From a virus, in IMG/VR virus record IMGVR_UViG_3300049734_000491, positions 1 through 64,000 of that record: a stretch of DNA of 64,000 nucleotides. One strand, given 5' to 3'. The position numbers and the translations under genes are program-made. The notes under the pieces are model-generated. The model searched no databases. It had not been told where the DNA came from and was given only the letters and a program-made list of their open reading frames with translations. How positions within the stretch are numbered: position 1 is the stretch's first letter; each line of letters starts with the position of its first letter. Of the stretch, positions 1-64,000 are shown in pieces.

Positions 1-9567: not shown

Positions 9568-10380
9568 TCAGGTCTCGTTCAGCGGGTAGTCCAGGCCCTC
9601 GTCGACGACGAACTGGTTGTACGCCTCCGCCGCGGCCTTCTCGTCGGTGAAGGAGCCGATGTGCTTCTGGGCGCCCTTGATGCTGGCTCGTGCGAACCAG
9701 CGCTTCTTCGGCTCGTTCCAGAAGACACCCCGGTACTCGCTCGAGACCTTGCGGTCGTTGGGCGGTGTCGGTACGGGGACGACCTTGACCAGCCCCATGG
9801 AGTAGTTGGTGGGGCGTTCGGGGTCGAGGAAGGCCGCCATCTGGTCGTAGCGGATCGCGGCCTCGCGGTCGGTCGGGAAGTAGCCGCCGGAGAACATGTC
9901 CCCGTTGGCATGGAACCTGGCCTGCCATGTCCCGGACAGCTTGTGCTCGACGACCCCCATGTACCTGCTCGAGCCGTCGGGCCGGCCTCGGTGTGAGCGC
10001 TCGGCCGCAGTCATCTTCGTGAGGTGGTCCGGCCGGACGCATCCCTTCACACAGGTGTCCAGTGGCTGGATGGAGATCGTCATGGGATCCCCGACGGCGC
10101 CCGTGTAGAGCTCGCCGTCCTCGGGGTGGAACGTCTGCCAGACGTACTTCCCCAGTGACTTGCGGATCCCGTCTGGCTGAGCTGTCTGAGCCAGCACGCC
10201 GACGGGATGGACCCAACACTTGTCGGGCCCCTGGATGGTGATCTTGTTCCGGACCGTGGCTGCGAGCTTGAAGATCTTGTCTCGCTGCCGTGGGCTCAGT
10301 TCGCCGAACTCTGGCGGTGGCTTCCGGACTCTCTTGCTGGTGGTGGTCCCCTTCTCCTTTGTCGGGGTTGCTGTAGTCAT
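9568..10380 (-). CDS. HNH-like / tandem AP2-domain endonuclease
   Basis: CWVHP, CVKGCVRPDHL, and two AP2 repeats (SSRYMGV..WQARF..AAIRYD; SSEYRGV..WFARA..AAEAYN). Confidence 0.8.
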   Translation of the reverse strand: MTTATPTKEKGTTTSKRVRKPPPEFGELSPRQRDKIFKLAATVRNKITIQGPDKCWVHPVGVLAQTAQPDGIRKSLGKYVWQTFHPEDGELYTGAVGDPMTISIQPLDTCVKGCVRPDHLTKMTAAERSHRGRPDGSSRYMGVVEHKLSGTWQARFHANGDMFSGGYFPTDREAAIRYDQMAAFLDPERPTNYSMGLVKVVPVPTPPNDRKVSSEYRGVFWNEPKKRWFARASIKGAQKHIGSFTDEKAAAEAYNQFVVDEGLDYPLNET

Positions 10381-10454
10381 TTGTGGTTTGTTCCTTGTGT
10401 TGGTGGGTGGTCGGTGGTCGGCCAGCCCCGAAGGGCCAGCCGGCTCACCGTTGG

Positions 10455-10853
10455 TCAGGCCAACTTCACCTGGATGACCTGTGAGGGCTTCGCGCACTCG
10501 GCGAAGATCTCGGGGTACTTGGCCTCGAGCTCCTTGCGGTTGACCGTGAGGCGGTCGATGAAGACGAGCCGGAGGATGGGAATGCCGTTCGTTCCGACCA
10601 GGATCGCTGCCGAAGAGGAGATGAGCTCGTCCTTGAGCTCACCGGTGATCTGCTTCTCCTCGGTCTCGATGGCCTTCTTCTGGCCCCGCAGCTCGGCGAG
10701 CCGCTTGACGAGCATCTCCTGGCCGACGTTGGCTGTCAGCGAACCCGTCAGGGGCTCGATGCGGCCGGCGCCGTCGGTGCTCGGAGTGGTCCCCACAGCG
10801 GGGTTGGTCGGATCGGTTGTCGTATCGGATTGGAGTTCCGTGGGAGTGTCCAC
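10455..10853 (-). CDS. Hypothetical coiled-coil phage protein (paralog of 22084-22413)
   Basis: GTG start after a GAAGGA RBS; ...KELEAKYPEIFAE C-terminal motif. Confidence 0.6.
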   Translation of the reverse strand: MDTPTELQSDTTTDPTNPAVGTTPSTDGAGRIEPLTGSLTANVGQEMLVKRLAELRGQKKAIETEEKQITGELKDELISSSAAILVGTNGIPILRLVFIDRLTVNRKELEAKYPEIFAECAKPSQVIQVKLA

Positions 10854-10927
10854 TGGTGTTCCTTCCGTAGTTGATGATTGATGGTCTGTAGTGCTGGGGT
10901 TGCCAGCCCCGTCAGCATAGGTCGTGA

Positions 10928-12841
10928 TCACGCTCCCTTCAAGTTGTCCAGGATTGCGTCCACGAATTCCTCAGCTGAGGTCAGGGCTGACACCCAGCGG
11001 GTGTTGCGGATACCGGCATCCTCGGCCATCCGGACGAGGTGGCTCTTCCAGCCACGACCTTCCTCGTCGCCGGTGGAGACGCCGACCCAGATGACGTCGG
11101 TGCCGCCGCGCTGGAGTTCGGCCAGCCAGAGGATCGCCCGATCCTTCTCGCCAGCGAGCACCAGCTCGCCGTCCGAGACGACGATGAGCAGCTTGCGCCC
11201 GATCACCGACGAGTCGGTCAGCCGCAGCGGTCCGTCCAGTGCAGCCATCGCGTTGTTGAAGGCCTCGTGACCGGAGTTGGCTGAGCGAACCCGCACCATG
11301 TTGGGCGTCTCGCCCACCGCGACCACCGGCTCGGCCTTCGTGCCGAAGGTGACCGCGGCGAACCGAGCGTTCACCCGCTTGCTGGCATTGGCGACCACGT
11401 AGGCCGCGTCTCCCAGCATCTCGGTGTAGCCCGCCATGGAGCCCGACGTGTCGGTCGCCACCCCGATGATCACCGGAGGACGCTCGACGTGGTGCCGCTT
11501 GTTCGACCGCCACGGCTCGGCCGCGGTCATCCGACCACCGGCACGGTCCGCAGATGCCGCCATGGCGCCTCGACCGTTCAGCCGTCCCGGAGGAAGCTGG
11601 CTCCGGACTCGGGTCCGGACGACCGCAGGGGTCGCGTCCTTCTCCAAGGCCTTCGCCATGCGAGTGACCATGTGGGCGTGCCGCGGCTCGGGCGACCGCT
11701 CGGCCCAATTGGTACCGGAGCGAGCCTTCTTGTTGTTCCAGATCCGAGCCTTGCGATCGCGGTTGGACATGCGCCGGACCGCAGCCTTGCGGTGAGGATC
11801 GTCGGACACCTCGCGGACCGCCGTCTCGAAGGCCTCGGCCCAGCCGTAGCGCTCGGCGCTGCCGCCGTCACCGTGGCTGACCTCGCGGACGGGCTTGTCG
11901 TCGCCCTCGCCCTCGCCGGCTGAGCGACCCTCGCCCTTGTCCTCATCCTCGCCGGCCTCGTCACCGGAGCCAGAGCCCTCGGCCTCGTCGCCCTCGTCAC
12001 CGGAGCCAGAAGCGGTGCCGGTGCCAGAGCTCTCGCCCTCGGTCTCTTCGCCCTCGCCGCCGTCTCCGGAGGCATCCTCAGCCTCGCCGCCGAGGAAGCC
12101 GTCCACGATGATGATGACGTCGCCGTCGGGATCGCCCTCGCCCTCGGCCTCCTGGAGTGAGCGGACCATGTCCAGCCACTCCTGAGCGATCTTGAGCGCC
12201 CGCCGTCCGAGCGTGGGCACGCCCTCGGACCAGAAGCCGAAGCGGAGCGTGGTGAACTCGCTGAGCAGATCGTCCAGCACGTCCATGGGGAAGTCGCCGA
12301 AGCGGTCCCGCATGAGCCGGTCGATTTCCTCGAGCTCCTCAGGATCGACCACACCGGAGTGCACTCGGCCCCATGCCAGCGCCCAGCACGTCACCGCGCC
12401 GGCCACCGAGATGTAGTTCTCGGGTCGGGCGAAGCCGTCGGCCAGCAGGTGCGAGTAGCACGCCCGCAGCCGCAGCCGTCCACGAGGATCGGCGTTGACC
12501 GCGTGGGCCTCGATCCGAGCCTCTTCCAGCGTCTTGATGACGCCCAGCTCGGCCATGGTGACAGCGCCGGAGCGGATGAGCGCCATGGTCAGCCAGTTGG
12601 ACCAGAGCGAGTGGCTGGCCTCGTGCGTCACCAGACCTTCGATGGTGAGGACCGAGTCGAAGTCGATGCTGTCGTCCAGCGTGATGTCACCGGTGTTGGC
12701 TGAGTACCAGCCAGCGGCCGGACGATCCTCGCCCGTGGCGACCTTGATGATCGCACCCTCTCGCATGACGTGGTCGAAGAGCCGGTTGAGCTCCTTGATC
12801 TTGAGGGAGTCGATCTTGATGGGAGTCGTTGTCGTGGTCAT
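10928..12841 (-). CDS. CobT-like protein: N-terminal HExxH metallopeptidase domain, acidic linker, vWA domain
   Basis: THEASH and LEEARIE, a G/E/D/S linker, MIDAS DTSGSM and IVVSDG. Confidence 0.85.
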   Translation of the reverse strand: MTTTTTPIKIDSLKIKELNRLFDHVMREGAIIKVATGEDRPAAGWYSANTGDITLDDSIDFDSVLTIEGLVTHEASHSLWSNWLTMALIRSGAVTMAELGVIKTLEEARIEAHAVNADPRGRLRLRACYSHLLADGFARPENYISVAGAVTCWALAWGRVHSGVVDPEELEEIDRLMRDRFGDFPMDVLDDLLSEFTTLRFGFWSEGVPTLGRRALKIAQEWLDMVRSLQEAEGEGDPDGDVIIIVDGFLGGEAEDASGDGGEGEETEGESSGTGTASGSGDEGDEAEGSGSGDEAGEDEDKGEGRSAGEGEGDDKPVREVSHGDGGSAERYGWAEAFETAVREVSDDPHRKAAVRRMSNRDRKARIWNNKKARSGTNWAERSPEPRHAHMVTRMAKALEKDATPAVVRTRVRSQLPPGRLNGRGAMAASADRAGGRMTAAEPWRSNKRHHVERPPVIIGVATDTSGSMAGYTEMLGDAAYVVANASKRVNARFAAVTFGTKAEPVVAVGETPNMVRVRSANSGHEAFNNAMAALDGPLRLTDSSVIGRKLLIVVSDGELVLAGEKDRAILWLAELQRGGTDVIWVGVSTGDEEGRGWKSHLVRMAEDAGIRNTRWVSALTSAEEFVDAILDNLKGA

Positions 12842-13016
12842 TGCTTTGCCTTTCGGGTTGTGGTTGTTGCGTTGTTGATGTGGTCTACATTAGTGGATGG
12901 ATTCGATACTGTCAAGTCGTGGTTCTTGATCCTGTGAGCAGGCCAGGGGAGCTCAGCTCCCCCAGCCGCTCGAGCCGGCCGGCGACCACGACGAAGCACG
13001 GCCAGCGATCCTGCCG

Positions 13017-13976
13017 CTAGAAGGTCAGCGGCTTCGGCATCTTCGCCCAGATGGCCTGCGCCGCCTCTTGGAAGGCAGCCAGATCCTCGGCGTGGGCGAA
13101 GGACAGGAGGTTGGCGATCGCCGCGTCCAGCCCGTAGATCGCTTCCACGTCGCGGAAGGCCAGCAGCTCTCGCAGCTGGGGAGCAGCCGTGACCTCGTGG
13201 TTGGCCAGCTTGATGTTGAGGTTCTGCGCCACCTTGATGGCCTCGGTGCAGACACCCAACTTCTCAGCGATCTTCCAGTCGGTCGTGACCTCGGCCTTGA
13301 GCGTGAAGCGGCTCAGGAGAGCGTCGGACACCACCGCGCCGGGCACGTCGGGGTTGTAGGCGCCGTACACCACGAACCCGTCAGCGATCTTGACGGTGCC
13401 GCGGAGCGGGTTGGCCGTGACGGTGATTTCGTCGCGGCCGTCCATGGCGCCGTAGACGCAAGCCAGCGTCCGAGGATCGATCAGAGCGATCTCGTCCACC
13501 AGCAGCGGCTTGCCACGCTCGGCCTGGATGAGCAGCGGCCCATCCTCCCATGCGTAGGTGCCGTCGGGGTTCTGGACCCACGAGCCGACGAAGTCGCTGA
13601 CCTCGGTGTCCAGCGAACCCTGAACGGTCCGGACGTCGTCCAGCGCCGCCTCGACCAGCGCCGTCTTGCCGCAGCCGGGAGCACCGGACAGGAGCACGGG
13701 CAGTCGCTTGTCGTACGCCTGCTGGATGAAGGCCACGTCAGTGGTCTTGAGCCCGCCGATGGTCACCTTGCGAGCGTGGTACTCGTCGCCGTTCGGTCGG
13801 AAGAACCGGCCGGTCGTCGGTCGGAGGATGGACGGCGTCGGAGCCGCAGCCGGAGCTGGAGTGGTCGGCGCGGCGCTGGCAACGCTCGGGGTCGCCACAG
13901 CGAAGTTGCCGTGCGTTCCGAGGATGGTGCCGAAGTCGGTCTTCCACTTGTCGAAGTCGAAGTCTGTCATGGTCAT
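13017..13976 (-). CDS. MoxR/CbbQ/CobS-like AAA+ ATPase
   Basis: GAPGCGKT, WEDGPL, LLVDEI, AYNP, ALLSRF; adjacent to its vWA partner. Confidence 0.9.
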   Translation of the reverse strand: MTMTDFDFDKWKTDFGTILGTHGNFAVATPSVASAAPTTPAPAAAPTPSILRPTTGRFFRPNGDEYHARKVTIGGLKTTDVAFIQQAYDKRLPVLLSGAPGCGKTALVEAALDDVRTVQGSLDTEVSDFVGSWVQNPDGTYAWEDGPLLIQAERGKPLLVDEIALIDPRTLACVYGAMDGRDEITVTANPLRGTVKIADGFVVYGAYNPDVPGAVVSDALLSRFTLKAEVTTDWKIAEKLGVCTEAIKVAQNLNIKLANHEVTAAPQLRELLAFRDVEAIYGLDAAIANLLSFAHAEDLAAFQEAAQAIWAKMPKPLTF

Positions 13977-14083
13977 GGTCGTGGTCCTTTGTGGTTGTCG
14001 TGGTCGTTGTGCTTGATGTTGAACAGTGTAGTTGATGGTTTCTAGCTTGTCAAGCCCGGCCCTGGGGCCGGCCGGGCAAGAGC

Positions 14084-14545
14084 TCAGACAGCGTCGCAGC
14101 CGCCCGTGAAGACGACGTCGTTGTCCTCGATCACCGGACGACCGAGATGGTTGTCCTTCCAGTGCTTCGCACGGAATCGTGCCGAGATGCCGCGTCCCTT
14201 GCGAGACTCGATCTGGATCAGGTCGGCGTCGGTCAGACCGACGGTCAGCTCGCAGATCAGTCGGCACTCGCGAGCCGGCACGGACGAGTCCAGTTGGATC
14301 ATCTCGCTCAGCGCCTGTCGGGCGTGCTCGTCGGTCGGCAGGTAGCTGGCCGTCCACTGGCCCTGCTTCGCGTTCATGGCAGCCTGATACCGCATGACGA
14401 GCGGTCCAGCCAGCATGTAGCGGAGCGTGATCACCTGATCCTCGGTGATCGTGGCATCCGAGGCGGCGTCCACCCGCAACAGCTCGACGAAGTACGCCTT
14501 CTGTCCGGGCACGTCTTCCTTGTTGGGAACGTGTGCGTAGATCAT
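14084..14545 (-). CDS. Hypothetical protein
   Basis: Own promoter (14592-14620) and GAAAGGA RBS. Confidence 0.7.
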   Translation of the reverse strand: MIYAHVPNKEDVPGQKAYFVELLRVDAASDATITEDQVITLRYMLAGPLVMRYQAAMNAKQGQWTASYLPTDEHARQALSEMIQLDSSVPARECRLICELTVGLTDADLIQIESRKGRGISARFRAKHWKDNHLGRPVIEDNDVVFTGGCDAV

Positions 14546-14712
14546 GGTTGTCGTGGTCCTTTCGGGTTGGTTGTCGTTGTTGATGTTGGTCAGTGTAGTT
14601 GATGGTTTCTAGCTTGTCAAGTCGGCGTCCCAGCGGGTGAGGATGTCCTCAACTTGCCGGCCCGTCGTTCATGGGAGCAGTATAGGTTATCATACCGCCA
14701 ACGTCAAGTCGA

Positions 14713-15015
14713 TCAGAAGAAGTACCTGCTGACGGTCTCAGGTGCCAGCTCCGGGTGTTCGACCGGCTCCCATCCGATGGAGGCGCACTCGAAGGTGGTC
14801 TCGCCACCGAGCACGATGCGATCGCCCACCGAGAGCGAGTGGCTCCGGAAGTCGGCTGGATGGTTGATGTTGAAGGTGCGGAAGAGCTCCTCGAGCGAGC
14901 CGATGGCATCGCCCTCGAAGGGCACCTCGCCGGCGTAGGTCTGCTCGTACGGGCCCCAGAGGGGATCGGTGTAGCTGGCTGGCTTGCGCTGCCAGAGCTC
15001 GTATGGGATCTGCAT
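14713..15015 (-). CDS. YodL-like domain protein
   Basis: LEELFRTFNINHPADFRSHSLSVGDRIVL signature. Confidence 0.8.
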   Translation of the reverse strand: MQIPYELWQRKPASYTDPLWGPYEQTYAGEVPFEGDAIGSLEELFRTFNINHPADFRSHSLSVGDRIVLGGETTFECASIGWEPVEHPELAPETVSRYFF

Positions 15016-15147
15016 GATTGCCTTTCGGGTTGTGGTTGTGGTCGTTGCTTCGTTGGGGGACACAATAGTGGATGGACTGCAGTCAATGCAAGTCAGTTGT
15101 GGTACTGATCTGAGCTGGAGCTCAGCCTGGCCGACCAACTTATTTCA

Positions 15148-15211
15148 GGGCAGCCTTCGGCCCTCCTCTCGAGGTACTCACTCCCCTCGAGCAGTTGGTC
15201 ATCCCGGATCG
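15148..15211 (-). ncRNA. Candidate structured RNA, family A, copy 1
   Basis: 54/64 identical to 23269-23332 with three compensatory stem pairs; lies downstream of the promoter at 15260. Confidence 0.6.
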
Positions 15212-15393
15212 GTTGTGGGTGTCGGTCGTGGTGGACTCCTTTCGTTGTTGTTAGTAATCAGTATAGTGCATGGATCTCGAGCTGTCAAATCGAGCTGAGG
15301 TCCCCCTGACACGAGAAACCTTCCCCTCCGGTATGACGCCGGCGGCCTCAAGATGGGACACAGCCCTTTTTCGCCGAACCTGGCTGGCCAAGA

Positions 15394-15837
15394 TCAGAAG
15401 TCCCATCGCAGCCGCCGGCAGGTCCGGCACGCTCGAGCACCGGACGGATAGCGGTAGGTGTTGTCCTCGTCGAAGGGGTGTCCTTGAGGGCAATGGGTCT
15501 TAGCCCGCTGCCAACTTCCCTTGTTCGGATCCTTCTTCCTTCCCACGAGGGGGGATCGGCGAGCGTTCTCCTGGTTTGTGACTACTTCGAGGTGGTCAGG
15601 GTTCACGCAGGCTGGAGTCCGGCAGAGGTGGTCCAGCTGGAGTCCGGCAGGGATGTCAGTGACGAGTGCTTCGTATGCCACACGGTGAGCCTGAAACAGC
15701 TGGCGGTTGTCTTGTCCTCCGATTGAATATCGTCCGTACCCGTCAGCGTTCTTGGCTGCGGTCCAGAGCCAGCATCCGCCAGCCTGGACCTCAACCTTCT
15801 TCCAGAACCTCTCCTCGAGGATGGGATCACCGAACAT
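15394..15837 (-). CDS. HNH endonuclease
   Basis: RFWKKV, CWLW, LDHLCRTPACVNPDHL, THCPQGH, CRTC. Confidence 0.85.
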   Translation of the reverse strand: MFGDPILEERFWKKVEVQAGGCWLWTAAKNADGYGRYSIGGQDNRQLFQAHRVAYEALVTDIPAGLQLDHLCRTPACVNPDHLEVVTNQENARRSPLVGRKKDPNKGSWQRAKTHCPQGHPFDEDNTYRYPSGARACRTCRRLRWDF

Positions 15838-16190
15838 CAGAAGATCCCCGATGCCTCCAAATAAATGAGTGGCATGAACATCTCGGTGGGGTCATCCCCC
15901 CACGAGAGTCCGCCCGTGAGCCAGATCGTCTCCCCCCCGAACTCGAGGACGGTGATGTCCCGGCGAGGGCCCCGGACCCCCTCCACGGCAACGCGGAGGC
16001 GGTCCTGGACGTACTCCAGCACTTCCCCATCCTCGACGGGATCGTGCAGCTCGGCGTAGCCGGCCTGCTCGGCGTCGGTGAAGATGCGGTCGGCGTCGTC
16101 CACGGTGAGGCCGGAGATGAGCTCCTCGAGCTCCTCCACGGTCCGGCCGTGTCGGTCGACGGCGTAGGCGATCAGCATGTCAGCGCCCAT
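15837..16190 (-). CDS. Conserved hypothetical protein
   Basis: Acidic, with a TGGLSWGDDPTE motif; coupled to the HNH gene. Confidence 0.65.
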   Translation of the reverse strand: MGADMLIAYAVDRHGRTVEELEELISGLTVDDADRIFTDAEQAGYAELHDPVEDGEVLEYVQDRLRVAVEGVRGPRRDITVLEFGGETIWLTGGLSWGDDPTEMFMPLIYLEASGIF

Positions 16191-16259
16191 TGGTCGGCCC
16201 TCCCCACGCTCGGGCGATGGAGACCATCACCTCGTTGTAGAGCTTGGTGATCTGGGCGC

Positions 16260-16490
16260 TCATCGTTCGACCGCCTCGACGTCGATGAGGATGGCCTCCT
16301 CGGAGAGCTCGTCCCGAGCCTCGGTGTCGGTCAGGTCCAGCACGTCCTCGTCGATGAGGAACTGGTAGCGGTGCTCATCGGTGGGCAGGGCGTCGAACTT
16401 GGCCTTCTGGGCGTCGTTCAGAACTCCCTGCTCCTCGGTGCGGTACCGGATGATGGTGTCCCGGTGCACGGTGATCAGGTGATCGGTCAT
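16260..16490 (-). CDS. Small acidic protein
   Basis: Promoter at 16531 plus RBS. Confidence 0.65.
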   Translation of the reverse strand: MTDHLITVHRDTIIRYRTEEQGVLNDAQKAKFDALPTDEHRYQFLIDEDVLDLTDTEARDELSEEAILIDVEAVER

Positions 16491-16556
16491 GGTTGTGGTT
16501 GCCTTTCGTTGGTGGTTGTTGTTGTAGATCAGTGTAGTTGATGGAATGTAGGTCTG

Positions 16557-16949
16557 TCAAGCCGGCCGGATCTCGTCGATCGCCCGATGGGCCTGCCAGT
16601 CGACCCAGTTGACGAGATCGACCACGCTCTGGCCCACGGCGTCGCCGAGAGCCATCACGTTGTCCTCGATGTCGGCTGGGACGGGTTCCCCCATGTCGAA
16701 GCCGAAGAGCCCCTGTCGGAGGATCTCGTAGACGTCGAGGTCGAGGGAGGTGTTGGTCCAGCCGATGACTCCCTCCATGTCCCAGCTGATGGTGAACTCC
16801 TGGCTGGCCGGCGTGACGGTGAGCACGAAGCCGTCGCCGATCCCGATGTGAACGTCGGGGCCCAGAGCGAACTCGAGGAACTCGGCTGCCAGTCGAGCCT
16901 TGTCTCGGAGTCCGTCCTCGGTGACGGGTTGGATGTTGATGGTGGTCAT
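16557..16949 (-). CDS. Hypothetical acidic protein
   Basis: ATGA overlap with the upstream gene. Confidence 0.65.
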   Translation of the reverse strand: MTTINIQPVTEDGLRDKARLAAEFLEFALGPDVHIGIGDGFVLTVTPASQEFTISWDMEGVIGWTNTSLDLDVYEILRQGLFGFDMGEPVPADIEDNVMALGDAVGQSVVDLVNWVDWQAHRAIDEIRPA

Positions 16950-17182
16950 CGCACGGCCTCGCAGTTCTGGAGGGCGTGGAGGGCGGCCTGGAACGCACGG
17001 TCGGCCTTGAAGTAGGCCTCCTCGGTCTCCTCGGTCTCCTCGTCGGCTTCGATGATCTTCTCCTCGAGGATCCTCGCGTCGTGGAAGTCGATGGCTGCCT
17101 CGCCGAGATCGTCGAGCAGCTTCTCGAGCTCTCGCCGCTGGGCGAGCTGTTGGTTGGTCAGGTTGGGGAGCATGTCGCTCAT
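16946..17182 (-). CDS. Small acidic helical protein
   Basis: Promoter at 17215 plus RBS. Confidence 0.65.
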   Translation of the reverse strand: MSDMLPNLTNQQLAQRRELEKLLDDLGEAAIDFHDARILEEKIIEADEETEETEEAYFKADRAFQAALHALQNCEAVR

Positions 17183-17231
17183 GGTGGTTGCCTTTCGTGG
17201 TCGTTGTTGTGGTCAGTGTAGTTGATGGTTG

Positions 17232-17567
17232 CTAGCTTGTCAAATCGTCAAGCAGCACCCAGTGGTCGACGCCGGGGATCATGTTGAGTGTGCGGCCGCA
17301 GTCCCAGTCCACCCAGATCTGGGGGAGGGGCCCGTCCACCACGCCGGTCACGGTTCCCCGACTGCCGGCTGGGACCGGGTAGGGGTCGTCTGGCATGTCC
17401 ATGAGCTCGACCCGCATCCCGACCAGAATCGGTCGGTGGGTTCCGTTCTCGTTCTCCAGCTCGTCGTTCCCCGAGCAGCCGTCCCCCTCGGTCTGGTCGA
17501 CCCAGGCGGAGCCACCGTTGGTGAACTCGAGGTGGAGGATGTCGCCGCAGTAGGCACAGGCCGGCAT
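17232..17567 (-). CDS. DUF4314 domain protein
   Basis: GMRVELMDMPDDPYPVPAGSRGTV...IWVDWDCGRTLNMIPGVD. Confidence 0.8.
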   Translation of the reverse strand: MPACAYCGDILHLEFTNGGSAWVDQTEGDGCSGNDELENENGTHRPILVGMRVELMDMPDDPYPVPAGSRGTVTGVVDGPLPQIWVDWDCGRTLNMIPGVDHWVLLDDLTS

Positions 17568-17770
17568 CAGACGACCTCCACGGTTTCCATGAGGAAGGCG
17601 AGCAGCTCGTCGTAGCTCTTGCAGGCGAGCGCCTTCTTGGCGAACTCGTCGGCGTTGGCGGAGCCGTGGGCCCGCAGGATGGACTTGCGGACCACGCCGA
17701 TCAGAGCGAAGGCGTTGCCGTCGGTGCCGGTCAGCTTGACGGTGAGTCCGGGGTAGGTCGGCGTGCTCAT
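17567..17770 (-). CDS. Conserved small phage protein (DGNAF motif)
   Basis: VKLTGTDGNAFALIG...SYDELL. Confidence 0.7.
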   Translation of the reverse strand: MSTPTYPGLTVKLTGTDGNAFALIGVVRKSILRAHGSANADEFAKKALACKSYDELLAFLMETVEVV

Positions 17771-18084
17771 GCTCCCGCCTCCGCTTCGTAGTAGCCGATC
17801 TTGCGAGCGCCCGAACGGAGGGCGTCGAAGTCCAGGTCCTCGAACGCTGTGGGCGTGTCGAGAGCGTTCTCGATCGCATCGAACAGGTGGCCGACGCTCG
17901 CCACCGTGTCGGCGTCGTAGTCGAAGTCGCTCAGCATGAAGATCAGCGTGTTGCACTGGTCCTCATCGGTTTGGTCGAACTCGTTGTCGCCGGTCTCGTC
18001 GCGGACGTCCAGCACGTTCTCGTACCGGGCTTCCATGACCCAGAGCAGGGCGCCCTTCTCGGCGTCGGTCAGGTCGATCTTCAT
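17767..18084 (-). CDS. Acidic hypothetical protein
   Basis: Promoter at 18115 plus RBS. Confidence 0.65.
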   Translation of the reverse strand: MKIDLTDAEKGALLWVMEARYENVLDVRDETGDNEFDQTDEDQCNTLIFMLSDFDYDADTVASVGHLFDAIENALDTPTAFEDLDFDALRSGARKIGYYEAEAGA

Positions 18085-18139
18085 GTCGTGGTCCTTTCGT
18101 TGTTGTTGTGGTACATGATAGTGGATGGTTGCTAGCTCG

Positions 18140-18568
18140 TCAAGTTGAGGCCGGCCGGCGGATGGAGATGTTGTGCCACCACTCAGCCGGGATCGGCATG
18201 GTCGTGATCCACCAGTGGCGGGCGAGCTCAAGCCCTCCCCCTGTCGAGATCATGGTGTCGACCCACCAGTCCTGGAAGTCAGGATGGCAGCGGGCCCACA
18301 CCAGCCATGGAGCGACGATGGTGGGATGGATGGAGCTATCTGGGATGTCCACGGTGATCTCCACCTCGGACTTGTCGGCGAACCCTCCCCCGAGCCCGTG
18401 GAGGTCCTCCTCCCCCGGCTCGAGCGGTCGGTCCAGGAACCAGACAACTTCGTGGGGATGGGGCGGATCCCAGCTCACATTGGATTCGGTCAGCGTCAGC
18501 CAGCCGGCGTCCTCGATCATGGGCAGATGAAACCCTGATGTATAATGGTACAAACGCTTTGGAATCAT
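18140..18568 (-). CDS. Hypothetical protein, possible ADP-ribosyltransferase-like fold
   Basis: LYHYTS...L..I...GWL...VVWF resembles the start of ART/Tpt1-like domains. Confidence 0.45.
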   Translation of the reverse strand: MIPKRLYHYTSGFHLPMIEDAGWLTLTESNVSWDPPHPHEVVWFLDRPLEPGEEDLHGLGGGFADKSEVEITVDIPDSSIHPTIVAPWLVWARCHPDFQDWWVDTMISTGGGLELARHWWITTMPIPAEWWHNISIRRPAST

Positions 18569-19044
18569 GGTTGTCCTTTCAGCCGTCGCTTCCGTTCACG
18601 CTCTGTTTGAGCACGACAGGCGCGACAGGCTCGATGTCCTTGTGTGTTGATGTAGGTGTTCTTCTCGTCGTAGGGGTGTCCCTGAGGGCAGTGCGTTTTG
18701 GTTCGGTTTCTTGCTCCCTTCGCTGTCCTAGTGGCTTCGGTGTCAGGGGAACGTCGGACGTTCTCCAAGTGAGTCACTGCTTCGAGATGTGATGGATTGC
18801 AACAAGTTCGGTTCTTGCAGAGGTGGTCGATCTCGTAGCTTGCTGGGATGGATTCCTTGAAGGCTTCGTAGGCCACTCGGTGGGAGTAGTCCTCCACTCC
18901 TCTACCGATGGTGTATCGGCCATAGCCCTGGCCGGCCGAGGCTCCGATCCAGAGCCAACAGCCAGTTTCGTTCGGCCGGACCTTCTCCCAGAACCGTTCA
19001 CTGAGGATGGGATGTCCGAACACAGGCTCACCGTCGACCCACAC
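18565..19044 (-). CDS. HNH endonuclease (paralog of 15394-15837)
   Basis: FGHPILSERFWEKV, IDHLCKNRTCCNPSHL, THCPQGHPYDEKNTY. Confidence 0.85.
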   Translation of the reverse strand: MWVDGEPVFGHPILSERFWEKVRPNETGCWLWIGASAGQGYGRYTIGRGVEDYSHRVAYEAFKESIPASYEIDHLCKNRTCCNPSHLEAVTHLENVRRSPDTEATRTAKGARNRTKTHCPQGHPYDEKNTYINTQGHRACRACRAQTERERKRRLKGQP

Positions 19045-19050
19045 TGTTGG

Positions 19051-19398
19051 TCAGTCCCAGTCGAGGTCATCGGGAAGCTGGTACGGCTTGTGGTCGATGA
19101 CGATGTAGGCCACCGAGCCGGTCTCGGACATGGAGTCCCAGCCGTTGGTGTAGGCGTGGAAGATCTGGCCGTACTTGTCGGCGGTGACTTCCAGCATTTC
19201 CATCCGGGCGTAGCCCGGCTCGGCGAACTCGGCCATCCCCTTGAAGGTGGCTGGGATCTTGGGCAGAGCCTCGGCGGCCTCCCGCAGCTTGATCTCGGCG
19301 AGATCCAACTCAGCCAGCGCATCCTGGAAGGCTCGCTGTCCGGGTGTCATCTCTTCCCACCGCTTGCTCGCGGCGCTGAGGTACTGGTCGTCGGTCAT
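19051..19398 (-). CDS. Hypothetical protein
   Basis: Promoter at 19429 plus RBS. Confidence 0.65.
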   Translation of the reverse strand: MTDDQYLSAASKRWEEMTPGQRAFQDALAELDLAEIKLREAAEALPKIPATFKGMAEFAEPGYARMEMLEVTADKYGQIFHAYTNGWDSMSETGSVAYIVIDHKPYQLPDDLDWD

Positions 19399-19453
19399 GG
19401 TCGTTGTCCTTTCGTCGTTGTCGTGGTCAGTATAGGGGATCGCTCCCCCTTTG

Positions 19454-19921
19454 TCAAGCCAGCGGGTTGTAGCCCGGAGGCGGGTCCTGTTGCAGATGGT
19501 TGTAGTGGTCGATCAGGTCTTGGACCTGCAGCCCTCGGTTGAGTTCGACCGTGCCGGACTCGACCAGTTCGGCGAGTTCGTCGATGTCGATGGAGAGTTC
19601 CTCTCGGTCCTCAGCCAAGTTCCGGTGCCAGGGGATGTACGGTCGATCGCAGCGGGTCGCCCCCACCCGACCGAGGCCGGGCACGGTGACGGGCTTGTAG
19701 CCACGGGTCGTCATCAGACGACCCTGCTCACCGGCCTTCTCGAAGCAGTCATCGCAGATGTTGAATGCGATGAAGCTCAGGTCGAGCGAGTCGTAGACCC
19801 GGCTCCCGTAGTTGCCCGAGGTCTGGCACATGACGCCGTCCCGAGGTTGGGCCTCGTACTCGTCCATGTCCCGGAGCAGGGTCCGGCCACAGATGAGGCA
19901 GGGGAAGGACTCGCTGGTCAT
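19454..19921 (-). CDS. Zn-finger hypothetical protein
   Basis: CLICG...GNYGSRVYD...ICDDC. Confidence 0.65.
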   Translation of the reverse strand: MTSESFPCLICGRTLLRDMDEYEAQPRDGVMCQTSGNYGSRVYDSLDLSFIAFNICDDCFEKAGEQGRLMTTRGYKPVTVPGLGRVGATRCDRPYIPWHRNLAEDREELSIDIDELAELVESGTVELNRGLQVQDLIDHYNHLQQDPPPGYNPLA

Positions 19922-20076
19922 GCGTTCTCCTCGATGATCTCGACGCCCCAGATCTCGATCGCGGGCTCGTATCGAAGAGTTACGGCTTTGATGAAGAGTT
20001 CCTGAGCCTCAGCTTCGGTGACGTGGTCGTCGTCGTAGCGGAGGGTCATCTTCACGTTGAAGATGGTGTGTTCCAC
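19918..20076 (-). CDS. 52-aa hypothetical protein (below the ORF-track cutoff)
   Basis: Promoter at 20110, RBS, GTG start, ATGA overlap with the next gene. Confidence 0.55.
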   Translation of the reverse strand: MEHTIFNVKMTLRYDDDHVTEAEAQELFIKAVTLRYEPAIEIWGVEIIEENA

Positions 20077-20163
20077 CGTGGTTGCCTTTCGTTGTGGTTG
20101 ATGTTGTGTAGTATAGGGGATGGACCCGCCACTGGCAAGTCCATCCCCCAGGAGGAGCTCAGC

Positions 20164-20346
20164 TCACATCATCCCGAGGATGAGGAGCGGCGAGCGGTAG
20201 CCGTGAGGGCACCGGCCGTCGGGCTCGACGGGGCAGCCGTCGAACGCCTCGGTGACGCCCTCCCACATGATCTCCTCGAGATCCTCGAAGTCGAGTTGGT
20301 TGACCCAGCGCCGCTCTTCGGCCTGCTGATCGGGAGTGAGTGGCAT
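20164..20346 (-). CDS. Small Cys/His protein
   Basis: DGCPVEPDGRCPHG motif; promoter at 20381. Confidence 0.65.
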   Translation of the reverse strand: MPLTPDQQAEERRWVNQLDFEDLEEIMWEGVTEAFDGCPVEPDGRCPHGYRSPLLILGMM

Positions 20347-20429
20347 GGTGGTTGTCCTTTCGTCGTGGTTGTTGTAGAGCAGTATAGGGGATGGACTGCA
20401 CGGTGTCCAATCCATCCCCTAGAGGGAGC

Positions 20430-20861
20430 TCAGTTGTTGAGGTGCTGGAAGGCCGCGCGCAGGGCCAGCGCCTCGCTCGTCTCGAGCAGGGTGATGATCT
20501 CCTGGATCTCGGCGAGCAGTCGCGGGCCCTCGTGGTCGGAGAACCCGATGGTGTTCCCCATGTCGTCGGTGCGAGCGAGCACCACCGGACCGTTCACGCG
20601 GAACCCAGCCATGATGCTGGCGATCGGGTTCGGCTGATCGGCGTAGGTGTAGAGGTACTCGTCGTCGTGCCAGAGGTCGGTCCCGTCGGCGAGCTGGTGG
20701 ATCTGGAGCGTGCCGGGGATGATCGACTTGAGGAAGTCGTAGGTGGTGTCGCCACCCTCCACGTCGATCGTGGCCGGCGAGACCTGCCAGCCAAGCTCGG
20801 TGGTGCCGTCCTCGAGGAACGTGACGGAGGGGAGCATGACGATGACTCGTGGGTTGGTCAT
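20430..20861 (-). CDS. DUF3846-like protein
   Basis: LWHDDEYL...PNPIAS...VNGPVVL; promoter at 20898. Confidence 0.55.
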   Translation of the reverse strand: MTNPRVIVMLPSVTFLEDGTTELGWQVSPATIDVEGGDTTYDFLKSIIPGTLQIHQLADGTDLWHDDEYLYTYADQPNPIASIMAGFRVNGPVVLARTDDMGNTIGFSDHEGPRLLAEIQEIITLLETSEALALRAAFQHLNN

Positions 20862-20932
20862 TGTGGTTGCCTTTCGTTGTCGTGGTTGTTGTCGGTCAGT
20901 GTAGTTGATGGATGGTTGACTGTCAAGTTGGC

Positions 20933-21181
20933 TCAGTCGTCCATCGGGGCGCAGTGGGCGAACAGGCGGTCGGTCAGCATCAGGTGGTCTCGGTACCGGA
21001 TCTCGCAGGCCTTGCAGTCCTCGAGCGTGCACTCGTCGCCCCATCCTGGGAGGGACCAGTTGTCGGCGACGTCGTAGACGTCATCGTCCGAGAGGCCCTC
21101 GGGCTTCCGGTCGAAAGCGAGCATGAGCTCGGTGGAAGCGAGGATGGCTCGGTCGCGGTAGGTGAGCATGAAGAGTGGCAT
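20933..21181 (-). CDS. Hypothetical protein
   Basis: Promoter at 21222. Confidence 0.55.
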   Translation of the reverse strand: MPLFMLTYRDRAILASTELMLAFDRKPEGLSDDDVYDVADNWSLPGWGDECTLEDCKACEIRYRDHLMLTDRLFAHCAPMDD

Positions 21182-21252
21182 GGTGGTCGTGGTCTCCGGT
21201 GTGGTTGTGGTTGTTGTGGTCAGTGTAGTTGGTGGTTCTCGGTCTGTCAAGT

Positions 21253-21537
21253 TCAGCTGATGAGCTCGATGAGACTGGTGGAGCCGGCCTCACGGGTCAT
21301 GGCCGGGATCTGTTCGGCGATGTAGAAGAGCTGGCTGGCAGTCATGTCCAGCGCCTCCGCGATCCGGTCCATTGTCTTGAGGGCCGGAGCCTTCTGGCCC
21401 TTCTCAATCTCGGAGATGTACGGGTAGCTGATGCCAGCCGCCGTGCCCAGCTCTCGCCGGCTGATGTCCAGGAGGACTCGGCGGAGCACGATTGCCTTAC
21501 CGAGGTTCTTGCGGAAGTGGAACTCTGTCTCGTTCAT
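21253..21537 (-). CDS. XRE-family HTH transcriptional regulator (leaderless)
   Basis: ISRRELGTAAGISYPYISEIEKGQKAPAL..IAEAL; ATG 7 nt after the -10 box. Confidence 0.85.
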   Translation of the reverse strand: MNETEFHFRKNLGKAIVLRRVLLDISRRELGTAAGISYPYISEIEKGQKAPALKTMDRIAEALDMTASQLFYIAEQIPAMTREAGSTSLIELIS

Positions 21538-21569
21538 GGAGGTCAGCATAGTCCTTGGTTCGTGGTCTG

Positions 21570-21806
21570 TCAAGTTGAGCGGTCCAGGTGGCCGCAGGCC
21601 TTGCAGCGCCGGCGATGTGGCACGCCGTCCCATGCATGGCACCCGCACCCGCAGGTGGCAGCACGGCGGTCGGCCACGATGCAGCCGGTGGGCCCGATCA
21701 TGTGGCTGGCATCGGGGACCACCTCAAACCATCGGAGGGCCCGCTCGAGGTCGGTGTTGCGCCGCAGGGTGCCGTGGTTGGTCACGAGGTAGTAATACCC
21801 CTTCAC
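21570..21806 (-). CDS. Small Cys-rich protein
   Basis: CGCGCH...CKACGH; GTGA overlap with the upstream gene. Confidence 0.5.
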   Translation of the reverse strand: MKGYYYLVTNHGTLRRNTDLERALRWFEVVPDASHMIGPTGCIVADRRAATCGCGCHAWDGVPHRRRCKACGHLDRST

Positions 21807-22000
21807 TGTGACACTGCCTTCCGAGTCTCTCGTTCGGCGTCCGCCGCGAGCTCGTAGGCGTGGTTGATGGCAGCCAGCATCCGGCGGCTCATCTCGCGGT
21901 CACCGTCGTTGTCCTCTGCGTTCTCGAGGTAGTCCATCCAGGCAACCTTGAGCTGCTCGGCGAGGATGAGGTACTTCATCTGGCGCTCTTCGGCGGTCAT
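21803..22000 (-). CDS. Hypothetical protein
   Basis: Promoter at 22034 plus RBS. Confidence 0.6.
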   Translation of the reverse strand: MTAEERQMKYLILAEQLKVAWMDYLENAEDNDGDREMSRRMLAAINHAYELAADAERETRKAVSQ

Positions 22001-22083
22001 GGTCGTGGTCCTTCTGTTGTCGTCGTTGTGGTCAGTATAGGGGATGGACCTGCCACGCTGCAAGTCCATCCCCTAGATCGTCC

Positions 22084-22413
22084 TCAGACGATGGAGGGGC
22101 TGTTGGGCCGCACCGACCGGAAGGTCGTGGTGGTCCCGATGGCCGCCCAGACCTCGGGGAACTCGTCCTGCACCTTCTTGGCCGACACGTTCGGACGGGT
22201 CGACTCGACGATGGTGACGACGACGGCACCGCCGTGGACACCGGCCGTGGCGCCAACGGAGTCCATGCGAGCGAGCAGTGCGCCGCGGATCTCCTTCTGG
22301 CGATCCTCGAGCTCCGCCAGCGTGCGGCGGATCTGCGCCAACTCGCTCACGGCGAGGAGCTCGGCGCCGGTCAGTTCCACCGTGGTGGGGAGAGGGGTCG
22401 GGGTCATGGTCAT
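22084..22413 (-). CDS. Hypothetical coiled-coil protein (paralog of 10455-10853)
   Basis: Promoter at 22456; KKVQDEFPEVWAA motif. Confidence 0.65.
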   Translation of the reverse strand: MTMTPTPLPTTVELTGAELLAVSELAQIRRTLAELEDRQKEIRGALLARMDSVGATAGVHGGAVVVTIVESTRPNVSAKKVQDEFPEVWAAIGTTTTFRSVRPNSPSIV

Positions 22414-22513
22414 GGCACTGTCCTTTCGTTGTGGTTGTCGTGGTTGATGTTGTTCAGTATAGGCGGTGGACTTGTGGAGGTCAAGTCCACCGCCCATAGA
22501 TCTGTGGCCGGCC

Positions 22514-22684
22514 TCAGGCCCGCCCGGCCCGACGGGCCTCGCGGCGAGCGGCGAGTCGATCGGCGGCGGCACCGCGGCGAGCGATGGCTCGGACCTCGGA
22601 GAGCCGGTCCCGACGGACCTCGTCCATCGGGGTGGTGAGAAGGTCGAGGGTGAAGGTGACGGTGTGATCGCTCTCGTAGAACAT
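22514..22684 (-). CDS. Small hypothetical protein
   Basis: Promoter at 22728 plus RBS. Confidence 0.55.
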   Translation of the reverse strand: MFYESDHTVTFTLDLLTTPMDEVRRDRLSEVRAIARRGAAADRLAARREARRAGRA

Positions 22685-22776
22685 GGTGGTCGTGGTCTGC
22701 CTTTCGTGGTTGTCGTTGTTGGAGGTCAGTATAGGGGATGGATTGGTGCCTGTCCAATCCATCCCCAGGAGCTCTC

Positions 22777-22935
22777 TCAGAGAGCTGCCACCGCCCGTTC
22801 GATGCGCCGCTCCTGCCACGCGATGGCTTCGGCCAGCCGCTGCGGGTCGGGGGAGTCACCGCGCATCTGGATGGTGACGAGGTTGAAGTGGCACTGGAGC
22901 GCGTGCACCAGCTCGTCGCGAGGGTCGTACTTCAT
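22777..22935 (-). CDS. Small hypothetical protein
   Basis: Promoter at 22970 plus RBS. Confidence 0.6.
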   Translation of the reverse strand: MKYDPRDELVHALQCHFNLVTIQMRGDSPDPQRLAEAIAWQERRIERAVAAL

Positions 22936-23018
22936 GGTCGTGGTCCTTTCGTCGTCGTTGTTGTGGTACATGATAGGGGATGATTCTCGATCGGCGCCAA
23001 TCGGATTCTGAGGAGCTC

Positions 23019-23177
23019 TCAGCCTGCGATGGCTACCTTGAGAAGCCTGTCGTACAGGTACCACCGGCTCCGGGGTACGGAGCGAGCCAACTCGTTCTCA
23101 GCCCGCTCGAGGTTGGTGAACCGCTGGCCGCGGCTGGAAGGGTTCTCTCTGTCCTTGATTTCGTATCGCAGCTTCAT
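23019..23177 (-). CDS. 52-aa leaderless protein (below the ORF-track cutoff)
   Basis: ATG 7 nt after TATCAT; MKLRYEIKDRENP... Confidence 0.55.
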   Translation of the reverse strand: MKLRYEIKDRENPSSRGQRFTNLERAENELARSVPRSRWYLYDRLLKVAIAG

Positions 23178-23268
23178 GGGGATCATGATAGTTCATGGTT
23201 TGTAGTCAATGCAAGTCGGCGGCCGGCCTGGGTGAGCTGGAGCTCAGAAATGCCGGCTGGATATTTTT

Positions 23269-23332
23269 GGGCAGGCTTCGGCCCTCCTCTCAGAGTCCTC
23301 ACTCCCTCTGAGCAGTTGGTCATCGTGGATCG
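23269..23332 (-). ncRNA. Candidate structured RNA, family A, copy 2
   Basis: Starts a few nt after the predicted +1 of the promoter at 23345; covaries with copy 1. Confidence 0.6.
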
Positions 23333-23399
23333 CTGTATGGGTACAGTATAGGGGATTATTTGTAAGCTGTCCAGCCGACCCCTGAGGGCCGGCCTAGGA

Positions 23400-23639
23400 T
23401 CAGCCTCGAGGTCCGGTCGTCATGATCTCCCCGGTGTGGACCAGCTCGGAGAGCTCAGCCATGATCCGGAACCTGATGACTCGGCGAGCCGCCACATCGA
23501 GGCGGTCCGCGAAGTCGGTTGTGTCCGCCGACGGGAACTCCGCGCAGAACTTGGCGAAGCCCTCGGTCATGTTCTTGAGGATCTGTTCGGCCTCGGCCAG
23601 GTCCTGGCGAGCCTCGAGCAGATTGAGCGTTGTGTTCAC
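23400..23639 (-). CDS. Hypothetical protein
   Basis: Promoter at 23676 plus RBS. Confidence 0.6.
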   Translation of the reverse strand: MNTTLNLLEARQDLAEAEQILKNMTEGFAKFCAEFPSADTTDFADRLDVAARRVIRFRIMAELSELVHTGEIMTTGPRG

Positions 23640-23727
23640 TGTCTGCCTTTCGTGGTTGTCGTGGTTGATGAGGTCAGTATAGGGGATATTTCTGAGACTG
23701 TCAACTCTAGCATGAGCTCGAGCTCAG

Positions 23728-23798
23728 AGCTGCCGGCGGGAGTCGAACCCGCGTCCCGGGCTTTGCAGGCCCGTGCCTCACCGCTCGGCCACGGCAGC
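23728..23798 (-). tRNA. trnC: tRNA-Cys (GCA), CCA not encoded
   Basis: Acceptor GCTGCCG/CGGCAGC, anticodon arm CGGGC-CTGCAAA-GCCCG, T-arm GCGGG-TTCGACT-CCCGC, discriminator U73. Confidence 0.93.
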
Positions 23799-23803
23799 GT
23801 GTT

Positions 23804-23950
23804 TCAGTAGGAACCCTTGCGGCACGCCTTGCGGGAGGCTTCCTTGCGCCGGTCCTTGAAGGTGTGCGCCCGCTGGGAGATGCGCTGCATCCGAACCTCC
23901 AGCCGGGGCGTCTCGAACTTCGTCGACTTCTTGGGCTTGCTCTTTGCCAT
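23804..23950 (-). CDS. Small very basic leaderless protein, probably co-transcribed with tRNA-Cys
   Basis: MAKSKPKK...FKDRRKEASRKACRKGSY; ATG 6 nt after TATACT. Confidence 0.65.
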   Translation of the reverse strand: MAKSKPKKSTKFETPRLEVRMQRISQRAHTFKDRRKEASRKACRKGSY

Positions 23951-24008
23951 AAGGGTAGTATAGGGGATGGCTCTGATAGTGTGCAAGTCGAGGCCGGCCT
24001 GGCTGAGC

Positions 24009-24293
24009 TCAGTCCCGGCTCAGCCGGCTCCGCAGCCTCGGCGACTGCTCGAGCCAGTCGGGGCTCTCGTTCAGCGGGCAGGGGTGGAAGTCGGCCCGAA
24101 CCAGCTCGCGCCCGAGCCGGAGCTCCACACAACCGATGCAGAGCATCCCGTCGCCGATGCGAGGGCCGATGCCAGTGAGGTCCCAGACCTCGTCCTCGAG
24201 CTGGTAGTACTCACCGATGTCCAGGGTGTTCACGCCGCAGTCAGCACACTCGAACTCGACGAGGGGGGCATTTTGTGGGTATGGATTGGTCAT
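24009..24293 (-). CDS. Zn-finger conserved phage protein
   Basis: CADCG...EYY...VW...GMLCIGCVELRLGREL..DF. Confidence 0.7.
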   Translation of the reverse strand: MTNPYPQNAPLVEFECADCGVNTLDIGEYYQLEDEVWDLTGIGPRIGDGMLCIGCVELRLGRELVRADFHPCPLNESPDWLEQSPRLRSRLSRD

Positions 24294-24323
24294 GATTTCC
24301 TTTGTTGATTACCGTATCCGATC

Positions 24324-24755
24324 ATGGAGTCGTGGCCAGAGAGTGTTCGGCTGTCGACCAGAGAGTGCTGGTCATGGCCCGTAGAGACTGCTTACCGTCG
24401 AGATGGCCGTGCCACAGCTAGTAAGCAGTACATCTATCGGCTGCTCTACTTGATGTTGGTTGATCCGGATTTGTCAGATGACTTGGTATTGCACCATTTG
24501 TGTGGCAATGCGTGGTGTGTAAATCCTTGGCATCTCATTACCAAGACTCCAGCCGAACATGCTGCGGAGCACTTGGCTGAGCGGAACGCTCGCCGGCGGA
24601 AGCACACCTGTAAGAACGGCCACGACATGGACGATCCTGGGAATGTGGGCACCTTCACTCGAATGAAGGATGGAGAGGCTCGTGAGGAGCGTTACTGCCG
24701 AGCCTGCCGAGCTCTTTGGAAGAAGCGTCGGCAGGCTCGTCAGCGTGGTCTATGA
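24324..24755 (+). CDS. HNH endonuclease inserted against the array orientation
   Basis: CWSW, LHHLCGNAWCVNPWHL, CKNGH, CRAC; lower GC. Confidence 0.8.
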   Translation: MESWPESVRLSTRECWSWPVETAYRRDGRATASKQYIYRLLYLMLVDPDLSDDLVLHHLCGNAWCVNPWHLITKTPAEHAAEHLAERNARRRKHTCKNGHDMDDPGNVGTFTRMKDGEAREERYCRACRALWKKRRQARQRGL

Positions 24756-25322
24756 GACCTTCCCGCGCTTTGCGAGGATGGCCTCAGCTTCGGCCATGGT
24801 GGGGTAATGCCACCCGTTGTTCTTGCTGCACACCGGCCCGTAGCCAGCGGCGAGCGAGCGGCGGTCCTCAAGGTCGGCGAAGCAGTTGATGCACTGCATG
24901 TACTCCCAGCCCCACAGGCGGGCCTGCTCGTCGCTCATCAGCGTGTCGGCCGTGAGGGTGCGGAGGCCCTTCTTGCCTCGGTAGAGCCAGTGCCAGTCGC
25001 CATCCTCGGCCACGAGCTCCTTGCCCACGATCTGGCCGGTGTTGCGGGTGGCGATGACTCGGATGATCGCACCGTCGAGCGGGCGGACGTGGAGGCCCTT
25101 GGGCGGGTCCTCGCCACGGTGGGCGGCGGGCAGGCGGGTGGCGGCCTTGGCCAGCACCTTCGCGTGCATGGACCGTGCGGCCGCTTCCTGCTTCGGCGAG
25201 AGCCGGTGAGTGTCGAGGTACTGACGGGAGAGGCTCTGGGCGAAATCCGACCAGGTCTGGTCGTGCAGCCAGTCGGCGAGCTCGTCGAGGGTGATCGTGG
25301 TCTCTGTCGTGGTCTCGTTCAT
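24750..25322 (-). CDS. DUF6011-like Zn-finger protein (leaderless)
   Basis: CINCFADLEDRRSLAAGYGPVC; FAQSL..Q..LSPKQ. Confidence 0.7.
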   Translation of the reverse strand: MNETTTETTITLDELADWLHDQTWSDFAQSLSRQYLDTHRLSPKQEAAARSMHAKVLAKAATRLPAAHRGEDPPKGLHVRPLDGAIIRVIATRNTGQIVGKELVAEDGDWHWLYRGKKGLRTLTADTLMSDEQARLWGWEYMQCINCFADLEDRRSLAAGYGPVCSKNNGWHYPTMAEAEAILAKRGKVS

Positions 25323-25376
25323 GAGGGTCAGTGTAGTCCTTGGTTCGTCGTCTGTCAAGTCAGCCTGTCCACCAGC

Positions 25377-25559
25377 TCAGAAGCAGGTGTCACAGGTGCA
25401 GTGCGAGCGCCGACCGGACTGGCAGCGGGTGCTGGCATCGTGGCTGGGGCCGAACGGAACGCGGCCGGTTTCGTTGGCCTTGGCTCGATCACGGTCACAG
25501 GTGGGGCACTCACCCTCGGGGGCGAAGACTCGGTTGAGGTAGTCCTGGTCGGGATGCAC
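25377..25559 (-). CDS. Small Cys/His-rich protein
   Basis: CPTC...PSHDASTRCQSG..HCTCDTCF. Confidence 0.65.
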   Translation of the reverse strand: MHPDQDYLNRVFAPEGECPTCDRDRAKANETGRVPFGPSHDASTRCQSGRRSHCTCDTCF

Positions 25560-25648
25560 GGTGGTCCTTTCGTCGTCGTTGTTGGAGGTCAGCATAGGGG
25601 ATATTTCCCGTACTGTCAACTCGGGGGCCGGCCAGGCCGGGCCCGAGC

Positions 25649-25801
25649 TCAGGAGCTCGAGCCCAACCGAGCCTCGGCCTCGGCGCGGGCGTCGGCGCAA
25701 GCCTGCCGAATCTTCTCGGCGAACTCGGCGAACCGATCCCAGTCGGCCTCGGTGCAGTTCTCCCAGAAGGCCGTTCTCTTGTCGGTGGCGGGCATGTCCA
25801 T
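25649..25801 (-). CDS. 50-aa hypothetical protein
   Basis: Promoter at 25840 plus GAAAGGA RBS. Confidence 0.5.
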   Translation of the reverse strand: MDMPATDKRTAFWENCTEADWDRFAEFAEKIRQACADARAEAEARLGSSS

Positions 25802-25909
25802 CGTCCGGTCCTTTCGTCGGTGTCGTGGTCAGTGAGGTCAGTATAGGTCATGGCTATCTGACCGTCAAGTTCGGTTTGAGCTCCAGCTCAGCGAGCTGGT
25901 CCTCGAGCC

Positions 25910-26341
25910 AGAGAGGCGGTGGGAACCCCGGGCCGGGACTGCTTCGGCGCTACTTCCCCGGCAGGCGTGCACACCTCCGGTTACCTCACGACTCGGTGGG
26001 CCCGTTCTCCCCGTTCGCTCCCCTTACCGTTCGGGCTCCACCACCTTCATGAGTCGAGGATTTTCGACCGTAGGGCGTTTCACAGCCGTACTTGCGAGGG
26101 CACCTCCGGGGTCCCGGAGTTCTCATCGCTTCTCTGTGCGTTGGCCGTGGGGAGATTTCTCTCCCCGTGGCCGGCGAGTTCAGCGGGAATGGCTCTGTGG
26201 CTCGCGATGCCACTCGGCTCCCGGAGGACTTTCGGGCGTGTCCCCACTCACCCTCGGACTATCAATCTGGCGACCACCTCCGTTCGGGGCACTCCTACCG
26301 CCGTTTCGACCGTCGTGCGGAGTGCTTTGCTGTTGTTGTTG
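25910..26341 (-). ncRNA. Candidate large (about 430 nt) structured non-coding RNA
   Basis: Perfect promoter at 26348-26376; no RBS-led ORF; long-range closing helix (26293-26302 with 25915-25924, extended by CCCCG/CGGGG); internal hairpins. Confidence 0.6.
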
Positions 26342-26372
26342 TAGAGCAGTATAGGGGATGGTTTCCCCGTTG

Positions 26373-26525
26373 TCAACTCGGCGGTCGGTGACCCTCGAGC
26401 TTCCTCAGGAAGCCGAGTCTCCGACTCCGCCGTGCGTCGGCGCTGCCGACCGTCCAGGTCTGTCGGACGGCCTCAGCCAACTGGCGCCGGAGCTCGGCGC
26501 GGTCGGCGTTGTAGTCGGCGCTCAT
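26373..26525 (-). CDS. Small basic protein
   Basis: ATGA-coupled to the upstream gene. Confidence 0.45.
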   Translation of the reverse strand: MSADYNADRAELRRQLAEAVRQTWTVGSADARRSRRLGFLRKLEGHRPPS

Positions 26526-26695
26526 GCCGACCGCCGTCGGTACTCGGCCAGCGTGATCGTGCCGCGCTCGTCGTCCTCGAGGACCGTGGCTCGGTCCCAG
26601 AAGCGGGACGTGCCGGTGTAGGTCCCAGCGGGATCGCCGGTGTTCCGACGACCGGTCCGACCGGCGAGGCGGGCGGTGGGTTCGTTGTTGTTCAT
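26522..26695 (-). CDS. Small leaderless protein
   Basis: ATG 7 nt after TATCAT at 26703. Confidence 0.5.
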   Translation of the reverse strand: MNNNEPTARLAGRTGRRNTGDPAGTYTGTSRFWDRATVLEDDERGTITLAEYRRRSA

Positions 26696-26857
26696 GTCGG
26701 TCATGATAGGGGATGTTTTTGGGATGGCGCAAATCGTCGGCCAGCCCTGGATGAGCTCGAACACAGCAAGTCGTTTGTGGTATCTTGACGTAGTGGTATC
26801 CATGCACTATCATGTACTACATCAAGAGCGGGGAGGGTCTCCGCAGGAAAGGGCAGG

Positions 26858-26995
26858 ATGTACGAGGACAGTCACCTCGAGGCGGACTACGAGGATCGTT
26901 GGATCGCTGACACCGACGTCGATGACTCCGATTGGGAGGACGACTACTCGGACCTGGCCTACGAAGGCAGCGAGCACGCTGAGTTCGACTGGTGA
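26858..26995 (+). CDS. 45-aa extremely acidic protein
   Basis: Own promoter TTGACG-17-TATCAT (26785-26813), purine-rich RBS, 19/45 D+E, followed by a GAAA hairpin at 27001-27025. Confidence 0.7.
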   Translation: MYEDSHLEADYEDRWIADTDVDDSDWEDDYSDLAYEGSEHAEFDW

Positions 26996-27087
26996 GGTGA
27001 GGGGGCCGGCCGAAAGGCCGGCTCCGCCGCGTCCCGGGACACCTCGAGCGGAGCTCGAGCTGCCGGCGGCGCGTTCGGGAATACCGC

Positions 27088-27160
27088 GGATATTTTTCCG
27101 CAGGTTTCGGCCCTCGCCTCCCGGTATCCCTCGCCGGCGGGTTTCGTCATCTCGGATCGC
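27088..27160 (-). ncRNA. Candidate structured RNA, family A, copy 3 (divergent)
   Basis: GCGATCC..GATGAC...GAGGGCCGAA.CCTGC..AAAAATATCC shared with copy 2; directly after the promoter at 27170. Confidence 0.5.
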
Positions 27161-27217
27161 TTGAATGTCAGTATAGGGGATGGACTTGAACTTGTCAAGC
27201 CCATCCCCGGAGGCAGC

Positions 27218-27439
27218 TCAGGGGAGCTCGTCCCAGGCCGCGAGCAGGGCGTCCACGGGGTACTCGACTCGGAAGTCGCCGACCACGATGTTCTCGCAGG
27301 TGGTCACTCGGACGATGTGGAAGCCGTCCTCGTAACCCACGAACGCTGCGTAGATGCTCACGAAGGTGGGGTCGGCGGGGACGTACTCCGTGGCCGAGAG
27401 GGGCAGGTGGGCGATTTCTTCGGCGTGGTCGATTGCCAT
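27218..27439 (-). CDS. Small acidic protein
   Basis: First gene of the leftward array. Confidence 0.55.
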   Translation of the reverse strand: MAIDHAEEIAHLPLSATEYVPADPTFVSIYAAFVGYEDGFHIVRVTTCENIVVGDFRVEYPVDALLAAWDELP

Positions 27440-27467
27440 CGGTCTCTTTCTTGGTCGGTGGTTAGGC

Positions 27468-27604
27468 CACCAAGGAGCTCAGGTCTGCAGCCCCGAGCGC
27501 CGTCCGAAGGAGAGCGGTGCAAACCACCGGCTTACGCACGACTCACCAGACACGATGCTGGAGGGGTGACAACCGTTTGCACTTCGGTCGGTTTTTCCTT
27601 GGTG
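27468..27604 (-). ncRNA. Structured 5' leader or ncRNA (about 135 nt)
   Basis: Starts near +1 of the promoter at 27610; closing stem CACCAAGGA/TCCTTGGTG; inner stem GTGCAAAC/GTTTGCAC. Confidence 0.5.
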
Positions 27605-27729
27605 AGAGCAGTATAGGGGATAGTTTTGAGGCTGTCAAGTCGGCAGGAGCTCTGACTCAACTAGGGGGGAATTTGTCGAGTTCGGGGCCATTCCGCCGTG
27701 AATTGGCTGGGATCGCTTATGCTTCCGCT

Positions 27730-28092
27730 GTGCCGTCCACAGTCCAGAGAGCTCTGCACCTCGTGCCGAAGCCAGAGCCAGAGCCGGCCCTCGAGCCCGT
27801 GAACCTGCGGGATGTGATGGAGTTGGCTGTCGGAGCTCTGGCTGTGTCCCGGATAGCTCGCCTCGTGGTTGACGACGAGATCTCGAAGCCCATCAGAGAA
27901 GCTGTCTCGAAGACCTGGCCGGGGAGCCCGCTCGAGACCTTGATCGGGTGCCGGGCCTGTGTTTCGGTGTGGGGAGCCGGCTTGGTTGTCGCCAACCTCG
28001 TTCCCCGGAAGGTCCGGCTGCTCCTAGCTCTGTCGGAGGTCGCCGTGATGGTGGAGCGGATGATCGATCGCCCGTCCACGAGGGAGTGGTGA
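27730..28092 (+). CDS. DUF1360-like membrane protein (leaderless), first gene of the head operon
   Basis: LAVSRIARLVVDDEI..PIRE...LIGCRACVSVW; TATGCT 6 nt before the GTG. Confidence 0.7.
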   Translation: MPSTVQRALHLVPKPEPEPALEPVNLRDVMELAVGALAVSRIARLVVDDEISKPIREAVSKTWPGSPLETLIGCRACVSVWGAGLVVANLVPRKVRLLLALSEVAVMVERMIDRPSTREW

Positions 28093-28093
28093 C

Positions 28094-29869
28094 GTGGGGA
28101 GATTCTTCCCAGACGAGGAGGAGCTCGAGCTGGTTCCCCGGGCCAACGGCGGCCAGCCGGCACCGGTCCTCGAGCCGAAGCCGGCTCAGGAGCAGCCCAG
28201 TCGGCGATTCCTTGAGGTCTCGAGGCGCCTCGAGTCGGTTGAGGCACTCCTGGCTGATGGTTGGGTGCCGGAGCACCTCAGACCGCCGCCGGCGAACGTT
28301 CCCCGGGCCTTCAACGCCTCGGCCGAGCGAATTTTTGCCGGCTCGAGCTCGGAACGGGTCGACAAACGAGAGCCGTCGGCCTGGCAGACCGCCGCCTGGC
28401 AGTTCGTGGACGCGATCGGCGAGGTGAAGTTCGCCAGTTCGGTCCTCGGCTCGATCCTCAGCCGAGTTCGGCTCTACGCCGGCGTCGTCGACGACATCCA
28501 GCGGAGCCCGGTGTCGGTGACGGTGTTCCTCGAGGAGTTGGATCCCGCAGCCGGCATTACCACGGGGGATGTGACCGCAGAGGCCTTGCGGTACGCGGAC
28601 GAGATCGTGTCCGACATCCGGGAGCAGGCGTACGGCGGCACCAGCACGCTGATGCGGAACATGGCCGTCAACATCTGGGTGGCGGGCGAGTTCTACCTGA
28701 TCCGGGACAACAAGTGGCGGGTCGCCTCGGTGTCCGAGCTGACCAAGGGCACCGGCAAGGACGCCAACTTCGAGCTGATCACCTCGAGGGGAGGCAAGAC
28801 GCCGAGGAAGCCGATCCCGGCTGACGCCTTCGTGGCCAGGATCTGGCGCAACCACTCGAGATGGTCCGGCGAGGCTGACTCCTCGATGCTGGGAGTTCTC
28901 GACCAATGTGAGGAGTTGGTTCTGCTCGAGCAGGCCAAGCGGGTCATCACTCGAAGCCGGCTGAACGCCGGAGCCTTGTTCGTCCCAGATGGTGTCGGCA
29001 CGGTCGACCTCGAGAAGTCGCTCTTCGAGGCAGCGAACGGGCCGATCCGGGACGAGTCGGCCGCCTCGACGATCGTGCCTCTCCTTCTCCAGGGGCCGGC
29101 TGAGCTGGGCAAGGAGATCAAGCTCATCGACCTGAGCCGGCGGGTGGACGAGAACGTCCTCGAGCAGGAGTCCCGGGTCATCGACCGGATGTTGTCCGGG
29201 CTCGACATCCCGAAGGAGTTCGTGACTGGGCTGTCCGGGGTGAAATTCGCCAACGCCGTCTCGATCGACGACGAGCTCTTCAGATCGCATGTGGAACCAC
29301 TGGCGCTACTGATCGTGGACAGCTTGACCCAGGTCGTGCTTCGGCCCTCGATGCGGGCCCGGGGAATCCCGGAAGAGGTCATCAACCAGTGCGTGGTCTG
29401 GTACGACCCGTCCACCGTGATCTCGAGGCCGGACAAGTCCCAGGCGGCCAACGACGGCTTCGACCGGAAGATCTTGTCTGCGAAGGCCTGGCGTTCAGCT
29501 CGAGGCTTCACCGAGTTCGACGCCCCGGACGAGGACGAGCTCATCCGCCGGCTCGCCCTCGAGAAGGCGATGATCCCGCCGGAGATGGCGACCGTGCTGG
29601 TCGAATCGTTGAACCCGCCGTTCTTCGCAGCTCAGCGGGCACATCAGCAGGAGTTGGCCGGGATGCCAGACGACATCAGCCAACTCCTCGAGGGTGGCAC
29701 CATGCCCAGCAATCCCGGGGAAAATCCTCCGCCGGCTCCGCCCGGGCCGCCGGGCCAGCCAGAGCCCGGGGATGAGATCCCGCCGGGCCGACCCGAGGCC
29801 AACCCGATGTTCCAGGGTGGGGAAATCCAGCCGGGCGGAGTCATGCCGCCCAGGCCGAGCAGAAGGTAG
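28094..29869 (+). CDS. Portal protein
   Basis: WQ..AWQF..IGEVKF, SRVRLYAG, RIWRNH...ADSSM, SRLNAGALFVP, VWYDPS; size and position fit actinophage portals. Confidence 0.8.
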   Translation: MGRFFPDEEELELVPRANGGQPAPVLEPKPAQEQPSRRFLEVSRRLESVEALLADGWVPEHLRPPPANVPRAFNASAERIFAGSSSERVDKREPSAWQTAAWQFVDAIGEVKFASSVLGSILSRVRLYAGVVDDIQRSPVSVTVFLEELDPAAGITTGDVTAEALRYADEIVSDIREQAYGGTSTLMRNMAVNIWVAGEFYLIRDNKWRVASVSELTKGTGKDANFELITSRGGKTPRKPIPADAFVARIWRNHSRWSGEADSSMLGVLDQCEELVLLEQAKRVITRSRLNAGALFVPDGVGTVDLEKSLFEAANGPIRDESAASTIVPLLLQGPAELGKEIKLIDLSRRVDENVLEQESRVIDRMLSGLDIPKEFVTGLSGVKFANAVSIDDELFRSHVEPLALLIVDSLTQVVLRPSMRARGIPEEVINQCVVWYDPSTVISRPDKSQAANDGFDRKILSAKAWRSARGFTEFDAPDEDELIRRLALEKAMIPPEMATVLVESLNPPFFAAQRAHQQELAGMPDDISQLLEGGTMPSNPGENPPPAPPGPPGQPEPGDEIPPGRPEANPMFQGGEIQPGGVMPPRPSRR

Positions 29870-29874
29870 GACCT

Positions 29875-32800
29875 GTGTTCACCACAGACGATCTGTACCA
29901 GAGGTGGCTGGATGAGCTCACCAGGCTCGACCGAGCTCCTGACCCAGTGATCCTGGCCGGGCTCGAGATGGTCGGCCGCCACCAGGGCATGGACATGTGC
30001 GACGAGCTCGAGACCCAGCAGCTCCTAGCTGACGATCCCGAGATCAAGGTCCTCGAGGCGAGCCGCATCAAAGATGGCTCGAGGGTCGAGTTCGAGCTGT
30101 GCGGCCAGGAGTTCAAGGGCATCGCCCGGGACTGGATGCGGAATCCGCTCGACCGCAACGATCCGCTCATCCAACTCGATGTGCACGGCACCACGATGCT
30201 GCTCCCGCAGTCCGACCTCGAGCTGAGCTACACAGGCCAGGAGCTCGGCGGTGAGCACGGCCAGACTCGTGAGCTCGATCCACGCCGGGGCGACATGACG
30301 ACCGACGTGTGGATCGTGGCTGAGAAATCCGGGGTTCTGAGCTCGGCCAACTACGGCTACCAGAAAGCTCTCCTCGAACAGTGGATCAGTTCGCTGGAGC
30401 GCCGGCTGCACCGGCTCGAGGAGTTCGAGTTCCAGGACGCCCAGCCAACTTTGGTCGCCGATGCCCTAGGTACCAGGCCGCTCGAGCGGGCGACCCGGGC
30501 CCGGGATGTGAAGCTCCTTGAGACGGCTCGAGACCTCCTGGCCAGCCAGGTTCTGAAGCGGTTCCTCGAGGACGGGCTTCTTTCAGCCGGCGGCCTTCAG
30601 TCCTTGGTGGCAGCTCGAAGGCCTCGTCTCAACATGCCTGATGTGCCGGGCGGCGGTGAGTTCTGGGATCCGGACCTGCATCCTCGTGACTCGAAGGGTC
30701 GCTTCATCGAGACCAACGGGATCGTGGAGTGGTTGGATCGCTTGGGCAACCGCCGCCGAGGTCGGGTCCTCGACATCGAGAAGAACCGAGGTGCCAGCCG
30801 AAATCGTGGCCTGAAGTCCAAGGTTCACATCCAGCCACTCGATCAGCGGGGCAACGCCATGGGGCGGCCCGAGGTCCACTGGCCGGCTGAGCTCACCGCC
30901 TCGAAACCGGTGAAGGCCGACCTCGAGGACCTGCTTCCAGGTCGGCGTGAGCGGATCGGGATGTTGCCTGAGGATGCTCGTGTTCGGCTTACTCCCGAAG
31001 GTCGAGGTCGGCTTCCTCAGGACTTCATCGACGAGGAGTTGTCGTCCAGTCCATTCGATCAGGACCAGGACATCTGGGGTGACGAAGCTCCTCAGCCGGG
31101 AATGGACCTCACACCCGAGCAGCTCAACGACCTCGAGCGAATCTTCGATGACGCCAACGGGGATGTGGTGACCCAGGCAGCTCAAGACCTCGAGGAGCCC
31201 AGGTCTCGCCGGCTCACCAGCGACTTCGATGAGCGTCCACCGATGACTCCGGAGAACTTCGAGGAGTGGAATCGGTATCTGGAGGAACGCCAGGCAGAGC
31301 TTCGTGCTCAGTCCGAGGACGTCGAAGGTCCGAAGATGACCCTCCCGCCGGAGATGAAGCCCCAGGTCGATGAGTTCATGAAGGACGCTGGCATCGTCCA
31401 GCAGATGGCGATGGACGACTTCGATCTGCCGGAGGACTACTTCGACGACTGGAAGAAGCCCGATCCAGATTTTGAGTTCGACCCGCAGTTCGATGTGCCG
31501 TACCCGGGCATCCTCCCGATACCGGGCGACCTCAATCCTGACCTCACGCCGCCAGGGCGGATCCCCGGGCGGCCCTACTTCCCGGACGAGAACATCATCC
31601 CCGGGCCGAGTGACGAGTTGCCGGAGTTCGAGGAGCCCGTCTACTCGATGACGATGAAGCAGATGCAGAAAGCTCTGCGCCGTCGTCAGGTCACCAGGGA
31701 GCAGTTCATCGCTTGGAATGACGCCCGCAAGGCATCGAAGCGGAACAAGAAGGGCAAGCCCATCCAGGGCTGGAGCCGGAACCCAGATGGCACGGAAGCC
31801 AGCTGGGAGGTCCCGGGCTTCATGCCGGGCCGGACCTACCAGGACAAGCCCGGAGCTCTCCGATCCTGGCTGGACAAGCGCCGAGGCCGGGACCAAGAAG
31901 GCGACCTCGAGCCACTCCAACTCATCGTCAACGATGACGGCAGCCTGAGCTTGAACCGGCCACTGACTCCCGAGGAGCGGGCCGACATGGAGGCCGCCTT
32001 CGAGGAGCAGAACATCCCAGCCCCGGACATCGACCCAGACGGCCGACTGGTCCCAGTGCCGGCTGAGCCAACTCCGGAGGCGGAGCCAGAGTCGGCAGCA
32101 CCTCCGCCGGCGCAGCCGGAGCTCCGTGCACCCGAAGCGCTGTCGCCCGAAGCCCAGGACCGTGTCGAGAACGAGCTCGATGCCTGGGAGGAGCGGATGA
32201 ACAACGCCGGGATGGAGGTCAGCAATGCCGACCTCGACCGGCACCGCAGGCGTCTCGAGGACCGAGAGCGCCGGCGGGCGGTAGGCCAGGGCGAGCAGAT
32301 CGTGGAGCAGGGGTCTCGAGAAGGTGACTGGGGACGACCGGCTCCTGGTGGCGAGCCGCTCTGGGTGCCACCCCAGGAGTGGGTCGAGGCCGAGCAAGAA
32401 CGACGTGGTCTTCGGGAGACCATCCTCTTCGACCCCGACCAAGCCAAGAAGTCCCAGGCGTTCTGGAGGAGCTACAACCACCCAGCCGGTTCCATCAAGT
32501 TCACCCCGCCGGCGGACCTCGACGAGATGGACCTCGACCGTCTCGAGGGTGAGATCGAGGATCTCCAGGAGGGACTCGACGACTTCGTCGAAGCTCGAGA
32601 CCGAGGTGATGTCGAGAATGCCCTTGCAGCTCTGAACAACGCCATCGAGTCTCGGGACAACATCCGTGCCCTGCGGGACGAGACCGAGAACATGCTCGAG
32701 GACACCTGGGACGACGGGGCCCTCGATGCGGACCTGGCCTGGATGGATGACGAGCGCAGCCAACTCGAGGCCGAGGTGGAGAAGATCCCAGACATCCGGC

Positions 32801-35800
32801 CCTACGTGGACGACTGGTCTGACCCAGATGCCTTGGACAAGGCCAGGAACAAGCGGGCTCAGGAGACCCTCGACACCTGGAGCCGGGAGGGCGTCTTCGA
32901 GATCCCGCCGGAGATCGACGACCGGTCCGGGAAGCTCAAGTATGAGTACCCGAGCGACGATGCCAATCGAGCTGTCCAGACCATCCAGGAGTTCCTGCCG
33001 ACCTACATGGAGTCGCTTCAGGATGATCCCGACCAGGCTCGAGGTGCTCTCCAGGAAATCCAGATGGCTCGAGACGACCTGCGTCGGCTCAGCCAGGAAT
33101 GGGCCGGCGGAGCTGATTGGCCTGAGGGGAACTCCGACCTGGCTGACCTCGACTGGGTGGACGACGAGTTGGCCCGACTCGATCAGCTCGTCGGCGGGCC
33201 CGGCGAATCGGATGTGATCAATCAAGGCGCCCTCGAGCCGGGAGAACCCGGGCGGCCCTACACGCCGGCTGAGTGGCCATCAGCCAGGCTCGATCCCGAA
33301 GCTGATCCCCAGGCGGCCGTTGCACAACTCGAGCAGCAGATCGAGAGCGTGCGTGGCCTGCGGGACAACATGCAGAGCTACTACGACAAGATGGCTGAGC
33401 GTGGTTGGGGCGGCGACACCCGTCGCCCGGGTCGATGGAATCGCCAGGACGCCCAGGGCAAGCTCGACATGTACAACCGCGAGCTGGCCGGCTACGAGGC
33501 GGAGTTGGCTGATCTTCAAGGGCGGTACCCAGAAGAAGGAGCACCGACAGCCGGTGTTCGTGGACTGACTCCGTCAGGCAAGACCAAACCAAAGGACGGT
33601 CGCTTCAGCCCAGAGGAGTGGGAGCAGGCCAAGATCGATCCCGAGACCGATCCCCAGGGTGCCCTCGACCAGGCCCAGTGGCAACTCGAGAAGTTGAACC
33701 AGTCCCTTCAGTTCATCCGCAAGCGCAGGAGCCAACTCCGACGGGACCGGGAGAGTCCCCAGTGGCCCAAGGCCGAGCGGGAACGCCTGGCTGAGATGCA
33801 GCAGGTGCGGGAGTACATGGCTGAGCTCAAGGCCAGGTACCCCGACCTCGAGCCCGACGCAGCCGGCTTTACGCCACCCGAACTCGAGGTGCCGGACTTC
33901 CAGGCACAGCAGCGCATCCTGCGGGAGTGGCGGGATGACATCGAACGGGTCGGCGGCTTCGCCGGCGGCAACTGGCACGCCAGCGAGTTCGGTGGCCGGG
34001 ACACCGTCAGGTACGACGGACCCGACGGCAGGACGTTCGAGTTCAGCCAACCGGACGGTGCCAACTGGGAGATCGCCGAGTTCGACCGGGACGGCAACCA
34101 CATCGCCACCTTCGACGTCGGTGACCGCAATCCGATCGAGGCGCTGGCCGAGGTCAGGCGGGGCGAGCTCGAACCGAACGTTCCAGGAGAGCCGCCGCGG
34201 GGTGCCGAGCCACGAAGCGTCGATGAGCGGATCGACGATGTCGAGGATCGCATCGGTCGAGTCATGGACGACATGAAGGTCGCCCAGGAGCGGTACAACG
34301 CCGACAAGTCCGACGAGAACAACACGGCGTACCAAGACCTGATCGACGAGTACTACCGGCTCGGTGACGAGCTCCGTGGTCTTCAGAACGAGCGGGCAGC
34401 TCAAGGACCACCGCAACCACCGGAGCCGTTCACCCCGACGCCGGCCGGGGAGCAGTTCAACACGGGGATGCCGCTCCTCGACCGCAACGCCAATCTCATC
34501 CATCGAGAGGACTGGCCGGGCAAGTTCCGTGGTACGGAGGTTGACGGAGTACCAACGATCGAATATACTGATCCAGACGGAACGATTTACGAGCTCCACG
34601 AACCGTCCCCCGGGGAATGGAGGGTGCGTTCCTACAGCCCCGATCGTCAGGAGCTCCTCGACACTTGGGACATCGATCGAGACGTCGCTGAGCCCTGGCA
34701 ATACTTCAAGTACGACATCCTCGGTGAGCCGGGTCGACCTGCTCCGGTAGCTCGAGACCGTGAGATGGGCGACGTCCTTGAGTTGCCTGAGCCGGCTTCG
34801 TATGAAGAGATGGTCCAGGGCTTCATCGACCGGGCCAAGGGTGGCGATACCGGAGCCATGAACGAGCTCCGGGACCGGCTGGTCGGCTCGAGGTGGAGCC
34901 AACTCGACGAGATCCGGGACCAGAACCTCGACCTGAACGAGGGGCCCGGGGCCTGGGACGGTGAGCTCGTCCGGGGCCGCAATGGCAAGTTCCTGGCCTA
35001 TGCTGTTCCTCGAGAAGGTGGCTTGGCTGACGGCGAACTCGAGACGTTCGACGACGAGACCAAGGCCAGGGAGTGGCTGGAAGGGAGGTTGGCTGATCGC
35101 CGCATCCCTTTCCTTAGTGGGCTCGAGCACAACCCGGACATGTTCGACGATGTCCCGGAGCCGGCCGAGCCCGAAGGAGACCAGGGCTGGTCAGGCCCAG
35201 ACAACCCGTTCGGGATGGCCCTCGACTTCTGGGACAACGTCGGCTCGCAGATCGGCCAGTGGGACGACTGGCCCGATTTCCAGGTCGTGCTCGATGACGA
35301 GGAGGGAGCAACTCCGTACCTCAAGATCCCACATGACCCGGGAGGTGGCTGGATCCCGAGCTTCCTCGATCGCCAGGTCGATCCCGAGACCGGGGAGATC
35401 CAGTACCGGGTCACCTACGGGCAGACCCCAGACGGGAAGCCGTACTGGCCGAGTGCTTCGACCAGGTCACATTCTGATCCTCTCGATGCGATCCGAGACC
35501 TGCGGGTTCGGAGTGGCAAGAGCACGGTGACCCCAGACGAAGCACCTGAAGTTCCCGAGCCCAGAGCTCCAAGACCCAGAGCTCCAGAGCCGGCTGAGGC
35601 ACCAGAGCCGGCTGAGGTGCCTGAAGCACCGACGCCCGAGGTGCCCGAACCCGAGCCCGAGGTCCTCGAGCCCGGGCCCGAAGCTCCCGGGCCGGCTGCA
35701 CCTGAAGAAGCCGAGGGTCCGCAGCTGCCGTCACCGATCCTGGCTGAGTTGGGCATCGACCCGGGCCGAGCTGGTCACATCCCGGTCATCGCCCAGCAGG

Positions 35801-37497
35801 ACGGGGAGGGCAACTACACGTTCACGCCCCAGGGCCAGCCCGATGAGTTCACCAACGAGCCGGCTTTTGTCACCCAGTTCGTGGATCGAGACGGCACCAC
35901 CAAGTACCGGGTCACCGGCCGAGGCGGGAAGCCGGCTCTCGGAACCCAGACGATCTACGACAACTACGACGAGGCGATGCTGATCGCCCAGAACATCGGG
36001 CATGGCGGCCTAGGGGATCGAGATCCCCGGACTCCTGAAGAGTTGGCTGAGACACGTCGGGCTCGAGATCTGATCCGCCAGCTGTTCGATGCACATGAAG
36101 CCGATCCGACCAAGGACGGCCAGTGGCACTCGTACTGGGGTGGTGGGGATCGAGTGATGGCCCACGACTACGCAACCCGTGGTTCGTACTACCCGAAGCT
36201 CGGTGGGGGGCGACACACCGGCACCGTCTACCAGGATCCTGAGACCGGCAAGTGGGTCGGCTCCTGGTCCAACAAGGGTGGCCGGACCCAGTCCAAGCGG
36301 TCGGTCAAGGAGTTCGACAGCCCTGAAGAGGCGATGGACTACGTCAAGAAGGGCGTTGATGCCAAGATCGCCGAGTACCGGGCGAAGCAGCCGACGAAAC
36401 CGACTCCTCGAGTCCCGGGAGGTGGCTACAACCCCAACGCCACTCCCATCGAGTTGAACGAAGGCGAGGTCGGAGTTCGGACAGCTCCGACACCGGAGCA
36501 CTTCCCGAGCGAGGTCATCGTCGACGGGGTGCCCTGGGACACCGGCGGCGTCGACACGGTGAAGTCGCCGAGGCACATCTTCGCATTCCTGAAGCGGGGC
36601 GACCTCGATGACCGTGCCAAGTCGAGGCTGAAGTCGTCCCGGGCCAAGACCCCAACTCAGCAGTGGTACGACTCCGTGGTCGGGGACACATCAGATCGGT
36701 GGGACGCAGCCGGCATCCTGATGCCCGGCATCCTCTCGAACCTGCCGCTGCTCGACTCGACCGGGGCTGGGGCGAACCACGTCCAGTACACCACTGGTTG
36801 GCTGATGTCCGAGCCGATGGCGCTTCGGCACATGCAGGTCACCAGCAAGGAGAACCCGTCTGGGACGTTCTCGAACGTGGAGGTCGGCGAGCGGGTCATC
36901 ACCGCAACCCACGAGTTCGCCCACGCACTCGATCTCGCCATTGCCTTCGCCAACCGCTACCGGCAGGGCGGGGATGTCAACGGGATCCCGGGGTTGGCCG
37001 GCGTGCTGGGAGGGGGCAAGGACTTCAAGGAGGCATGGACGGTCGCCGTCTCGAGGACCACTCGAACGCCGGAGAACTACGCCCTGGGACTGAAGCAAGC
37101 GGTGGAGGACCACATCGACGATCCACTGGTCAAGGAGATGCTGCTGGCCTGGCTGGACACACCGTCGTCGGAGAAGATCAAGGCGGCGTACAGCCGGAAG
37201 TCGATCCAGTACTTCCACGATCCGACCGAGATCTTGGCTCGTACGATGCCGTACCTGCTCGAGCGCCGGCTCCGCAGGCGAGGCCATCACCTCGAAGCTC
37301 GAGAGGTCCAACAGGCCATCACCGGGTCACGTGTCCCGGGGGTGAGCTCTGGTCAGTATAGCGGATGGTTCAAGAATGGTCCACACATGGAGTGGGGAAC
37401 CGCGGAGACCGAGAGGGTGATCGACGCTCTCGAGGCCATCCTCGAGGCCAACGGGCTGTTGGACAACACGACAGGAGTTGCCCCGGCCGTGGTGTAG
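29875..37497 (+). CDS. Giant (2540 aa) acidic polyvalent-type virion protein with a C-terminal HExxH zincin-like domain
   Basis: WDPDLHPRDSKGRF motif, internal duplications, THEFAHALD and YFHDPTEILAR near the C-terminus. Confidence 0.7.
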   Translation: MFTTDDLYQRWLDELTRLDRAPDPVILAGLEMVGRHQGMDMCDELETQQLLADDPEIKVLEASRIKDGSRVEFELCGQEFKGIARDWMRNPLDRNDPLIQLDVHGTTMLLPQSDLELSYTGQELGGEHGQTRELDPRRGDMTTDVWIVAEKSGVLSSANYGYQKALLEQWISSLERRLHRLEEFEFQDAQPTLVADALGTRPLERATRARDVKLLETARDLLASQVLKRFLEDGLLSAGGLQSLVAARRPRLNMPDVPGGGEFWDPDLHPRDSKGRFIETNGIVEWLDRLGNRRRGRVLDIEKNRGASRNRGLKSKVHIQPLDQRGNAMGRPEVHWPAELTASKPVKADLEDLLPGRRERIGMLPEDARVRLTPEGRGRLPQDFIDEELSSSPFDQDQDIWGDEAPQPGMDLTPEQLNDLERIFDDANGDVVTQAAQDLEEPRSRRLTSDFDERPPMTPENFEEWNRYLEERQAELRAQSEDVEGPKMTLPPEMKPQVDEFMKDAGIVQQMAMDDFDLPEDYFDDWKKPDPDFEFDPQFDVPYPGILPIPGDLNPDLTPPGRIPGRPYFPDENIIPGPSDELPEFEEPVYSMTMKQMQKALRRRQVTREQFIAWNDARKASKRNKKGKPIQGWSRNPDGTEASWEVPGFMPGRTYQDKPGALRSWLDKRRGRDQEGDLEPLQLIVNDDGSLSLNRPLTPEERADMEAAFEEQNIPAPDIDPDGRLVPVPAEPTPEAEPESAAPPPAQPELRAPEALSPEAQDRVENELDAWEERMNNAGMEVSNADLDRHRRRLEDRERRRAVGQGEQIVEQGSREGDWGRPAPGGEPLWVPPQEWVEAEQERRGLRETILFDPDQAKKSQAFWRSYNHPAGSIKFTPPADLDEMDLDRLEGEIEDLQEGLDDFVEARDRGDVENALAALNNAIESRDNIRALRDETENMLEDTWDDGALDADLAWMDDERSQLEAEVEKIPDIRPYVDDWSDPDALDKARNKRAQETLDTWSREGVFEIPPEIDDRSGKLKYEYPSDDANRAVQTIQEFLPTYMESLQDDPDQARGALQEIQMARDDLRRLSQEWAGGADWPEGNSDLADLDWVDDELARLDQLVGGPGESDVINQGALEPGEPGRPYTPAEWPSARLDPEADPQAAVAQLEQQIESVRGLRDNMQSYYDKMAERGWGGDTRRPGRWNRQDAQGKLDMYNRELAGYEAELADLQGRYPEEGAPTAGVRGLTPSGKTKPKDGRFSPEEWEQAKIDPETDPQGALDQAQWQLEKLNQSLQFIRKRRSQLRRDRESPQWPKAERERLAEMQQVREYMAELKARYPDLEPDAAGFTPPELEVPDFQAQQRILREWRDDIERVGGFAGGNWHASEFGGRDTVRYDGPDGRTFEFSQPDGANWEIAEFDRDGNHIATFDVGDRNPIEALAEVRRGELEPNVPGEPPRGAEPRSVDERIDDVEDRIGRVMDDMKVAQERYNADKSDENNTAYQDLIDEYYRLGDELRGLQNERAAQGPPQPPEPFTPTPAGEQFNTGMPLLDRNANLIHREDWPGKFRGTEVDGVPTIEYTDPDGTIYELHEPSPGEWRVRSYSPDRQELLDTWDIDRDVAEPWQYFKYDILGEPGRPAPVARDREMGDVLELPEPASYEEMVQGFIDRAKGGDTGAMNELRDRLVGSRWSQLDEIRDQNLDLNEGPGAWDGELVRGRNGKFLAYAVPREGGLADGELETFDDETKAREWLEGRLADRRIPFLSGLEHNPDMFDDVPEPAEPEGDQGWSGPDNPFGMALDFWDNVGSQIGQWDDWPDFQVVLDDEEGATPYLKIPHDPGGGWIPSFLDRQVDPETGEIQYRVTYGQTPDGKPYWPSASTRSHSDPLDAIRDLRVRSGKSTVTPDEAPEVPEPRAPRPRAPEPAEAPEPAEVPEAPTPEVPEPEPEVLEPGPEAPGPAAPEEAEGPQLPSPILAELGIDPGRAGHIPVIAQQDGEGNYTFTPQGQPDEFTNEPAFVTQFVDRDGTTKYRVTGRGGKPALGTQTIYDNYDEAMLIAQNIGHGGLGDRDPRTPEELAETRRARDLIRQLFDAHEADPTKDGQWHSYWGGGDRVMAHDYATRGSYYPKLGGGRHTGTVYQDPETGKWVGSWSNKGGRTQSKRSVKEFDSPEEAMDYVKKGVDAKIAEYRAKQPTKPTPRVPGGGYNPNATPIELNEGEVGVRTAPTPEHFPSEVIVDGVPWDTGGVDTVKSPRHIFAFLKRGDLDDRAKSRLKSSRAKTPTQQWYDSVVGDTSDRWDAAGILMPGILSNLPLLDSTGAGANHVQYTTGWLMSEPMALRHMQVTSKENPSGTFSNVEVGERVITATHEFAHALDLAIAFANRYRQGGDVNGIPGLAGVLGGGKDFKEAWTVAVSRTTRTPENYALGLKQAVEDHIDDPLVKEMLLAWLDTPSSEKIKAAYSRKSIQYFHDPTEILARTMPYLLERRLRRRGHHLEAREVQQAITGSRVPGVSSGQYSGWFKNGPHMEWGTAETERVIDALEAILEANGLLDNTTGVAPAVV

Positions 37498-37537
37498 TCA
37501 CTATACTACATCGTAATGACACTGACAAGGAAACCAC

Positions 37538-37765
37538 ATGCAGACCAATCCACTCATCTACGAGTACATCGAAGAGAACGGTGGGCCTGAGGCCTTCGAT
37601 CCGGCCACCGAGCCGGACAGCTTCCTCGAGCTCTGCCAGATCATCCTCGAGCAGATCGCTCAGGGCAGCGAGGCGGTGAGGTCCGCCTACACGCAGGAGG
37701 AGCTCAACATGCTCGCTCGGTACTACCTCAATCTCCCCCAACCGGACGACGAGAAGTTGGCGTAG
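37538..37765 (+). CDS. Small acidic protein with its own promoter
   Basis: TTGCCC-18-TATACT (37478-37507) and AAGGA RBS. Confidence 0.65.
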   Translation: MQTNPLIYEYIEENGGPEAFDPATEPDSFLELCQIILEQIAQGSEAVRSAYTQEELNMLARYYLNLPQPDDEKLA

Positions 37766-37767
37766 CG

Positions 37768-38163
37768 ATGGATGCCGGCGCCTGGAATCTCGTCCTACCA
37801 GCGCAGCTGAACCAGTCGGCTGCTGTTGAAGCTCTGGCGATCTCGCTGTCGAGCTCATTCGAGGTGGTCCAAGTCAGCGAAGATGGCCGGCCAACTCACG
37901 TTCGTACCCGGGGTTCCGGGCCCGAAGCACGTCCGATCTCGGTTCGAGCTGCCGAGCGGGAGTTCACTCGCTGCTGGGTCCAGGCTGCCGTGGCGGACGA
38001 GTCCGACCCGTACTTCCTCCTCGACCTACGGGTGCAGAACTCCCTGCTCTCCTCGGTGGAGGCGTACATGGAGGTGCATGATCTCGGCTACATGGCTCCG
38101 ATCTCAGAGGAGGCCGGGGCCGAGCAGATCGAGCAGATCCAGTTGAAGCTCGACATCCAGTAG
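37768..38163 (+). CDS. Hypothetical protein
   Basis: Operonic position and codon bias. Confidence 0.55.
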   Translation: MDAGAWNLVLPAQLNQSAAVEALAISLSSSFEVVQVSEDGRPTHVRTRGSGPEARPISVRAAEREFTRCWVQAAVADESDPYFLLDLRVQNSLLSSVEAYMEVHDLGYMAPISEEAGAEQIEQIQLKLDIQ

Positions 38164-38199
38164 TCCACCGTTGTTGACCGAGAAACTTAGGATGTACGC

Positions 38200-38559
38200 A
38201 TGGGTTTCCTGACTGCTCCGCCCAGGACCGAGTTCAACATCGTGGCTCAGGGCGTCGGCCGGATCATGGGGCCGAGTGGGGCCTACGACAAATCGAAGTT
38301 CTGGCTGAAGGAAGACGGCACCCTCGTGCTGGCGGTGATGGACAGAGATACCCGCCAGGTCGAGAGACAGCACCACCAGGTCACCGCAGCCAACTTCGAT
38401 GCCGGAGGCCGGGCTTCTTTCGACACCCCCCAAGGGCGCTGGAACTTTGCCAAGGCGCCCTGTTCCTGTGGCTACGGCGCTCTCGGCTACGCCGCCATCG
38501 CTGATGGACGCATCTCGTTGAACCGGGTCCGCCCGCCGGAGTGGGTGACCGGACTCTGA
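38200..38559 (+). CDS. Hypothetical protein
   Basis: Operonic position; CSCG motif; coupled to the next gene. Confidence 0.6.
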   Translation: MGFLTAPPRTEFNIVAQGVGRIMGPSGAYDKSKFWLKEDGTLVLAVMDRDTRQVERQHHQVTAANFDAGGRASFDTPQGRWNFAKAPCSCGYGALGYAAIADGRISLNRVRPPEWVTGL

Positions 38560-41500
38560 TGAGTACCGACGCCGAGCTGGTCAGCTACGACCTCGAGACG
38601 CCCGAGGGCGCCGAGGCGATCCTGGCTGCGATCTCCGAGATCGGCCGGCAACTCGAGCGAAAGGAGTCCCGGGACCTGGCGACCCGCCGGCTCGAGAACC
38701 TGGCTGCGGCCATCGGAGCTCCCGGGGCTGTGGTTGCCGGCGCCCGGGCCTTCGTCGAGTGGGAACATCCCCGGGGCCCGGACGGGCGCTTCATCGAGAA
38801 GTTCGGCTGGGTGCGCTGGTTCGACTTCAGGACCCAGAGATGGCTGCGGGGCCGGGTCATGGATGTGGGTGACGACGGCCAGGTCACCGTCCACCGCCGG
38901 CTCAACGATGACGAGGTGGGGGTCTACCGCTTCAACTACGACCAGGCGTCCAAGCAGCTCTACTCGTCGCCGAAGCCGAAGGCCACCCTGGACTTCCCAG
39001 ATGTGATGGGTGAGGACAATGCCGGCTGGAAGCAGGTCGGCGGCCAGGGCGGCTCGAACCCGGGCGGCCGCTTCGTGCTGGACGTCAACGATGGTGTGCA
39101 GAATCATCGCTGGACCGAGGAGGAGTTCGACTTCCTGTTCGGAGGGCGGCCGTCGGTCGAGATCATCGGGCTGGTCGCCGACCAGAAGCAGTTCGATGAC
39201 GACGACTTCAGCGACCGACTCAAGGCCAAGATCGAGGAGACCTACCCCGAGGCCAAGGACGAGGGCGGGGCTGGTGTCTGGGAGGCGATCCCCGGGGGAC
39301 GGAGATCAGCCGGCGGCGTCATCATCTGGGATGACCCAGAGGATGGACTCCAGGTCGCCGTGGTCAACCGCGACCACGAGCACCACCAGGAGCCGACACC
39401 GGAACGGAAGCGGGCCGACTTCGCCTTGCAGAACTGGGTGTTGCGCCGGGTCAAGGCGAAGCTCCTCCCGCAGAACCCAGAGCGCAAGCTCCATCCGACC
39501 TGGCGTCGTGTGCTGTACGGGCTCGGACCCGACTCCGGCATGGGGATGGGCGTGGGAGGCCCGAGCGGCCTTCCGAGCGTGCCCGACCTCAGCCTGGGCA
39601 AGGAGACAGCCGAGGGCATCGCCCAGTCGGCCAGCCAGGGTCTCGAGACGGCTTCGGAGATCCGCAACGCCGCCACCGGGGCCCTGGTCCGGCTCGAGGA
39701 GATCGTCACCACCGATCCCAAGGCCAGGTTCTTCCCCTTCGAGATCGACGCTGACGTGCTGGGCACCAAGGACCGGCTCCGGGCGCTCATCAACCACTTC
39801 GTGCAGCCCCAGGTCCGCCCCGGGGACACCTTCTACGTCAAGGACATGTCGGGGGACTACACCGGGCCCGACCGGGTCGCCAACGAGGTGATGGCGAGCC
39901 GGCTGTACGAGTTGGCTGGTGTGGCGGTGCCCGACGTGTACCAGGGCAACGACCCCTCGAAGGTGGGCTCCCGGATCATCGGCGGCGAGCTCACCGACAT
40001 CGGCGAGCACCTGGACAACCCCGAGGTGATGGCCAAGGTCCGCATGGGCTTCGTGGTCGATGCCTGGCTGGCCAACTGGGATGTGGCCGGCCTCGAGTTC
40101 GACAACATCGTCGTGGACGAGGACGGAATCCCGTACCGCATCGACTCCGGCGGTGCGCTGGCCTACCGGGCGATGGGCAGCCCGAAGGGCGACATGTTCG
40201 GGCCTGAGGTCGGCGAGCTGGTCACCCTCGGCCCCGACTCACCGCTTCGAGGCCAGGCCACCGCCCCGGAGATGTTCGACGGGCTCACTCATGAGGAGAA
40301 GCTCGAGGGAGCTCGCCGGGTCGCAGCCATTTCTCCCCAGCAGATCCGGGACCTGGCGCTCGAGACCGGGATCGATCAGCACGTCACCGAGACGCTGATC
40401 GCCAGGCGGGCGTTCATCATCGACGAGTTCCTCGAGGGGGTTGATCCCTTCGCCGGCCAGCCTGAAGAAGTTGTCCCGGAGATCGTCGAGGAGCCAGCTG
40501 AGCTCCCCGAGACCCAGGTCAAGAGCGACCTGGACCTGCTCCGTGAACAGGTGGGTGATGTCGAGACCTTCGACAACCCGGCTGTGGAACCCCAGCCGGC
40601 ACCGGAGGCCCTTCAGCCAGACGAGTTCCCGGCGGCGCTCACCAAGGAGGAGGCCTGGTCCTGGTCGGGGGCGTCGCAGCAGTGGATCTCGAATCCCAAC
40701 GAGGAGGGCGGCGTCACCGAGGCCGAGCTCGAGGACCGCTGGTTGAACCAGGTCGAGGAGCTTGGCCGTTACATCGACGGCCTGGTCGCCAGCGACGGAG
40801 TTGTCTCGGTCAACATGCCGGCTTCGGATCTGGTTGGCTCAGGCGTCCTCGAGAACCCCAAGGGCATCGTCTTGATGACCGACTCGCTGGCAGTGCCAGG
40901 TGGGCGCACGGACATGTTCGTGCCCTGGGGAACTGATGCCGATGGCAACGCCGTGCTGGTGTCCCGGATCTCCGGTCAGCAGGTGACGCCAGCGCTGGAC
41001 TGGGTGGACAGCCGGGCCCGGGCCAGGACCGTGGACCTGACCGTCATCGAGGAAGGCGAGTTCGAGGATGAGCTCGACTGGATCGACGACCTGGCGACGA
41101 AGGCGGCTGACTCCCAGGTGGCGCTCGAGGCAGTGCGAACTGGGTACGACAAGCTGGCTGAGGCAGAGCACCTCGGCTGGAAGCCCAGCGACGACCTGGG
41201 TGATGACCCAGTCGACCTGCTGATCCTGGATGGCAGGACCCCGGTCACCTCGACCCGGGGACCGAACGGGGGGATCCAACTCCACGACGCTGCCACTGGG
41301 GACTCGATGTTCGTGATCGGCTTCGGCGACCTGGCACTGGGTGGTGACTTCACCAGGGCCACTGTCACCGACCCGGACGGACTCGAGCACGACCTGGTCC
41401 TCCCGGACATGACTGGGCAGCAGATCGTGCGGGCCAAGCTCGGGATGGCCGAGCTCGAGCAGAAGTCCGGCCTGGTCCAGGCCGCCCAGGTCACAGCCGG

Positions 41501-44500
41501 CTTTCCCCAGGAGACCTGGGTCAAGCCCGATCCCGAGCTCAACCAGCCCGATGTCTCGACCGACATCCGGGGCTCGAAGCCGGTGCCGACGGGCAACCTG
41601 GCTGGGCCAGCCCTGCCGGACGACTGGGACTACCTGGCCGAGCTCGAGGCCGGCACCTACGTCGACACCTCGATGCCGACCGTGCTCGATCCCACCGACC
41701 TGGGTGAGACACATCCGCTGCTGCCGGCTTCGGTCCCGATCATCACCTCGATCGACCTCCGCTCTGCCACAGATGATTTGGTGGGCCAGTGGGTCATGCA
41801 CGACGTGCAGGACTACCGCTTCACCCGCCAGCCGGCACTGGTGGACGAGATCCTGCGGAACGACGACGGCATCGTGGGCATCGCCGTCACACATCCGAAC
41901 GGGGCCAAGGGCGTGCTCGAGGGCCCGGGACTCAGCCGGCTCCACATCGTCGAGCCACCCAAGGAGGGTCGCAACATCCCAGCTCTCGATGCCGAGATCG
42001 TGCTCGGGCACAACGGGGACATCCGACTCGGCATGGAGGTGCTGGGCTCGTGGTGGCACGCTGACCGCAACATCAGCCACCGCCACACGTACGGCTACAT
42101 GGTCACTGCCCCGTACACAGCTCACGGGAAGGCCACCATCGGCTTCCGGTCCAAGGCCCGGGACGTCCGCAAGCAGGTGCGGTCCGAGGTGTGGTTCGCC
42201 GACAACTACCAGGACATCCGCTCGGTCGAGCAGCCCAAGACCCCCGGGGCCAAGACGCTCGAGAGCCAGGTGAAGTCGGCTGTGCCATCAGCCAACCTGG
42301 GGAGCGGCCAGCCCTGGACCACAGGCCAGGCCGTCAACAAGTCCAAGTCCTGGGGGATGAGGGAGGACGACAGCCAGGGGATCATCGTGGCCGGGGTGCA
42401 CCCAGACCGTCCCGACCTCGTGTACTACCGGGACCACTTGACTGGCCAGGTCACGCTCGAGAACGCCAGCGACCTGGTGGCACATGGCGAGCCGGCTTCG
42501 GAGTTCACCGGCCAGATGTTCCGGGCCGACGGCGAGCTCTGGGTCGTGAGCTCGGTCGAGGGCAACGAGGTCACCGCCTACTCGGTGGCCGACGGGCTTC
42601 TCCAGGTGTACGGCATCGACGAGATCAGCGATGTGGTCGAGACAAGTCCGTGGGTGCCGATCTCACAGTTCGAGGGCCAGTTCCTCGAGGGTTCGCTGTC
42701 CAGCCAGGAGTCGAAGGACGAGTGGCAGGCCGTCGGAGGGATGCTCCTGGCGGACGGCGAGATTCCTCTCCCGGGATCCCAGGTCATCGACGGCAACTCG
42801 AGGCCGTGGCGGGTGCTCGAGGTGCGGGTCGACAGCCTGGTCCTGGCTGACGGGGGCGAGCTGATCGAGAGGCCGGCCAACGAGTACCGGGTCGATCGAG
42901 CTCACTACGGCGGAGCTGTCGGCACCATCGGCCACATCGAGTTGATGACCGACGACGGCGTACCCATCGAGTACGAGCCGATGAAGGGCGACGTCGTCTA
43001 CGTCACGCCGGACCAGTACCACGTGCTCACCGCCACTGGGGAGCTCAGGACCTTCGACATGGAGGATGGCTGGGAGCACCCGACGACCAACACCACCGAG
43101 CACGGTGCGGTCATCCAGGATCGGCTGACCTATCCCGGGGTTCACCGGGTCGGGGTGATCCTGGGTGGGGACACGTCGGTGGCGCTGTTCAAGGACCCAG
43201 ATGGTTGGCCGGTTTCCAGCCACCTCGTGGGCTCGATCGCCGACGCCAAGGCCGGCTACCTGACCAGGGACGGGTCCTCGAAGGTGCAGTCCTACCGAGA
43301 GTCCGGGCTCGAGACCGTGGTCGAGCCGAGCACCGGGACCGGCGACACCGGGGTGGACATCGAGCTACCCGAGGGCGCAACCCCGACCCCGGACTACCAG
43401 CCGGCTCTCGTGGTGACCGAGGAGGACATCGACTGGTTCCCACCGCCGGGCGGTGAGCGCACCGGGCCCGGGGAAGCTCGAGCGCCGGTGCCGGGCATCA
43501 CGGGCAACGGATTGCCGGCTGGGGTTCTCGAGGACACGACCTTCCCCCAGGCCGACAACTCGATGAGCCTGGCCGAGGCGATCCAGATGGTCTGGGCCAA
43601 TGCCGGCTACTCGAAGGAGGGCAAGACCGTCCGCTTCGTGCAGTTCGACCAGGGCGCGATCGAGGACTTCTTCGTCCAGGTCATGCCGGTGCGGGACCAG
43701 AAGACCGGCGAGGAGTACGTCGAGTTGTTCTTCCGTCCGCTCGAGCCGCACGCCGACAAGCTCTTCGAGTCGCTCATCGCTGCTCCTCCCGACGAGTCGG
43801 TGGGCCAGTGGGTCGTCCCGGGATGGCCGAGGGACACCGAGGACGTGCACCCGAGTGACCTGGCCATCGGCGACGTGATCGCTGTGCGTCGAGGCCCGAA
43901 CGGCCAACTCAGTTCGTGGGGTGGGAACGGCACCTTCGGTACGGCCCGGGTCATCTCCGGCACAAGGGTGGTCGGCCAGGACAGCGAGGGCTACGACATC
44001 GTCGAGTTCGATGTGATGCTGCCGAACGGCAAGCCGGCCACGATCATCCAGCAGAGCAACTGGGACTACGTCCAGCGAGCGGAATGGATGGTCACCGACG
44101 AGGCGGGTGAACAACGCCGGCTGGGGGAGCGGCGACCGCACCAGCTGTCCGAGGAGGCGTTCGCAGCTGACTGGCGCCTGGTCGCCCAGCATGTGTCCAG
44201 CCAGGTCCGCCACCAGAGCCAGGCCTTCGAGGGCGACGGCGTGAAGGTGATCGACACCGACGCCGCCTTCAACGGAGCCCAGTTGGGGACACCACCCAAC
44301 TCCGGTGTCACGCTCGCCCGCAAGCTCGGGGACAACACCAAGCTCTGGCTCTCGCTGCACACACCCAAGTCGAAGCGTCGTGAGGAGGAGAACAACTTCG
44401 GGCGTTCGATCTACATCCAGGTTCCACGCCGTGAGTTCGAGGGCGGGACCACCGAGGACATCGCCCGCTCGGTCTCGGCTGCGATGGAGGCCGTGGGCAT

Positions 44501-45617
44501 CACACCGCAACAGCAGGCCCTGCCCACCGACGCTGCACTCAGCGAGTGGGCGTTGAACACCATCGGCCAGCACTTCGGGGCCAACCCGGACTTCGTGCCC
44601 CAGACCGGCACGTCGGATGTGGGTCCGCTGATGCCCGGGCGCAAGTGGAACCAGGAGCAGGTCGAGGAGCTCCTCCGCACCGAGGTCAGTCCCAAGGTCG
44701 GCCGGGATGTGACGCTCGAGGACTTCGAGTTCGTGGTGGCGCCGGACGGCCGGCTGATGGTGGCTGCGACCCAGAAGCTGGCCGAGGATCTCTCGGCCCA
44801 GTCGGGCACGGTCAGCCTCCGCCATGAATCAGACATGGCCTGGGCCCACACTCCCGAGGAGCGGGTCCTGATGATGGCCGACCGCATCGCCGGCGTGCTC
44901 GGCGGGGAGAAGTCGGCTGACAACCAGGGACCAGCCGGTCGAGCTGCCACCGGCGTCTGGGCGTTCGGGCAGAGCTCGGACACCGACATGTGGAACGGAG
45001 CCGGCAACCGCTTCTACTTCTGGACACATCGGGATGATCCACCGCCGAGCGCACCCGAGTCCGGGTTCCACATCCTCATCGACGACGAGATCTTCCAGCG
45101 GTTCCTGGGCAACGGGATGTCCACTGACGACAACTACGGTCGTCGGACCCAGAAGGAAGGTGTAGCATATCCTATCCTTGCTTGGACGTCAACACAGGGC
45201 AGCCCCGACCACAACGAGGCCACCGTCAAGTACGGCTTGGACTCCACGCTGATAGAGGCCATCAAGGTCCCGGACGATCTGTACGAGGGCGTGCTCCGTG
45301 AGGTCCGCCGGCACGGGATCACCGAGGTCGGAGGGCGTCCCATCGAGGAGATCCTGGTGCCGTCCAGCCAACTCATCTCGATGAAGGACCGACGCAAGAC
45401 TCGCCAGGTCAGACCGAACGGCGGCTTCTTCCCGGGTGCGGGCAACGTGTGGACGACCGTCCAGAACTCGAAGGCAGTGCCGGCCCAGAAGAACTCGGCT
45501 GGCGGCCCGGTCCCGGGACCCAGTGAGCTCGGCGAGATGGTCGAGCCTTCGGCTGAAGACTTGGCTGGTCTCGAGGCGGAGCTCGTCGCCGAGGTCGAAG
45601 CGGGAGTCCCGGGATGA
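38559..45617 (+). CDS. Giant (about 2350 aa) virion protein with a PI3/PI4-kinase-like (LepB/HipA-like) domain and a possible C-terminal ART-like domain
   Basis: WEHPRGPDGRF; GGSNPGG, YVK, NEVMASRLY, DAWLANWD, DN, RIDSGG; C-terminal H...SSDTD..GAGNRFYF...NE. Confidence 0.7.
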   Translation: MSTDAELVSYDLETPEGAEAILAAISEIGRQLERKESRDLATRRLENLAAAIGAPGAVVAGARAFVEWEHPRGPDGRFIEKFGWVRWFDFRTQRWLRGRVMDVGDDGQVTVHRRLNDDEVGVYRFNYDQASKQLYSSPKPKATLDFPDVMGEDNAGWKQVGGQGGSNPGGRFVLDVNDGVQNHRWTEEEFDFLFGGRPSVEIIGLVADQKQFDDDDFSDRLKAKIEETYPEAKDEGGAGVWEAIPGGRRSAGGVIIWDDPEDGLQVAVVNRDHEHHQEPTPERKRADFALQNWVLRRVKAKLLPQNPERKLHPTWRRVLYGLGPDSGMGMGVGGPSGLPSVPDLSLGKETAEGIAQSASQGLETASEIRNAATGALVRLEEIVTTDPKARFFPFEIDADVLGTKDRLRALINHFVQPQVRPGDTFYVKDMSGDYTGPDRVANEVMASRLYELAGVAVPDVYQGNDPSKVGSRIIGGELTDIGEHLDNPEVMAKVRMGFVVDAWLANWDVAGLEFDNIVVDEDGIPYRIDSGGALAYRAMGSPKGDMFGPEVGELVTLGPDSPLRGQATAPEMFDGLTHEEKLEGARRVAAISPQQIRDLALETGIDQHVTETLIARRAFIIDEFLEGVDPFAGQPEEVVPEIVEEPAELPETQVKSDLDLLREQVGDVETFDNPAVEPQPAPEALQPDEFPAALTKEEAWSWSGASQQWISNPNEEGGVTEAELEDRWLNQVEELGRYIDGLVASDGVVSVNMPASDLVGSGVLENPKGIVLMTDSLAVPGGRTDMFVPWGTDADGNAVLVSRISGQQVTPALDWVDSRARARTVDLTVIEEGEFEDELDWIDDLATKAADSQVALEAVRTGYDKLAEAEHLGWKPSDDLGDDPVDLLILDGRTPVTSTRGPNGGIQLHDAATGDSMFVIGFGDLALGGDFTRATVTDPDGLEHDLVLPDMTGQQIVRAKLGMAELEQKSGLVQAAQVTAGFPQETWVKPDPELNQPDVSTDIRGSKPVPTGNLAGPALPDDWDYLAELEAGTYVDTSMPTVLDPTDLGETHPLLPASVPIITSIDLRSATDDLVGQWVMHDVQDYRFTRQPALVDEILRNDDGIVGIAVTHPNGAKGVLEGPGLSRLHIVEPPKEGRNIPALDAEIVLGHNGDIRLGMEVLGSWWHADRNISHRHTYGYMVTAPYTAHGKATIGFRSKARDVRKQVRSEVWFADNYQDIRSVEQPKTPGAKTLESQVKSAVPSANLGSGQPWTTGQAVNKSKSWGMREDDSQGIIVAGVHPDRPDLVYYRDHLTGQVTLENASDLVAHGEPASEFTGQMFRADGELWVVSSVEGNEVTAYSVADGLLQVYGIDEISDVVETSPWVPISQFEGQFLEGSLSSQESKDEWQAVGGMLLADGEIPLPGSQVIDGNSRPWRVLEVRVDSLVLADGGELIERPANEYRVDRAHYGGAVGTIGHIELMTDDGVPIEYEPMKGDVVYVTPDQYHVLTATGELRTFDMEDGWEHPTTNTTEHGAVIQDRLTYPGVHRVGVILGGDTSVALFKDPDGWPVSSHLVGSIADAKAGYLTRDGSSKVQSYRESGLETVVEPSTGTGDTGVDIELPEGATPTPDYQPALVVTEEDIDWFPPPGGERTGPGEARAPVPGITGNGLPAGVLEDTTFPQADNSMSLAEAIQMVWANAGYSKEGKTVRFVQFDQGAIEDFFVQVMPVRDQKTGEEYVELFFRPLEPHADKLFESLIAAPPDESVGQWVVPGWPRDTEDVHPSDLAIGDVIAVRRGPNGQLSSWGGNGTFGTARVISGTRVVGQDSEGYDIVEFDVMLPNGKPATIIQQSNWDYVQRAEWMVTDEAGEQRRLGERRPHQLSEEAFAADWRLVAQHVSSQVRHQSQAFEGDGVKVIDTDAAFNGAQLGTPPNSGVTLARKLGDNTKLWLSLHTPKSKRREEENNFGRSIYIQVPRREFEGGTTEDIARSVSAAMEAVGITPQQQALPTDAALSEWALNTIGQHFGANPDFVPQTGTSDVGPLMPGRKWNQEQVEELLRTEVSPKVGRDVTLEDFEFVVAPDGRLMVAATQKLAEDLSAQSGTVSLRHESDMAWAHTPEERVLMMADRIAGVLGGEKSADNQGPAGRAATGVWAFGQSSDTDMWNGAGNRFYFWTHRDDPPPSAPESGFHILIDDEIFQRFLGNGMSTDDNYGRRTQKEGVAYPILAWTSTQGSPDHNEATVKYGLDSTLIEAIKVPDDLYEGVLREVRRHGITEVGGRPIEEILVPSSQLISMKDRRKTRQVRPNGGFFPGAGNVWTTVQNSKAVPAQKNSAGGPVPGPSELGEMVEPSAEDLAGLEAELVAEVEAGVPG

Positions 45618-46441
45618 GCCACTTCCTGTTCCAGCCGGCTTGCGTGGTGGTGGGCTCGGTCCCCCAGCACATCTCCTGGTCGGTCGAGGCCCCGGACCTC
45701 GAGCCGAACCTGGCCGCCTCGAGCAAACTCCTGCGGCTGTTCGACGGCAACGGCGAGGGCATCACCGAGTACGTGTGGAAGACCAACCCGGTCCGCCGAG
45801 GACAGCAGTGGGTGTTCCTCACCGAGGACGGCACGACGATCCAAGTTCGGCAGGCTCTGCCGGGGGATGCTGTCTCCACCGGGTTCGCCCCGTACCCGCT
45901 GCCCCACAAGCTCCTTCGGGAGAAGTCGAGGAACCCAGCGATGACCCAGCAAGAAGAACTGATGGCGGCGGTGAACCCGGACGACCACTACGTGCTCACC
46001 CTCGTGGTGGTGAGTCCGGCTGGTGTGTTCGCTCGCTACAGCCAGAACTGGTTCGAGATCGACTCGGCCAACTCGCTGGGCAACTGCTACCTGGTTGGGG
46101 TGGAGCCCACGGCCATCGAGACCTACGACGCCTACGACTCGAGGGGAGCCCAGGTGGCGATCGAGTCGCTGCCCACCATTCGTGGCTGGACACCCCAGGC
46201 CCAGGTCGCCACCGTCCAGGTCGCAGAGGAGGTGGTCGAGCCAGTGGGTTCGGCTCCCGGGAATCCGGTCGGCCCAGCCACCTTGACCGCAGCCGGCGTC
46301 CTCGAGATGCCGACCTCGCTCGAGCAACTCGATGTGATCGGCCGGTCCCTGGCGTACGCGACCGAGAACCCAGAAGTTCGCTGGGCGGTGCAGCGCCGGC
46401 TCGAGCAGCTCGGCTGGACGGAGGAGCTCCCGTGGAACTGA
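45614..46441 (+). CDS. Hypothetical head-region protein
   Basis: ATGA-coupled; codon bias. Confidence 0.65.
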   Translation: MSHFLFQPACVVVGSVPQHISWSVEAPDLEPNLAASSKLLRLFDGNGEGITEYVWKTNPVRRGQQWVFLTEDGTTIQVRQALPGDAVSTGFAPYPLPHKLLREKSRNPAMTQQEELMAAVNPDDHYVLTLVVVSPAGVFARYSQNWFEIDSANSLGNCYLVGVEPTAIETYDAYDSRGAQVAIESLPTIRGWTPQAQVATVQVAEEVVEPVGSAPGNPVGPATLTAAGVLEMPTSLEQLDVIGRSLAYATENPEVRWAVQRRLEQLGWTEELPWN

Positions 46442-47676
46442 TGCTGACCCAGAAGCCACCGAGGTCGTACCCGGCTCCGAGGTTGGCTGGGGGCCAGAGC
46501 TACACCCTCGAGGAGCTCGAGTGGATCTCGATCGCCAGGCGCGAAGACGACCTGCTTCGTGACTGGGCCCGCAAGGTCGTGGCCCGGGAGGACAAGCTCT
46601 CCCTCGATGAACTCCTGGCTGACCGTGGCCTCGAGCCGCCGGAGCGCCAGGACGAACTGCCGGCTGCCCTGGTCGTCCGGGGCTCGGGTGGTGCAACGAC
46701 GGTGCGGGGCCTGGTCCGGCGAGATCGAGCTTTCCTCCCCGGAGTTGGCTGGAGACCCAGGGCTGAACTCGAGGAGCAACTCCCGGCCAAGGCCGGCTCG
46801 TGGGTGGGACGAGCTGATTGGGAGGAGATCCCCTGCTCGACCCAGGAGTTGGCCGGTCTCTATCGAGCTTTCAGGGATGGGGTGGAGGAGGTGGGTCTCC
46901 GGGAGTACATCCCTCGAGGCTGGCTGGACGGGGCTGCGGTCGTGTCGGATCGGGTCCTCGAGCCGCTCGAGGTGCTCGGCCTGGCCGCCGCGGCAGCCGG
47001 CTCGGCCAAGCTCCCGGAAGGAGCAGTCGTCACTGCCGTCGTCGATGAGCTCGACAAGACCGCTGTCCTCGAGTTGTTGGCTGTGGCGCCCGGGCCGATC
47101 ATCTTCCGCCGGCACGATGGCCAGTGGCTCCAGGACGACAAGTGGATGGCGGTGCTCCAATCGGTGAAGCCACCACCGCTGGTCAAGATCAGTGACCCAG
47201 AGCAGATCGCCACCGTGGCCAGCGCAGTGGATGCCTCGACGGCTGGCCAGCCCTTCGATCCCAACGAGGAGCAGGCAGGCCAGCGCAAGCGCCCGGGTCG
47301 CAAGCCGGGTGAGGTGCGGGCGTCAGGTTGGCTGGCGACCAGGAACTTCCGCTTCGCCATGCTCGAGGCCGTCCACCTCGAGGACCTGGTTCCCAACCAG
47401 GTTGTCCTGGCTGCGCCGACACCGAAGGGTGCGGCTGGTGCAGAACGCCTGCGGCAGTACTGGTTGAACGGCGAGGGGGCGGCCAAGATCATGTGGGGGA
47501 CTCCGCGGGACTGGACTCGCTGCGTCGGGTTCCTCTCGAAGTACCTCGGAGTACGAGCCAAAGCCTACTGCAACCTGCTCCACGCCAGACGACTTGGGTA
47601 CTGGCCCAACTCGAAGATCCAAGCACCGCAACCCGGCGTCAAGGAACGTGCGATGGCCGCACAGTTCAAGGAGTGA
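46441..47676 (+). CDS. Head-region protein with a conserved actinophage C-terminal module
   Basis: TGATG coupling; LRQYW..GEGAAKI.WG.P.DW.RC...KY...YC..LH...G.WP module. Confidence 0.7.
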   Translation: MLTQKPPRSYPAPRLAGGQSYTLEELEWISIARREDDLLRDWARKVVAREDKLSLDELLADRGLEPPERQDELPAALVVRGSGGATTVRGLVRRDRAFLPGVGWRPRAELEEQLPAKAGSWVGRADWEEIPCSTQELAGLYRAFRDGVEEVGLREYIPRGWLDGAAVVSDRVLEPLEVLGLAAAAAGSAKLPEGAVVTAVVDELDKTAVLELLAVAPGPIIFRRHDGQWLQDDKWMAVLQSVKPPPLVKISDPEQIATVASAVDASTAGQPFDPNEEQAGQRKRPGRKPGEVRASGWLATRNFRFAMLEAVHLEDLVPNQVVLAAPTPKGAAGAERLRQYWLNGEGAAKIMWGTPRDWTRCVGFLSKYLGVRAKAYCNLLHARRLGYWPNSKIQAPQPGVKERAMAAQFKE

Positions 47677-47705
47677 TTGTGGGCGGATCAACTACTCTAT
47701 TACAC

Positions 47706-48212
47706 ATGGATCAACCTGCTGGTGTGGGTGTGCGCGTCCCGTGGGACAAGATCGACGTGGTCGATCGAGGGTTTGGTGAGTGCTGGGTGTACCGAGGTGG
47801 CTACAACGGTCACTGGCTCCGGTTCTCCCGTGCGTTCTGGCGTGAGCATTTCGGTGAGAACCCCCAGCGATCTGAAGGCCGAGGGTTCAACCACGTGTGT
47901 GAGATCCACGGTGAGAAGAACCTCTGCTTGAACCCCGAGCACGTATTCGTGGGTGACTGGTCCACCAATGCCAAGACGTTTCATGAACGTCGGAAGCAGG
48001 CGGGGAAGACGCACTACAACTCTGAGGAGTCACGCCAGCGAGTCGTAGATGCAAACAGCGCACCCAAGTCGTTCGAGCACAAGCAGGCGCTCTCAGTGTC
48101 AGCGAAGAATCGCTGGGCTGATCCGAAGGAGCACATTCGACAGAAGTGTTCCAAGTGCGGACGGATGATCCATCCGCTGTGGGTGAAGCGCCATGCTCGG
48201 GAGCACGAATGA
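47706..48212 (+). CDS. HNH-type homing endonuclease
   Basis: CWVY, NHVC..LCLNPEH...N, NUMOD3-like basic region, CSKC. Confidence 0.65.
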   Translation: MDQPAGVGVRVPWDKIDVVDRGFGECWVYRGGYNGHWLRFSRAFWREHFGENPQRSEGRGFNHVCEIHGEKNLCLNPEHVFVGDWSTNAKTFHERRKQAGKTHYNSEESRQRVVDANSAPKSFEHKQALSVSAKNRWADPKEHIRQKCSKCGRMIHPLWVKRHAREHE

Positions 48213-49123
48213 GATCGCTGGCCGAGCTCCAGTTCGCCCTCGATGTGATCGAGGCCGACCGTCTCGAGGACGGTGCGATCCTGGCTGCGCCGGCTGGCTA
48301 CGTCCCGGGTGCCAACCCCAACAACCTCAGCGAGGCCGAGCTCGAGCAGCGTCGAGCTGCTGCCCTCAAGTCGGCCGAGGCCAGGCGCAAGACCGGCGTG
48401 GCCGAGGCCCTGCGGATACGGAACCAGGCCGTGGCCAACGCTGCGGTCCACAAGGCCCAGGTCGACTTCTTCCTCCAGGTCGCAGCCGAGAACCGGAAGT
48501 CCCAGCTCCGGGCTGAGCTCGGCGATCCCAGCCTGACCAAGGCCGAGCGCCAGGCGCTCGAGGACGAGCTCGCCGAGGCCTATGCCACAGAGCAGCTGTA
48601 CAACGCCGAGCGTGCCAAGGAGCAGATGAAGCGCCAGCAGGAGATGCGCTACTGGCAGAAGGAGCAGGCACAGGCTGGCAAGCGCTACGACTCCGCGGCG
48701 TGGGCCAACGCCCAGAAGCACATCGAGGAACTCAAGAAGGTCATGGACGACGAGGAGCTCGCCGGCGCCATGATCAAGGAGTACCAGGGCGCTCGCAAGA
48801 AGTACCTGGCTGACGAGGAACGACAGCGCAAGCAGGTCGAGGCGGCCGAGCGGGAACGGGAGCGCCAGGTCAAGAAGTTCTTCGCCGAGCTCGAGCGCCA
48901 GGAGAAGAAGCGCCAGCGTGAGGCCGAGTCAGCCAGGAAGAAGGCTGAGCGTGAGGCGGAGAAGGCCCGCAAGAAGGCTGAGCGTGAGGGCGGCGGCGAC
49001 TCCGAGTATGCCAAGGCACTTGCGGCAGAGACCCAGCGGATCAAGGACAACTACTACGGCAAGGGTCGAACCCCGCTCTGGCAGCACGAGGAGTGGAAGA
49101 ACCGGAAGAAGGCCAAGAAGTGA
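48209..49123 (+). CDS. Basic coiled-coil protein
   Basis: K/R/E/A-rich helical sequence; ATGA coupling. Confidence 0.65.
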   Translation: MRSLAELQFALDVIEADRLEDGAILAAPAGYVPGANPNNLSEAELEQRRAAALKSAEARRKTGVAEALRIRNQAVANAAVHKAQVDFFLQVAAENRKSQLRAELGDPSLTKAERQALEDELAEAYATEQLYNAERAKEQMKRQQEMRYWQKEQAQAGKRYDSAAWANAQKHIEELKKVMDDEELAGAMIKEYQGARKKYLADEERQRKQVEAAERERERQVKKFFAELERQEKKRQREAESARKKAEREAEKARKKAEREGGGDSEYAKALAAETQRIKDNYYGKGRTPLWQHEEWKNRKKAKK

Positions 49124-49146
49124 ACAGGAGAACCAAAGGAGTCCTG

Positions 49147-50715
49147 ATGGCAAAGACAATCGAACGACGTGTCGAGGAGGTGGTCCCGGACGGCGAGTAC
49201 GCAGCCGAGTCACCGCTCCCCTCCGGCATCCCCTTCCTGGGCATGGTTCGGGAGACCGGAGCCATCACGGCCGGCGTGTTTCCCGTGCGTCCGCCCAAGC
49301 AATGGTTCGTCAACCCCAGGCTCGGAAAGCTGTCTGGGCTCGAGATCGGGGGCGACGGCCGGGTGTTCGGCCACATCGCGTCCTGGGCCCAGAGCCACAT
49401 CGGCATGGCCGGCTCGGTGAAGGCGCCCAAGAACAGATCGGGGTACGCCTACTACCGCACCGGACTGTGTGAGACGTCCGAGGGCGAGATGGTCGAGGTC
49501 GGCCAGATCACCCTGACGGGGGGCCATGCACCGTTGACCGCTGACGTCACCAATGCGGTGAAGCACTATGACGACACTGCGTCTGCCGTCATGGATGTCA
49601 ACATCGGCGAGGATGCCCATGGCATCTGGGTCGCCGGGGCTCTGCGCCCCGAGGTCACCGACGAGCAGCTCCGTACGTTGAGAGCCTCGTCGGTCTCTGG
49701 GGACTGGCGACCCATCAACGGGGCCCTCGAGTTGGTGGCGGTGTGCGCCGTCAACGTCCCGGGATTCCCCATCCCCCGGGCCCTGGTCGCGGGCGGCGAG
49801 CCCCTGGCCCTGGTCGCAGCCGGCACGGCGGAGCTGGTCGAGGCCGTGCTGTTCCACGACGCCGAGTCGGCCGAGGCCCAGGTGGCCAGGCTCGAGGGGC
49901 TCAGCCAGGAAGAGCTCGTCGCCCTGGCCGAGTTGGACCTGCAGTTCGGAACGGCGGTCCGGGAGGACGAGCTCACCGTCGATGCCCGGCTCGAGCGCCT
50001 CGAGCGCCAACTCCTGGGTGAGGCAGCGGAACGGAGGCGCCAACTCGATCAGGCGGTCCTGGCTGCAGCCAACCGGATCGTGGCAGCCGGCGAATTCACC
50101 GGGGCCCAGACACGCCGGCGCACCAAAGCTCGGGCCGAGGAACGGGCTGCCCTGGTGGCGGCGCTTCGGGATCGGGTCGGGGTGCAGTCACCCGAGGAGG
50201 AACGGAAGGCTGAGCTCCGTGCCCGAGTCGGCATCACTGCTGATGCTGCTCCGGTGGGTGAGGAGGAACGGGCTGCTGAACTCCGACGCCGTGTGCTCGG
50301 TGACCTGACCGCCGAACTGGTGGAGTCGGCTGCGGGAACGGAGCCAGATGATCAGGTGGACAAGCTGGAGGAGTTGCGCTCCCGCGTGCTCGGTGACACC
50401 ACGCTGTGGGAGGACGGCCTCGAGATCGACCTGTCGGTAACGGAGGGTGTCGCTGCTGCTGCTCGTGCCCGTGTGCAGGGTGGGCTGGTGGCAACGGCCA
50501 CCAAGTCGTGGAACCGTGAGAAGCGTGACAAGGCCGCTCAGAAGGGGCAGGCCATGTCGGACGGGTCCTACCCGATCAAGGACAAGGCCGACCTGAAGAA
50601 GGCCATCAAGGCCATCGGACGGGGCAAGAAGTCCCACGCCTCCATCAAGGCCCACATCAAGAAGCGTGCCAAGGCTCTCGGTGCGACCAACCTGCTGCCC
50701 GATGATTGGAAGTAG
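49147..50715 (+). CDS. Capsid maturation (prohead) protease with a scaffold-like C-terminus
   Basis: RVFGHIASW, GGHAP, HYDDT, GEDAHGIWVAGAL, SGDWRPINGALEL..VNVPGFP. Confidence 0.8.
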   Translation: MAKTIERRVEEVVPDGEYAAESPLPSGIPFLGMVRETGAITAGVFPVRPPKQWFVNPRLGKLSGLEIGGDGRVFGHIASWAQSHIGMAGSVKAPKNRSGYAYYRTGLCETSEGEMVEVGQITLTGGHAPLTADVTNAVKHYDDTASAVMDVNIGEDAHGIWVAGALRPEVTDEQLRTLRASSVSGDWRPINGALELVAVCAVNVPGFPIPRALVAGGEPLALVAAGTAELVEAVLFHDAESAEAQVARLEGLSQEELVALAELDLQFGTAVREDELTVDARLERLERQLLGEAAERRRQLDQAVLAAANRIVAAGEFTGAQTRRRTKARAEERAALVAALRDRVGVQSPEEERKAELRARVGITADAAPVGEEERAAELRRRVLGDLTAELVESAAGTEPDDQVDKLEELRSRVLGDTTLWEDGLEIDLSVTEGVAAAARARVQGGLVATATKSWNREKRDKAAQKGQAMSDGSYPIKDKADLKKAIKAIGRGKKSHASIKAHIKKRAKALGATNLLPDDWK

Positions 50716-50744
50716 GGTCGCAGGCTTCACTGCCACGTGAACGG

Positions 50745-50781
50745 AGAAGGCCCCCGCTCCTCTCGGGAACGGGGGCCTCTC
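50745..50781. terminator. Hairpin terminator between convergent genes
   Basis: GGCCCCCG...CGGGGGCC stem. Confidence 0.65.
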
Positions 50782-50800
50782 TGTTGGGGGCAGGGGTGGA

Positions 50801-51142
50801 TCAGTAGGCCGTGCCTCCCGCTGCGATGTACCGCTCGTAGGAACGGAGGCACTCGGTGCTGTTCCACACCTTGCTGTCCTCCTCGGTGGTGTAGCCGAGA
50901 ACGGAGCCAGTGGCGTCGGTCCACACGCTCACCTCGTCGGTGACAGGCGTGAACTCATCCAACGGGCCGATGACCACCTCCACACACGCCGTGCTGGGCA
51001 GGGCTTCGGTGGGAACGGAGGTGCTGTCGGTGGACAGCGTTGAGGTGATGACCCACGTGAGGAGGGCCGTCGCCGCCACCACGCCGATGAGGGCGAGGGA
51101 ACGGAGGGTGGAACGGTGGTTGGGGTTGCTGTGCTGTGTCAT
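50801..51142 (-). CDS. Membrane-anchored or secreted protein (leaderless)
   Basis: TTGACG-17-TACAGT (51150-51178), ATG 7 nt later, N-terminal TM. Confidence 0.65.
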   Translation of the reverse strand: MTQHSNPNHRSTLRSLALIGVVAATALLTWVITSTLSTDSTSVPTEALPSTACVEVVIGPLDEFTPVTDEVSVWTDATGSVLGYTTEEDSKVWNSTECLRSYERYIAAGGTAY

Positions 51143-51199
51143 GTGGATCACTGTAGTGGTTGGACTGTAGGACGTCAACCCTCTGCTGTGTGAGGCTGA

Positions 51200-51720
51200 G
51201 GTGTACCACAGGTAGGTTGGGGCAGGGGCAGGGAGGGGGAGGGTGGGGTGAGTGAGTGAGGTGAGGATGCTCCGCTGGTCGGGCTGGGAGCGGGCTGAGG
51301 TGAAGTGAGCAAGGCAGAGGGGTGGGGTGGGGGGTGGGCAGGGGGTGGGGGTGGGCAGGGGTGGGAGAGCTCCGCCGTGCGCCCACCCTCCTTTGAGGTG
51401 ATCGAGAGGCAGGCAGGGGGTGGGGGTTGGGGGGTGGGGTGGGGTGGCCCTGTGCTGTGCAGTGTGCACTGTGATGCGTGTGCTGGTGAGGTGCACTGTG
51501 TCAGGTGAGATGTGATGTGCACTGTGGTGGTGAAGGCAGGTGCTGTGCTGTGTGAGGTGCACCTGCAGGCGCGAGTGAAGGTGGTGAGCACCCTGTGCAA
51601 GGTGGGGTAGGGGGTCGGCCCCTTCCCCGGCGGACGGCCGGGCGGAGCGGTCCAGGGGCGAGTTTCTCGAGGGCCGGGCCCCCGGGCGCGCACACCCCCC
51701 ACCCAGATTTTTGGCTCGCG
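51200..51720. other. Low-complexity G/T-rich non-coding tract with G-runs and GTGCAC repeats
   Basis: Many G4-G6 runs at 51219-51446; GTGCAC at 51464, 51491, 51517, 51557. Confidence 0.8.
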
Positions 51721-51850
51721 TAAGCCCCAAATACTCCACAAACCTCCGAACATCCCCTACCATCAACAACAGAGCGCCCCCGGGACCTCATTTACGGACG
51801 TCGTATCCGCCACGGCTCCACGCCGTGAACCGTGAATGAGGAGTCCCCCA

Positions 51851-54085
51851 GTGGATGAGTTCGCAGAACGGCTGGCTGATCTGGCCAACTTGTCAGACGA
51901 AGACCTGTCCGCTCTCGAGCAGGAACTGGTCGCAGCGTTCCAGGCCGCTGACCAAGGCGGCGACGTGGACACGATGCAAGCACTGGCCGAAGCCATCGAC
52001 CAGGTCCGTGCGGAGGTGGCCAAGCGTCAGGGACAGGGTGGAGAGGCCCCCGCAGAGGGTGCCCCGCCCGCTCCCCCCGCTGCTCCGGTGCCGGCCAGTG
52101 GGACCCCCTCTCCCTCTCCCACACCCGAGGAGGCCCCCGTGACGGCTTCATCCGACGAGCCCACCCCGTCGACCCCGCCCCCGACCGAGGGCCCCACCGA
52201 GGAAGCTCCCGAGCCCTCGGCCCAGAAGCCCGACGAGCCGCCGGGTCAGTCCGACGACAAGCCCGGGGCCGACCCGGCCACACCTGCGACCCCCGCCGAT
52301 CCCGGCACCGACCCCGCCACTCCCGCAGAGCCGGCGACCCCGGCAACCCCGCCCGATCCCAACGCTCCCGAGCCGGAGGACCCGAGCACCAAGCCGGTCC
52401 CCGATCCGGATCCCAAGACGGACGAGACCTCCGATGCCGACTCCACCACCGAGTCGGACTCACCCCAGACCACCGACACGACCACCGACCCCGACACACA
52501 GACGGCCGCCGCCGATGAGACGGACGCCACCTCAACCTCACCATCCGACGAGTCGGCCAACCCGGCCGACCCCAACCCGACCGAGTCCGAGTCCGATCCC
52601 ACTCCAGAACAGGAGGCCGAGGTGGCCGCCGAGATCTCAACCGACATCCCCAGCGAAAACCAGCCCACCCAAGCCGTGGCGGCCAGCCCCCAGCCCCTCG
52701 TCCCGACCATTCGTGTCGGTGGCGACGTGCCGGGCTACACCGCCGGCGCAGAGCTGCCGAACTTCGAGGCCGCGATCGAGGCGATGACCGCCAAGGTCAA
52801 CAACCTCAGAGGCATCGGCGGTGACGGCGAGCACATCCTCGTCGCATCCATGCGGCACGAGCTCACCCAGGACGAGGATCACTTCCTCCGCCAGGGTGAC
52901 CCCGACGGCAACAGCCGCAAGATCCGCCAGCTCATCTCGGATCCCGAGAAGCTCACGCCCGAGGCACTTCTCGCCGCAGCGTGGTGCGCCCCCTCGGCCC
53001 CGATCTACGACGTGCCGACCATCGGCACGACGAACCGGCCGATCCGGGACGCCCTCCCCTCGTTCACCGCAGACCGTGGTTCCATCAACTGGATGAGCCC
53101 GCCGTCCCTGCCGAACGAGTTCAACCTGGTCGCCGGAGAAGGCGAGGACCGTCACAACGCCACCCACTCGGTGTGGACCGAGGGGGCAACCCCCGGCGTC
53201 AACGAGGCGCACGAGGCCTACCCGGTGGGCAACACCAACCCGACCGGAACCACGCCGGCGGGCCTCAAGCCCTGCTTCGACGTGCCGTGCGGGACCGAGC
53301 AGAACGCGGCGCTCGACGCGCTCACGATCTGCCTCTGCTTCGACAACCTGATGGCCCGTGCGTTCCCCGAGTGGATCCGGGCGAACACCGAGCTCACGAT
53401 GGTCGCCCAGGCCCGTTGGGCCGAGCAGTGGCTCATGCACCACCTGTGGTCGAACCTCCCCTCGGGCACCCCGTGCATCATCGGCACGCCCGACGTCGTG
53501 CTCGGTGCGGCCCGGGACTTCCTGACCACGGTGCGCCTCGCCGCCAGCCAGTTCCGGTGGCGGAACCGCATCGCCCCGAACGCGCCGCTGCAGCTCCTCG
53601 TGCCCTCCTGGCTCCATGACGCCATCGCCGATGACCTCACGATCCAGATCCCGGGTGACGACAAGATCTCGATCTCCAACGCCGAGATCGACGGCTACCT
53701 GTCCGACATCAACGTGCAGCCGATCTGGTACATCGACGACGTGCCCACCGGTGCCGGCGATGCGACCGCGGTGGCGGCCGGAGCCAACTTCGACTCCTAC
53801 TGCGGCTTCCCCGCCACGGCGGAGTGGTTGCTGTTCCCGACCGGGACGTTCATCCGCCTCGACGGCGGCTCGCTCGACCTCGGCGTCGTCCGGTCCAAGG
53901 AGGACATCCAGAGGAACAAGTACTGCGAGTTCTCGGAGACCTTCGAGGGCGTCGCGTACATGGGTCCGATGGACAAGGACTCCGCCGGCAGCTGGGTCGT
54001 GCGTGGCCAGACCAAGATCGAGATCCGTGGCGGCTTCGCCCCGGCGGTCCCGACCATCGCAGCCGGCGGCATCCTGGCTGAGTGA
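51851..54085 (+). CDS. Major capsid (hexamer) protein with a long N-terminal scaffold/linker
   Basis: GAGGAG RBS, P/T/D-rich linker, LLAAAWCAPS..YD, KPC, FPE, GTF..LDGGSLDLGVVR..N.Y..FSETFEG. Confidence 0.85.
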   Translation: MDEFAERLADLANLSDEDLSALEQELVAAFQAADQGGDVDTMQALAEAIDQVRAEVAKRQGQGGEAPAEGAPPAPPAAPVPASGTPSPSPTPEEAPVTASSDEPTPSTPPPTEGPTEEAPEPSAQKPDEPPGQSDDKPGADPATPATPADPGTDPATPAEPATPATPPDPNAPEPEDPSTKPVPDPDPKTDETSDADSTTESDSPQTTDTTTDPDTQTAAADETDATSTSPSDESANPADPNPTESESDPTPEQEAEVAAEISTDIPSENQPTQAVAASPQPLVPTIRVGGDVPGYTAGAELPNFEAAIEAMTAKVNNLRGIGGDGEHILVASMRHELTQDEDHFLRQGDPDGNSRKIRQLISDPEKLTPEALLAAAWCAPSAPIYDVPTIGTTNRPIRDALPSFTADRGSINWMSPPSLPNEFNLVAGEGEDRHNATHSVWTEGATPGVNEAHEAYPVGNTNPTGTTPAGLKPCFDVPCGTEQNAALDALTICLCFDNLMARAFPEWIRANTELTMVAQARWAEQWLMHHLWSNLPSGTPCIIGTPDVVLGAARDFLTTVRLAASQFRWRNRIAPNAPLQLLVPSWLHDAIADDLTIQIPGDDKISISNAEIDGYLSDINVQPIWYIDDVPTGAGDATAVAAGANFDSYCGFPATAEWLLFPTGTFIRLDGGSLDLGVVRSKEDIQRNKYCEFSETFEGVAYMGPMDKDSAGSWVVRGQTKIEIRGGFAPAVPTIAAGGILAE

Positions 54086-54211
54086 TCTCAGGAGGTGGTG
54101 CTCCCCCTGCTCTCGGCTCGCCGGGGGAGCACACACCCCAACAACCCACTCCGCCACCCCGCCCCGACCCCGCCCCATCCAGACCCGCAGTAGCACCAGA
54201 AAGGACATACC

Positions 54212-55096
54212 ATGGCCTACCGCGACATGGCGTCAAGCGTTCAGGGTCGTCTCATCCGAGTCACGCCCCTCACCGTCGATGGCGCGGTGGACGAGACCAA
54301 GCCGGTGTGGATCTCGAATGGGTTCATCACGGCCACGTTCTCACCCGAGTTCGAGGACGGCGACGAGATCACCGAGAAGGCAGCCGACGGCTCGGTCTGC
54401 ATCTCCTACAAGGCACCCGACTCCTTCAAGCGACTGAACTTCAACCTGTCCCTGTGCTCACCGGACCCGGAGTCGGCCGCGGTGCTGGCGGGCGGTCTGC
54501 TCATCGAGGGCGGAGCCGGCTGCGACACCAGCGAGGGTCAGGTCATCGGCTACTCGTCCCCGCCCGTCGGTGACGCCGGTGAGAACCCGGTGGCGATCGA
54601 GGTGTGGTCCACGGCCAACATCGGCGGTCGACCCGCAGCGGGTCAGCCGTGGTTCCACTGGGTCTTCCCGTACGTGAAGGTGCGGTACACCGGAGATCGT
54701 GAGTTCGGCAACGCAGCGCTCTCCAACGAGTTCGAGGGTCAGGGACTCGGCAACGTGGCCCTCGCCGACACCGGGCTGTATCCCAAGGACACCATGAACG
54801 AGACCGGCGCCTTCCCCCGTGAGCAGGAGGAGGACTGGGTCACCTACCGAGCTGCGCTCATGAACCCGTTCTCCTACGTGCGGTCGTGTGACAACCTCAC
54901 CGACGAGTACGGGGCGGACTACGTCGAGCGTGGGTTCCACTTCTTCAACACCGGCCAGCCGGGCGTCGTGCCGTGGCCTCCGGCCCAGGTCATCAGCCCG
55001 AACGAGACCATGGACGAGTCGGGCCGCCCGACCGTGCCGGCCCCGAGCCCAGCCACCTCTGTCGAAGCGGGCTTCCCCGGCACCTGGACCAACTGA
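54212..55096 (+). CDS. Major tail protein
   Basis: QGRLIRVT.L..DG, GFITATFSPEFEDGDEI.EKAADGSVC, FKRL...LCSPDPE, EVWS, W.FPY. Confidence 0.8.
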   Translation: MAYRDMASSVQGRLIRVTPLTVDGAVDETKPVWISNGFITATFSPEFEDGDEITEKAADGSVCISYKAPDSFKRLNFNLSLCSPDPESAAVLAGGLLIEGGAGCDTSEGQVIGYSSPPVGDAGENPVAIEVWSTANIGGRPAAGQPWFHWVFPYVKVRYTGDREFGNAALSNEFEGQGLGNVALADTGLYPKDTMNETGAFPREQEEDWVTYRAALMNPFSYVRSCDNLTDEYGADYVERGFHFFNTGQPGVVPWPPAQVISPNETMDESGRPTVPAPSPATSVEAGFPGTWTN

Positions 55097-55111
55097 CCGC
55101 AGGAGCGCATC

Positions 55112-55777
55112 ATGGCCGTGGCCAAGACACCAGCAACCCTCGACGAGGCCAACAACCTCGAGGACTTCATCCCGCCCACCGAGCCCTGGCCCGCCGGGGC
55201 GTGGGTCATGATCGGCGGTGGCACGACGGGCCAGCCGGAGCGGGAGATCTTCTGGAGCGATTCCGCAGGTCAGTTCGACTACGGCTTCGCCCCAGACACC
55301 TCCGGCGGCAACGACATCACCGAGGACATCCTCGGCGATGCCGACGACCTGCCCAACACCCTCACCGCCCTCAAGACCGATCCCAACTACGGGGACGGTC
55401 GGCTGTCCACGGTCGATGTCAACAAGTTCACGACGGGGAAGTACGTGCAACTCGACACGGGGCAGGCCTACTACGACTCGGGCCAGTCGGGCACGCCCCC
55501 GGTCGGGACCGGCGTCTGGCAGACGGGGGCCTCACCGGGCGAGCCGGTGGAGAAGGTCACCGGCGTGCAGACCGGGACCCCCGGCAAGTGGCTCCCCGAC
55601 GGCGTCACCCCACCGGAGACCCTCACCTACGCCAACGCCCTCGCGGACGGCTCACCCGCCAACGGCTTCAGCAAACCCGGTGTCACCCCTTGGGCGGCGG
55701 GTGAGCACGTGTTCCTCAAGGGCGGTGTCCAGGACGTCACCTGGGACGGGACCGACTTCGTCGACGTCACTCCCTGA
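55112..55777 (+). CDS. Virion decoration/accessory protein with WDG-type repeats
   Basis: Repeated PxxL..W..G..V.L..G....WDG module. Confidence 0.6.
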   Translation: MAVAKTPATLDEANNLEDFIPPTEPWPAGAWVMIGGGTTGQPEREIFWSDSAGQFDYGFAPDTSGGNDITEDILGDADDLPNTLTALKTDPNYGDGRLSTVDVNKFTTGKYVQLDTGQAYYDSGQSGTPPVGTGVWQTGASPGEPVEKVTGVQTGTPGKWLPDGVTPPETLTYANALADGSPANGFSKPGVTPWAAGEHVFLKGGVQDVTWDGTDFVDVTP

Positions 55778-55833
55778 TCCGCCCCTCCTCCACCCCACCC
55801 CACCCGCCCAAAGCGGAAAGGAGGGCGGGAACC

Positions 55834-56397
55834 ATGGTCCATCCCGCCCTCTACCTCACCGACGTCCAGACGGGTCGGTCCGTGATCCCTCCGTGGCCGG
55901 GACCACCCGCCATCGGTGCCGAGCCCCCGCACCCCGATCCCCTGGTCACCCCCCACTCGTACCTGGACCCCTACATCGCGGACGAGCCCTACCCGTACAC
56001 GGAGTTCGTGGACTGGGGGTCACGGATCACGGCACTGGTCATCCCTGCACCTGACCCGCCCGTTCTGCACTCCTGGGGTCTCGGGCCGTCCTGTGGTGGG
56101 CTGGCCGCCCTGCAACCCCGCCACCTCGGCGGCGGTCTGTACGACTGGGTGATCGGGACGGACCCGGACATTGCACCGTGCCACAGCGCAGCCATCGCCG
56201 AGTGCTGGCTGACGATCCCGGACCTGTACCTGGATCCGCCTCCCGACTTCGGGCGCCACGAGTCGGTCCACACCTCGAGGGCCGACATCGCCTACCACGT
56301 TCCCCTCCCAGCACGGCTGGCGTGCGTGTACTCGGCCCCGCCCCGGTTGACCTCCGCCATCACGTTCAACCCCTACACCAACTCATCGGGCCCATGA
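55834..56397 (+). CDS. Pro-rich hypothetical protein
   Basis: GGAGG RBS; ATGA-coupled to the next gene. Confidence 0.55.
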   Translation: MVHPALYLTDVQTGRSVIPPWPGPPAIGAEPPHPDPLVTPHSYLDPYIADEPYPYTEFVDWGSRITALVIPAPDPPVLHSWGLGPSCGGLAALQPRHLGGGLYDWVIGTDPDIAPCHSAAIAECWLTIPDLYLDPPPDFGRHESVHTSRADIAYHVPLPARLACVYSAPPRLTSAITFNPYTNSSGP

Positions 56398-57890
56398 GTC
56401 CTCCCGGCAATCCCTTCGACGATCCGGCTCCCATCCCAAACCCCGACGTCCACCAGCCGGTGTGGCCGCCCGAGCAGACCCGCCAGCCGACCCTGCCCGA
56501 CGGCACGCCCATCCATCCGTTGCCGCCCGGCGTCTCGGTCCGGGGCCGGGCCACCCCGCCCCTGAACCTGGCTGCAGCCAACGACCTGTTGCACAGCCTC
56601 AGCTTCCAGCGGCCCCTGCACGCCTGGCCGGCCGATGCGTGGGTCCAACTGCTGGACGGGACGAGCGTGCGATGGGATCACGACCAGCAGCAGTTCGTGC
56701 CCTTCTACCCGCCGATCCCCTACACCGAGCCGGACACCGCCCTCGATCCCGGGGTCCATTCCGACCCCCGCAACCCCACCCCCACCGCGACCCCGGACTT
56801 CATCGACATCACGCTCAAGATCTTCGGGCGGCTCCCGATCTCCTACAACCTCGAAGAGCTCCGGAACGACCGCTACATCGGAAATCGCATGTTGACGGGG
56901 ACGTTCCAGCACCGGGAGCACGTCGCCCTCCTCGACGGGACCTACGCCTACTACGACGGTTCCCGCTGGGAGTTCGGGCCCGCCCCTCCGGCGCCCGCAG
57001 GTACCACCTCCCCCCAACCCCTGCGGGACTACGCCTACCACCTCAACCCTGCGATCGCGGACGCCAAGCCCCAACTCGCGCCCCGGGCGAACAAACCGTT
57101 CATCGCAGCGCCCCAGCCCTTCCCCCTGCCGTCACTCCCCGAACCACCCACCGAACCGCCTCCCTCTGGGCCGTCCTTCTCCTACGAGCTGGTCCCCCAC
57201 ACCTCGGTCGACGGGATCACGACGTCGGTCACCCTGGTCCTGCCCGGGGACTACCCGCTCGGCTCGTACGTGTTCGTCATCTCGGCGGTGCACACGATCT
57301 CGGCGGTGACGGTCACGGCCTCGGGGGACCTCCCCCTCGGCCAGATCACCAGCGGCTACGCAGACCAGGGCGACATGAAGGTCTCCTGCTTCCGGGCCCA
57401 ACTGACGACAGCCGCTGCGTTGAACCCGGTCGTGACGCTGACAGCGGATGCCTCGGTCGGGCCGTGGGCGACGTTGGTGCTCACCTACGTTCCGGACCCC
57501 ATCACCTCTGCCAGCCAGAACCTGCACGACATCAACACGTACAACTACGCGGCGCTGCCCGACATCGGCCTCACCGTGCCGGCCGATGAGCCTTCCTTGG
57601 GCTCGGGCGAGGACTACGTGTACCTCGGGTTCCATGCGACGAACAACACCGCACGGACGGTGACGCCCTCGCTCGGGTGGATCACGGGCGGGACGGTCGC
57701 ATCCACCGAGGCGGCGGACAACGTCGGGATCACGTGGCAGCACCGCCACGGGCAGGGCGAGCCGGTCCGGCCCGACGCAGCCACCGATGCCCCGGGTGAT
57801 TGGTGGATCTCCTTCGCCCACGCCATCTTCGTGGCGGAGCCGTCTACCGCCATCACGCCAGCCACACCAACCCCCGAGGACCCAGGATGA
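56394..57890 (+). CDS. Structural/accessory protein
   Basis: Two WDG-type modules followed by a beta-rich C-terminal domain. Confidence 0.6.
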   Translation: MSPPGNPFDDPAPIPNPDVHQPVWPPEQTRQPTLPDGTPIHPLPPGVSVRGRATPPLNLAAANDLLHSLSFQRPLHAWPADAWVQLLDGTSVRWDHDQQQFVPFYPPIPYTEPDTALDPGVHSDPRNPTPTATPDFIDITLKIFGRLPISYNLEELRNDRYIGNRMLTGTFQHREHVALLDGTYAYYDGSRWEFGPAPPAPAGTTSPQPLRDYAYHLNPAIADAKPQLAPRANKPFIAAPQPFPLPSLPEPPTEPPPSGPSFSYELVPHTSVDGITTSVTLVLPGDYPLGSYVFVISAVHTISAVTVTASGDLPLGQITSGYADQGDMKVSCFRAQLTTAAALNPVVTLTADASVGPWATLVLTYVPDPITSASQNLHDINTYNYAALPDIGLTVPADEPSLGSGEDYVYLGFHATNNTARTVTPSLGWITGGTVASTEAADNVGITWQHRHGQGEPVRPDAATDAPGDWWISFAHAIFVAEPSTAITPATPTPEDPG

Positions 57891-58660
57891 CTGCACCGTT
57901 CCGCTCCAAGGAAGACTTCATCGAGGATGGTGACTGGCTCGGAGGCGGCGAGGACTACAGCAACTACACGGGTCCCGTCACTCCCGGCAAGCCCGGCAGC
58001 TATTCCTCCACACCCCCCGCCCTCGGCGAGATCACCGACCCCGGTGAGTTCAACAACCACCCCATCTACGGCGCTGCCGCCATGGCGGTTGACCCAGCCT
58101 GGCCGACCGACACGTGGGTGTTCACCTCGGCAGGCTCACCCGACGACTTCTGCTGGCTGTGGGATGGATCCACTTGGGTGACGCTCTTCATCGAGCCGGG
58201 AGAGCCCGGAACATGGAGCGTGCGCCCAGCACCAGCCAACCTGAGCGCACTCCGGTCTGATCCGGTGTACGGAACCGCCCAGTCAACGAAGTTGGCTGCC
58301 CTTGGCTGGGAGTTCAACCTCGGTGATTGGATGGTCCTCGGTGACAGCTCCCAATGCCACTGGGACGGTGACTCGTGGGAGGCCGGTCCGTACTACGGGA
58401 CCGGTCCGTGGATTTTCAGCCTTGTCCCGGACCGCATCGAGTTCGACGGAGGACCACGCACGATCACGATCAACGGACAGAACTTCACTCCGGCCAGCAC
58501 GATCACACTCTCGAGCAACGCTCATCCGAGCACCTACGTGAATCCCACCACCATCACGTTCGTCTTCGATCCGGGCGGCGTTCTCGCGACCCTCGGGGTC
58601 GAGGTGCACGACGGCGGGAACACATCGAACGGCATCAACCTCATCGTGCAGGATTCATAA
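57887..58660 (+). CDS. Accessory protein: WDG-type modules plus an IPT/TIG Ig-like domain
   Basis: ITINGQNF...TYVNPTTITF. Confidence 0.65.
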   Translation: MTAPFRSKEDFIEDGDWLGGGEDYSNYTGPVTPGKPGSYSSTPPALGEITDPGEFNNHPIYGAAAMAVDPAWPTDTWVFTSAGSPDDFCWLWDGSTWVTLFIEPGEPGTWSVRPAPANLSALRSDPVYGTAQSTKLAALGWEFNLGDWMVLGDSSQCHWDGDSWEAGPYYGTGPWIFSLVPDRIEFDGGPRTITINGQNFTPASTITLSSNAHPSTYVNPTTITFVFDPGGVLATLGVEVHDGGNTSNGINLIVQDS

Positions 58661-58704
58661 CCCCACCGGCACACCACACCCGCCCCTACCCCAAAGGACC
58701 CGTA

Positions 58705-59193
58705 ATGCCATCAACATTCGTCTCCAAGGAGAACTTCGTCGAGAACGACGACTGGCTCGAGGGACCGGCCGGTGCGGCCGACGACCCCAAGATCACCGGC
58801 GTCACGCCGACCGGGCTCACCGTCGCCTCACCCTCCACGCTCATGACCGTGACGGGCACCGAGTTCATCTCGGGCTCGGTGATCGAGATCGCCCAGCAAG
58901 CCCGTGCCACGACGTTCGTGAACGCCACCACCCTGACCTGCCAGTGGGATCCCCAGGTTGCCGCCACCGTCAACTTCACCGTGCGGAACCCCAACCAAGA
59001 GGAGTCCAATTCCTGGCCGTACACGGTGGGGGCACTCGCTGCCGCCGACGTGTCGGGCATGTCGATCGACGAGGTGAAGGACTACGTCCGGAACAACCCG
59101 GACCAACTCTCCGAGGTGGCCCAGTTCGAGCGCAACGGCCAGAACCGCCCAGAACTGGTCGCTTGGCTGCAGGCCCTCCTCGACGAGGAGTGA
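58705..59193 (+). CDS. IPT/TIG Ig-like domain protein with a helical C-terminal motif
   Basis: PKITGVTP..MTVTGTEF..TTFVNATTLT; N-terminus (F.SKE.F.E..DWL) shared with the previous gene. Confidence 0.7.
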   Translation: MPSTFVSKENFVENDDWLEGPAGAADDPKITGVTPTGLTVASPSTLMTVTGTEFISGSVIEIAQQARATTFVNATTLTCQWDPQVAATVNFTVRNPNQEESNSWPYTVGALAAADVSGMSIDEVKDYVRNNPDQLSEVAQFERNGQNRPELVAWLQALLDEE

Positions 59194-59257
59194 TCCAAGG
59201 AGCCTCAGCACCCCCCAAGTACGCTGAAGAAACCTGAGCTAACCAAAGGAGCTCACC

Positions 59258-59458
59258 ATGGTTGCAACAATCTGGAGCGGAGCCGCCAACGCCAGCGACT
59301 GGTTCTTCCTGATCGCGACGATCCTGGCTGGACTCGCAGCCATCCTCCACCTACTGCCGGCACCGACCACGACATCACCGGCGGCGAAGTTGCCGTGGAC
59401 GTCGTTTCTCGTGGCGGCTGCCATCGCGTTGGTCGCTCTCGGCCTGCTGGCCATCTGA
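59258..59458 (+). CDS. Two-TM membrane protein (holin-like size)
   Basis: AAGGAG RBS; two hydrophobic helices. Confidence 0.6.
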   Translation: MVATIWSGAANASDWFFLIATILAGLAAILHLLPAPTTTSPAAKLPWTSFLVAAAIALVALGLLAI

Positions 59459-59461
59459 TCC

Positions 59462-60232
59462 ATGCCCCGCGTCGTCCTCCCCGAGATCCACAGAGAAGTC
59501 TGGGCCGATCCGGCCACCTTCGCCGAGGCGAACGCCATCTCGGTGGAGGACGCGTGGTACATGCTGTCCGAGGCAACCTGGCTGCTCAGCACCCTCACCG
59601 ACGGCCGGGTGCACGGAGGCGGTTGGTGGGAGGACCGCATCCGGATCACGCCGGGCACCTGTGATGTGGCCCTCGCACATGGGCCGGTGATCGCCGTCAG
59701 CCAGGTTGTGCGGACCCATCACTGCGGCTGCGACCAAGAAGTCCTCGACGACTTCTGCATCATCGACGATCGCACCCTCCGCTTCTGCTGCGGCGGCCCG
59801 TGCCAAGGTCTCTTCCGAGGCTGCTGCGATGACTGGAACGTGATCGTCCGGTACCAGCAGGCCCCGTGCCTCCCGCCCGGGAGCCAGGCTGCGGTGATCG
59901 CACTCGCCAACGAGTACGTCAACGCCGTGACCGGCAAGCCGTGCAAGCTCCCCGAGCGGATCAACAACGTGACCCGCCAAGGAGTCAGCTGGACGATCAT
60001 GGACCCCCAGACCTTCCTGAAGGAGGGCTTCACCGGCATCGGGGTCATCGACCACTGGTTGCAGGCCGCCAAGTTGGCCTGCCCCGACCAGCTCCGGATC
60101 ACCGACGTCCTCAAGGGGGTTGTGATCTCCTCCACACCGCTCGACGTCGAGCCGGCCCCGTTCCTCGGCACTGCCTTCTCGTTCGGGTTCGACGTTCCCG
60201 ACGACCACCAACCCGACACGGAGCCGTGCTGA
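59462..60232 (+). CDS. Head-to-tail adaptor
   Basis: A.WLL..LT.GR, CKLPERINNVTRQGVSW, GFTGIGVIDHWL. Confidence 0.75.
   Translation: MPRVVLPEIHREVWADPATFAEANAISVEDAWYMLSEATWLLSTLTDGRVHGGGWWEDRIRITPGTCDVALAHGPVIAVSQVVRTHHCGCDQEVLDDFCIIDDRTLRFCCGGPCQGLFRGCCDDWNVIVRYQQAPCLPPGSQAAVIALANEYVNAVTGKPCKLPERINNVTRQGVSWTIMDPQTFLKEGFTGIGVIDHWLQAAKLACPDQLRITDVLKGVVISSTPLDVEPAPFLGTAFSFGFDVPDDHQPDTEPC

Positions 60233-64000: not shown

Follow-up and report, generated by a model that had tools for sequence, protein, structure and literature searches.

The window analysed here comprises 64,000 nucleotides from the 128-kb record of an uncultured, large, actinobacteria-type soil phage, whose relatives carry a portal that is 77-79% identical (proteins P0002-P0004). 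Within an array of small gene cassettes lie three copies of a 75-base element, all on the minus strand, at 15140-15215, 23261-23336 and 27088-27163 (copies 1, 2 and 3 below). A first-pass annotation had placed them correctly, and the element reads 5' to 3' on the minus strand. Each copy takes the place that a gene has in other cassettes and, as that annotation had also proposed, stands behind a strong, near-consensus promoter of its own (TTGACA-17-TATACT), in a region (14000-28000) that has 26 such promoter sites against 2.1 expected. The features of the three units are as follows.

15060-15098, minus strand: promoter after copy 1 (GACTTGCATTGACT ... CACTATTGT), repeat family D1, common to the copy 2 module; drives the YodL-like gene at 14713-15015
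15110-15125, minus strand: GAGCTC-type hairpin closing the copy 1 unit, of a type that also precedes other array promoters
15140-15215, minus strand: copy 1 core, covariance model 97 bits
15185-15191 and 15168-15174, minus strand: stem arms of the copy 1 hairpin, with loop 15175-15184; internal ATG at 15200-15202
15216-15259, minus strand: leader specific to copy 1, the array's canonical CAACAAC...GAAAGG leader
15260-15288, minus strand: copy 1 promoter TTGACA-17-TATACT, 11 of 12 consensus positions
23182-23209, minus strand: promoter after copy 2, TTGACT-16-CATGAT, overlapping TTGCAT; drives the leaderless 55-aa gene at 23019-23186
23232-23247, minus strand: GAGCTC-type hairpin closing the copy 2 unit
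23261-23336, minus strand: copy 2 core, covariance model 98.6 bits
23306-23312 and 23289-23295, minus strand: stem arms of the copy 2 hairpin, with loop 23296-23305; internal ATG at 23321-23323
23345-23373, minus strand: copy 2 promoter TGGACA-17-TATACT, 10 of 12 consensus positions
27002-27025, no strand assigned: GC-rich hairpin common to copy 3 and a convergent plus-strand 45-aa cassette
27043-27059, minus strand: CTCGAG...CTCGAG hairpin 3' of copy 3
27088-27163, minus strand: copy 3 core, covariance model 82 bits
27134-27137 and 27121-27124, minus strand: stem arms of the copy 3 hairpin, with loop 27125-27133; internal ATG at 27148-27150
27170-27198, minus strand: copy 3 promoter TTGACA-17-TATACT, lying within an inverted repeat (GGGGATGG...CCATCCCC); 11 of 12 consensus positions

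With the covariance model the three copies reach 82-99 bits and the next-best match in the genome no more than 9 bits, and neither this model nor a pattern search found a fourth copy in the 128-kb record. A 19-base pattern occurs just three times on the minus strand of the whole record and not at all in a backward-read control. No homologue outside this genome was found in any collection searched, so the family is without independent comparative support.

The GAGCTC-type hairpin that closes the copy 1 and copy 2 units also lies 3' of the array's tRNA-Cys gene, which indicates that the phage uses this punctuation for a stable RNA. Copy 3 is free-standing, with no co-oriented gene after it and a convergent plus-strand cassette there instead. 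Its transcript likely ends at the GC-rich hairpin at 27002-27025; since this hairpin has no T-run, termination there is something that we infer.

Conservation and the hairpin

Copies 1 and 2, compared without gaps over 15148-15211 and 23269-23332, are identical at 54 of 64 positions, as previously counted, and their ten differences fall at positions 7, 8, 24-26, 36, 39-41 and 58. Copy 3 matches each of the others at 53 of 76 positions. Global alignment scores of 46 (copies 1 and 2) and 25 (copy 3 with either) compare with means of -7.5 to -8.8, a standard deviation of about 4.5 and maxima of 6 to 9 among shuffled pairs (1000 mononucleotide shuffles per pair). Divergent as it is, copy 3 retains the landmarks ascribed to it in the first-pass annotation, namely CGAUCC-NN-GAUGAC, a CGAGGGAUA loop closed by CCGG/CCGG, and GAGGGCCGAA-NN-CUGC; the AAAAAUAUCC tail, described as a further shared feature, is present in copies 3 and 2 but not in copy 1, which has GAAAUAAG. 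Owing to a 2-nt gap, GAGGGCCGAA lies in another frame relative to the ATG in copy 3, and across the three-member family conservation is indeed at the level of nucleotides and not of protein.

The flanking spacers of copies 1 and 2 (promoter spacer, element to hairpin, and hairpin to next promoter) are scrambled, with 2-10 of 16 positions identical per window, and outside the core these copies keep only functional motifs: the -35, the -10, the hairpin and the next promoter. A 64-nt core that is 84% identical next to scrambled spacers points to constraint on the core.

Within the core, copy 1 forms a 7-bp stem, CUCGAGG/CCUCGAG (CTCGAG is itself a palindrome), with the loop GGAGUGAGUA, and copy 2 a 7-bp stem, CUCAGAG/CUCUGAG, with the loop GGAGUGAGGA; both loops are 10 nt long and near-identical. 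The 4-bp stem of copy 3, CCGG/CCGG, is of other sequence and its loop is similar, giving three different stems beneath one loop type. Six of the ten differences between copies 1 and 2 are, as had been noticed, three mirrored changes in one stem that preserve pairing (24-26 against 39-41), and RNAalifold reports three stem pairs changed on both sides yet kept. In a gapped alignment the same stem difference can alternatively be read as two mirrored indel pairs, with pairing preserved either way. Because the element was found in no second genome, this covariation rests on three paralogues of one genome, and in a palindrome-like repeat mirrored changes can arise without selection, through gene conversion or template switching. 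The earlier description of the element as structured goes too far, one hairpin alone having comparative support: a second predicted helix (GGGC/GCCU) is mismatched in two of the three copies (1 and 3), folding energies are not better than those of shuffles (z = -1.45, -1.10, -1.91, -0.68, -0.24 and +0.31 in six folds), and each of the three full units has a different MFE fold.

Comparison with known RNA families

The element had been called unrecognised, and in Rfam 15 it matches no known family. At gathering thresholds the whole window returns tRNA only, and permissive scans of the three loci return chance-level matches (E 0.4-10) far below gathering scores. As to a CRISPR-repeat mimic of the RNA anti-CRISPR type, which would closely resemble a CRISPR repeat of the host, CRISPR-DR45 gives one sub-threshold match on the strand opposite copy 1 (17.9 bits, E 2.6, where the gathering score is 37) and none in copies 2 or 3. 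A tRNA or tmRNA was rejected, no cloverleaf being detected at the elements; ARAGORN and Rfam find a sole tRNA or tmRNA, the tRNA-Cys at 23727-23798, and none in the rest of the genome.

Hammerhead ribozymes have a core of CUGAUGA ... GAAA with a helix between the two core strands, and the resemblance suggested in the first-pass annotation breaks down on these defining features. The elements do have GAUGA, with CGAA about 35 nt on, but GG, AC and GA stand before GAUGA where CU would be required, the segments after GAUGA and before CGAA are not complementary, and no Rfam hammerhead model matches the three loci at E <= 10. The proposed likeness to a k-turn fares no better. In a box C/D k-turn, box C (RUGAUGA) and box D (CUGA) are joined by a terminal stem; here GAUGA is conserved but CUGA occurs in copy 1 only, and the sole terminal helix, ACCAACU/AGUUGGU, is found in copy 1 alone and lies inside the motifs. 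Small regulatory or decoy RNAs with their own promoters are known from phages as a general class, and the elements resemble these in being short and intergenic, in lacking a coding signature, and in having a strong promoter, a fixed-loop hairpin and several copies per genome, while differing in that neither their sequence nor Rfam links them to a described family.

TIGR-TasA loci are also present in this phage, and we read their arrays here. PMC12045711 describes tigRNAs with a palindromic outer stem and two 8-12-nt spacers around a conserved 9-nt loop, arrayed near tas, and 10.64898/2026.09.09.750476 gives the same stem, spacer and loop features; the phage's own TIGR units run as stem, 11 nt, CGACAGCC or GCGAU(A/G)CCC, 11-12 nt and stem. 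The elements have a GAUGA motif and sit in a Tas-bearing phage, and there is a faint likeness between their 5' GCGAUCC and the loop repeat GCGAU(A/G)CCC of the second TIGR array; CGATCC is very common across the genome, with 136 sites on the plus strand and 112 on the minus strand. They differ in having neither a palindromic outer stem common to the copies nor paired 8-12-nt spacers around a 9-nt loop, and we rejected the idea that they are stem-loop tigRNAs: the layout is absent, and the elements are scattered, at distances of 55-100 kb from the tas loci. Nor do they appear to be targets of the phage's own tigRNAs, which would call for both spacers of a unit to be complementary to neighbouring sites, since spacer matches are no better than chance (about one per genome expected for 9-mers), being isolated single-spacer matches of 8-10 nt in the flanks, with none in the conserved core.

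Coding potential and other explanations

If the elements were instead short ORFs translated from the ATG in GATGAC, as micropeptides or as upstream ORFs whose translation matters, then the invariance of this ATG in all three copies, the Thr codon that follows it (ACC or ACG, as at many array gene starts) and the existence of open frames of 20, 46 and 63 aa would be accounted for. We consider this the least probable of the explanations weighed here. The lengths and sequences of the peptides are not conserved, and the frame of copy 3 is shifted, passes through the terminator-like GC-rich hairpin and reaches into the end of the convergent gene. GC3 in all six frames (0.51-0.65 in copies 1 and 2, 0.65-0.76 in copy 3) is far below that of real genes (mean 0.84 in 16 neighbouring array genes). 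Between copies 1 and 2, two of eight differing codons are synonymous in the ATG frame, where one nonsynonymous change turns the copy 1 stop codon into a sense codon, and one of seven is synonymous in the +2 frame. Nor does the ATG stand at the 5' end: the stretch between it and the -10 measures 21 nt in copy 2, 19 nt in copy 3 and 57 nt in copy 1, whereas the array's leaderless genes have the A of ATG 8 nt past the -10. No GAAAGG ribosome-binding site lies within this stretch in copies 2 or 3, whose leader, assuming a transcription start about 7 nt past the -10, would be short, SD-less and about 12-15 nt long, and the canonical ribosome-binding site of copy 1 is followed by ACG where all three aligned sister cassettes (17243, 16560, 20926) have ATG. 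A protein-coding small gene was accordingly rejected on its ribosome-binding site or leaderless start, frame, GC bias and synonymous excess, and the MT.. peptides against which the first-pass annotation had set its own reading are not favoured, as no frame looks coding and nothing is conserved at the protein level.

The disabled ACG of copy 1 is in frame with the internal ATG, which fits a decayed small gene, and the elements might be a non-functional relic, perhaps of a small gene's 5' end, spread by segmental duplication or recombination and kept similar by gene conversion or recent copying, with palindrome repair producing the mirrored changes. Copy 1 does look recombinant, a canonical promoter, leader and ribosome-binding site with ACG being fused to the element, with an HNH homing endonuclease gene (15394-15837) directly upstream; the start resembles true array gene starts, and the family is private to one genome. 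The conserved core amid scrambled spacers, the near-consensus promoters kept by all three copies, and the four discrete blocks and hairpin that stay in place in a copy 3 old enough to have diverged by 30% all speak against decay, and we regard a relic as rather unlikely. Somewhat less unlikely is a cis-acting promoter-proximal module that would affect its own transcription unit, whether as an RNA leader (an antitermination signal of nut or put type, a processing signal, or an attenuator governing read-through past the following hairpin into the next cassette) or as a DNA operator just 3' of the promoter. The conserved CGATCC lies just 12 nt (copy 2) and 10 nt (copy 3) past the -10 hexamer, the element, hairpin and unusual next promoter of copies 1 and 2 (GACTTGCATTGACT) were duplicated together in front of unrelated downstream genes, and the array is rich in promoters and hairpins with potentially regulated read-through. 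The distance from the promoter varies, however, the element of copy 1 lying 48 nt past the -10, and copy 3, facing a convergent cassette, is followed by no co-oriented gene that it could regulate. In a DNA operator the half-site sequence would be kept, whereas here the stem changes in sequence and stays complementary, and no Rfam antitermination or riboswitch family matches. The elements recall lambdoid nut/put sites in layout, lying just 3' of early promoters, with a single-stranded box plus fixed-loop hairpin, and hairpin terminators downstream; they differ in that copy 3 has nothing co-oriented to read into and copy 1 is displaced by about 40 nt.

A candidate small RNA family

The non-coding RNA reading of the first-pass annotation keeps the three-copy family, the promoters, one hairpin and the lack of a coding signature, and loses the folding energies and the second helix; the functions that it named (protein sponge, RNA antitoxin mimic, ribozyme) stand as guesses. 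On sequence evidence, the elements constitute a real and probably functional candidate small RNA family private to this genome. Our tentative preference is to see them as paralogous small non-coding RNA genes that may act in trans as a decoy or sponge. In the mechanism that we infer, from transcription and transcript ends to action in trans and the partner, host sigma-70-type RNA polymerase would transcribe the three elements early and leftward from the consensus promoters, and the transcripts would end at the hairpins punctuating the phage's early cassette array, yielding candidate RNAs of roughly 105-165 nt. The working part would be the hairpin, its stem sequence free to vary and its purine-rich loop, GAG-N-GA(G)-N-A, fixed, flanked by the fixed single-stranded blocks CGAUCC-NN-GAUGAC (5') and GAG(R)(S)GAGGGCCGAA-NN-CUGC (3'), the latter containing a GGAGG-type Shine-Dalgarno look-alike. 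These fixed purine-rich sequences may be offered to a sequence-specific partner, be it an RNA-binding protein of phage or host or an RNA rich in pyrimidines. That the elements represent a new phage RNA family titrating such a partner through the purine-rich loop and GGAGG tail, as an anti-defence or take-over device that acts at the RNA level and is expressed from early promoters, strikes us as quite improbable; candidates for that partner would be the phage's Nop-domain TasA proteins, 16S rRNA at its anti-Shine-Dalgarno end, or a factor of the host involved in defence or translation.

The family is a well-delimited candidate, so far in one uncultured genome and known from its sequence alone. 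If the RNAs are real, the early programme of this large soil phage would include a promoter-driven small RNA in several copies, which, together with the tRNA, other candidate non-coding units and TIGR-TasA, would point to an unusually heavy use of RNA in take-over or counter-defence.

The cassette array and its three elements

The window takes in the first 64 kb of a 127,992-bp virus record from soil metagenomes, which has an estimated completeness of 95% and a G+C content of ~64%. The virus belongs, as a distant member, to the large actinobacteriophages: its portal protein (28094-29869, plus strand) shares 34-38% identity with that of Actinomycetia phage DSL-LC01 and those of large phages of Arthrobacter, Microbacterium, and Gordonia. 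The portal gene is immediately followed by 2 giant plus-strand ORFs (29875-37497, 2540 aa; 38541-45617, 2358 aa), and DSL-LC01 has a ~3290-aa gene at the matching position.

An array of short gene cassettes occupies the minus strand from ~8 to 28 kb, and every cassette has at its head a promoter close to consensus, TTGACA-17-TATACT or TACACT. Within 14000-28000, 26 promoter-like sites were observed vs 2.1 expected, and nearly all of the 28 minus-strand sites listed by a genome-wide scan fall within the array. Most cassettes continue with a CAACAAC...GAAAGG leader and then ATG, and a few are leaderless, with the A of the ATG 8 nt past the -10 box. The promoters come in 2 flavours, ...CAACTACACT and ...CCATCCCCTATACT, and the second is often embedded in an inverted repeat, GGGGATGG/CCATCCCC, that extends across the -35 box. 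Two consensus promoters (26348-26376 and 27610-27638, minus strand) have no GAAAGG-ATG start in the 70 nt after each, and the units behind them may be further non-coding units. On the same strand an AAA_5 (MoxR-type) ATPase gene (13017-14357) lies near one for a VWA/CoxE-like protein (10928-12841); DSL-LC01 has an annotated "cobalamin biosynthesis protein" at a comparable position. The features that matter for what follows are these:

8043-27638, minus strand: promoter array, ~26-28 near-consensus sigma-70 promoters
15140-15215, minus strand: element c1
15394-15837, minus strand: HNH_3 homing-endonuclease gene (Pfam E 1e-12, phrog_826 E 6e-54), directly upstream of the c1 promoter
23261-23336, minus strand: element c2
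23727-23798, minus strand: tRNA-Cys (GCA), sole tRNA of the 128-kb genome
26785-26813, plus strand: promoter of a cassette converging on c3, with a very acidic 45-aa ORF at 26858-26995
27088-27163, minus strand: element c3

The 3 elements match their description in the first-pass annotation, and each lies, as reported there, behind its own promoter. The cores of c1 (15148-15211) and c2 (23269-23332) are identical at 54 of 64 positions, the 10 differences falling at positions 7, 8, 24-26, 36, 39-41, and 58. Six of these do form the claimed three pair-preserving double changes, with 24-26 mirroring 39-41 in one 7-bp stem. A gapped alignment recasts the stem difference as 2 mirrored indel pairs, so that, whichever alignment is used, several events on one arm have counterparts on the other, and the 10-nt loop differs by one base. 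The more divergent c3 is 53/76 identical to c1 and likewise to c2, and its alignment scores 25 vs shuffle means of about -8 (sd 4.5, maxima 7-9). It retains the 4 blocks attributed to it, CGAUCC-NN-GAUGAC, the loop, GAGGGCCGAA-NN-CUGC, and AAAAAUAUCC, but the last is common to c2 and c3 only; its loop is 9 nt long, CGAGGGAUA, and is closed by CCGG/CCGG. A 19-base pattern gave 3 matches and its backward control none, and a covariance model built from the copies scores them at 82-99 bits and the rest of the genome at 9 bits or less, a scan of the array with filters off included. The 3 elements are therefore the only copies in the genome.

Behind both c1 and c2 stands a CTGAGCTCCAGCTCA hairpin, which lies 10-25 nt before the next -35 box. 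Hairpins of this type also precede 3 other promoters, including one immediately behind the tRNA-Cys gene. That gene lies downstream of a promoter-like site (23985-23957) and is followed, like c1 and c2, by a GAGCTC-type hairpin, so that at least one stable RNA of the array is packaged as c1 and c2 are. Element c3 is free-standing: it is followed by 2 hairpins, then by a hairpin common to the convergent cassette, and by no co-oriented gene. That cassette (26785-27025) ends in a GC-rich GAAA hairpin, and the array has no plus-strand consensus promoter besides this cassette's; the scan of the whole genome listed one more (34541-34569). None of the hairpins after c1-c3 has a U-run, so transcription termination at them is only presumed.

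Structure and known RNA families

Comparison of the copies supports one hairpin only, in which 3 different stems (7, 7, and 4 bp) occupy the same place under the loop pattern GAG-N-GA(G)-N-A. RNAalifold proposes a second helix, which pairs perfectly in c2 but has a mismatch in c1 and in c3, and a long closing helix, ACCAACU/AGUUGGU, is found in c1 alone. The minimum free energy folds of the 3 full units differ from one another, and none of 6 folds is clearly more stable than shuffles (z +0.31 to -1.91). Taken together, this describes no compact fold but a purine-rich, mostly single-stranded RNA in which one hairpin is conserved; among its fixed unpaired blocks is a Shine-Dalgarno look-alike of GGAGG type, immediately 3' of the stem. 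Inspection by eye for a third hairpin at the A-rich tail, for pseudoknots pairing the loop with the 5' or 3' blocks, and for a G-quadruplex turned up none that is conserved in all 3 copies.

The family was expected to be an unrecognised one, and Rfam 15 agrees, returning only the tRNA at gathering thresholds and chance-level hits in permissive scans of the 3 loci. The suggested resemblances to known motifs did not hold up. The 2 bases ahead of GAUGA vary and the flanking segments cannot form the helix that a hammerhead requires, nor did any hammerhead model match at E <= 10 in the permissive scans of the 3 loci; for a k-turn or box C/D motif, CUGA is present in c1 only and no terminal stem is common to the copies.

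The phage also carries arrays of the RNA-guided TIGR-Tas type, whose units (stem, 11 nt, CGACAGCC or GCGAU(A/G)CCC, 11-12 nt, stem) match the stem-loop tigRNA layout described in PMC12045711 and 10.64898/2026.09.09.750476. The 3 elements, however, do not have this layout. Their 5' GCGAUCC bears a faint likeness to the loop repeat of the second TIGR array, a resemblance that counts for nothing given the 248 CGATCC sites of the genome, and comparison of the phage's tigRNA spacers with the conserved cores gave chance-level matches only. Elsewhere, 11 CGACAGCC octamers lie on one strand at 3233-3855 (plus). The same octamer is the loop repeat of stem-loop units at genome positions 82097-82326 and 82557 (minus), beside a 284-aa Tas-like gene at ~82.3 kb, and of a lone unit at genome position 126894 (minus). 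Since it is shared with the Tas-side units, the 3.2-3.9-kb array, which is distant from all tas genes, may also be of TIGR type.

Relatives, expression, and possible targets

Searches beyond this genome yielded no homolog. Against 50,697 GenBank phages, blastn with c2 and c3 gave chance matches only (18-41 nt, E 0.9-10), and a 14-kb megablast query matched nothing. In IMG/VR, 2 exact patterns that span the element had no match, and a 14-base pattern had at least 119. In JGI metagenomes a pattern scan produced 32 matches, none with CGATCC upstream or the A-rich tail downstream, and in 185,579 species genomes it produced 33; the covariance model scored the 65 loci from these 2 collections at 21 bits or less vs 82-99 for true copies. 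The model likewise found nothing in DSL-LC01 (best E 0.85), nor in 40 IMG/VR loci that surround portal relatives with 28-52% identity (best E 2). The cassette promoters too are missing from these relatives: in the 9 loci of the 40 examined for TTGACA-17-TATACT, a single site was present. Closer portal relatives, P0002-P0004 (77-79% identity), are known as proteins. No TasA relatives were found in IMG/VR, and the AAA ATPase and the portal as single-protein queries returned no relatives. The family is thus so far private to one genome, and the comparative evidence consists of 3 paralogues.

One soil metatranscriptome run (X13, n=1) and 3 DNA runs were mapped on 12500-28500. X13 placed no RNA over c1-c3 and a few 151-212-nt contigs elsewhere in the array, possibly DNA carry-over and at a coverage too thin for meaning. 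The DNA runs showed no variants within the elements, and hence no population-level covariation. The genome contains 30-55 matches to reverse-complement 10-mers of the cores, vs means of 16-22 and maxima of 38-51 for shuffled cores; the count exceeds every shuffle for c1, but not for c2 and c3, and many of the matches contain CTCGAG, a motif common in this genome. One candidate target, ACTCACTCCC at codons 3-5 of the gene starting at ~20346, was indistinguishable from many other 10-mer matches.

What the elements may be

No frame of c1-c3, on either strand, reaches the third-position G+C of real genes: values over all frames are 0.51-0.65 in c1 and c2 and 0.65-0.76 in c3, and 16 array genes average 0.84 (range 0.69-0.90). 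Frames that start at the ATG within GATGAC are 20, 46, and 63 aa long, and the 2-nt gap in c3 does, as first proposed, move the shared 3' blocks to another frame. Between c1 and c2, 2 of 8 differing codons in the ATG frame are synonymous, one of the other 6 turning a c1 stop into sense, as is 1 of 7 in the +2 frame. This ATG lies 21 nt (c2) or 19 nt (c3) past the -10 box with no GAAAGG site, and is therefore neither leaderless nor Shine-Dalgarno-led. The 63-aa frame of c3 is implausible as a gene because it crosses a GC-rich hairpin (27002-27025) into the end of the convergent plus-strand gene. In c1, a full canonical leader and ribosome-binding site are followed by ACG at the column of the ATG in 3 sister cassettes. 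The element starts 21 nt past this ACG, which is in frame with the internal ATG; a start codon switched off so that the RNA is not translated would account for it, as would the decay of a small gene. That the elements are short translated ORFs we consider very unlikely.

If the elements acted in cis as promoter-proximal sequences, their co-duplication with the next promoter in c1 and c2 would be explained. These share a ~190-nt module of element, GAGCTC-type hairpin, and next promoter (GACTTGCATTGACT ... ACTAT), a promoter variant found after c1 (15060-15098) and c2 (23182-23209), both on the minus strand, and otherwise unique. A cis role is nonetheless doubtful, since c3 is an orphan in this respect and the position is shifted in c1. 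The 2 promoters drive unrelated genes, for a YodL-like 100-aa protein (c1 side) and a leaderless 55-aa protein (c2 side), which rules out the module as the leader of one gene family. Inside it, recognisable functional motifs and the 64-76-nt core are all that is conserved, and the promoter spacer and the stretches from element to hairpin and from hairpin to next promoter are scrambled (2-10/16 identical per window). This contrast argues that the duplication is old and the core constrained, with patchy gene conversion as the alternative. That the elements are a non-functional relic of cassette recombination, a reading favoured by the recombinant appearance of c1 and by an HNH endonuclease gene directly upstream of it, we judge unlikely.

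The most likely reading, which we hold tentatively, is that c1-c3 are free-standing, trans-acting small RNAs. Their loop and unpaired blocks are fixed and the stem is replaceable, the surroundings are scrambled, the promoters are strong, and a coding signal is absent, a pattern that gives them the look of a functional small RNA recognised by a partner. Such an RNA would be bound sequence-specifically, and the likeliest mechanism, conjecturally, would have its purine-rich, Shine-Dalgarno-like sequences serve as a decoy or sponge. The original observation is confirmed, and its interpretation as a phage non-coding RNA is partly supported: c1-c3 are a candidate RNA family that is new and unclassified and is restricted to a single uncultured phage.

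Follow-up and report, generated by a model that had tools for sequence, protein, structure and literature searches.

Promoters that share their DNA with a stem-loop have been described in both phages and bacteria. In the T4-type phages RB49/phi1, PST/T4 and nt-1/KVP40, PeSL cassettes carry sigma-70 promoters together with GGGG..CCCC stem-loops that include G-T pairs, and the stem-loops have been shown to terminate transcription (Arbiol et al., 2010, PMC2839356). For PeSLs, both terminator activity and mini-circles have been demonstrated (Arbiol et al., 2010, PMC2839356; Comeau et al., 2014, PMC4122927). In bacteria, a preprint describes promoter-coupled terminators, in which the stem-loop DNA coincides with a −35 box and the distance from the mapped RNA 3′ end to a mapped start downstream of it is at most 35 bp (mode ~10 bp) (Fletcher et al., 2026, bioRxiv 10.64898/2026.08.19.745784). 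The coupled promoter raises termination efficiency, the coupling is independent of supercoiling in vitro, and one of the terminator palindromes is at the same time a LexA site; phage, actinobacteri-, Mycobacterium and Streptomyces are words that occur nowhere in the preprint text (Fletcher et al., 2026). In the phage genome considered here, a single signal of ~40 bases would most likely end the message of the previous gene and start that of the next.

The source is an uncultured soil phage of high-GC bacteria, with a record of 127,992 bp (64% GC, 95% complete). Its portal protein is 35–38% identical to those of Arthrobacter, Microbacterium and Gordonia phages, and the genome is high-GC and actinophage-like. 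The window, a stretch of 64,000 nt, is half of this record. Its early region holds a leftward array of ~27 sigma-70-type promoters (Table 1), most of which are followed by a CA-rich leader of 25–40 nt and a GAAAGG ribosome-binding site. The small genes headed by these promoters are mostly without a known family, and a Pfam family is absent in 14 of 16 small early-region proteins. An XRE-type helix-turn-helix protein (Cro/CI-type) is encoded in the same region at 21253–21537. Two giant proteins of 2540 and 2358 aa match no family.

Exactly six of the ~27 promoters in the window contain a hairpin, and these belong to a sub-type whose spacer ends in ATCCCC. They share one layout: the left arm lies upstream of the −35 box and often runs into it, and the right arm is the 3′ part of the 17–18 nt spacer and ends at the −10 box TATACT, with stems of 12–17 bp. 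In a promoter scan, five of the six score 10–11 of 12 against TTGACA-N17-TATAAT; the copy at 22038, which has a weak −35 box (TTGCAG, 3/6) and an 18-nt spacer, is absent from the scan's list. Hairpin promoter 6 is followed by neither a Shine-Dalgarno sequence nor an ORF; instead, a conserved non-coding element of ~100 nt ends at a hairpin near 27000–27030.

Table 1. Promoter array of the early region and its six hairpin promoters (window positions; dG of the RNA hairpin in kcal/mol; orthologs in positions of the relative L043).
Feature	Span	Strand	−10 box	−35 box	Arms	RNA stem (dG)	Upstream TGA	Downstream start	Ortholog in L043
Array of ~27 near-consensus promoters, TTGACA-N17-TAYACT	8043..27638	−							
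Hairpin promoter 1	20110..20150	−	TATACT 20110-20115	TTGCCA 20133-20138	spacer and right arm 20116-20132; left arm 20139-20148, extended to 20150	17 pairs, 3-nt loop (−31.9)	15 nt before core arm	GTG 20076	
Hairpin promoter 2	20381..20421	−	20381-20386	TGGACA 20404-20409	20385-95/20411-21	14 pairs, arms extended by one U-G and two pairs (−27.0)	10 nt before core arm	ATG 20346	
Hairpin promoter 3	22034..22075	−	22034-22039	TTGCAG 22058-22063	22038-49/22064-75	16 pairs including G-U (−31.1)	10 nt before core arm	ATG 22000	777-818
Hairpin promoter 4	22456..22496	−	22456-22461	TTGACC 22479-22484	22462-74/22482-94	variant arm type GGCGGTGGACTTG; 13 perfect pairs, 15 extended (−28.0)	19 nt before	ATG 22413	1200-1240
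Hairpin promoter 5	22728..22768	−	22728-22733	TGGACA 22751-22756	22734-46/22754-66	arm type GGGGATGGATTGG; 13 perfect pairs (−24.9)	10 nt before	ATG 22684	1473-1513
Hairpin promoter 6	27170..27210	−	27170-27175	TTGACA 27193-27198	27176-89/27195-208	14 pairs, one of them G-U on the sense strand (−26.2)	9 nt before		

The six promoter hairpins are real and lie far beyond chance. When the whole record was scanned for perfect arms of at least 10 bp with a loop of 3–15, 14 inverted repeats were found against a mean of 2.6 in 30 dinucleotide shuffles, and 5 of the 14 are hairpin promoters 1–5. Of the six inverted repeats between spacer and upstream DNA that the sequence-only reading had listed, five were thereby recovered independently at exactly the listed coordinates (20116-25/20139-48 for the core arms of hairpin promoter 1), and the sixth has one mismatch; this mismatch at 27.2 kb, said to be a G-U pair on the transcribed strand, is indeed G-U on the minus (mRNA-sense) strand. 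A second scan searched for stems of at least 10 pairs (G-U allowed, loop 3–15) directly abutting a TAnnnT hexamer and returned exactly six in 128 kb, which are the six hairpin promoters. The frequency of stems at 2,858 same-strand control positions was 0.6%.

The only close relative found is a metagenome contig, L043, whose portal protein is 78% identical in the best tblastn segment and 81% identical in the full alignment. Three of its 18 promoters contain the hairpin, and these are the orthologs of the window's trio at 22.0–22.8 kb, in a block 68.6% identical to window 22000–22774. Covariation in the homologous promoters of relatives, on which the sequence-only reading had staked its case in advance, is observed: all three orthologs keep the stem with both arms changed, for instance GGGGATGGAC/GTCCATCCCC versus GGCGGTGGAC/GTCCACCGCC and GGGGATGGATTGG/CCAATCCATCCCC versus GGCGATGGACTTG/CGAGTCCATCGCC. 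There are three arm types in all, and the window arms include GGGGATGGAC, GGGGATGGATTGG and GGCGGTGGACTTG; as had been claimed, the arms differ and the pairing is preserved, in 116 of 117 stem cells over nine copies (six from the window and three from L043). Double-sided changes occur at four pairs (10 cells), which, in nine related copies from two genomes with three arm types, represent few independent compensatory events. The observed pairing or covariation score was reached by none of 500 shuffles, sliding the partner by 1–3 columns lowered pairing to 34–53%, and RNAalifold independently predicted the identical helix. Ten more distant relatives (portal 31–52% identical) showed no such hairpin promoters, and 9 of the 10 were without any near-consensus promoters.

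Departures from Watson-Crick pairing are one-sided. Read on the mRNA-sense strand, the nine copies have 11 non-Watson-Crick cells, of which 10 are G-U, one is G-G and none is A-C. This asymmetry is partly forced, because the T-T-G of the −35 box, which is not free to change, takes part in 8 of the 10 wobble cells. The sense-strand RNA fold is more stable than the antisense fold in 8 of 9 copies. As sense RNA, the element is a G+C-rich hairpin of 33–41 nt with 12–17 pairs and −25 to −34 kcal/mol (z-scores of −5.5 to −8.4 against shuffles), and adding 45 nt of upstream context leaves it as the minimum-energy fold; the −35 box falls in the loop and inner stem and the −10 box outside the stem. All nine hairpins start 6–19 nt after the TGA of a co-directional ORF (9–19 nt for the six in the window), so that the description of the hairpins as lying shortly after the previous gene's stop applies to each of them. 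Since the only transcripts that run through the hairpin with the G-U-tolerant sequence come from the upstream gene, the best-supported reading is an effect on the 3′ end of the upstream transcript, by termination, processing or protection, together with promoter function for the next gene. The sequence-only reading had proposed just such a double use, as terminator or processing site and as promoter, and the covariation and the sense-strand pairing rules argue for it.

We estimate a probability of roughly 60% that each element is a composite promoter–terminator cassette. At the least, our best reading is that the hairpin forms the 3′ end of the upstream RNA; termination itself would presumably accompany this. 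A terminator scan of 13.0–28.5 kb found 10 T-tract sites against 8.2 expected, all on the plus strand, and no canonical T-tract terminator on the minus strand; if anything insulates the units from one another, it must be hairpins of this kind. The hairpins lack the form of a canonical intrinsic terminator, namely a G+C-rich stem followed by at least 5 T in 8 nt: the tail after the stem, UAUACUGA, has only three U, and the tail reads TATACTGA or TATACTAC. Hairpin terminators without a U-tract have been proposed for high-GC Gram-positive bacteria, and whether such hairpins terminate is disputed. Contigs from three metatranscriptome runs were few and read-sized, with a depth of 2–3, too sparse for RNA ends.

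The missing T-tract suits a stabiliser better than a classical terminator, and the hairpin could thus be an RNA processing or 3′-protection site only. Transcripts would read through and then be cut or trimmed to the stem, which would shield the message from 3′ exonucleases, and termination would play no part. The structural evidence supports such a site as much as it supports a composite cassette. A stabiliser, however, could sit anywhere after a stop codon, as the other hairpins of the region do, and the fixed register of stem and promoter, in which the right arm of all nine copies stops precisely at the −10 box, would be left unexplained; we therefore regard this restricted role as unlikely. 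As for the array, the hairpin is carried by 6 of ~27 promoters in the window and 3 of 18 in L043 and is therefore no general requirement. The first promoter of the leftward array (27610–27638) has no hairpin and, on our reading of the ORF list, no transcribed gene upstream of it. At about five other promoters, a strong hairpin stands directly before the −35 box instead, and roughly half of the non-hairpin promoters have no strong hairpin whatever.

As a composite cassette, the element would have two states. In duplex DNA, it would be an ordinary strong promoter for the host primary-sigma RNA polymerase and would drive the next small early gene. Read from the upstream gene, the identical 33–41 nt would fold as an RNA hairpin with the spacer as its 3′ arm. 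The stem closes exactly at the −10 box, and UAUACU, the sole A/U-rich stretch nearby, may take the place of the absent U-tract. The message of the upstream gene would then stop, or be shortened to a protected end, only a few bases ahead of the following start site. A polymerase bound at the overlapping promoter may reinforce this stop as a roadblock, an effect shown for the bacterial promoter-coupled terminators.

The cassettes may also bear on gene exchange. In the comparison with a single relative, L043, homology blocks end at cassette features (start codon, stop codon, leader or −10 box), and one gene (window 20164–20346) is relocated and adjoins a hairpin promoter in both genomes. Repeated cassettes are likely to act as linkers that shuffle early genes between related phages, as a side effect. 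It is rather improbable that such linkage is the main role, with the cassettes as crossover points, the GGGG..CCCC stem perhaps as a protein target, as proposed for PeSLs, and the RNA hairpin as secondary. All 27 promoters are similar enough to serve as homology patches, which would make the hairpin unnecessary; homology-driven exchange leaves the pairing-preserving covariation unexplained; and the joints seen in DNA contigs rest on flanks of 21–22 nt and are unreliable. Nor is there a site-specific recombinase to point to: Phage_integrase (PF00589) and Resolvase (PF00239) had no match in the 95%-complete record, whereas the controls matched in 14 of 14 and 12 of 14 genomes, which extends to the whole record the earlier remark that no recombinase is visible. 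Because no tyrosine or serine recombinase was found, an attC-like folded recombination site, raised in the sequence-only reading, is unlikely; the stems also lack extrahelical bases and are perfect or have only G-U pairs.

Action at the level of DNA would require that a supercoiling-driven cruciform, or a hairpin of the non-template strand, remove the −35 box from the duplex, so that the promoter senses the topology of injected or replicating phage DNA. The cruciform had been offered as an alternative from the start, and its geometry stands: the arms are long enough, and the antisense hairpins are stable too (−20 to −27 kcal/mol), with short loops of 3–9 nt as folded. The strand asymmetry is what it fails to explain, since G-U pairs tolerated on the sense strand only become 10 A-C mismatches on the other strand, and the position after stop codons is irrelevant to it. 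G+C-rich arms, in addition, extrude poorly. The preprint reports coupling that is independent of supercoiling in vitro, though for other elements (Fletcher et al., 2026). Taken together, these points make DNA-level action very doubtful.

Two other promoter types with associated hairpins, which had also been suggested, seem to fare worse. The N4 virion-RNA-polymerase promoter has a 5–7 bp stem and a 3-nt loop and is read by a phage single-subunit polymerase, and stems of 12–17 bp in a consensus sigma-70 promoter do not fit it. In Frpo of the F plasmid, a promoter of single-stranded DNA, the −35 and −10 boxes are both rebuilt as duplex within the hairpin stem; here, in contrast to both types, a normal duplex sigma-70 consensus is present, with the −35 box in the loop and the −10 box outside the stem. 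A T7-like RNA polymerase (PF00940) had no match in the record, but the control matched nowhere either.

A palindrome that brackets the −35 box occupies a classical operator position, and a dimeric regulator of the phage or host, such as the XRE-type protein encoded at 21253–21537 in the same region, could use it to shut off or activate a subset of promoters. The preprint gives a precedent in the terminator palindrome that is also a LexA site (Fletcher et al., 2026). A single protein, however, would hold its half-sites to one consensus, whereas three arm types are found here, with both sides changed together. The centres of the half-sites are ~23 bp apart, the inner pairs are free to vary provided that pairing is kept, and tolerance of G-U is meaningless for a duplex operator, all of which renders this role highly improbable. 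Scarcely credible, too, is a functionless by-product, in which quasi-palindromes are re-perfected by template switching and spread by cassette duplication: template switching is well established as a mutational process that corrects imperfect palindromes, and the nine copies are clearly related in sequence, but it would yield Watson-Crick perfection on both strands and not a one-sided G-U excess, and neither the orthologous stems kept where the surrounding DNA is down to 68.6% identity nor the constant position after stop codons would be accounted for.

A composite cassette can be placed beside three kinds of described element. A G+C-rich stem that follows a stop codon directly and lacks a U-run is a feature it shares with the U-tract-less hairpins proposed for high-GC Gram-positive bacteria, from which it differs in being fused to a promoter. 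The likeness to PeSLs is broader: both recur between the genes of a block of small early genes without known function, and both have the order stop codon, sigma-70-like −35/−10 with a built-in stem-loop, Shine-Dalgarno sequence and start codon (all parts are present in five of the six window copies). In both, the stem is proposed to act as terminator or attenuator of upstream transcription, and genes have been shuffled between related phages, with the junctions located in the cassettes (Arbiol et al., 2010; Comeau et al., 2014). The differences are that lineage and host are unrelated, the present phage being high-GC and actinophage-like; that the PeSL stem is in most cases placed between −35 and −10 or covers −10, whereas here it brackets −35 and stops at −10; that PeSLs have an AT-rich tract upstream of −35 where the DNA here is G-rich; and that here the stem is found on a subset of promoters only. 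With the bacterial promoter-coupled terminators, the cassettes share a location between tandem genes, a stem-loop whose DNA overlaps the −35 box of the next same-strand promoter, the use of one sequence for both tasks and an expected RNA end a few bases upstream of the next start (Fletcher et al., 2026). In the bacterial elements, which are unrelated in sequence, a T-tract separates the stem from the −10 box, whereas here the stem fills the spacer and abuts TATACT, and the copies form a repeated, covarying family. The hairpin promoters would most likely be a condensed form of an arrangement known from T4-like phages and bacteria.

The virus record (127,992 bp, of which the window is bases 1–64000) has a G+C content of 64% and an estimated completeness of 95%. 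Its portal protein is at most 35–38% identical to those of Arthrobacter, Microbacterium and Gordonia phages and of 'Actinomycetia phage DSL-LC01'. With the resemblance to actinophage portals staying at this level, the record represents an uncultured phage, and its portal relatives, G+C content and GAAAGG ribosome-binding sites make a high-GC Gram-positive bacterium the most likely host. A minus-strand gene block spans ~8 to 27.6 kb. A promoter scan of 13.0–28.5 kb found 26 sigma-70-type sites, compared with 1.9 ± 1.3 in shuffles, and 24 of the 26 lie on the minus strand; a second, record-wide scan placed nearly all strong promoter sites of the entire record within the block. Downstream of most array promoters come a CA-rich leader (25–40 nt), GAAAGG and a start codon, in that order. 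Among 16 small early-block proteins tested, 14 belong to no Pfam family, one is of the Cro/CI helix-turn-helix type, and one has a weak match under the cut-off.

Six of these promoters (promoters 1–6, listed in the table) are built into hairpins. Perfect inverted repeats with arms of at least 10 bp and loops of 3–15 number 14 in the whole record, against a mean of 2.6 over 30 dinucleotide shuffles. Five of the six repeats reported by the sequence-only reading were recovered at exactly the same coordinates by this independent scan, and the sixth, at 27.2 kb, contains one mismatch. A stem of at least 10 pairs (G–U allowed) directly abutting a TAnnnT hexamer occurs at exactly these six sites in 128 kb, and at 0.6% of control positions on the same strand (n = 2,858). 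The register is identical in all six: the 3′ part of the spacer makes up the right arm, which runs up to the −10 box TATACT, and the left arm begins 10–14 nt upstream of −35 and extends into it, so that the −35 box occupies the loop and inner stem. The promoter score is 10–11 of 12 in five of the six; in the 22038 copy the −35 box is poor (TTGCAG) and the spacer is 18 nt long. As sense-strand RNA the six fold at −24.9 to −31.9 kcal/mol (z-scores −5.5 to −7.7 against shuffles), and the hairpin is still the minimum-energy fold after 45 nt of upstream context is added. Sliding-window folding gives −20 to −35 kcal/mol for many coding regions of the genome (64% GC) as well, so free energy alone does not discriminate the elements; they are singled out by clean stems and a fixed register.

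Megablast of window 19000–24000 against 50,697 phage records gave zero matches, and an IMG/VR search with the portal protein alone gave no relative. Three arm/spacer patterns had 23, 10 and 12 matches in IMG/VR, none at a locus with a hairpin promoter of this family. Portal alignment against IMG/VR gave 10 loci of 31–52% identity, likewise without hairpin promoters; near-consensus promoters form an array in just one of them, L053, and that array is of another, hairpin-less type. In L053 (portal 31% identical), ten TTGACS-N16/18-TATACT promoters lie at 5700–16300, most with TG just before −10; they share a conserved spacer (..cgttccggg..), are mostly leaderless, and include no hairpin (0/10). 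Phage DSL-LC01 (portal 37.5%) has no sigma-70 array of this kind. The one close relative found is the metagenome contig L043, with a portal identity of 78% in the best tblastn segment and 81% over the full alignment. Over the 21.7 kb analysed, which stop short of the part that would match window 20.1–22.0 kb, L043 has 18 minus-strand promoters of the same style, three of them with the same hairpin architecture. All three lie in L043 744–1519, which aligns with window 22000–22774 at 68.6% identity, and are thus orthologs of the window copies at 22038, 22456 and 22728.

In two of the three ortholog pairs both arms have changed together (GGGGATGGAC/GTCCATCCCC vs GGCGGTGGAC/GTCCACCGCC, and GGGGATGGATTGG/CCAATCCATCCCC vs GGCGATGGACTTG/CGAGTCCATCGCC). 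The sequence-only reading had named a lack of covariation at homologous promoters of relatives as counting against it; the outcome favors the reading, since the stem is kept with both arms changed. In an alignment of all nine copies, standard pairs account for 116 of 117 stem cells. Four of the 13 stem pairs (10 cells) show both-sided changes, which amount to few independent compensatory events because the nine copies are related and come from two genomes with three arm types. The observed pairing, the covariation score and the number of double-changed cells were each reached in 0 of 500 shuffles, and the number of pairs changed on both sides in 26 of 500. Sliding the partners by 1–3 columns reduces pairing to 34–53%, and RNAalifold recovered the same helix unprompted.

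The pairs that depart from Watson–Crick geometry point to the strand that folds. On the minus, mRNA-sense strand there are 11 such cells: 10 G–U, one G–G and zero A–C. A–C is what a G–U pair on the opposite strand would look like, so there is no sign of opposite-strand G–U pairs, and RNA folding makes the sense strand more stable than the antisense in eight of nine copies. A function at the duplex level, as a protein palindrome or cruciform, does not predict such asymmetry, the strands being equivalent there. The asymmetry is forced in part, since eight of the 10 wobbles involve T-T-G of the −35 box, where change is constrained; even so, all 16 cells opposite those −35 T residues hold A or G, and none holds C or T. 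Frpo-type promoters do not fit in geometry, and N4-type ones, with their different stem length, appear not to fit either; a search for T7-like polymerase domains gave zero matches, with an uninformative control. An attC-like folded recombination site is unlikely, because the stems are perfect and the absence of a visible recombinase extends from the window to the whole record, where no tyrosine or serine recombinase was found.

A promoter's own transcript begins downstream of its hairpin, so sense-strand hairpin RNA can come only from the upstream gene. In all nine copies the hairpin starts 6–19 nt past the TGA that closes a co-directional ORF. The promoter that heads the leftward array (27610–27638) is without a hairpin and, from our reading of the ORF list, without a transcribed gene upstream. 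In a terminator scan of 13.0–28.5 kb, canonical T-tract terminators were absent from the minus strand. About five other promoters (14025, 23345, 23957, 25591 and 25840) are preceded by a separate, strong hairpin (−14 to −28 kcal/mol) that stops 0–16 nt short of −35, and roughly half of the other array promoters have no strong hairpin. Post-stop hairpins are therefore common in the block; in the six, hairpin and promoter are merged.

Many early genes have their TGA stop either within the recurring motif TGAGCTC or in the loop formed by a short additional hairpin, and GAGCTC and GGCCGGCC palindromes are frequent immediately upstream of promoters. Some promoters lacking the large hairpin, in both genomes, have a GGGG(A)..(T)CCCC stem of 4–5 bp entirely in the spacer, replaced by GGCG..CGCC in one L043 copy. 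Such stems were considered as a placement like that of the promoter-early stem-loop (PeSL) cassettes of T4-type phages and set aside, as at least five pairs occur in 9 of 27 promoters against 20% of controls, not above chance.

Taken together, covariation, sense-strand pairing and post-stop position favor the proposal of the sequence-only reading that one element serves both the end of the upstream gene and the next promoter. The best-supported interpretation is a composite promoter–terminator cassette, in which the structure is well supported by comparison and termination is putative. As duplex DNA, the element would be a promoter for the host polymerase. On RNA arriving from upstream, it would be a hairpin whose base abuts UAUACU, the sole A/U-rich hexamer nearby. 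The hairpin may end the upstream transcript, or define where its 3′ terminus lies, a few bases short of the next start site, with the −10 box in place of the missing U-tract. In bacterial promoter-coupled terminators, according to a preprint, the stem-loop DNA overlaps −35 likewise, and the coupled promoter increases termination efficiency through proximity rather than supercoiling (Fletcher et al., 2026, bioRxiv 10.64898/2026.08.19.745784). The same effect would operate here, provided that these strong promoters are occupied by polymerase. Three metatranscriptome runs contain small shares of the phage; two of them (X13, X14) gave a few read-sized pieces, with seven exact 151-nt contigs at a depth of 2–3.4, too sparse for ends or strand.

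Comparison of the window with L043 shows a mosaic early block. The shared block that holds the three orthologous hairpin promoters is bounded on one side by the start codon of the gene behind the last cassette (window 22000) and on the other by the stop codon preceding the first (window 22774). A second block, window 20085–20378, consists of one small gene and its downstream hairpin promoter; it adjoins the shared block in L043 and lies 2.3 kb away in the window, with one boundary falling within a leader and the other at a −10 box. In this one comparison the mosaic looks like the PeSL-mediated modular shuffling described earlier (PMC2839356), and homology for exchange could be supplied by any one of the 27 similar promoters. 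Two apparent joints in DNA contigs were discarded, as their flanks are just 21–22 nt.

A further-reaching and rather improbable version of the cassette interpretation joins a T-tract-less terminator, immediate restart at the next promoter and a joint for early-gene swaps. The −10 hexamer would also act as the terminator's weak-hybrid tract, and polymerase released at the hairpin would stay on the next promoter, able to restart at once. A few host polymerases could then serve a chain of insulated one-gene units, and the cassettes would also be joints for early-gene swaps among actinophages.

Coordinates of features in the window and in contig L043
Feature	Genome	Positions	Strand
Hairpin promoter 1	window	20110–20150	minus
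Hairpin promoter 2	window	20381–20421	minus
Hairpin promoter 3	window	22034–22075	minus
Hairpin promoter 4	window	22456–22496	minus
Hairpin promoter 5	window	22728–22768	minus
Hairpin promoter 6	window	27170–27210	minus
Spacer-stem promoter	window	19429–19457	
Spacer-stem promoter	window	25591–25619	
Spacer-stem promoter	window	26348–26376	
Spacer-stem promoter	L043	3665–3693	
Spacer-stem promoter	L043	4625–4653	
Spacer-stem promoter	L043	5160–5188	
Stop-codon hairpin/TGAGCTC	window	20150–20170	
Stop-codon hairpin/TGAGCTC	window	22075–22095	
Stop-codon hairpin/TGAGCTC	window	22768–22790	
Stop-codon hairpin/TGAGCTC	window	25630–25670	
Stop-codon hairpin/TGAGCTC	window	25875–25900	
Stop-codon hairpin/TGAGCTC	window	26395–26420	
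~90–100 nt non-coding element	window	26990–27172	minus
~90–100 nt non-coding element	window	23175–23347	minus
~90–100 nt non-coding element	window	15090–15262	minus
~90–100 nt non-coding element	L043	3860–4012	
~90–100 nt non-coding element	L043	2060–2224	
~430 nt ORF-free stretch	window	25880–26345	minus
Part conserved of ~430 nt stretch	L043	4152–4293	
tRNA-Cys (GCA)	window	23727–23798	minus
tRNA-Cys (GCA)	L043	4900–4966	
Giant ORF, 2540 aa	window	29875–37497	plus
Giant ORF, 2358 aa	window	38541–45617	plus
Inverted repeat AGTTCTTGTAC..GTACAAGAACT	window	2650–2680	
Inverted repeat AGTTCTTGTAC..GTACAAGAACT	window	2917–2950	

The array also contains apparent RNA genes. A conserved non-coding element of ~90–100 nt lies directly downstream of its own promoter in three window copies, one of which adjoins hairpin promoter 6, and in two L043 copies. 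Behind promoters 27170 and 15260 the window copy is followed by no ORF. The element combines an invariant core (..GAGGGCCGAA..CTGC..AAATA..) with a stem covarying among copies. It is probably a phage small-RNA family and has no Rfam match. A G+C-rich, ORF-free stretch of ~430 nt behind promoter 26348–26376, conserved in part in L043, is a candidate large structured RNA, with no Rfam match at gathering score or E ≤ 1. The sole Rfam match, at gathering scores and also at E ≤ 1 over 22.9–27.3 kb, is the tRNA-Cys gene inside the array, which is conserved in L043. Elsewhere in the window, two giant ORFs directly behind the portal gene gave no Pfam or PHROG family; L043 has a 2605-aa counterpart, and DSL-LC01 carries a CDS of ~9.9 kb (~3,290 codons) at the corresponding position. 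Two copies of a perfect inverted repeat, AGTTCTTGTAC..GTACAAGAACT, with arms of 11–13 bp, an A/T-rich loop and ~270 bp between them, adjoin a DUF3987 primase/helicase-like gene and could be an operator pair or origin-like feature.

Textbook terminators are scarce in high-GC Gram-positive bacteria and their phages, and the insulation of their dense gene arrays is an unsettled matter. In this natural family of nine elements, a sense-strand hairpin fixed within a consensus promoter is under selection. The family is a clean test case, as mutations in the outer left arm, and changes that compensate for them, can leave the −35 box, spacer length and −10 box intact. Should the stems terminate transcription, promoter–terminator coupling is valid without a T-tract, the PeSL idea reaches past T4-like phages, and 40-bp stop-and-start parts become available for engineering actinobacteria. 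If they do not, the family is still a well-supported case of RNA structure conserved within promoter DNA. Restart at the next promoter, if true, would extend promoter–terminator coupling and PeSL-type shuffling to high-GC phages without U-tract terminators.

Full-text literature searches, subscription journals aside, gave no description of such elements in actinophages, and a search on phage terminators overlapping promoters gave none either. Bacterial promoter-coupled terminators overlap −35 as here, but they carry a T-tract in the spacer that is absent here, and the text of the preprint mentions neither phages nor actinobacteria (bioRxiv 10.64898/2026.08.19.745784). The closest described family is the PeSLs of T4-type phages. 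The likeness lies in cassette order, GGGG..CCCC stems with G–T pairs, a setting among genes of unknown function, and shuffling (PMC2839356). Conversely, the PeSL stem lies between −35 and −10 or over −10, whereas the stem here brackets −35, the AT-rich tract of PeSLs is absent, and the phage lineage is unrelated. The element is a variant of the composite promoter–terminator cassette, a kind already described.

Follow-up and report, generated by a model that had tools for sequence, protein, structure and literature searches.

The locus and its transcription units

The window analyzed here is a stretch of 64,000 nucleotides that makes up the first half of a virus record of 127,992 bases, rated 95% complete and with about 64% GC; the DNA runs that contain the stretch are soil metagenomes. 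Along the minus strand, from about 14 to 27.6 kb, runs an array of near-consensus sigma-70-type promoters, most of them heading small genes, with 18 such sites in 20000-32000 against 1.1 ± 1.4 expected. One of these promoters, TTGACA-17-TATACT at 26376-26348 (minus), matches the consensus at 11 of 12 positions and belongs to a 20-copy promoter repeat family, D1. A preliminary description of the locus had placed a promoter at exactly this site, with a CAA-rich transcript start, and both are there; the predicted start lies near 26341. The promoter that follows in the array (TTGACG, 17 nt, TATACT; 25840-25868, minus) drives a 50-aa gene at 25801-25649. A gene for a DUF6011-like protein lies at 25358-24750, and the tRNA that had been reported about 2 kb away is a tRNA-Cys at 23727-23798, found by both the Rfam and the ARAGORN scans of the window.

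Between the first promoter and position 25910 the preliminary description had seen a single noncoding element of about 430 nt. The stretch is better described in two parts: a core at 25910-26135 (minus), which is the candidate structured RNA and the subject of most of what follows, and an unconserved 5′ leader of about 205 nt at 26136-26341 (minus). BLASTN similarity to the loci compared is limited to the core. The leader ends in the hairpin GGCC..GGGGAGA/UCUCCCC..GGCC (26172-26143, minus), present as previously described, terminator-like and without a U run. Just 3′ of the core is a second hairpin, CCAGCTC-GCT-GAGCTGG (25883-25899, minus), also without a U run; it belongs to repeat family D11, found ahead of other promoters in the array, and it is a possible 3′ end or terminator of the core RNA. 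A further idea, that the leader is a diverged copy of the core, was dropped when 34 of 300 shuffles aligned as well.

The arrangement of promoters differs among the loci compared. In the closest relative, L025, a contig with a syntenic stretch, there are two promoter-headed units, the first (promoter at 2979-3007) driving about 165 nt that end in a hairpin and the second (3171-3199) driving the conserved part. The L025 hairpin stands at the same place as 26172-26143, with another stem sequence and with the next promoter directly after it, and L025 has a promoter of about 29 nt at a point where the window lacks one. The covariance-model match begins 2-50 nt past the end of a sigma-70-type promoter in L025, L055, L165, and L190; in L056 no such promoter was found before the match. 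The window promoter ends 213 nt before the first helix of the core, P1, with the leader-end hairpin in between, and since nothing promoter-like stands immediately upstream of the core, the window core is presumably read through the leader.

The core does not encode protein. The best frame in a GC frame plot reaches a third-position GC of 0.70-0.75 across 25990-26350, compared with 0.85-0.97 in the flanking genes, and all three minus-strand frames of the stretch contain stops. At least one stop interrupts every sense frame of all nine distinct members of the family examined, and in four of the nine (L025, L054, L056, and L165) every antisense frame has stops as well, so that stops are present in all six. 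No frame is open in all members; a conserved translated ORF had been named in advance as the finding that would overturn the noncoding reading. Moreover, the spacer between the two most conserved blocks measures 18, 20, 42, 46, 65, or 84 nt, which covers all classes modulo 3. The earlier picture of a gap in an otherwise densely coding region is sound, although its companion, that there is no ORF led by a ribosome-binding site, needs amending for one weak case: a 55-aa frame at 26247-26080 (minus) that starts at GTG with GAGGG 3 nt upstream and runs from the leader into the core. Its product does not match that of the equivalently placed ORF in L025. On the antisense strand, long ORFs span the element in the window (141 aa; plus strand, 25919-26344), L055 (144 aa), and L136 (211 aa), and the BLASTP clustering of their translations simply mirrors nucleotide conservation. 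This is an annotation hazard, in that the 141-aa antisense ORF, an artifact of RNA conservation, may be called as a protein.

Relatives of the core

The stretch found no match by BLASTN among 50,697 GenBank phage records, and a DNA search of five distant relatives of the flanking gene returned nothing below an E value of 0.37. The DUF6011-like neighbor protein, used as the query for a metagenome scan, found L025, where the flanking-gene protein is 56% identical to that of the window and the syntenic stretch aligns with the core by BLASTN in two segments, 144 nt at 71.5% identity (E 5.6e-11) and 66 nt at 71.2%. The similarity is confined to the 3′ half of the original candidate, so that the homologs that the preliminary description proposed to look for do exist, for that half only. 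Blocks common to the window and L025 were turned into search patterns. Scans of viral contigs with these patterns gave L054 to L056; a further scan returned 19 stretches, 12 of them members and seven chance or coding matches, and brought in a low-GC clade of eight contigs together with L065; a larger one returned 102 stretches, from which motif filtering left a single new member, L136; and L190 was added later. A pattern scan of 185,579 species genomes yielded two stretches, a phage-like contig binned in a MAG (L165), which is a member, and a coding coincidence (L164). Another scan returned 10 stretches and none that was new. The family as it stands comprises 16 full-length copies and one half copy on uncultured phage contigs, in nine lineages, with an element GC content of 52-66% and RNA lengths of 213-281 nt. 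Each of six phage records searched whole, including the 128-kb record of the window, carries one copy.

A covariance model of 216 positions, R1, was built from six sequences. The window scores 196.1 bits against it (cmsearch; E 5e-54; model positions 1-216 of 216, at 26128-25916), a match that holds by construction since the window is one of the six. More telling are the members outside the building set, which match with 125.2 (L025), 118.6 (L054), 102.9 (L136), and 109.8 (L190) bits. Run on 68 sources, R1 gave 15 full-length matches (102.9-220 bits) and the partial match of L065, with L190 scored separately. In 90 unrelated loci (L073 to L163 without L136) cmsearch with R1 found nothing below an E value of 0.036, and the loci around relatives of 30% identity held no copy.

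The whole window, scanned with Rfam 15 at the gathering score, contains only the tRNA-Cys; at E values up to 10, nothing relevant appears in 25600-26600, and at E values up to 1, eight homologous loci show no family other than tRNA. There is no match to GOLLD, ROOL, OLE, raiA, RNase P RNA, tmRNA, group I or II introns, 6S RNA, or Y RNA, a list that includes every family that had been proposed for checking, and ARAGORN found no tmRNA. A likeness to 5S rRNA or RNase P can be seen by eye in GUGAAACGCC and GAAAGUCC, with no Rfam model match behind either. The literature, searched by topic and by motif strings (supplements aside), gave no description of the family. The family is new, being absent from all Rfam 15 models. 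The central proposal of the preliminary description, a promoter-driven structured noncoding RNA that fits no Rfam family, therefore survives in altered form. Its size and architecture do not: the conserved part is only the 3′ 213-226 nt (26135-25910), closed by a helix of its own, and the 5′ portion of about 205 nt has no significant similarity to anything and forms a separate unit in L025. We consider it likely that 26135-25910 (minus) specifies a stable noncoding RNA of about 215-226 nt belonging to a previously uncatalogued family of large uncultured phages.

Predicted fold and the arm-B loop

Compared across members, the core is predicted to fold as a three-way junction composed of a long closing helix, P1, and two arms, A and B. 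The predicted partners pair in 94.7% of 549 cells. In shuffles the figure is 73.3 ± 1.2%, none of the 500 attaining what was observed, and when the partners are slid it falls to 35-44%. Both sides change in 32 of 47 pairs. RNAalifold, given a model-based alignment of 12 members, proposes 49 pairs, 33 with compensatory changes, a count to be read with the alignment in mind, since it was fitted to R1, the structure was predicted from that same alignment, five of the 12 rows are near-identical and from one clade, and the family has only nine lineages in all. Folding energy, the check that had been suggested for the 430-nt element, does not stand out: z-scores are −1.90 for 446 nt (matched or bettered by 4 of 100 shuffles), −0.55 for the core (53 of 200), and −1.76 for the 5′ part (11 of 200). 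Taken as the refuting condition set out beforehand, these values would have made the RNA look doubtful. Because GC-rich shuffles fold strongly, folding energy was used neither way, and it is covariation, not the z-score, that carries the case for the structured RNA proposed here.

P1 joins 26135-26113 (5′ strand) to 25932-25910 (3′ strand; both minus), with 20 of 23 positions paired and three A.C mismatches. Its sequence differs in every lineage with complementarity kept, 11 of the 12 counted P1 pairs change on both sides, and across the family it is a long, stable helix of 16-25 bp. A bulged A separates P1 from P2, which consists of CC and a triplet whose partner triplet comes directly after G(C/U)GAA (in the window CCCCG/CGGGG, 26111-26107 with 26009-26013, minus). 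P2 pairs in 95% of cells and changes on both sides at three of its five pairs; the triplet itself covaries at three of three, with the variants CCG/CGG, GCU/GGC, CGU/GCG, CUG/CAG, ACU/GGU, GCA/UGC, and GUA/UGC. The words CUCCGG and CCGGAG, previously read as a hairpin, are both present (CTCCGG at 26119-26114 and CCGGAG at 26109-26104), but their bases belong to P1 and P2. Also present are the repeated words that had been listed, three copies of CGGAGGTG (26282, 26108, and 25979) and two of CCCGAACGG (26288 and 26035).

Arm A (26009-26111, minus) contains P2, the helix P2a (26102-26096 with 26016-26023; 100% of cells paired), an invariant CGCC/GGUG helix, the variable hairpin P3 (26069-26064 with 26052-26057; 100% of cells paired), and the invariant blocks GTGAAACGCCCTACGG (26083-26068) and ATGAAGGTGGTGGA (26050-26037), all on the minus strand. 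Written as family motifs, the blocks read (GTGAA[AG])CGCCCTACG and ATGAAGGTGGTGGA, with the variable hairpin between them, and CGCCCTACG plus ATGAAGGTGGTGGA is invariant in 10 of 10 aligned members. These long invariant blocks are predicted to be unpaired. The half copy, L065, has arm A alone, covering model positions 20-120 and closed by its own P2 (UAC/GUA). Function probably resides in arm A, with arm B serving as a handle for pairing.

Arm B (25934-26004, minus) is built of three helices. Its base helix pairs 26004-26001 with 25934-25938, and its tip hairpin pairs CCGG at 25980-25977 with CCGG at 25961-25958 (minus); the tip stems found in the family are CCGG/CCGG, CGAG/CUCG, GCUC/GAGC, GCGG/CCGU, and CCCG/UGGG. 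The middle helix pairs poorly in the window (C.C at 25990/25946) and enters the consensus only in a 3-bp version that is 80.6% paired; a longer version (11 of 12 bp in L165, 8 bp in L055) is not common to the window, L025, and L056. Two other pairings that were considered, GUACGGC/GCCCUAC and AGGUGCC/GGCACUU, are not kept across members. Three pairs of the structure are G.U in 11-12 of 12 rows, and since invariant G.U pairs are mismatches on the other strand, the fold is specific to the strand transcribed from the promoters.

The 15-nt tip loop of arm B holds the palindrome GTGCAC (25972-25967, minus), which we propose as a symmetric kissing-loop contact. A perfect palindrome of 6-8 nt occupies this loop, 12-17 nt long, in 10 of 10 distinct members, in six different sequences: GUGCAC in the window, GGUGCACC, GUGGCCAC, GUGCGCAC, GCGGCCGC, and GCGCGC. 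In the close relatives L058 and L059 the two differ by CG to GC at the palindrome center. Shuffled loops reach the observed palindrome length with P values from 0.008 to 0.21, and the stronger argument is that the sequence changes with the symmetry kept. Because adjacent bases are unable to pair within one loop, the simplest partner is a second molecule. Computed energies of the loop-loop duplexes, −9.2 to −29.3 kcal/mol, are suggestive only. Palindrome-preserving change of this kind is reported for the kissing loops L9.3 of OLE and L21a of GOLLD, contacts confirmed by cryo-EM, by Kretsch et al. (2025; PMC12286853), and the arm-B loop shows the same behavior that they take as the sign of such a contact: the palindrome covaries yet stays a palindrome. 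Judged from the loop sequences, then, two molecules would rather probably pair tip to tip through the arm-B palindrome to give a symmetric kissing dimer or a larger assembly. With a single self-complementary contact in view, it is simpler to think of a dimer than of a cage. The palindrome could, alternatively, be a DNA site for a dimeric protein.

Expression, context, and possible roles

Of the words sampled from a 3-kb stretch of the window, 5-6% are present in four soil metatranscriptome runs. Three of the four, from two samples and two studies, give a single contig each, at 25947-26109, 25942-26110, and 25942-26108, all at 100% identity and inside the core; the contig of the fourth lies inside the DUF6011-like gene. 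Contigs from RNA libraries show neither strand, ends, nor level, and DNA carry-over is possible. They leave the 5′ leader, P1, and most of the neighboring genes uncovered, and the absence of a contig is uninformative. Contigs from the two studies stop at nearly the same positions, a short way inside P1, which hints only weakly, if at all, at processing.

The genomic surroundings differ from member to member. Among five RNA-bearing genomes compared by stop-to-stop ORFs, no family is present in more than three, the antisense read-out of the RNA excepted, and no downstream gene family is common to the members. tRNA genes lie near the element only in the window and L025, and a tRNA is found in one of 17 related loci scanned; the association with tRNAs that had been drawn from GOLLD and ROOL does not extend to this family. 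Few neighboring genes match a Pfam family. The exceptions are DUF6011 (window and L165), ArdC-N and a polyvalent-type zincin (L056 and L065), DUF932 (L060), a PD-(D/E)XK nuclease (L058), and a HATPase_c_3 protein (L165), domains characteristic of the regions that phages and plasmids express early or use for establishment.

Several other readings of the element have to be weighed. The one that fares best, unlikely as it is, makes the RNA a ribozyme or a module for RNA processing that cleaves itself or works on tRNA or some other RNA, with arm A catalytic and arm B a dimerization handle. The invariant junction and internal-loop blocks, kept across copies of 52 to 66% GC, are what such a module might show, as are the persistence of arm A alone in L065 and the contigs that end just inside P1 on both sides; however, no Rfam ribozyme family matches, no cleavage site or substrate can be named, and the tRNA genes are near the element in the window and L025 only. 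Slightly less probable still is the original picture of one RNA of about 430 nt with paired ends and a single ornate fold. The complementarity on which it was founded, GGCGGTAGGA (26302-26293) with TCCCACCGCC (25924-25915), is real at nine of 10 positions, one promoter precedes the whole stretch in the window, and distant segments pair in the 446-nt fold of minimum energy. Its role as a closing helix fails in the relatives, where these bases lie in other covarying helices: TCCCACCGCC is contained in the 3′ strand of P1, which covaries with 26135-26113 in all lineages. Moreover, the 5′ half has no detectable homolog and is a separate transcription unit in L025, other members begin 2-50 nt after a promoter without any 5′ domain, and the z-score is only −1.90.

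We regard a cis-acting leader, that is, a riboswitch or attenuator controlling the downstream genes, as a poorer explanation again. A gene with a ribosome-binding site does begin about 30-60 nt past the end of P1 in L136 and L165, and the invariant unpaired blocks of arm A resemble a ligand pocket. Yet in both the window and L025 the RNA is followed by a separate promoter for the next gene, copies of the low-GC clade that are nearly identical elsewhere have different DNA immediately past P1, members vary in their downstream genes with no family in common, and P1, at 16-25 bp, is stable and has no visible alternative expression platform. A DNA-level element, whether a replication origin, a packaging site, or a protein-binding palindrome, would account for the conserved palindrome and the long inverted repeats, but it is highly improbable given the one-strand-specific fold that the invariant G.U pairs imply, a palindrome whose sequence changes between lineages (intolerable for a protein site), promoters that point into the element, and RNA-library contigs that cover it. 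Hardly credible at all is a protein gene, be it the 141-aa plus-strand or the 55-aa minus-strand ORF, for which the BLASTP clustering of the window, L055, and L136 frames and the GAGGG before the GTG count little against the stops, the spacer lengths, the third-position GC, and the unmatched 55-aa product described above.

What remains is the stand-alone noncoding RNA, and for its role we offer a tentative scheme that we hold to be possible and no firmer than that. The RNA would be made early from the strong promoter at 26376-26348, its core read through, or cut out of, the 205-nt unconserved leader, and it might then target a host component in trans, sequestering it or serving as a decoy in take-over or counter-defense. 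A trans-acting, host-directed role is suggested because no phage protein travels with the RNA and because early or anti-restriction-type genes lie nearby in several of the phages; the array of early-type promoters, together with the neighboring genes, favors a trans-acting early RNA. A bolder extension, which we put forward as doubtful, is that the family is a class of self-assembling RNA in which arm A would be an autonomous core with a pocket or catalytic center, arm B the kissing-loop joiner, and the target of its early action a universal host component or defense.

Known systems offer partial parallels. The dimerization initiation site of HIV-1 genomic RNA is a loop with a 6-nt palindrome, GCGCGC or GUGCAC, that pairs two RNAs, and it shares GUGCAC with the window loop; the likeness is one of mechanism only, a retroviral genome on one side and a stand-alone phage RNA gene on the other. 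The pRNA of phi29 is likewise phage-encoded, early-promoted, and multimerized by loop-loop pairing, and it is of similar size, but it uses two different complementary loops, forms a ring on the portal, works with the packaging ATPase, and is not known outside phi29-like phages, whereas the loop of the present family is self-complementary and no phage protein is shared among the RNA-bearing genomes. Among orphan structured RNAs, ROOL and GOLLD (both encoded by phages and prophages) and OLE have no known function or protein partner, and they form homo-oligomers partly via symmetric kissing loops (Kretsch et al. 2025; PMC12286853). Like ROOL and GOLLD, the present family is RNA-only, phage-borne, and, as its pairing is read from sequence, probably self-pairing. 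Unlike ROOL, GOLLD, and OLE, with which it has no sequence or model similarity, it is a three-way junction not generally found near tRNA genes, and its 213-281 nt contrast with a GOLLD that, by the sizes given there, often exceeds 800 nt. Cluster A mycobacteriophages make an abundant stable early noncoding RNA from Pleft, according to Dedrick et al. (2017; PMC5712189). That RNA, strongly promoted, early, and stable by the same account, also belongs to GC-rich phages and has no conserved ORF and no known function, but it is placed there at the genome end, in one phage cluster only, and with no conserved fold among the features described. No sequence relation between it and the present family was found, and the BLASTN search of phage GenBank records was without a match.

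Assemblies made of RNA alone have recently been demonstrated for orphan phage RNAs, ROOL and GOLLD among them. At about 215 nt, the RNA described here is small enough for mutational and structural work, with a testable dimer contact, a separable arm, and soil data that speak for its expression. Its spread across phages that share almost no genes suggests that selection acts on the RNA itself. If the doubtful self-assembling reading is true, the family would serve counter-defense or take-over by RNA alone, passing from one unrelated phage to another as a module of a single gene.

Promoter array and the genes within it

The minus strand of the window carries, between 14000 and 27650, an array of near-consensus TTGACA-17-TA(T/C)ACT promoters, each usually followed by a CAA-rich leader, then a GAAAGG ribosome site and then a small gene; 18 such sites were observed in 20000-32000 (1.1 expected), and the array also contains a repeat family of 20 copies. 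The closest relative, L025, is organised in the same way: 26 sites were counted there versus 1.0 expected. A separate small repeat family lies behind array promoters at 15141-15211, 23262-23332 and 27088-27120, the first two copies being 83% identical over 71 nt, and looks like another small structured RNA. Upstream of the core RNA (26135-25910, minus strand), the ORF at 26813-26373 is two coupled small genes, not one. Its GC3 frame switches near 26520, the stop of a 93-aa gene and the ATG of a 49-aa gene overlap by one base at 26522-26520, and the TGA stop of the latter sits within the −35 box, TTGACA.

The closing helix and the 3′ boundary

The closing helix P1 pairs 26135-26113 with 25932-25910 in the window, and about 3212-3237 with 3455-3480 in L025. 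It contains 3 A.C mismatches in the window and 2 in L025 that have not been repaired, and 2 of them lie at matching positions in both. In the low-GC clade, the copies at L058, L059, L060 and L066 are otherwise near-identical, but completely different DNA stands directly 3′ of P1, and thus the RNA ends at a recombination boundary. Such an abrupt change of flanking DNA suggests that the RNA behaves as a mobile single-gene module.

Unusual copies and antisense reading frames

One phage, at L065 7403-7535 (= G010 66773-66905), has arm A only (positions 20-120 of the covariance model R1), closed by its own P2. The sequence after it, in which ARAGORN found no tRNA, contains T-arm-like words (GGTTCGA). 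Another copy, with 65% GC, is on the contig L165, which also has a sigma-70-type promoter and a DUF6011 gene. L165 comes from a MAG with the label Candidatus Saccharibacteria, but seems to be of phage origin and to have been binned with that MAG. Long ORFs run antisense to the RNA in the window (25919-26344, plus strand, 141 aa), in L055 (796-1230, 144 aa) and in L136 (2037-2672, 211 aa), and their translations group together by BLASTP. These ORFs are artefacts of RNA conservation that annotators are likely to record as hypothetical proteins.
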